Shown here piece by piece: positions 1 to 24,364 of a stretch of DNA of 24,364 nt. Both the position numbers and the translations under genes were made by a program. The notes beneath the pieces were generated by a model. That model worked only from the letters and a program-made list of their open reading frames with translations. It did not search any database and was not told the DNA's origin. Each line of letters opens with the position of its first letter. Position 1 is the first letter of the stretch. Source of the DNA: a virus (lineage: Duplodnaviria > Caudoviricetes); IMG/VR virus record IMGVR_UViG_3300032270_001559, positions 1 to 24,364 of that record; one strand, written 5' to 3'.

Positions 1-3000
1 ATGGAGTTCCGTCATCATTTTCTATGTCTGCAATTAATTTTACAGAAGAATCATCATAACTAGAAGAATAAACTATTTCTCTTAATTGTCTTGGTGAATA
101 TAAGTGAGAATATTCTAATTCATAATTTGGATTTAATGAATTTTCTATTATTCCATCATGTAATTTTATTCTAGTTGGATTATAATTCAAATACCTATTG
201 AATAAATTTATAGTCCATTTTTGTATATTTGCAACTAATACTGCTTTAGTTCCAGCGGAGGATACATTTATTTTTGTTTTTTCTTTTGTATATCCAAGTC
301 CACCGTTAATTACCTTAACTTCTATCAATTTTCCATTGCTTACAACTGGAGTTAATATCGCTCCATTACCATCTCCCAAAATAGTTAATGTTGGGGAAGA
401 TTCATAATTTACTCCTGGATTTATTATAATAACTTTTTGTATTGTAGTTCCACTAATTACAATATCAACAAGTGCTCCAGATCCCTTTGTTACTTCAAAT
501 TTTGGTTGTCTGCTATAATTTATTATTTCTTGATCACCGTATCCAGAACCTTTACTTGTAACTACAACATTTTTTATTTTTCCTCTAAATATTGGATTTA
601 TTGATGCAGTCACAACTTGATTTGTTTGTGATGTTGTTACTACTGTTACTGTTATTGGCTCATATGAGAAAGTATGAGTACCAGATCCAATTGAACCAAG
701 TGAAACATACTGTTTGTTTTTAATGTAAAAATCTTCTCCCTGTTCAACTGTACCAACATAAGAAAGTGCAATTGAATCACCATCAATTTTTGTGACGTAG
801 TAAGATGTTGTAGTTGATAACCCAGAAATTGAAGTTCCAGAATAAGAATATTTTATTTTCTCTCCAGTAGAGTAAATATTATTTTTTATTGTGATTATAT
901 TTCTTTCTATGTCAATATCAGATGGAGATGCAACTGATATTCCTTTAGTATAACCATATCCAGAGTTTGTAATTTTTATGGATCCAATTTTTTTCTTTTT
1001 ATTTGTAGATATTAATCTTTGTACTCCATATCCAACTGAAGTTAATTGAATCTCGTTGATTGATGATATTGCATCTTCAAAATTCTTATGTAATTTTACT
1101 TCGGTTGAACTAAAAACAGAAATATAATAATTTGAATTTGAATTTAATCCAGCTATAGAAGTATTTCCATTATTGTTGTAAGTTACTTTTTCTCCATTTG
1201 AGAAATTATGATATGTTCCAAATCCAATGCGATTTTGTAATGTGTTAACTAAAGAAGAAGGAAAAGAGACCTCATAAGTATATGGAATTAAATTTGCCTT
1301 TGCTGATGCACCATAGCCATTTCCACCTACTATTTCTATTTTTGGTTCTGTATCATAATTAAATCCAGGATTTAGTATATCAATTCTAGCTAATGATCCC
1401 TGAACATTGCAATATGCGGATGCTCCAATGCCAATTGGGTTATTGTTTGAGTCTAAATCAGTAATTTGAATTGTAGGTGGATTTAATACATCAAAGTCTT
1501 CAGTTGATGCAGCCACTTTAATATCATTTAACTGACCATAAAATATGGAATCTTCTGACTTGTAGTTTAAAATTTCAACCCCATTTATCAGCAATCCAAT
1601 ATATCCAGGATCTGTAATATCTTTTGTTTCCGTAGACACTATTGGTGCAATATTTCTAATTAATGCCTGTTGAGTTAGATTTTTTATCTGTGATAAATTT
1701 TTAACATATCTTGCTGGTAGTAATTTATTGTCAGTTCCAGTTAAATATGAAGTAGAATTGATTCCAACATATACTGATTTGTAAATATTTTCCCTACTTT
1801 TAGCTAATTTTAATTTATTTTCTGTTATTCTTTTTACAAAATAACTATTTGTTGTTATTCCAATGTTATTTGATCCAGATCCAGGGAAATAAACTACTTC
1901 TTCTCCCGTCAAAAATCCATGATTTTCAATAACAAGAGTATCTACTTCTATATTACCGTAGTTTCCGGTTAGAGTTTTGACTTGATAATCTATTTCTAAA
2001 TTGTCACCAGGATAAGTCAGATATTTTGGTAATGAGTTTGAACAAACATAAAGATTATCAGTCTGTGTTATATCACCATACACATTTTGTACATTTGCAT
2101 TATATGGCGTATCATTAAATTTTGATATTATTTTGTTAACATTTAATACTTCAACTATGTCATTTGTGGAGTCAAATTGAAATTTTTTCTTTGGTATAAT
2201 TATATTTTTTATTGAGAATATTCCGATCTGCCTTATATTATTTCCATCAATATATTCTAATTCTATATTATCATTGATGTAAAATGTATTATCATCTATA
2301 GTTTCTACTTCATACCTTCTCAGTCCACCAGTGAGTATGGTGATATTTGTAATTTTTGCGTCTATACTTGGTGATATATTAAAGATCCAATTATTATAAT
2401 CTGGTCCCTGAAAGTTGTAACCATAAGTTAATACTTTTGTTTTGTCTCCAGGTTGATACAAATATGAATTTTCTAGAGTATCTGCATCTGATATGGTAGC
2501 AATAATTCTTACTTTAATCGCACCTTCGTCTGCATATGCATACTCATTCAATTTTACTTCAGTTTTTATTGGATAATATGTAGTAATTCCAGTACAATTT
2601 AAGAATTGAGTTATATTTTTGTCGGAATAAGTTACTATTCCAGTATTTACTACTAATTCACCAGAATTTGGAAATCCAATTGTGGAATCAACGTCAATGT
2701 AATTGTCATTATACTGTATTTCTTTTAGTGAATATGCTCTTGGAGTGATAGAAAATTCACCAAATACTGTTCCTCCAACCAAATTGATGTCTTTTTTGTA
2801 GTCATAATCTAAACTTAGTCTATAATATGTGACATTATTCCTAGTTATTGGCTCTACTCTAGTAATTGCACCATAACTTTTGTTTGATATGCTTGTTTGA
2901 TCCTGGAATAGAGTTCTTCCTTCTAAATCTAGAGCATTTCCTGATATTTGCTCAACAATAATGTCTTTAGTTATTCTATATTGTGCATCAGAAGGCTTAA

Positions 3001-3661
3001 ATAGGTAATCTTTTGGTGTTATTATGCTAATTTCTTCTCCATATAATGCCTTGAATAGAATTTCAAACGCACTAACGGTACCTTTTGCTGAATAAAAATC
3101 ATTTGATCTAGATATAAACAATCTTTGATTTACATCTTGATATAATTCTTTGTTTTCAAACCCTGGAAATATTTGTTTTTTTAATTTTAAAAGAAAATTT
3201 TCCAGTAAAATTTGATTTAAATTGATAACATCTACGCCAGATAGATGATTATCGGCTACTGTATCTGAAAATACCAATTCTCCATTTACATATCCAGTTG
3301 TTCCACTGAATCCACGGCTACAATTTAAAAATGAAGTGCTTGTCTTTGATCGATATAATATTACTTCTGAGTCAATTTGGACCAATCCATATGTATCTGG
3401 GAATCCTTCTGTACTAGTTACCAATATTGTGTCATCATAACTTACCAAATCAGAAGTAAGGGTAGTAGATGACGGTAAATTAGTTAAATTTTCTAACCTA
3501 ACATAACTATCAATATTTCTAATGATATCAATTGGATTTCCTTTTGATTCTATTGCCCTATAATATTCAGTTAAAAACTCAACAAATGTTGGATATTCAT
3601 CCCTTATAAATGCAGGGAGTTGATTTTCTATTAGTAGCGAGATATCTATTTTTGTTTTCAT
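1..3661 (-). CDS. Large baseplate wedge protein (cyanophage gp7-like), 3' end outside window
   Basis: ATG at 3661 right after the gp6 stop. Begins MKTKIDISLLIENQLPAFIRDEYPTFVEFLTEYY, typical of the protein following gp6 in T4-like cyanophages. Later GxGY-type repeats seen. Absent from the ORF track, consistent with running off the edge; frame not checked base by base. Confidence 0.8.
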   Translation of the reverse strand, partial: MKTKIDISLLIENQLPAFIRDEYPTFVEFLTEYYRAIESKGNPIDIIRNIDSYVRLENLTNLPSSTTLTSDLVSYDDTILVTSTEGFPDTYGLVQIDSEVILYRSKTSTSFLNCSRGFSGTTGYVNGELVFSDTVADNHLSGVDVINLNQILLENFLLKLKKQIFPGFENKELYQDVNQRLFISRSNDFYSAKGTVSAFEILFKALYGEEISIITPKDYLFKPSDAQYRITKDIIVEQISGNALDLEGRTLFQDQTSISNKSYGAITRVEPITRNNVTYYRLSLDYDYKKDINLVGGTVFGEFSITPRAYSLKEIQYNDNYIDVDSTIGFPNSGELVVNTGIVTYSDKNITQFLNCTGITTYYPIKTEVKLNEYAYADEGAIKVRIIATISDADTLENSYLYQPGDKTKVLTYGYNFQGPDYNNWIFNISPSIDAKITNITILTGGLRRYEVETIDDNTFYINDNIELEYIDGNNIRQIGIFSIKNIIIPKKKFQFDSTNDIVEVLNVNKIISKFNDTPYNANVQNVYGDITQTDNLYVCSNSLPKYLTYPGDNLEIDYQVKTLTGNYGNIEVDTLVIENHGFLTGEEVVYFPGSGSNNIGITTNSYFVKRITENKLKLAKSRENIYKSVYVGINSTSYLTGTDNKLLPARYVKNLSQIKNLTQQALIRNIAPIVSTETKDITDPGYIGLLINGVEILNYKSEDSIFYGQLNDIKVAASTEDFDVLNPPTIQITDLDSNNNPIGIGASAYCNVQGSLARIDILNPGFNYDTEPKIEIVGGNGYGASAKANLIPYTYEVSFPSSLVNTLQNRIGFGTYHNFSNGEKVTYNNNGNTSIAGLNSNSNYYISVFSSTEVKLHKNFEDAISSINEIQLTSVGYGVQRLISTNKKKKIGSIKITNSGYGYTKGISVASPSDIDIERNIITIKNNIYSTGEKIKYSYSGTSISGLSTTTSYYVTKIDGDSIALSYVGTVEQGEDFYIKNKQYVSLGSIGSGTHTFSYEPITVTVVTTSQTNQVVTASINPIFRGKIKNVVVTSKGSGYGDQEIINYSRQPKFEVTKGSGALVDIVISGTTIQKVIIINPGVNYESSPTLTILGDGNGAILTPVVSNGKLIEVKVINGGLGYTKEKTKINVSSAGTKAVLVANIQKWTINLFNRYLNYNPTRIKLHDGIIENSLNPNYELEYSHLYSPRQLREIVYSSSYDDSSVKLIADIENDDGTP

Positions 3662-3663
3662 TT

Positions 3664-5577
3664 TTAGCTTCTTACAGGATCTCCGTTGACATAACTAGAT
3701 GTTGTGATATAATTAGTTCCAGATATATCATACCCAGACTCAATATTATCTTGTCTTGTTTCTACATTAAAATCATTTAAATTTAGTTGTAAATATAAAT
3801 CCTGTAATCCTATTACATCATTTGATGTTGGAATTGCAGATATTTCTATTATTGGTTCTCCGCCAGTATTTTTTAAAGTAGATACTATATTTATTGGATT
3901 TATTTTAATTTCACCTTTTTTATAATCAATTGTTCCTACGGAACTTTTTAGTATTTGTGGATTATTTTGTATATCTAAAGTGAATAAAAACACATTACCA
4001 TAAGTTGTTCCTTTTGTTGGCTTATCAGAAATATAAACAGTTGATGAAATTCCATCAACTTTAAAACCAGAAGATTTTATATTGTATCCATCTGTTCTTT
4101 CTGAATAAAATTCATTCCCAAAACAAATTTCATATTCCGCATATTTATTCAGTACAGGTCTCAAATCTCTTCTTATTTGGACTGTAGTAATGTTTGATGT
4201 TATAGATGAACTCGTATTGTCTATTAACTTTTGAAATTTACTATATTTAAATCTTGCACCATACTTATTAAGATCGGATGACTCTGAATATGATTTAACA
4301 TTTTGACGAATTGATTCTGCCAATTGATCTGTACTTAATGTTGTATTTGAATTGTAGTATACATAAGAATTTATTTCCAGATAAAGATATTTTAAATCTA
4401 AAATTTCAATTCCAATTCCAGATACTGAATATTTTTTTAATTTTCTTCTTATCTCATCTTTAGTACTATTTGATAAAAATGCTCCAAATTTTGGCTTAAT
4501 GCTCAAAAATACTTTACCAAATTGTGGTGGACTCAGTTCTTCTCCACCAAAAGAAGATACAGAATCTATTTCTGGATACACCAAAGGAACGATTGTTTCG
4601 TAGTCACTCGGGGTAACGGCTCTATTTTGAGTGGAATATAATTTTGGTGCATACTTTCTGATTGAATCCACACTTTCAATATCATTTCCTCCTTTTGTTG
4701 ATTCAGTCAGAGTTGTAAATGAGATACCATCAGTTATATTTCTTCCATTGTTATCATATAATCTTCCACTAAAGGAAACCGCAGGAATTCCATTTCCCAA
4801 TTCTCCATTTGTCACAACATAAGATACTTCAATGAAGTCTCCATTGTTTAATTTTTGTCCAAATTGACCATCACCAAAGATTAATTCATATCTTTGATCT
4901 TCAATTTCTCTGACAAAAAATACTTTCGAGGTTGGAGTGACATCGGTTAAATTATCTACCAGATTAAATTTATATGATATTTCTTCGGATGCTCCTCTAA
5001 CTGAAACTGAAATTAAAGAAGTATCAATATTTGGGTTATCTAATATGAATCTTTGTCTATACTCATATGAATTAACAGTGAAAGTATTTACAAGATATGA
5101 GCCTTCATATATTTGAATATCATTAAAACTTGCAATATTACTTTGAACTGGAACTGTAACATCATCTTTTATAATAAATGTATATGTTTCACCATTATAT
5201 GAAGATAAAGAAGTACAAACAGTTCCTTTTTTTAATGTAATTGTAGACGGAGTAAGTTCAGAACTAATTGTGCTCGTATCTACACTGAAGGTTATTGTTC
5301 CTCTTGCTGAGGTTTTTGATTTTGGTAAGTATCCAATATTACTTGCTAATGATACTACATTTTCTCTAAGTGTTGCACTATCAATAAAAACCTCATTACT
5401 TAACATATTCGCATTGAAGGAATTTATGTAAGTATTATATGCCAACATGTCAATAATGACAGACATATTAGATCCTTCAAAATCATAATCCGTAAAATTG
5501 GAATTTGATCTTAAATAATCTTTAATTGAGATTTTTATTTGTTCGAAATCTAGATTCGAAAAATTTACAAGGGCCAT
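3664..5577 (-). CDS. gp6: T4-like baseplate wedge subunit gp6
   Basis: LDFEQIK...FTDYDFEGS...LAYNTY, FGDG, QNRAVTxxDY motifs of T4 gp6; next to gp25. Confidence 0.93.
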   Translation of the reverse strand: MALVNFSNLDFEQIKISIKDYLRSNSNFTDYDFEGSNMSVIIDMLAYNTYINSFNANMLSNEVFIDSATLRENVVSLASNIGYLPKSKTSARGTITFSVDTSTISSELTPSTITLKKGTVCTSLSSYNGETYTFIIKDDVTVPVQSNIASFNDIQIYEGSYLVNTFTVNSYEYRQRFILDNPNIDTSLISVSVRGASEEISYKFNLVDNLTDVTPTSKVFFVREIEDQRYELIFGDGQFGQKLNNGDFIEVSYVVTNGELGNGIPAVSFSGRLYDNNGRNITDGISFTTLTESTKGGNDIESVDSIRKYAPKLYSTQNRAVTPSDYETIVPLVYPEIDSVSSFGGEELSPPQFGKVFLSIKPKFGAFLSNSTKDEIRRKLKKYSVSGIGIEILDLKYLYLEINSYVYYNSNTTLSTDQLAESIRQNVKSYSESSDLNKYGARFKYSKFQKLIDNTSSSITSNITTVQIRRDLRPVLNKYAEYEICFGNEFYSERTDGYNIKSSGFKVDGISSTVYISDKPTKGTTYGNVFLFTLDIQNNPQILKSSVGTIDYKKGEIKINPINIVSTLKNTGGEPIIEISAIPTSNDVIGLQDLYLQLNLNDFNVETRQDNIESGYDISGTNYITTSSYVNGDPVRS

Positions 5578-5979
5578 TTACCTGGATTGCAAGAGTGCAA
5601 ATTGTAGTTGTTGTCTTAATGCATCAATACCAATAATGTCATAAGTAATAGTAACATTAAATTCTAAAGTATCATAATCTGGAGTTACATTTACTGATAT
5701 TAAATTCACCCTTGGTTCATAATTATCAATTGTAGTTTTTATTTCTGATTGTATTACATCTGCAGTAATTGAATCTAGACTGTCAAAAAGGGCTCTAGTT
5801 ACGTTAGAGCCCAAACTAGGAGTAAAAAAACGTTCTCCCAAAGTTGTGTATACTAAATTTCTAATTGAACGAGCAATAGCAGTCTCATTCTTAATGACTA
5901 CTAGGTCATAATTGAGTGGATTTACACTAAAAGATAAACTAATATCTTTAAATTGTTTGCTAATTCGTTCTATTGGCAT
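5578..5979 (-). CDS. gp25: T4-like baseplate wedge subunit gp25 (GPW/gp25 family)
   Basis: AIARSIRNLVYTTLGERFFxPxxGS and NYEPRV motifs. Confidence 0.93.
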   Translation of the reverse strand: MPIERISKQFKDISLSFSVNPLNYDLVVIKNETAIARSIRNLVYTTLGERFFTPSLGSNVTRALFDSLDSITADVIQSEIKTTIDNYEPRVNLISVNVTPDYDTLEFNVTITYDIIGIDALRQQLQFALLQSR

Positions 5980-6002
5980 TGATATATTTTAATCTAATAT
6001 AT

Positions 6003-6233
6003 TTATCCTATTAATGAAACTGGTTCCATTCCATAATCCCAATCGTCATAATCTGAATCATTACGAATTTTTTGATGTAATTCATTTTGACACTTAAACT
6101 TACTATTTTTTTCTCTGTAATCATCATTCATGATTTCAGAAATTAATTCTGTTTGTTGGTAATCTGTAACTAGTTTTGTTGTTCCCCACGTAGAATACAT
6201 ATATTCTGCGTTTCGGTCTGATGGTTTACCCAT
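6003..6233 (-). CDS. Hypothetical cyanophage protein
   Basis: 76-aa ORF co-oriented upstream of gp25, acidic DYDDWDYG C-terminus. Confidence 0.7.
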   Translation of the reverse strand: MGKPSDRNAEYMYSTWGTTKLVTDYQQTELISEIMNDDYREKNSKFKCQNELHQKIRNDSDYDDWDYGMEPVSLIG

Positions 6234-6316
6234 GAGGTTTTCTCCTGATCTTTTGAATCAGAACTTTTAGAGGGGTTTCTATCCCTATTCTCTGTAGTAT
6301 TTAGCTCATTGATCCT

Positions 6317-6324
6317 TATAAATA
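6317..6324 (+). promoter_or_regulatory. T4-type late promoter TATAAATA
   Basis: Exact TATAAATA 21 nt upstream of ATG 6346. Confidence 0.7.
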
Positions 6325-6345
6325 TTTTTATTCTGGTCTAGTAAA

Positions 6346-6929
6346 ATGAAAACATATTCTGAGTTTATTGCAGATGCATGGAAACCTCCAATGCAAAAAT
6401 TATCAGGATCTGGAAAAACTCCAATGCAAAAAGCCAGAGAAAAGGCAAAGACAAATTCAAAAATAACACCAGAAAAAATAGAGACAGTAAGAACATCAGC
6501 AAAAAGATTTGCGGAGCCAATCAATAATCCAAATCATCCAGACTATGAGTTTAAAAAAAGTGGAGATAATATTGAGGTATCATCAAAAAACATCCAATAA
6601 AAGTTAGTTACACTTCAGTTGGACCCAATCATTTTGTTCAAAATACAGAATTAACTGGAAAAACAAAAAATAGAATATCAACTGGAAGAGAAATGCAGAC
6701 GATTAAATCTTTAATTGCATCTAGAGCAAAACCAGGAACTAAAATTAGCTCATCTCCAGTTGGGGAAAGAAGAGGATCTCTGAATAGTAGAATTGGAATG
6801 GGTACAGTAGATGACAGGGGATATCAACATGGAGTCGCAAGAAATCTTTCACCTAAACAAAAACAAAAGAATGTTTCTCCATTGAGACCAGTTACTCACA
6901 CTGGTACTATTACAGATCCAAATCATTGA
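6346..6929 (+). CDS. Putative internal head protein paralog split by a -1 frameshift (6346-6600 plus 6591-6929)
   Basis: N-terminus MKTYSEFIADA. The -1 frame is open from 6591 (HPIKVSYTSVGPNH...) to 6929, and both halves align by eye with the 7602 and 9207 proteins. Junction TCA AAA AAC at 6583-6591. Confidence 0.6.
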
Positions 6930-6937
6930 TTAATTTT

Positions 6938-6945
6938 TATAAATA
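6938..6945 (+). promoter_or_regulatory. T4-type late promoter TATAAATA
   Basis: Exact motif upstream of ATG 6979. Confidence 0.7.
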
Positions 6946-6978
6946 TTCAATAAAAGTAAGACTAAAGGGTGTAAATAA

Positions 6979-7605
6979 ATGAAGACATTCTCTCAATTTA
7001 TTTTTGAATCAAATCGAAGAGCACAAAGAGCAAGTAAGTCTGGCCGTGTCGCAAAAGAAGGACCAAGATCTAGAGGGGAAAATGAACCAAGTGCAATAGT
7101 GACAGTAGGATTGCCAGGTTCTGGGAAATCAACTATTGCAAAGCACATGGTATCCAAAGGAAACACAGATCAACATGAATTGGATAAATCAAGAATTGCT
7201 CTCAAAAAAGGACCTGCATATTTTGGTCAAGATATTGTGAAGCATACTTATGGTGGCGCAGAGCAAAGTGCAAAAGCTGGTAGAAACACAGTTCTTTCTA
7301 ATACGTCAATTCCAAAACAACATCGAAATGATGCTGTGCAAAAATTGCACGATGTTGGATATAAAGCTGTGACTCCTGTTCTTGCACCAGGATCCACAAA
7401 AGCTGCAATGAGACGTAATCGTAACAGAAGGGGATCAAATCCAGGAGAAGGTGCAGTACCACAGTTTGTTATGAATAGAATGGCACAAGGTATGAAACAA
7501 ATTGGAAGAAAAGAAAAAAGAGAACTAAGAGGTAATTATAAAAAATTACACAAACAAGAACGATTCACCAAACCAGCAATGAGAAGATCTGGAGCAATTC
7601 GATGA
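6979..7605 (+). CDS. P-loop kinase (AAA_33/PNK-like) with capsid-targeting-like N-terminus
   Basis: IVTVGLPGSGKST Walker A, DKSR, RRNRNR lid motif; starts MKTFSQFIFE. Confidence 0.75.
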   Translation: MKTFSQFIFESNRRAQRASKSGRVAKEGPRSRGENEPSAIVTVGLPGSGKSTIAKHMVSKGNTDQHELDKSRIALKKGPAYFGQDIVKHTYGGAEQSAKAGRNTVLSNTSIPKQHRNDAVQKLHDVGYKAVTPVLAPGSTKAAMRRNRNRRGSNPGEGAVPQFVMNRMAQGMKQIGRKEKRELRGNYKKLHKQERFTKPAMRRSGAIR

Positions 7606-8672
7606 AAACATTCTCTCAGTTTATTGCAGAAGCAAAATTTGAAAAACATATGTCTCCAGACGAAAAGGAAGACATAAGAAATCAACGAGCATTTGGGTCA
7701 ACTTCTTTAAAAAATCGTGCAACTGGAATGAGAAGAACTTTTCACGCTGCGGAAAGAGGAATTAAAAAAGAAATTCCAACTGGAAATGAAAAATCAGAAA
7801 TTTCAGGTAAATATAACACGACTGGAGCAGAATTAAGAAGAGAAATTAGAAGATTAAAGGGATTAAAATCAGGAAGAGATTTTTCTAAAAGAGTAAAACA
7901 AGAACTTGAAGCAGACAGATATATTAAACAACAAAATTCTGAGTTTGCCGCAAAAAATGCACAAAACAAAATTGTAAGAACTTTCAGAGAATTTATAGAA
8001 ATCTCAGAAAAATATTATAAACCAGATGAGGAGTTGCCAGGTTCTAAAAAGACTCCATATAGAAAAGCATATGATAAAGAGAGAAGAAGAGAACATAATA
8101 TTGGCCCAAATAGTAACATTGAACGCATGAGAAGACATGCACATGCGACTGAAACGAAAGTCAAACATGGTGCAGATAATCCAGAATATAATGGAAAAGT
8201 AAGTCCTAAAGACAGAGATATCACTGTAGATTCTGATTATGATTATATGACCGTACATCATAAACCATCAAAAATTACTTATAATGTTACAAATGTGGGT
8301 GATGGTATACACACAATTGAATGGCAACATGGTCATGGTAACAAACGAAATCTTTCCAGACAACAAAGATTGAAGATTGCAAACGATGCAAAAAAAGTAT
8401 GGCACCAGCATGTATCGCATCGTCTACCTTATGGAGATGTTGCACATAACAAACCATCAAGTTCCAGAGATGAAGTAACCAAACAAGAAAAACCAGTCAA
8501 TCGTAGAGCAAATATCTATCAAAGATCTGGATTTGGTCCAACAGATTCTTCTAATGATCAATTTGCAAAAATTGGAAGAGAACCATCACCTAGACAAAGA
8601 GCAAAGGGGAAAACTAGATTAAAACCAATAGATCCACAAGAAATTAAAAAAGAAGTTGGTTGGGATGATTAA
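7602..8672 (+). CDS. Putative internal head protein (two-part; C-terminal domain paralogous to 9207 ORF)
   Basis: MKTFSQFIAE start, internal VRTFREFIEISE, then YYKPDExLP...VKHGADNP...RAxxYQRxGFGP...GREPSP shared with 9207..9914; ATGA overlap with the upstream gene. Confidence 0.75.
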   Translation: MKTFSQFIAEAKFEKHMSPDEKEDIRNQRAFGSTSLKNRATGMRRTFHAAERGIKKEIPTGNEKSEISGKYNTTGAELRREIRRLKGLKSGRDFSKRVKQELEADRYIKQQNSEFAAKNAQNKIVRTFREFIEISEKYYKPDEELPGSKKTPYRKAYDKERRREHNIGPNSNIERMRRHAHATETKVKHGADNPEYNGKVSPKDRDITVDSDYDYMTVHHKPSKITYNVTNVGDGIHTIEWQHGHGNKRNLSRQQRLKIANDAKKVWHQHVSHRLPYGDVAHNKPSSSRDEVTKQEKPVNRRANIYQRSGFGPTDSSNDQFAKIGREPSPRQRAKGKTRLKPIDPQEIKKEVGWDD

Positions 8673-8693
8673 TAACCATTCAAAATAATCTTT

Positions 8694-8752
8694 TGTGACA
8701 CTAAAAAAACTGTCACATCACTTCACCATTTTTCTTCTCATTGCATTATAAT
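8694..8752 (+). promoter_or_regulatory. 24-bp palindrome plus -10 box (early-type promoter)
   Basis: TGTGACA-N10-TGTCACA at 8694-8717, TATAAT at 8747-8752. Confidence 0.65.
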
Positions 8753-8774
8753 AAAAAAAAATAAATGATTTTTT

Positions 8775-9185
8775 ATGAAACTTAAAATTACCGCATACAA
8801 AACTGAATATGGTATTTGGGCATTTGATCATGAACATCAGAATACAGTTGCCGAAGCACTATGCAATGGTACTGAAACTGTGATTGATTGGTATTATGAA
8901 GTAATCAATAATATGAAACCAGTATCTGGTGATAAGATTGATTTTTATCTTGATACTGATTCATTCGATGGCGCAATCACTGACATTACATTGGTTGAGA
9001 CTGATCAGTCTGGTTCATATTATACAGATAAACTGAGTTCGATGAAACTGTGGTTGTGCCCATGGTTGCAAGGATACTTTGGTAGTGTTCCAGAAAAGAT
9101 CTATGTTTATTGTGAAAAACATGAAGAACCAGAAATTGATCCTGAGTTTGATGCCCTACTTGAAGAACTGATTGATAATAAATAA
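8775..9185 (+). CDS. Conserved hypothetical protein (resembles DUF6717 family)
   Basis: WAFD...ID...WLCPW...YF...PEKIYV pattern recognised from memory, not searched. Confidence 0.65.
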   Translation: MKLKITAYKTEYGIWAFDHEHQNTVAEALCNGTETVIDWYYEVINNMKPVSGDKIDFYLDTDSFDGAITDITLVETDQSGSYYTDKLSSMKLWLCPWLQGYFGSVPEKIYVYCEKHEEPEIDPEFDALLEELIDNK

Positions 9186-9206
9186 TATTAATAAAAAAAA
9201 ACGATA

Positions 9207-9914
9207 ATGAAAACATATTCTGAATTCATATCTGAATTCATATCTGATCTTCAAGAAAGATATTATAAACCAGATGAGAAGTTGCCATCTGGTAAGACAC
9301 CCTATGGCAAGTCTAGATCTTCATATTTTAGAAATAAAAGAAAAGATCAAGATAAACCAGATCATGAGGAAAGAATGAGACTTTTGAGAAGAAGTATAAA
9401 CCAAATTCAGAGATCGAATCGTCAAGTTAAGCACGGTGCGGATAATCCGAATTTCAATCCTCATTATCATCCTGATGCAGAGGTTTCTGCCGATAAAAAT
9501 AACTCATTGAGAGTGAACTCTAAGGGAATTGGTTATGTTTTGAAGAACACAGGAAAAAAAACAAAAGACAATAGACCAGTTCATGATGTCCTGTGGTACC
9601 ATACCCGTGATGATTCATCCGACGAAAAGAAAAAACAAATTACAAGAGATGCAAAGAATGTCTGGCACACACATGTCCAACATCGCATTCCTCATGGTTC
9701 AGTATTAACCAACTTTCCAGTTTCTAATCCATCAGATAAAAATCCACAAAGGAATACAAGAGCAAAATTATATCAAAGAGCAGGATTTGGTCCGAGAGGA
9801 AGCAGTGGAGATCAATATGCAAGTGTAGGTAGAGAACCATCACCAAAACAAAAAGCAAAGGGTGCGAAAAGGCTCAAGCCAATGTCCGGTGATACCGAAA
9901 CATTTAGGAATTAA
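9207..9914 (+). CDS. Putative internal head protein, paralog of 7602 C-terminal domain
   Basis: MKTYSEFISEFISD start (12-bp duplication tctgaattcata); shared motifs with 7602 ORF. Confidence 0.75.
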   Translation: MKTYSEFISEFISDLQERYYKPDEKLPSGKTPYGKSRSSYFRNKRKDQDKPDHEERMRLLRRSINQIQRSNRQVKHGADNPNFNPHYHPDAEVSADKNNSLRVNSKGIGYVLKNTGKKTKDNRPVHDVLWYHTRDDSSDEKKKQITRDAKNVWHTHVQHRIPHGSVLTNFPVSNPSDKNPQRNTRAKLYQRAGFGPRGSSGDQYASVGREPSPKQKAKGAKRLKPMSGDTETFRN

Positions 9915-10345
9915 TCACCAACAATCTCATTGTAATAATTGACTGGCCAATAGGAATAATAATTAGTCTTCTTTAGCTGCTCTCTTAACTGAAGCAGCTT
10001 TTTCTTTGGTTGAGCAAGTATGAGATTGAATCTTTGATTGCTTGTTCGTATTCCATTCAGCTCATTAACTTCATTCTTTGAATCACAAAAGAAACACCAT
10101 TCGGAATACATTAGGTTATAAAACTTAATCCAGGTCTTTATCTCCTTGACCGTCATATCATCATCAATGACGTAAATGATAACGTCATAATCAGTTAGGG
10201 CTTCTGGACTGATGTCTTCCACTTCTGTCTCTATAATTTTATAAACGGCTTTCTTCGCATAAGGACATATCGCAAAATCACCCAATTCTTTTCTTTTCTC
10301 GGAGATTTCGTCAATCCAATCTAAAATATATTCTTCTGTAGACAT
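9911..10345 (-). CDS. Hypothetical phage protein
   Basis: 144-aa ORF with ICPYAKKA motif, protein-like composition. Confidence 0.75.
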   Translation of the reverse strand: MSTEEYILDWIDEISEKRKELGDFAICPYAKKAVYKIIETEVEDISPEALTDYDVIIYVIDDDMTVKEIKTWIKFYNLMYSEWCFFCDSKNEVNELNGIRTSNQRFNLILAQPKKKLLQLREQLKKTNYYSYWPVNYYNEIVGD

Positions 10346-10379
10346 AAAAAAAAGAGTATCTAATGATACTCTTATTTAA

Positions 10380-10532
10380 TCATTTACCTTGACCACGGTA
10401 CGGCTTTCGGGCATTATTCCTACTTGTCGCCGCATATTTTGTGTTGTTGCCCTGTCCCTGCCGAGTGTTCTTAGGCTTCGGCTCCAGCCGCACCACACCA
10501 TTTGCTGTCTTCTTTGCTCCGAGTTTAGCCAT
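10380..10532 (-). CDS. Small basic cyanophage protein (50 aa, not in ORF track)
   Basis: Hand translation MAKLGAKKTANGVVRLEPKPKNTRQGQGNNTKYAATSRNNARKPYRGQGK; upstream -10 TATCAT (10564-10569) and palindrome 10599-10622. Confidence 0.75.
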   Translation of the reverse strand: MAKLGAKKTANGVVRLEPKPKNTRQGQGNNTKYAATSRNNARKPYRGQGK

Positions 10533-10595
10533 TTTTCATAAGCCTCAAATTGTTTACCTGTATATGATAGCAGAGAAAATAAGAAAGGAGGGGCA

Positions 10596-10751
10596 TCAGT
10601 GGACAGTTGATGAACTGTCCTCTCTTAGCTCAATGTCATCCTTATTCATCTTTCCATCATAAGACTTTTCTGCGAGATCTAATAAAACCTCAAGTAATTC
10701 TTCTTCGCTTAGATTCTTATGAATCATCTTGCCTTGATAGAATACATTCAT
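10596..10751 (-). CDS. Small hypothetical protein (51 aa, not in ORF track)
   Basis: MNVFYQGKMIHKNLSEEELLEVLLDLAEKSY...; start overlaps the HNH stop (TGATG). Confidence 0.65.
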   Translation of the reverse strand: MNVFYQGKMIHKNLSEEELLEVLLDLAEKSYDGKMNKDDIELREDSSSTVH

Positions 10752-11299
10752 CATAATTCAATTACTCTTATTATATCTTTATGTGATTTTCTTTTTCCTT
10801 TGGATATTGCAACTAATTTGGTTGCTTGATATCTATTATTTCTGGAAAACTCACTTATATTAGTGACAGCAATTACATCCCCAGTTTCATAAGTCAATTC
10901 ATATGTTTTTGGGGGAGTTCCCCATCTTCCCATAGTTTGGGCTTTTCTTACATTATCTCCTCTATTAATCCATTGTAAATTAGATATATTATTATTTAAT
11001 TTGTTTCCATCAATATGATCTACACATTCTAAATTATTTGGATTTGGTATTAAAGTTTCTGCTATTATGCGATGTAAATGAATAGTTTTTTTATTTTTTT
11101 GTCCACCAAGATCTACCCTTAAGTATCCATATTTAGTTTTATTTTGCTTTAGTTCTTTTCTTTTTCCTGGCATAATTACTCTGGGTCTAGCTTCACCTTT
11201 GGGGGTTCCTAACTGAAATCCCCAAGAAGTAAAAACTTTAATTTCTAATCCATTAATATAAAGATAATATCCAGGCCAATCTTTTATTTCGTATTCCAT
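10751..11299 (-). CDS. HNH homing endonuclease
   Basis: GYLRV...HRIIAETLIPNPNNLECVDHIDGNKLNNNISNLQW...DN. Confidence 0.9.
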   Translation of the reverse strand: MEYEIKDWPGYYLYINGLEIKVFTSWGFQLGTPKGEARPRVIMPGKRKELKQNKTKYGYLRVDLGGQKNKKTIHLHRIIAETLIPNPNNLECVDHIDGNKLNNNISNLQWINRGDNVRKAQTMGRWGTPPKTYELTYETGDVIAVTNISEFSRNNRYQATKLVAISKGKRKSHKDIIRVIEL

Positions 11300-11304
11300 T
11301 TATA

Positions 11305-12099
11305 TCAAATACATCTGACCTTCTCATGTCCCACACGAATTCGAGGGTCACACCAGACTTCAAATCCATTTGCCTTGGCATCTAGACAGAAAGATACATC
11401 TTCTCCGCACATATCCTGCACTGCACCGTTTTCGAATACTTGCAATTTAGGTGCAAACCATGGATAAGGTAATGATTCAAAAATACCTTTTCTGATCATG
11501 ACCCATCCGAATCCGACATAATCCAATTTGAATGGTTTCTTTCTTGCTGCCATGGAATCTACGGTTTCGTTTTTCATCATACCACCATTCTTACGAAACT
11601 CATCTTCATTCAACCAATGAGCAGCAGCAGCAGAATGTCCGTCCTCTGTGCAATACCAACCAGAAGAAACATGATTTACTTTTGTTTCATCAATTTCATT
11701 AGTCTCGGGACAAATTGCGTCTGCTGGAAATGCAAGATCACAGAGTTTCCAGAATGAATCAGAATCAAATACAATGTCACTATCGATCCATAGTTGCCAA
11801 TCATAATCAATCTGCCCATTCCATGGTTTCTGATTTGGACCATTCAGAACATTTGCACCCAATACTCTGCAGCGAGCAAAGTTTACCATGGATGAGTATT
11901 CTTGAAATAGATGAAATGCAGTTCCGTTATTTGCCAGATCAAAGCACAGTCTGATCATGGCCTTCATGAATACAAAGGAACATTGCCTACCTGGAATACA
12001 GATTGCAATGGTTTTTCCTCTCATTCTTTCTTTGATTTTATCAAAATCCCATTCCTGTTTTGGTTCTTCTTTTGTCTTTACTTGGAAGCCCTTCGCCAT
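11305..12099 (-). CDS. GT-A fold glycosyltransferase-like conserved cyanophage protein
   Basis: VNFAR, WIDSD (DxD), GFGWVMI, GEDVSFC, VGHEK motifs. Confidence 0.75.
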   Translation of the reverse strand: MAKGFQVKTKEEPKQEWDFDKIKERMRGKTIAICIPGRQCSFVFMKAMIRLCFDLANNGTAFHLFQEYSSMVNFARCRVLGANVLNGPNQKPWNGQIDYDWQLWIDSDIVFDSDSFWKLCDLAFPADAICPETNEIDETKVNHVSSGWYCTEDGHSAAAAHWLNEDEFRKNGGMMKNETVDSMAARKKPFKLDYVGFGWVMIRKGIFESLPYPWFAPKLQVFENGAVQDMCGEDVSFCLDAKANGFEVWCDPRIRVGHEKVRCI

Positions 12100-12100
12100 T

Positions 12101-12565
12101 TCAATTCTCCAATAAATGTTTATGAGTTTTGTTGTGTATTATATTGCAAATTGTAGATGTTGTTACATCATACTTATTAGCAAGATCAATTTTTTTGTAT
12201 TTGTTTGTACTATATAATTGTCTGATTTCAATTACTTCTTGGTCTTTTAATTTTGCTGCTCCATTATTTTCTCCTTTCTGATTTCCAGTATAGCATCTTC
12301 CCTTCATCACTTTATCTCTCACATTATCTAGATTAGTACCAGAAAATAAATGTAGAGGATTTACGCATTTCCTATTATCACATTTGTGAAGGCAATGTAA
12401 GTCTTTTAGTGGCTTCGCATAATAAATTTCATACATTATTCTATGTGATTTATATGCTTTTCTCTTATTGCAAAATACTCCATATCCATATGCATCAATT
12501 GTTCCTTTCCATTCCCAACATTCATTTTCATCAAGAATATCAGGCAAGTAATCATAAAATTTCAT
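12101..12565 (-). CDS. HNH endonuclease with C-terminal HTH
   Basis: CWEWKG...GYG...HR...LHKCDNRKCVNPLHLFSGTNLDNVRD; C-terminal LANKYDVTTSTICNI. Confidence 0.9.
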   Translation of the reverse strand: MKFYDYLPDILDENECWEWKGTIDAYGYGVFCNKRKAYKSHRIMYEIYYAKPLKDLHCLHKCDNRKCVNPLHLFSGTNLDNVRDKVMKGRCYTGNQKGENNGAAKLKDQEVIEIRQLYSTNKYKKIDLANKYDVTTSTICNIIHNKTHKHLLEN

Positions 12566-12574
12566 AAGTTAAAT

Positions 12575-12763
12575 TCAATGCTCGATACTATTTATGAGGT
12601 ATCTGCTGGGTGTCTCCAGCTCCTCATAATCAATGTCCTCTCGATTGAGTTCTGCAATCCAACAGAGTTTATCTAAGTAATTCCAGATAATATTGAATTG
12701 ATCTTCCGATAGACTATGATATTTGCACTCGTTTTTAATGTAGATGTGATATATCTTTTCCAT
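12575..12763 (-). CDS. Hypothetical protein
   Basis: 62-aa co-oriented ORF, loosely similar to 10596..10751 (Y..Y.K....H.LSE..). Confidence 0.65.
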   Translation of the reverse strand: MEKIYHIYIKNECKYHSLSEDQFNIIWNYLDKLCWIAELNREDIDYEELETPSRYLINSIEH

Positions 12764-13029
12764 GTCTCATTGATAATGTGATATATGCAGGTATTTATGG
12801 GTAAATTTTTTGGGGGATTTTTTTCAAAAAATATGGGGGGAAATTTTTTATGAGTGAGATATTATGAGGTCGATATTTACTTTTATAGCTTATATGGTAC
12901 CTTTTTTCTTTATACGCTAGGCGCCACGCCTAGATCGTTACATCGTCGAAACAACTGTTTTTTATACTGTTCTCACACACTGCTAAGTGTGAAGAATGGG
13001 GGGAGGACTTGCCTCCCCAAACTATACTG

Positions 13030-13230
13030 TCAGGCAAACTTGCTGACAAGATTGTCATAAATTACCTGACCATTCTCACTGAGAGAATTGTATCCCTTCC
13101 AAGCAGCGCCTGGCCTGAAGTAACTTCCAATGCGAGACATGCGCCCATACAACTCAGACCCCATTCCGCTGTGATGGTCGGCGCAGAAAGCGTAGTGTGC
13201 TGCCATAATGTCAAAACGATCAAACCACAT
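13030..13230 (-). CDS. Early hypothetical protein (66 aa)
   Basis: Start revised to ATG 13230, directly after the shared GTCGTCAGGGAATCGCTCCC leader. Confidence 0.75.
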   Translation of the reverse strand: MWFDRFDIMAAHYAFCADHHSGMGSELYGRMSRIGSYFRPGAAWKGYNSLSENGQVIYDNLVSKFA

Positions 13231-13256
13231 GGGAGCGATTCCCTGACGACTCACTA

Positions 13257-13298
13257 AAGGTAGACCGGATCGGCTCCTGATTCTGTATCGGTTGCTAC
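13257..13298 (-). promoter_or_regulatory. NtcA-type promoter
   Basis: GTATCGGTTGCTAC 13285-13298, 22 nt gap, -10 TACCTT 13257-13262. Confidence 0.7.
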
Positions 13299-13364
13299 CA
13301 AACTGGAATGTTAAGTGTTGTTACGCCAGCCGCAGCAGGCCCCACGGTCTGGTAGACTATGGGG

Positions 13365-13473
13365 ACAACAGAAGAAGAGGCTAAGAAGGCCGATGACGAC
13401 AAGTAAGCCACGCTGACCCTGCCATAAAATAATTGACTCATAAAGAATAAAGAAAGGAGGCAAGATGCCTCCT
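13365..13473 (+). ncRNA. Candidate structured sRNA copy 1
   Basis: TAGACT -10 (13353), 6 nt, ACAA; GA-GGCU AAGAA GGCC-GAU-GA; core; hairpin 13455-13473. Confidence 0.55.
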
Positions 13474-13480
13474 GTTTGTG

Positions 13481-13780
13481 TCAATCTACGATGTAACGTC
13501 CAACTACAATGTCGGTACAAGAATTGACGATCTTAATGATCATCGAACTCCACACCGTTTCCATCAGATAGCCTTGCCAACCCTTGGCAAGCAGCTCACC
13601 TTCCAACCGGCAGAATTGCGACATGCAATACCACTCTCCCTGGTATTGAAACACCATCTCAGTGGAATCATCGAAGTCGATTGAATCAAACTCCTTCCGG
13701 ATCTTGGCTTGAGTTTTAATGTCCAACTCGCAAAGTTGGAACATCGGGCGAGCTTGGAAGTTTGAGATGATGCGGGACAT
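13481..13780 (-). CDS. Early hypothetical protein (99 aa)
   Basis: Start revised to ATG 13780 after the shared leader; FQYQGEWY...WQGY. Confidence 0.75.
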   Translation of the reverse strand: MSRIISNFQARPMFQLCELDIKTQAKIRKEFDSIDFDDSTEMVFQYQGEWYCMSQFCRLEGELLAKGWQGYLMETVWSSMIIKIVNSCTDIVVGRYIVD

Positions 13781-13806
13781 GGGAGCGATTCCCTGACGAC
13801 CTTTGA

Positions 13807-13848
13807 ACAGTAGGAGAATCACTGTTTTGATTCTGTATCGGTTGCTAC
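13807..13848 (-). promoter_or_regulatory. NtcA-type promoter
   Basis: tGTATCGGTTGCTACa (core 13835-13848), 22 nt, -10 TACTGT 13807-13812. Confidence 0.72.
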
Positions 13849-13926
13849 AAAAACGGAAACCTGAAGAACTGTTACGATCCCGTGGCAGAATGACGGATCA
13901 GCCCCACAGCCTGGTAGACTATGGGG

Positions 13927-14039
13927 ACAAGGGAAAAAGAGGGTCCGAAGCCCAGTGACGAAAGTAAGCCACGCTTACCCTGCCATAAAATAAAAGTATA
14001 AAGAATAGAAAAAAAGAATGAACTTTTGGTTCATTCTTT
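13927..14039 (+). ncRNA. Candidate structured sRNA copy 2
   Basis: TAGACT 13915; stem GGGU CCGAA GCCC; perfect GUAAGC CAC GCUUAC. Confidence 0.55.
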
Positions 14040-14046
14040 ATACTTT

Positions 14047-14304
14047 TTATGATCCGATTCTACGCATCATCTGATCATAAACCCACATAATGAACTCCCC
14101 AAGATCTACATTGATCGGACCAAACTCTGGATCATACCAGTTAGAAATATCTCCATACTCTGCGATGAATTGTTCATTCAAACCTTTAATCTGGCAGTAT
14201 GTTTCCGCCAGGTAATAGGGAATTGCCTCGCAATCATCCTGAACCCTTGAGAGGAACTGGATCTGTGGAGACGTTACGATGGTTGCAAGGACAGCCAGAG
14301 ACAA
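14047..14304 (-). CDS. Early hypothetical protein
   Basis: TTG start placed exactly after the leader variant GTCGTTAGGGGTTCATCCC. Confidence 0.7.
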   Translation of the reverse strand: MSLAVLATIVTSPQIQFLSRVQDDCEAIPYYLAETYCQIKGLNEQFIAEYGDISNWYDPEFGPINVDLGEFIMWVYDQMMRRIGS

Positions 14305-14480
14305 GGGATGAACCCCTAACGACCTTCCTACAATACAGCATCGCCTGACCGACTGAAAGCCGATCCGGCGATTAAAACCGGAAGGAAAACGGAAGAAAAC
14401 GGGAATCCTGGTTTGTTAAGTTGTGTTACGGTCTGGCGCTGGGAGCCGGTGAGAGCCCCACAGCCTGGTAGACTTAGGAC

Positions 14481-14594
14481 ACAAAGGAAGACGAGGCTAA
14501 GAAGGCCGATGACGAACAGTAAGCCACGCTGACCCTGCCATAAAATAATAGTATAAAGAATAGAAAAAAAGAATGAACTTTTGGTTCATTCTTT
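14481..14594 (+). ncRNA. Candidate structured sRNA copy 3
   Basis: TAGACT 14469; GGCU AAGAA GGCC; core 14519. Confidence 0.55.
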
Positions 14595-14606
14595 ATACTT
14601 TATGAC

Positions 14607-15122
14607 TCAGATTCGAGTCAGATTGTGCCAATCTTGCGTAAGCACTTGCTCATCTCCAGGTATGCCAATCCACCAAACAAAGTTACGCTGAGTTACTTTG
14701 TTTCCAGTGAAATGTCTGGCGATTGCGTTCAGATACTTTTTCGTTGTATCTGACCGTTTGCTACTGCCATTGATCGACACTTGACGATCATAAACAACAG
14801 CAATACACTTGTCATAAAAATAGACAATCATCGCATCGTCTTTGTTGAGAATTTCCAGGTTTTTGTTTTTATAGTTTTTCTTCAGTTCAAGTGCAGTCAA
14901 AATAGATTGAACCACCTTTTGTTTGGACAATTCTTTATACGCTTGTTGCACAATCGCTTGCTGATAATTTCTATAAAAATCACAGAATTGTGGACGCCCA
15001 TTAGGATAAACGTATCCTGCACGAGTTACCATCTCAGAGCGTGAGAAACTGATGGAAGACTTGCTGACTTCATTATAGTGAGCAATCAGTTTTGATCCGG
15101 TAAGAGCGCTGAGAATGGACAT
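14607..15122 (-). CDS. Fusion: cyAbrB N-terminal-like domain plus domain paralogous to the 16149 ORF
   Basis: LTGxxL...SxSE...AGY...NG...FxDFY N-terminus; C-terminal TTKxxLNAI shared with 16149..16466. Confidence 0.7.
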   Translation of the reverse strand: MSILSALTGSKLIAHYNEVSKSSISFSRSEMVTRAGYVYPNGRPQFCDFYRNYQQAIVQQAYKELSKQKVVQSILTALELKKNYKNKNLEILNKDDAMIVYFYDKCIAVVYDRQVSINGSSKRSDTTKKYLNAIARHFTGNKVTQRNFVWWIGIPGDEQVLTQDWHNLTRI

Positions 15123-15147
15123 GGGAGGAATCCCTGACGACTTCTAA

Positions 15148-15189
15148 ACAGTAACCGAGACCGGTCTGGCAATCTGTATCGGTTGATAC
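15148..15189 (-). promoter_or_regulatory. NtcA-type promoter
   Basis: GTATCGGTTGATAC 15176-15189, 22 nt, -10 TACTGT 15148-15153. Confidence 0.72.
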
Positions 15190-15255
15190 CAAAACGGAAT
15201 GTTAAGTTTTGTTGCGGCAGCCGGAATCCGGCGCTGGCTCTGCTAGACTTAGGTC

Positions 15256-15369
15256 ACAAGCGAAGACGAGAGCACGAAGCTCGATGACGACAAGTAAGCC
15301 ACGCTGACCCTGCCATAAAATAATAGTATAAAGAATAGAAAAAAAGAATGAACTTTTGGTTCATTCTTT
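15256..15369 (+). ncRNA. Candidate structured sRNA copy 4
   Basis: TAGACT 15244; GAGC ACGAA GCUC; core 15294. Confidence 0.55.
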
Positions 15370-15375
15370 ATACGA

Positions 15376-15564
15376 TCAGATTGTAAAAAGCATCTTCATG
15401 CTCATCACATCTTGCTCCATCAATTTAAGATTTTGTTCGTTCCATTCCTCGTGATTGATGTCACCATTGGGATGATAAAGAACGACCATCCAATGATCGT
15501 AAAGTTTCGTATTAAGGTGAGCAAGGTTAAAGAATGCGTTGCTGATTGCTTCGTTGATGTTCAT
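15376..15564 (-). CDS. Hypothetical protein
   Basis: 62-aa ORF ending at the shared terminator. Confidence 0.6.
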   Translation of the reverse strand: MNINEAISNAFFNLAHLNTKLYDHWMVVLYHPNGDINHEEWNEQNLKLMEQDVMSMKMLFTI

Positions 15565-15621
15565 GATGAAGAAAGAATAAGTGAACAGAATGAGGGGAGG
15601 AATTGCCTCCCCATTGTTACA

Positions 15622-15885
15622 TCAGACAGGCTGACGCAAGTGAGAATAACCTGGGACTTCATACGCCCAGTTAAATGTAGGAATTGTCCGCAGAATACGC
15701 TTGTATTCTCTCACGGAAATACTGATTCTTTCTGCATTGTATGCAGAATCTCGCCAGATTCCAGGGACAGCGTGATGCCCACAATACCCTTCATCCCACT
15801 GGGCGATGTAGTCTTCATCTTTGAGAACGTAGACTCTTTGTGGGTTGCCATTGTTGTCATTCTCGGCGCAAAGATGGACGATCAT
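15622..15885 (-). CDS. Early hypothetical protein (87 aa)
   Basis: Start revised to ATG 15885 after the leader; NDxNGNPxRVYV...DEGY motif. Confidence 0.75.
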   Translation of the reverse strand: MIVHLCAENDNNGNPQRVYVLKDEDYIAQWDEGYCGHHAVPGIWRDSAYNAERISISVREYKRILRTIPTFNWAYEVPGYSHLRQPV

Positions 15886-15913
15886 GGTGGGAGCGATCCC
15901 TGACGACTTACTA

Positions 15914-15966
15914 ACAATACGGCATGGGGAGCAGCCTGTCAACCCCCATAAGGTATCGGTTGCTAC
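15914..15966 (-). promoter_or_regulatory. Sigma70 promoter with upstream NtcA box
   Basis: TTGACA (15937-15942)-17-TATTGT (15914-15919); GTATCGGTTGCTAC 15953-15966, 33 nt from the -10. Confidence 0.7.
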
Positions 15967-16033
15967 CAAAACGGAATGTTAAGTTTTGTTGCGGCAGCCA
16001 CGGTGATGGCGCTGGCTCTGCTAGACTTAGGAC

Positions 16034-16141
16034 ACAAGCGAAGACGAGAGCACGAAGCTCCATGACGAACAGTAAGCCACGCTAACCCTGCCATAAAATA
16101 CTAGACTGTAAAGTATAAAAAAAGGAGGCAATTTTGCCTCC
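16034..16141 (+). ncRNA. Candidate structured sRNA copy 5
   Basis: TAGACT 16022; core 16072. Confidence 0.55.
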
Positions 16142-16148
16142 AATTGAT

Positions 16149-16466
16149 TCAATTCAACCTCATTCCAGAAAAGAACGGAATGGTGCCGAATTGACTGGAA
16201 TTAAAATACCATTGTCCTTTCTTTTGGAATACACTTTCATCCCCAATTCCATGCTCGAAAAGTATAGCGTTCAGACGAGATTTGGTAGTGTTTGTTTGAT
16301 GGCCACCATCGAACAATTCAATCCAAGTTTCTCCAATTCTGGCAATCAAATTGCCATAAAGAAAGACATCAGAATGGTGCGTAAAACTGATAACTTCAGT
16401 GTTAGCAAGTTTCCAATCTTTATGATTGGTGATTGCATGGTTCATCTGGCGCTCGATCTTACGCAT
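16149..16466 (-). CDS. Conserved cyanophage early protein (MRKIERQM family, 105 aa)
   Basis: Start revised to ATG 16466 after the leader; VFLYGNLIA...GGHQTNTTKSRLNAIL...VFQK..QW. Confidence 0.8.
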   Translation of the reverse strand: MRKIERQMNHAITNHKDWKLANTEVISFTHHSDVFLYGNLIARIGETWIELFDGGHQTNTTKSRLNAILFEHGIGDESVFQKKGQWYFNSSQFGTIPFFSGMRLN

Positions 16467-16603
16467 GGGAGGAATCCCTGACGACTCCATCAGCATAAAC
16501 CCCAGAATCACCCCTGAGCTGCTGCCAGTGGACGATTTTTTATCTGTCCACTGAGCCCAGAATACGATGGTCCAATGGCCAAGGTCTGTGCTAGACTGAT
16601 GGC

Positions 16604-16709
16604 ACAAGGGAAGACGAGAGCACGAAGCTCCATGACGAACAGTAAGTCACGTTTACCCTGCCATAAAATAAAAGTATAAAGATTAAAAAAAAGGAGAGTT
16701 ATACTCTCC
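16604..16709 (+). ncRNA. Candidate structured sRNA copy 6
   Basis: TAGACT 16592; hairpin 2 variant GUAAGU CAC GUUUAC keeps pairing via G-U. Confidence 0.55.
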
Positions 16710-16718
16710 CAGAAAGTA

Positions 16719-17066
16719 TCAGATTGCCTTAAACCTCAGCTGATAAGTTGGCGCACCGTAGATAACCTGTCCGGTTTTCTCTTCGATGAGTTTTTGTGCG
16801 GCAACTTTTGCCTTCCACTCTTCCATCTTATCTGTCAGTTTTGCAACCTTGGCAGTGTAGGTTTTATCGCAGATCTCTGCGATGGTGACTGTACCGGAAG
16901 CGGTGAGAATCGTCTTCAGATCATCATTGTTTGCCGTGATAATCATGGCGCAATTTAGCAGCTCCTGGCGGCACTCTGCGATCTGAGCTTTAATCGCTTT
17001 CTCCTGCTGAAGGAGGGCCTTCAGGTTGGCTGCGGTCAGCTCGATCCGTTGGGAGTTGGTGGTCAT
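16719..17066 (-). CDS. Coiled-coil hypothetical protein (115 aa)
   Basis: Start revised to ATG 17066, downstream of -10 TACGAT and a GTCG leader. Confidence 0.75.
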   Translation of the reverse strand: MTTNSQRIELTAANLKALLQQEKAIKAQIAECRQELLNCAMIITANNDDLKTILTASGTVTIAEICDKTYTAKVAKLTDKMEEWKAKVAAQKLIEEKTGQVIYGAPTYQLRFKAI

Positions 17067-17227
17067 GGTCAGGGCTCCTGTCCCTTTCGACTCCATAATC
17101 GTAGCAGCACGGCAAGCCAGACCGACGGTCGAAAACGGAAGAAAACCTTAAGAAAACCAATGTTACGGATTGTTACGATTCAGCCTCGGAGCCTCGGATC
17201 AGCCCCACAGCCTGCTAGACTTAGGAC

Positions 17228-17340
17228 ACAAGCGAAGAAGAGAGCACGAAGCTCGATGACGATAAGTAAGCCACGCTAACCCTGCCATAAAATACTAGAC
17301 TATAAAAAATAAAAAAAGAGATTGTTATACACAACCTCTC
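17228..17340 (+). ncRNA. Candidate structured sRNA copy 7
   Basis: TAGACT 17216; core 17266. Confidence 0.55.
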
Positions 17341-17366
17341 TCACTAATTGTTATAAAGAATGAAGA

Positions 17367-17639
17367 TCAATCTTCAGTTTCTTTCTGATAGTGTTCAAGT
17401 GGAAATTCTTCATTCAATTCTTTATAGTCTGCCTGAAGCTGATAAGATACCTCATTCAGATTGCCTTTGTTGGCACACACCAATGCGTGGTAGTATTGAA
17501 AGCCTTGGATCCACTCAAAAAACTCCACATCGGTCATGGGAGTGTAATCTTCAGAGACACAATCCCACTCGGAAACTAGAGCGTATTCTCCAAGAGATAC
17601 AGCAGATTGAATGAAACGATCGCTGACGGAATCAGACAT
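17367..17639 (-). CDS. Hypothetical protein
   Basis: 90-aa acidic ORF ending near a terminator. Confidence 0.65.
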   Translation of the reverse strand: MSDSVSDRFIQSAVSLGEYALVSEWDCVSEDYTPMTDVEFFEWIQGFQYYHALVCANKGNLNEVSYQLQADYKELNEEFPLEHYQKETED

Positions 17640-17745
17640 GAGAAGAATAACGAAAGAACAAAGAATTAAACGTTAAATGAGAAAAATACGTTTTTCCTCA
17701 TTTTGACTTGCAAAGGGAGCCTAGGATACCATGGCTCCCACCAGC

Positions 17746-17925
17746 TCACCATTCCATGTCTTTTTTCTTCACTACACGATTGATTCTATACAGTTTATTC
17801 ATCAGCGGTTGAACTTGCCAAGATTCAACAACATAAACCTTGCCGTTTTGAAAGTCATTCCAGGCCCATAGATCATTTCCGGTTTCGATGTCGGAGCATT
17901 GAACGAAGGAGGATGGGAGAGACAT
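17746..17925 (-). CDS. Early hypothetical protein (59 aa, not in ORF track)
   Basis: MSLPSSFVQCSDIETGNDLWAWNDFQNGKVYVVESWQ...; follows the shared leader and -10 TATGCT; hairpin 17715-17739 downstream. Confidence 0.7.
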   Translation of the reverse strand: MSLPSSFVQCSDIETGNDLWAWNDFQNGKVYVVESWQVQPLMNKLYRINRVVKKKDMEW

Positions 17926-18056
17926 GGGGCGATCCCTGACGACTCCCTAAGCATACCATAGATTCAGGCAGCCAGCGCCAGTCCTGTTCACAAACCAACA
18001 CATAAAGTTTTGTGACGGCAGCCACGGTCAGGCGCTGGTGGTGCTAGAATTAGGAC

Positions 18057-18165
18057 ACAAGCGAAGAAGAGAGCACGAAGCTCGATGACGACAAGTAAGC
18101 CACGCTAACCCTGCCATAAAATAATGAACTATAAAGATTAAAAAAAAGGAGAGTATAACTCTCCT
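18057..18165 (+). ncRNA. Candidate structured sRNA copy 8
   Basis: TAGAAT 18045; core 18095. Confidence 0.55.
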
Positions 18166-18173
18166 CTTTATGA

Positions 18174-18545
18174 TTAACCGAGATAAAAATCATCTCGGTG
18201 GCCATACATTAGTGTATTCCAATCTTCTTTTGTGTCTACAGTTATCTCACGAAGTTGTTGATCTAAATCAACTTCATAACGTCCACCATTCTCTCCTGCA
18301 TCAACCTCAGGCTGATACGGTTCATTGTGGCCACGATATACATGAGCAACTGCAATCTTGTATGCTTTATCTACAGAATCACTCCAAACATGAAAGCGAT
18401 CTGTTTCGATCAGATTATCTTCGATTGAGAATACTTTCCATGCCTGAAAACAATAGCGAAATGCAACATCATCCTGATACTTGAACGTATCAGTTCCGAT
18501 CAATTCAATTCCACCTAAACCGCTGAACTGCTGTTTGTTGCTCAT
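18174..18545 (-). CDS. Early hypothetical protein
   Basis: 123-aa ORF; -10 TATATT 18576-18581; leader shared with the 21504 gene. Confidence 0.75.
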   Translation of the reverse strand: MSNKQQFSGLGGIELIGTDTFKYQDDVAFRYCFQAWKVFSIEDNLIETDRFHVWSDSVDKAYKIAVAHVYRGHNEPYQPEVDAGENGGRYEVDLDQQLREITVDTKEDWNTLMYGHRDDFYLG

Positions 18546-18674
18546 GAGAAGAGGAAGAAGATTCCCAACAGAATCAATATACAGCCAGGAATCACCCTGG
18601 CCAGTGGTTCTTGTGTCAGTGGTTCAACTGTCCATTGCTGTGGCACAGAGCCCATGATCTGCTAGGATGATGGG

Positions 18675-18797
18675 ACAACGGAAGACGAGAGCACGAAGCT
18701 CGATGACGAACAGTAAGCCACGCTAACCCTGCCATGAAATAGTAGTATAAAAAAAAAATAAAAAAAGAGAGAGATTGTTATACACAACCTCTCTCTT
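18675..18797 (+). ncRNA. Candidate structured sRNA copy 9
   Basis: TAGGAT 18663; core 18713 with CATGAAAT variant. Confidence 0.55.
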
Positions 18798-18803
18798 AAT
18801 TCT

Positions 18804-19127
18804 TTATTCCCACTGAGAGGTAAACTCTTCTTCAACTTTCTCGATAATGTTGAAGATAGTTGTATTGGGTTTGCCACCCCAATCTGCTAGAATTTCAGAC
18901 TCATCATTCCCAAGCACAATGAACAATCTTGCGAGTGTACCATTGTGTTCAACACGAACGATAGCCTCATCCACAGAAGTGATAACATCAGTGGCGTTCT
19001 TTCTAATCTCTAGTTTACTGTTGCCACTGATCTTTTCCCAGTTCATACCATCAAAAACCTGAGTGATGTTCACTTCTTCCTTCTGAAGCTTATGAAGCAG
19101 AGACATCACCGATTTCGTGTAATCCAT
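18804..19127 (-). CDS. Early hypothetical protein
   Basis: VFDG...SVDE...IVLGNDESEILADW; upstream TTGACT-17-AACAAT. Confidence 0.78.
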   Translation of the reverse strand: MDYTKSVMSLLHKLQKEEVNITQVFDGMNWEKISGNSKLEIRKNATDVITSVDEAIVRVEHNGTLARLFIVLGNDESEILADWGGKPNTTIFNIIEKVEEEFTSQWE

Positions 19128-19250
19128 GAGAACCTGGTTGACTACTCTTTAATTGTTGCACCAATTAAACGGAAAGTCAATGGCCTTGTGCCAGTTATCA
19201 GACTGTCCACTGGTGTGGCACAGAGCCTCATGACCGACTAGACTTAGGAC

Positions 19251-19364
19251 ACAAGAGAAGAAGAGGCTACGAAGGCCAGTGACGATAAGTAAGCCACGCT
19301 GACCCTGCCATAAAATAATAATATAAAAAACTAAAAAAAAGAATGAACTTTTGGTTCATTCTTT
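19251..19364 (+). ncRNA. Candidate structured sRNA copy 10
   Basis: TAGACT 19239; GGCU ACGAA GGCC; core 19289. Confidence 0.55.
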
Positions 19365-19378
19365 ATGTGTGTTACTTA

Positions 19379-19597
19379 TTAGTTAAACAATGAACGAAAC
19401 AACTCTTCGATTGTTTCTGTTTTTTGCGGAAAGGAAACAGAGGAAGCATAGGTAACACCACAAGCTCTTGCATGTTTCATGATGGTGACTGTACCAATAC
19501 CAACACAAGTGCCGTCTTGTGTATATTCATCAGTGGCTGTTTCATATTCTGTGCCTTTCACCCAGACACGGTGCGGATCAGGGATAATTGCAGCCAT
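19379..19597 (-). CDS. Early hypothetical protein
   Basis: 72-aa ORF; -10 TACAAT 19623-19628; palindrome 19669-19692. Confidence 0.65.
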   Translation of the reverse strand: MAAIIPDPHRVWVKGTEYETATDEYTQDGTCVGIGTVTIMKHARACGVTYASSVSFPQKTETIEELFRSLFN

Positions 19598-19815
19598 TTG
19601 GGTAGTTGTGGTGGTCTCCCCTATTGTAGCAGCCTTCCTGGGGCTTCTGGGGGCCTCTCAGCGTGTCCTGTACCAGTTCCTTGACTGTCCATGAGAATCA
19701 GAAAAAACACGAAAAACGAAAAATATAATCATAAGAAAGAAAGAATGATTCATTTCTTATGAGAGCCCATGATACGCATAAAAAAAGAGAGAACATTGTC
19801 TCTCTTTCTTATGAT

Positions 19816-19995
19816 TCAGTATGCAGGAAGTTTACTCTCTGGACCGTACTCTTTTACATACTCAGGAAAAGCAACAATCAGTTTGTTCCTATTAGAACGA
19901 TCTGCTTTTACCATTGCATGTGCAAGTGCTTGAACAAATGAACCACCATACTGTGACATACGGTTGGTCATTTCATGAAACTCAATGTCAGTCAT
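19816..19995 (-). CDS. Phage hypothetical protein (YGGSF...AD..N...AFP family)
   Basis: Start revised to 19995, overlapping the upstream stop. Confidence 0.75.
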   Translation of the reverse strand: MTDIEFHEMTNRMSQYGGSFVQALAHAMVKADRSNRNKLIVAFPEYVKEYGPESKLPAY

Positions 19996-20176
19996 TTGCA
20001 TCCTCCAGCAATTCAGGATTGTACTCTTCAACCTCAGTGATCAATTCTTCATCAGAATAAGATGAAAGATTGTCTTTCAGTGTGTCATAAACCATACGCT
20101 CCATTGTTTTCATATCCATCCCATCAATGATTTGTTGGATGTAATCTTCGATGAGAGTTTCACGATCAAAAGTCAT
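19988..20176 (-). CDS. Acidic hypothetical cyanophage protein
   Basis: IIDGMD...YSDEELITEVEEYNPELLE; translationally coupled. Confidence 0.75.
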   Translation of the reverse strand: MTFDRETLIEDYIQQIIDGMDMKTMERMVYDTLKDNLSSYSDEELITEVEEYNPELLEDAND

Positions 20177-20313
20177 TTGACATTCTCCAGTTTTTGAAAG
20201 ATTGAATAAACTTCAGGTTCGATTTCAGTCTCATCGACACCTTGTACTCCACCTTCAATATAATAAAGAATGGTGGAGATTTCTTCTTTTGTGAGTTCTA
20301 CTGTGAAAGTCAT
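20173..20313 (-). CDS. Small hypothetical protein (46 aa, not in ORF track)
   Basis: MTFTVELTKEEISTILYYIEGG...; start/stop overlaps on both sides. Confidence 0.7.
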   Translation of the reverse strand: MTFTVELTKEEISTILYYIEGGVQGVDETEIEPEVYSIFQKLENVK

Positions 20314-20492
20314 CAGAAACGAATGATAGGATGGTCTACATCAAGCACCTGACATTCATCAGTTGCAAACATAAACTCTACACCTTCTTGATGGAACTCA
20401 TCATTCTCATAACTGTCCCAGATACAAACATCAGAGTTCAGTTGTTCTTCATTCAGTTGTTGCAACTGTTGCAGAAGTTCTTTGTAGGTCAT
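20313..20492 (-). CDS. Hypothetical protein (59 aa)
   Basis: Start revised to MTYKELLQQL at 20492 (ATGA overlap with the upstream stop). Confidence 0.75.
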   Translation of the reverse strand: MTYKELLQQLQQLNEEQLNSDVCIWDSYENDEFHQEGVEFMFATDECQVLDVDHPIIRF

Positions 20493-20614
20493 TTCCTCAG
20501 GGGAGAATTGAAGTAACGAGTGAAGCATAGCACCAGAATGATGCCAGTGGAGATGATGCCGACCAGTCCGAGAACTGTCACACCGTCTCCTGCGAATCCA
20601 TAAGTCTCAGGCAT
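20489..20614 (-). CDS. Small single-pass membrane protein (41 aa, not in ORF track)
   Basis: MPETYGFAGDGVTVLGLVGIISTGIILVLCFTRYFNSPLRK; first gene of a coupled 5-gene operon. Confidence 0.7.
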   Translation of the reverse strand: MPETYGFAGDGVTVLGLVGIISTGIILVLCFTRYFNSPLRK

Positions 20615-20685
20615 AAGGTCTCTCAGGGAACAAAGGTAGTATGGCATGGATTGGGGGGAAGGTCAATTCCCCCCTGTGACAGTTG

Positions 20686-20940
20686 TCAAAGCATCTCAAT
20701 CAGGTGCATCAGTGTGGTGATCTGAACCGGAGTCTGCCAACGAATAACATCCTCCAGCATGTTACCATTGGAGCGAAACACAGCAACCTCAAAAGTGTCG
20801 TGCTGAACATCACCATAAAGACCAGATCCTGTTGGTCCTGCGACTACACTAATGGTCCAATCATTCTCAAATGTATGCCTTGCTTGTGTGGCACCTTTGA
20901 TGGCACCATGGTCGTGGAAGGTCAGATCGGAGAAAGTCAT
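20686..20940 (-). CDS. Phage hypothetical protein
   Basis: F.N...ISVV.G...GLYG......FEVAV pattern; -10 TATACT 20964-20969. Confidence 0.78.
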   Translation of the reverse strand: MTFSDLTFHDHGAIKGATQARHTFENDWTISVVAGPTGSGLYGDVQHDTFEVAVFRSNGNMLEDVIRWQTPVQITTLMHLIEML

Positions 20941-21064
20941 CGAAGTGATGTGGAACTGAGATCAGTATAGGGACAGGATGTGGCAGGGTGACGCTTCCTT
21001 GTGCCAGTGCCAGAACTGTCCACCGCAGAGTCTTATGGCCATCATGACCGACTAGACTAAGGAC

Positions 21065-21178
21065 ACAAGAGAAGAGGAGAGCAAGAAGCTCTATGATGAT
21101 AAGTAAGCCACGCTAACCCTGCCATAAAATAATAATATAATGAACACAAAAAAGATTGAGAATAATAATTCCCAATCT
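21065..21178 (+). ncRNA. Candidate structured sRNA copy 11
   Basis: TAGACT 21053; GAGC AAGAA GCUC; core 21103. Confidence 0.55.
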
Positions 21179-21192
21179 AGTTGTTTATATTT

Positions 21193-21504
21193 TTATGGTC
21201 TCCACGCATCAGGGAAAATATCTTTAATGTAGTTTAGAACGTATTGTTGATCTTCATGAGAAAGATCATCATAAGCTTCCCAGAATGAATCTTCAATGAA
21301 CCATAGATCGTGAATGGTATTTGTATAAAAATTATCTATATTTTCATCCCATTGTTCTTTCTCCAGAATTGCATTTTCAATATCCATTGCTGCTTTTACA
21401 TATTCTGTTCTATCATATGAATAATGTTTGATTCGATTCATACATTGAACAATGAATGATTCTCCAAGAGAATCAAGAATCGGATTGCGGATGAAGTTGC
21501 TCAT
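21193..21504 (-). CDS. Early hypothetical protein (103 aa)
   Basis: Start revised to ATG 21504, downstream of -10 TATATT 21533-21538. Confidence 0.72.
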   Translation of the reverse strand: MSNFIRNPILDSLGESFIVQCMNRIKHYSYDRTEYVKAAMDIENAILEKEQWDENIDNFYTNTIHDLWFIEDSFWEAYDDLSHEDQQYVLNYIKDIFPDAWRP

Positions 21505-21634
21505 GAGAGGAAAGAAGAATCCCAACAGAATCAATATACTGGAAAAAGAAACGCACAACCATCACAGTGGACAGTTTTACGATTGGCACAGCAGCCGGAA
21601 AGGAGAGTATAACTCTCCCTTCCTTATGTTTTAC

Positions 21635-22381
21635 TTATTTGCTACCATAACCAACGAACTGACCTTTAGCTTTACGATCACGAATTGCAGCCCCCCATTC
21701 ACTACCAGCCGGTTGAATACCATGAACTAAGAGAGCAAACGGATTATCACCGAAACAATGAGAATCGTCGTGATCCACTTCGAGACCCAGAGCACTTGCT
21801 TCCTCATCATTTTTGACAACTTTTGCATAACGAGGGAAGAAACCTTCTTCGATAAGGTGATCATATTTGCCACCATAAGAAGCTGTGAGATAGAAGTTTG
21901 GTGGGAAAGTCTTCGCATCAGCATCAGGAAAAAACAGATTCAGAGACTTGCTATAGCAATAGAACTGCAAATCAGGATTGCGTTCTGCTACTTTATACCA
22001 TGCACTGATATAAGAATAGTTGAAGAAGTCACCACTAGGATGAATACGAACCTTGTCAGTCTTACGCATTGCATTCTCATCAATGCTACGATGAATCAGA
22101 TCCGCACAATGATCTACACTCACACGAAGAGCTTCTACAATCAGCTCAGTATTGTGTTTGTGTGCTTTATACGTATTGGGATAAGATACTTCGTTGCTTG
22201 CAGCGAAACAACGGAATTGCATCTCAGATCCATCAAGAATCCGATTGCGATTGTTCTCGTCTTGAATCACCCAAGACTTACAAATGTTTGCTCCTGGGCA
22301 TGTCTTACCTGCCAAAAGACTAAAGGTCAGAGTAGACTTGGGCAGTTTGCCGTTGCCACTGGAGAGTTTGAGGAGATCCAT
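21635..22381 (-). CDS. GP88-like (gene product 88 family) protein
   Basis: FSLLAGKTCPGA..C...CFA...RIHPSGDF...W...PDLQFYCYSKS; start revised to 22381 because a -10 lies at 22407-22412. Confidence 0.75.
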   Translation of the reverse strand: MDLLKLSSGNGKLPKSTLTFSLLAGKTCPGANICKSWVIQDENNRNRILDGSEMQFRCFAASNEVSYPNTYKAHKHNTELIVEALRVSVDHCADLIHRSIDENAMRKTDKVRIHPSGDFFNYSYISAWYKVAERNPDLQFYCYSKSLNLFFPDADAKTFPPNFYLTASYGGKYDHLIEEGFFPRYAKVVKNDEEASALGLEVDHDDSHCFGDNPFALLVHGIQPAGSEWGAAIRDRKAKGQFVGYGSK

Positions 22382-22507
22382 CAGTCGGTTCCTTTGGGAC
22401 TCCATCAATATAGGCTCTGCTGCCAGCCTAGCCAATGGTCCTTGTGCCAGTGCCATAAGTGTCCACTACCATGGTTTTGGGGCTTATGATCCACTAGACT
22501 GATAACA

Positions 22508-22573
22508 ACAAGAGAAGAAGAGAGCAAGAAGCTCTATGATGATAAGTAAGCCACGCTTATCCTGCCATAAAAT
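22508..22573 (+). ncRNA. Candidate structured sRNA copy 12 (3' end uncertain)
   Basis: TAGACT 22495; core 22546; runs into the 32-bp repeats. Confidence 0.5.
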
Positions 22574-22577
22574 AATT

Positions 22578-22701
22578 GACTCATAAAGAATCGAAATATA
22601 AGGAAGTCTGATCGGTGGGGGACGACTCATAAAGAATCGAAATATAAGGAAGTCTAATTAGTGTGCTGCGACTCATAAAGAATCGAAATATAAGGAAGTC
22701 T
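22578..22701. repeat. Three 32-bp direct repeats, 46-bp period
   Basis: GACTCATAAAGAATCGAAATATAAGGAAGTCT at 22578, 22624, 22670; two different 14-nt spacers. Confidence 0.95.
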
Positions 22702-22768
22702 GATCTTTATGAGAGCACTGATAAGTTATTATGATGGGGGGGGGTGGACAGTTTTTTATGTGGCCCCC

Positions 22769-22797
22769 TTGACAAAAAAGTGAGCCGATGCTATAAT
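22769..22797 (+). promoter_or_regulatory. Perfect sigma70 promoter
   Basis: TTGACA-17 nt-TATAAT with extended TG; palindrome variant 22744-22767 adjacent. Confidence 0.85.
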
Positions 22798-22818
22798 AGG
22801 GCGGCCAAGACTGCTGCC

Positions 22819-23004
22819 ATAAGGAAGGATTATATTACATAAGGAAGCATAAAGAAGGAATAAAGAAACATAAAGAAGGAATAAAGAAACATAAAGAAGG
22901 ATTATATTACATAAGGAAGCATAAAGAAGGAATAAAGAAACATAAAGAAGGAATAAAGAAACATAAAGAAGGATTATATTACATAAGGAAGCATAAAGAA
23001 GGAT
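22819..23004 (+). repeat. Purine-rich 72-bp tandem repeat (about 2.5 units, 21-bp sub-repeats)
   Basis: ATTATATTAC at 22829, 22901, 22973; repeated ATAAAGAA/ATAAGGAA words. Confidence 0.93.
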
Positions 23005-23144
23005 AATTCTTATAAAAAACGATAAAATTATAATAATTACCCACAATACACACAACAATACCGATATATACGAAAATACCTAAAAAAACCACTATATTTT
23101 TCTACCTATATTAAATATACTATATAGAAAAAAAATACTAAAAA

Positions 23145-23678
23145 ATGAACCCAATTCTATCGGTCAGACATAAGGTCCTGTCAGATATACCTGGTATGGA
23201 GAAGTATAGTTACTACGTTGTAGATATTGACGGAAATGTATGGTCTACTAAGTTCAACAAATTAAAAAAGTTAAAACCTGGATGGGCCAAGCATAAGGAT
23301 GGATACAGATTCGTTCGTCTTACAAGTGATGATAAAAAACTAAAAAACTTCTTCATTCATCGTCTTGTTGCTCTTGCCTTTATTGCTACTGATACTACTG
23401 AACTAGACGTTGTTCATAAGAATAAAATTTTATACGATAATCGTGTGGAGAATCTATTCTGGACTCAACGTACTCGACAAGGTAAGCTCCAGTCTAGAAA
23501 GAAAAAGGTAGAGACTGAGAAATACGTCATTGATCAATTCAAGAACATTCATACTGCATCTATACGGAAAGGTATGACTGTACCTACAGACGAAGAGTTT
23601 ATGCAATCTATTATCAATGGTGCTATTGAGAATTATATCAATCAGTATGGTCTAAGAAAGATACTTCATACTTTATAA
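23145..23678 (+). CDS. NUMOD4/HNH-like endonuclease, possibly degenerate
   Basis: Y.VD..GNVWS...GY..V.L...HRLVALAFI...VVHKNKILYDNRVENLFW. Confidence 0.75.
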   Translation: MNPILSVRHKVLSDIPGMEKYSYYVVDIDGNVWSTKFNKLKKLKPGWAKHKDGYRFVRLTSDDKKLKNFFIHRLVALAFIATDTTELDVVHKNKILYDNRVENLFWTQRTRQGKLQSRKKKVETEKYVIDQFKNIHTASIRKGMTVPTDEEFMQSIINGAIENYINQYGLRKILHTL

Positions 23679-23923
23679 TTTTTTTTATGCTGTGCTTCCG
23701 TCATAAGATATAATCTTCTTACAAGTTCTGTTGCATTGGGGTTAATTGCTGCTTCATAACGAACATGGTGATCATCATCAGTCGCCATAAGTTCTAGTGT
23801 TTCTAGTGATGTGTTTGAATGTTGTGCAACCAACCAACGAACATGCCAATGATCATCAGTCGCTAGATGCTGTAGTGTTTCTGGTAGTGTGTTTGGGTGA
23901 TTTGCCAGTTGAAGATTATTCAT
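23666..23923 (-). CDS. LRV/HEAT-like repeat protein
   Basis: LATDDxxxVRxxVAxHxNT 24-aa repeats. Confidence 0.8.
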   Translation of the reverse strand: MNNLQLANHPNTLPETLQHLATDDHWHVRWLVAQHSNTSLETLELMATDDDHHVRYEAAINPNATELVRRLYLMTEAQHKKNYKV

Positions 23924-24318
23924 TTCTTTTGTGCCTCCGTCATAAGATACAATCTACGAATAAGTTCGGTTGCATTTGGATGATGTGCTGCTTCATAACG
24001 AACATCAGAATCTTTATCAGTCGCCAGAACTTTTAGTGTTTCTGGTGATGTGTTTGGGTTTTGTGTGGCAAAATAACGAATCTCTTCATCTTTATCAGTC
24101 GCCAGAACTTTTAGTGTTTCTGGTGATGTGTTTGGGTTTAGTGCAACCAAAGAAACAATCATATAATAATCATCAGTCGCTAGAAGTTGTAGTGCTTCTG
24201 GTGATGTGTTTGGGTGTCGTGCAACATAATAACGAACACCACCATCGTCATCAGTCGCTAGAATCTTCAGTTGTTCTGGTGTTGCATTTGGGTCTCTTGC
24301 CAGTTCAAGATTCGTCAT
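23920..24318 (-). CDS. LRV/HEAT-like repeat protein (paralog, more repeats)
   Basis: Four LATDxDxx(V/I)R-type repeats with PNTSPE; -10 TATACT upstream. Confidence 0.82.
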   Translation of the reverse strand: MTNLELARDPNATPEQLKILATDDDGGVRYYVARHPNTSPEALQLLATDDYYMIVSLVALNPNTSPETLKVLATDKDEEIRYFATQNPNTSPETLKVLATDKDSDVRYEAAHHPNATELIRRLYLMTEAQKK

Positions 24319-24364
24319 GAGTTTTTGATTGACTACAATCAGTATAGAGCATTAGAAGTCACCA

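What the first reader, a model, noticed from the sequence alone, without database searches (positions are those of the whole stretch)
13353..22573. Twelve copies of a self-promoted structured small RNA interleaved with variable early genes
Seen: 12 same-orientation copies of TA(G)nnT-N6-ACAA-NNG-AAGAN-GA-[4-bp stem, NNGAA loop]-NNT-GAYGA-N-GTAAGC CAC GCTNAC-CCTGCCATAAAAT. The hexamer varies only as TAGACT/TAGAAT/TAGGAT (the TAnnnT -10 pattern). The 6-nt gap is free in sequence but fixed in length (7 in copy 12), and conservation resumes at ACAA, as expected for a promoter and start site. The stem covaries (GAGC/GCUC, GGCU/GGCC, GGGU/GCCC). Hairpin 2 variants keep pairing through G-U (GUAAGU/GUUUAC), which works only on the + strand. 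Inference: the phage makes a high-dosage early RNA of about 105-120 nt from 12 loci, each divergent from a gene, possibly a decoy or sponge for a host RNA-binding or defence protein. I do not recognise it as a known family. Caveat: the downstream hairpins have their best U-tracts on the - strand, so the + strand 3' ends are uncertain.
Basis: partly seen in the sequence, partly recalled or inferred. Interest (0 to 1): 0.92.

Follow-up and report, generated by a model that had tools for sequence, protein, structure and literature searches.

The report
Multi-copy cyanophage RNA resembling 16S
A freshwater virus of cyanobacteria carries twelve copies of a short non-coding unit between its early genes, each likely transcribed into a small hairpin RNA that partly resembles a stretch of the likely host group's ribosomal RNA and would act as a decoy for a host RNA-binding protein.

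Summary
The 12 copies are real. They lie antiparallel to the early genes of a T4-like cyanophage (Kyanoviridae) whose host is likely a picocyanobacterium. I collected 158 distinct window-type copies and 59 diverged ones; cultured phages B3 and B23 carry 7 each. Hairpin 1 pairs in all 632 cells, 108 of them G-U wobbles that work only on the + strand. A -10 box, often TG-extended, precedes nearly every copy. Transcription is inferred, and 3' ends are uncertain. Gene cassettes are reordered between copies, as at PeSLs. There is no Rfam match and no host copy was found. New here: window-type copies align in sense with picocyanobacterial 16S rRNA helices 17-18 (p about 0.0004-0.007 per target, post hoc). 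Profile searches and the diverged clade do not confirm this. Best reading: an early, high-dosage decoy RNA, possibly an rRNA mimic; function untested. This scan noted the same or a related family earlier on other DNA (e1-5340261 and others), without the 16S link in the notes I saw.

The parts
13353..13430 (+). Copy 1: -10 box 13353-13358, predicted start 13365, hairpin P1 13379-13391, conserved boxes to 13430
13915..13991 (+). Copy 2 (11-nt linker variant); start 13927, P1 13941-13953
14469..14546 (+). Copy 3; start 14481, P1 14495-14507
15244..15321 (+). Copy 4; start 15256, P1 15270-15282
16022..16099 (+). Copy 5; start 16034, P1 16048-16060; best 16S alignment score (48)
16592..16669 (+). 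Copy 6; start 16604, P1 16618-16630
17216..17293 (+). Copy 7; start 17228, P1 17242-17254
18045..18122 (+). Copy 8; start 18057, P1 18071-18083
18663..18740 (+). Copy 9; start 18675, P1 18689-18701
19239..19316 (+). Copy 10; start 19251, P1 19265-19277
21053..21130 (+). Copy 11; start 21065, P1 21079-21091
22495..22573 (+). Copy 12; start 22508, P1 22522-22534; no downstream terminator-like hairpin
18612..18634 (.). Imperfect palindrome, 28 nt from the RNA's -10 and 30 nt from the divergent gene's -10; likewise 19187-19209, 21000-21022 and 22443-22465 (gene-side -10 found for 3 of 4); inferred shared activator site, factor not identified
13310..13327 (+). 10-bp-period direct repeat resembling the RpaB HLR1 site, at -55 to -38 of the predicted start of copy 1; similar repeats by eye before copies 3, 4, 5 and 7
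   Evidence: sequence, output; HLR1 definition from passages of 10.1101/2023.12.07.570523
13455..21178 (-). Terminator-like hairpins of the convergent early genes, directly downstream of copies 1-11; five also score on the + strand (13455, 14013, 14568, 18147, 19338)
13030..22456 (-). Small early-type genes in cassettes between the copies, mostly of unknown function; two Kyano_Gp96 (14607-15122, 16149-16466), DUF7326 (19988-20176), GP88 (21635-22456)
   Evidence: cassette order differs in relative G005

Best explanation
Each of the twelve units is likely a small non-coding RNA gene, predicted to be transcribed by host RNA polymerase at the start of infection, whose product (A-rich leader, 4-bp hairpin, 12-nt linker, G-x-CAC box, CCUGC box) would act in trans as a high-dosage decoy for a host RNA-binding protein. 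Shown: the copies, their orientation, the covarying hairpin, the fixed spacing, clustering in the early region, and reordering of gene cassettes between copies. Inferred: transcription, from promoter anatomy and strand-specific wobbles; action in trans, from the copy number and the flipped copies; decoy action, by analogy and by elimination. The best clue to the partner is a sense-strand likeness to the 5' strands of helices 17-18 of picocyanobacterial 16S rRNA. That would point to an rRNA-recognising protein, such as a ribosomal protein, an assembly factor or an rRNA-cutting defence nuclease. Homologous recombination between copies would shuffle the cassettes as a side effect.
For: All 632 P1 cells in 158 copies pair on the + strand; 108 are G-U/U-G wobbles and none is the reverse type. 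Pairs 2 and 3 change on both sides. One of six -10 hexamers lies 13-21 nt before the core in 144 of 148 copies, 85 of them TG-extended. The palindrome ends 28-32 nt from that -10 in 36 copies, 39-41 nt in 13 and 48 nt in 4, a helical phasing, at about the same distance as from the divergent gene's -10. The diverged clade keeps promoter, hairpin, 12-nt linker and boxes with a different P1 sequence. R1, trained without it, found a B23 copy at E 1.5e-5. There are 6-12 copies per record, all within one early-region cluster; 4 of 5 relatives have a flipped copy. 16S: all 12 window copies align best within nt 408-462. The mean score of four copies beats 519 of 519 host decoys in two scorings, with 1 and 2 decoys equal or better in the other two. 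Picocyanobacterial 16S scores 38-40 against 28-29 for four other cyanobacteria under the first scoring. P1 sits where other bacteria have the h17 tip that Cyanobium lacks.
Against: No transcript or binding partner has been observed. The core folds weakly (z -0.2 to -0.7 for three copies). Several invariant letters were fixed by my search patterns. Neither upstream motif was found in the 24-34 nt window in 94 of 144 copies. The 16S likeness was found post hoc and depends on gap scoring (Gumbel p 4e-4 to 7e-3 per 1.5-kb target), and the copies count as one test. nhmmer did not rank 16S among the hits printed (top 8 and 3); R1 gave E 4 and R2 nothing. Only 2 of 59 diverged copies align best there, against 136 of 158 window-type copies. 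The partner strands of h17/h18 and helices 3, 4 and 16, which S4 needs (PMC2665224 passages), are absent. No host copy that a decoy could mimic whole was found.
Confidence: 0.45

Rival explanations
1. PeSL-like joint: the unit is kept mainly as DNA homology and transcriptional insulation for swapping early-gene cassettes, and any RNA is incidental.
For: Window order g3-g4-g5-g6-g7-g8-g9-g10 becomes g4-g5-g3-g8-g7-g6-g10-g11a-g9 in G005 (g3 there is only a weak partial match), and blastn blocks start and end in or next to copies. A terminator lies next to 11 of 12 copies. PeSL mechanism: PMC2839356 passages.
Against: Recombination needs identity, not compensatory changes or one-strand wobbles. 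The extra -10 faces away from the genes. The 12-nt linker and boxes persist across clades that have lost identity. P1 read on the - strand scores as a terminator in only 2 of 12 copies.
Confidence: 0.2
2. Cis-acting leader: the unit is the structured 5' end of antisense transcripts that run into the convergent early genes and protect or damp their mRNAs.
For: Only 48 of 148 copies have a same-strand terminator-like site within 120 nt, and 56 have none on either strand. Antisense protection from RNase E in cyanophage infection is recalled (Stazic 2011, title seen in a reference list).
Against: The flipped copy I read is co-directional with the genes. The neighbours are unrelated and exchangeable. 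Internal boxes are more conserved than a 5' stabiliser needs.
Confidence: 0.14
3. Base-pairing sRNA or anti-sRNA: the CAC and CCUGC boxes pair with one host RNA.
For: Most variation in the boxes is A/G or C/U, compatible with a fixed partner. The complement pattern occurs 42 times against 22 (my count) for the reversed control in 151 genomes.
Against: It is present in only 28 of 151 genomes, with differing inner letters (loci not inspected). Duplexes with 16S and Yfr2 are mostly no better than shuffles (best case 1 of 50). Pairing with the h18 3' strand ranks 32 and 157 of 490 windows. Box spacing differs between clades (6 against 4 nt).
Confidence: 0.1
4. Compact ribozyme, or an aptamer that sponges a small signalling molecule.
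For: Dispersed invariant unpaired bases and fixed spacing. One copy of each would not suffice for a stoichiometric sponge, which fits the copy number.
Against: No match to twister-sister or twister-P3 or to any Rfam family near its cut-off. There is one solid helix, and no long-range covariation in either clade.
Confidence: 0.08

Closest known systems
PeSL cassettes of T4-type phages (Arbiol 2010, PMC2839356, passages; Comeau 2014, PMC4122927, first third of text)
   Same: Repeated promoter-plus-terminator units between small variable genes; cassettes exchanged at the repeats.
   Different: Here a second, oppositely directed promoter and a conserved, covarying 65-nt transcribed-type core lie between terminator and gene promoter. 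There is no consensus -35 at the RNA promoters.
Pseudo-ToxI repeats of phage PhiTE (Blower 2012, PMC3475682, abstract)
   Same: Phage non-coding RNA whose copy number is the lever; mimic of a host RNA.
   Different: Those are tandem repeats of an antitoxin-like unit. These are dispersed, separately promoted genes with no pseudoknot evidence and no host counterpart found.
Racr RNA anti-CRISPRs (Camara-Wilpert 2023, PMC10651486, abstract and opening)
   Same: Small phage RNA proposed to sequester host proteins by mimicry.
   Different: No CRISPR-repeat match in Rfam; up to 12 copies rather than solitary units.
16S rRNA helices 17-18 (RF00177) and the uS4 five-helix junction (Bellur and Woodson 2009, PMC2665224, passages)
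   Same: Collinear sense-strand likeness over host nt 408-462, including picocyanobacterial letters, with a hairpin at the h17-tip position.
   Different: Only one strand of each helix is present; H3, H4 and H16 are missing; the likeness is weak in the B23-type clade.
Cyanobacterial Yfr1/Yfr2 (Cyano-1, RF01701) sRNAs (PMC6191309, PMC6778093, passages)
   Same: Small RNAs of the host group, Yfr2 with several homologs per genome.
   Different: No Rfam match to the element, and no consistent complementarity to five host Yfr2 genes.

Membership tests
PeSL | Intergenic repeats in a hyperplastic region of small unknown genes | tested here: met
PeSL | Terminator stem-loop in the unit | tested here: met
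   11 of 12 on the gene strand
PeSL | Consensus sigma70 -35/-10 promoter facing the downstream gene as the conserved core | tested here: not met
   The conserved core is the opposite-facing -10 plus RNA unit; the sigma70 scan lists none of the 12 RNA promoters
PeSL | Cassette exchange at the repeats | tested here: met
   (G005 against window)
PeSL | Mini-circle formation | not testable with these tools
   needs inverse PCR in infection
Any Rfam 15 family | Score at or near the gathering threshold | tested here: not met
   weak hits fall on terminators or far below cut-off
Twister-P3 / twister-sister ribozymes | Model match at E <= 10 | tested here: not met
uS4 five-helix-junction mimic | Helices 3, 4 and 16 present | tested here: not met
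   the alignment covers only host nt 408-462; requirement
16S h17-h18 mimic | Likeness beyond chance | tested here: inconclusive
   positive by pairwise tests; negative by nhmmer and covariance models
16S h17-h18 mimic | Binds an rRNA-recognising protein | not testable with these tools
   needs pull-down
Type III antitoxin mimic (pseudo-ToxI) | Tandem repeats forming a pseudoknot | tested here: not met
   dispersed copies; no loop-loop covariation among top pairs
Racr | Matches a CRISPR repeat | tested here: inconclusive
   no Rfam CRISPR-repeat hit; host arrays not examined
RpaB (HLR1)-activated promoter | Two imperfect 8-nt repeats at -66 to -45 | tested here: inconclusive
   similar repeat at -55 to -38 in copy 1; 14 of 144 copies by pattern

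The most novel reading that the evidence does not exclude
The phage floods the newly infected cell with a dozen-gene array of mimics of the host's own 16S rRNA helix 17-18 strand, tuned to picocyanobacterial letters, to titrate an rRNA-recognising protein: a defence nuclease that would otherwise stop translation, or a 30S assembly factor. The same genes double as joints that shuffle early-gene cassettes.
Probability: 0.22. Interest if true: 0.93.

Novelty: new variant of a known kind. Interest (0 to 1): 0.72.

Why it matters
RNA counter-defence in phages is known from few cases (pseudo-ToxI, Racrs). An array of 6-12 separately promoted early RNA genes, kept across diverged freshwater cyanophages, implies a strong unknown host target. 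Because cultured B3/B23 carry the family, expression and partner are directly testable. An rRNA mimic would reveal a ribosome-level battleground in picocyanobacteria.

Tried and rejected
RNA runs: none was listed; no evidence either way. BLASTN of a copy against cultured phages gave only chance hits. Minigene idea (ATG/GTG/TTG after P1 in 145 of 158 copies): rejected, because third codon positions are invariant, 7 copies shift frame, and many diverged copies lack the codon. Small hairpin GAC/GU after P1: pairs in window-type copies but breaks in most diverged copies. A helix pairing the G-x-CAC flank with CCUG is 75% paired with no two-sided change, so unresolved. Loop-loop kissing is suggested by B23 copies but not supported by MI. 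Hammerhead, twister, pistol, box C/D and riboswitch resemblances were recalled, not matched. Antisense likeness to 16S was not significant. The CGRE1/PlmA lead from a scan note was not confirmed: the passages read describe GTTG/GTTA flanks, so the activator is unassigned. The pattern gave mostly chance hits (4 of 35 loci were family members by eye). Weak host hits L307 and L309 are partial 3' matches only. One row (L108) was dropped before counting 158 because it lacks the hairpin. In one search the third helix was misplaced; one search has the correct columns. Doron 2016 is not held. The alignment files of Fremin 2023 (PMC10690425) could not be read, so inclusion there is not excluded.
Full report
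Observation. A fuzzy search finds 12 copies, all on the + strand, from 13353 to 22573. A covariance model built from 90 copies, these included, scores them 77-87 bits with the next hit at 10. Each has a TAnnnT hexamer 6-7 nt before ACAA, TG-extended in 9 of 12. The first hairpin (P1) is real. The second is not conserved: 74% of cells pair in 56 copies and the apical pairs fail in about a quarter, and the consensus fold keeps only P1.

Context. The contig encodes T4-like baseplate proteins and Kyanoviridae Gp96 homologs; its gp6 is about 56% identical to those of Synechococcus phages S-SM2 and B23. A relative with the element carries photosystem II genes, and its PsbD is 94-97% identical over the matched part to Cyanobium/Synechococcus proteins. 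The host is therefore likely a picocyanobacterium. Small genes of mostly unknown function lie on the - strand between the copies. Each copy sits between the terminator of one gene cassette and the promoter of the next.

Family. Pattern scans gave 63 loci in viral contigs and 97 in metagenome contigs. From all loci then held I extracted 159 distinct matches and kept 158. Five relatives hold 6-12 copies each in one cluster, and four of them have one flipped copy. The flipped copy I read has no terminator and is followed by a promoter-like site and a gene. The model found a diverged copy in cultured phage B23 at E 1.5e-5. Reading that region gave 7 units in the matching position upstream of gp25/gp6, antiparallel to the genes. 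A leader-based scan led to 59 diverged copies. Among 18 cultured Kyanoviridae, only B3 and B23 carry the family, 7 copies each; the B23 copies were in that second model's training set. No host copy was found by exact pattern in the GTDB collection, by model in 5 genomes, or in 101 genomes of which only part of the candidates were scored.

Anatomy. Both clades share a -10 box, an A-rich leader of variable length, a 4-5 bp hairpin, a linker of usually 12 nt, a G-x-CAC box, a 6- or 4-nt spacer, CCUGC and an AU-rich tail. In the 158 window-type copies all 632 P1 cells pair on the + strand; 108 are G-U wobbles, which would be mismatches on the other strand. The distance from -10 to core is 13-19 nt, as expected for a transcribed leader rather than a DNA site in fixed phase. 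A palindrome ends 28-32, 39-41 or 48 nt from the RNA's -10. In copies 9, 11 and 12 it also lies 30 nt from the divergent gene's -10, which suggests a two-way activator site. However, 94 of 144 copies show neither tested motif at 24-34 nt. The 3' end is open: 48 of 148 copies have a same-strand terminator-like site, 91 an opposite-strand one. My search patterns fixed several of the invariant letters, so invariance within the window-type clade is partly by construction.

Cassette shuffling. In relative G005 largely the same genes occur in a different order, in units bounded by the element, and DNA alignment blocks start and end in or next to copies. This is PeSL-like behaviour (PMC2839356, passages). 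It does not explain compensatory changes, one-strand wobbles or a promoter facing away from the genes.

A likeness to 16S rRNA. While testing recalled resemblances I aligned copies to a Cyanobium 16S gene and found an unexpected sense match. All 12 copies align best within nt 408-462, and copy 7 beats 3000 of 3000 shuffles. In five collinear blocks chosen after the fact, 26 of 26 consensus letters equal the host letters. Against 519 host-genome decoys, 0, 2, 0 and 1 reach the 16S score under four scorings. Three picocyanobacterial genes score 38-40 and four other cyanobacteria 28-29 under the first scoring, with a smaller gap under stricter gap costs. The stretch is helix 17 and the 5' strand of helix 18, and P1 sits where the bacterial consensus has an h17 tip that Cyanobium lacks. 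Against this: Gumbel p is only 4e-4 to 7e-3 per target for window copies, 4e-3 to 3e-2 for 8 other window-type copies and 0.02-0.1 for 8 diverged copies. The copies amount to one test, and several comparisons were tried. nhmmer and both covariance models miss it, and only 2 of 59 diverged copies align there. Helices that S4 requires are absent (PMC2665224, passages). It is a lead, not a finding.

Mechanism. I put transcription of a discrete RNA at about 0.75 and a protein-decoy role at 0.45, within which an rRNA mimic is about half. The reasoning is inference. High copy number and early promoters mean dosage. Exchangeable neighbours and flipped copies argue against a cis role. Divergence between clades outside two short boxes, and the lack of a conserved host complement, argue against base pairing. 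A conserved shape with unpaired invariant bases suits protein recognition. The analogies are pseudo-ToxI (PMC3475682, abstract) and Racrs (PMC10651486, abstract and opening).

Novelty. There is no Rfam family. Ten full-text searches (listings only unless cited) showed no description. The B3/B23 announcement does not mention it in the part read, nor does a 2025 review in the passages read. Subscription papers, including Doron 2016, and the alignment files of Fremin 2023 could not be read. Unchecked notes of this scan describe the same or a related family on other DNA, one naming B3/B23; look-ups by sequence and place returned nothing. I reached B23 before seeing them. Other notes report 16S h16 or S4-site mimics elsewhere; these are context, not support.

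Verdict. This is a real, undescribed family of multi-copy early RNA genes on a PeSL-like scaffold, with function untested and a cultured system available. Interest 0.72.

Noticed in passing
window 6346-9914 (+), ORFs at 6346, 6979, 7602, 9207: Four ORFs begin MKT[YF]S[EQ]FI, like the capsid-targeting N-terminus of T4 internal proteins (recalled); one is a polynucleotide-kinase/AAA_33 protein. Likely packaged, injected proteins.
   Followed up: partly
window 13227-13250, 13778-13800, 15122-15145, 15888-15910, 16466-16490, 17925-17945 (-): Six early genes share a 5' leader with a conserved box and a short hairpin right before the start codon (output).
   Followed up: no
window 22578-23033: Gene-free stretch with three 46-bp and several 21/30-bp AT-rich repeats, a G run and a perfect TTGACA-17-TATAAT promoter at 22769-22797; candidate origin or terminus region.
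   Followed up: no
3' tail of window-type copies: A purine-AAAU tail is conserved in about 95% of 158 copies per position and resembles ToxN cleavage motifs (recalled); it is absent from most diverged copies.
   Followed up: no
window 23666-24318 (-): Two LRV-repeat proteins flank the early region here and in relatives G003 and G005.
   Followed up: partly
window 20990-21000 region (-): The promoter of gene 20686-20940 contains a short match to the element's 3' boxes on the opposite strand (output); remnant or chance.
   Followed up: no
L006, L008, L009 and others, downstream of some copies: Phased A-tracts replace the terminator hairpin after some copies.
   Followed up: no
L212 (G001:112682-113763): One photosystem II reaction-centre gene match of relative G001 is split and contains stops, suggesting an intron.
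   Followed up: no
window 10751-12565 (-), 23145-23678 (+): Three HNH endonuclease genes flank the early region.
   Followed up: no
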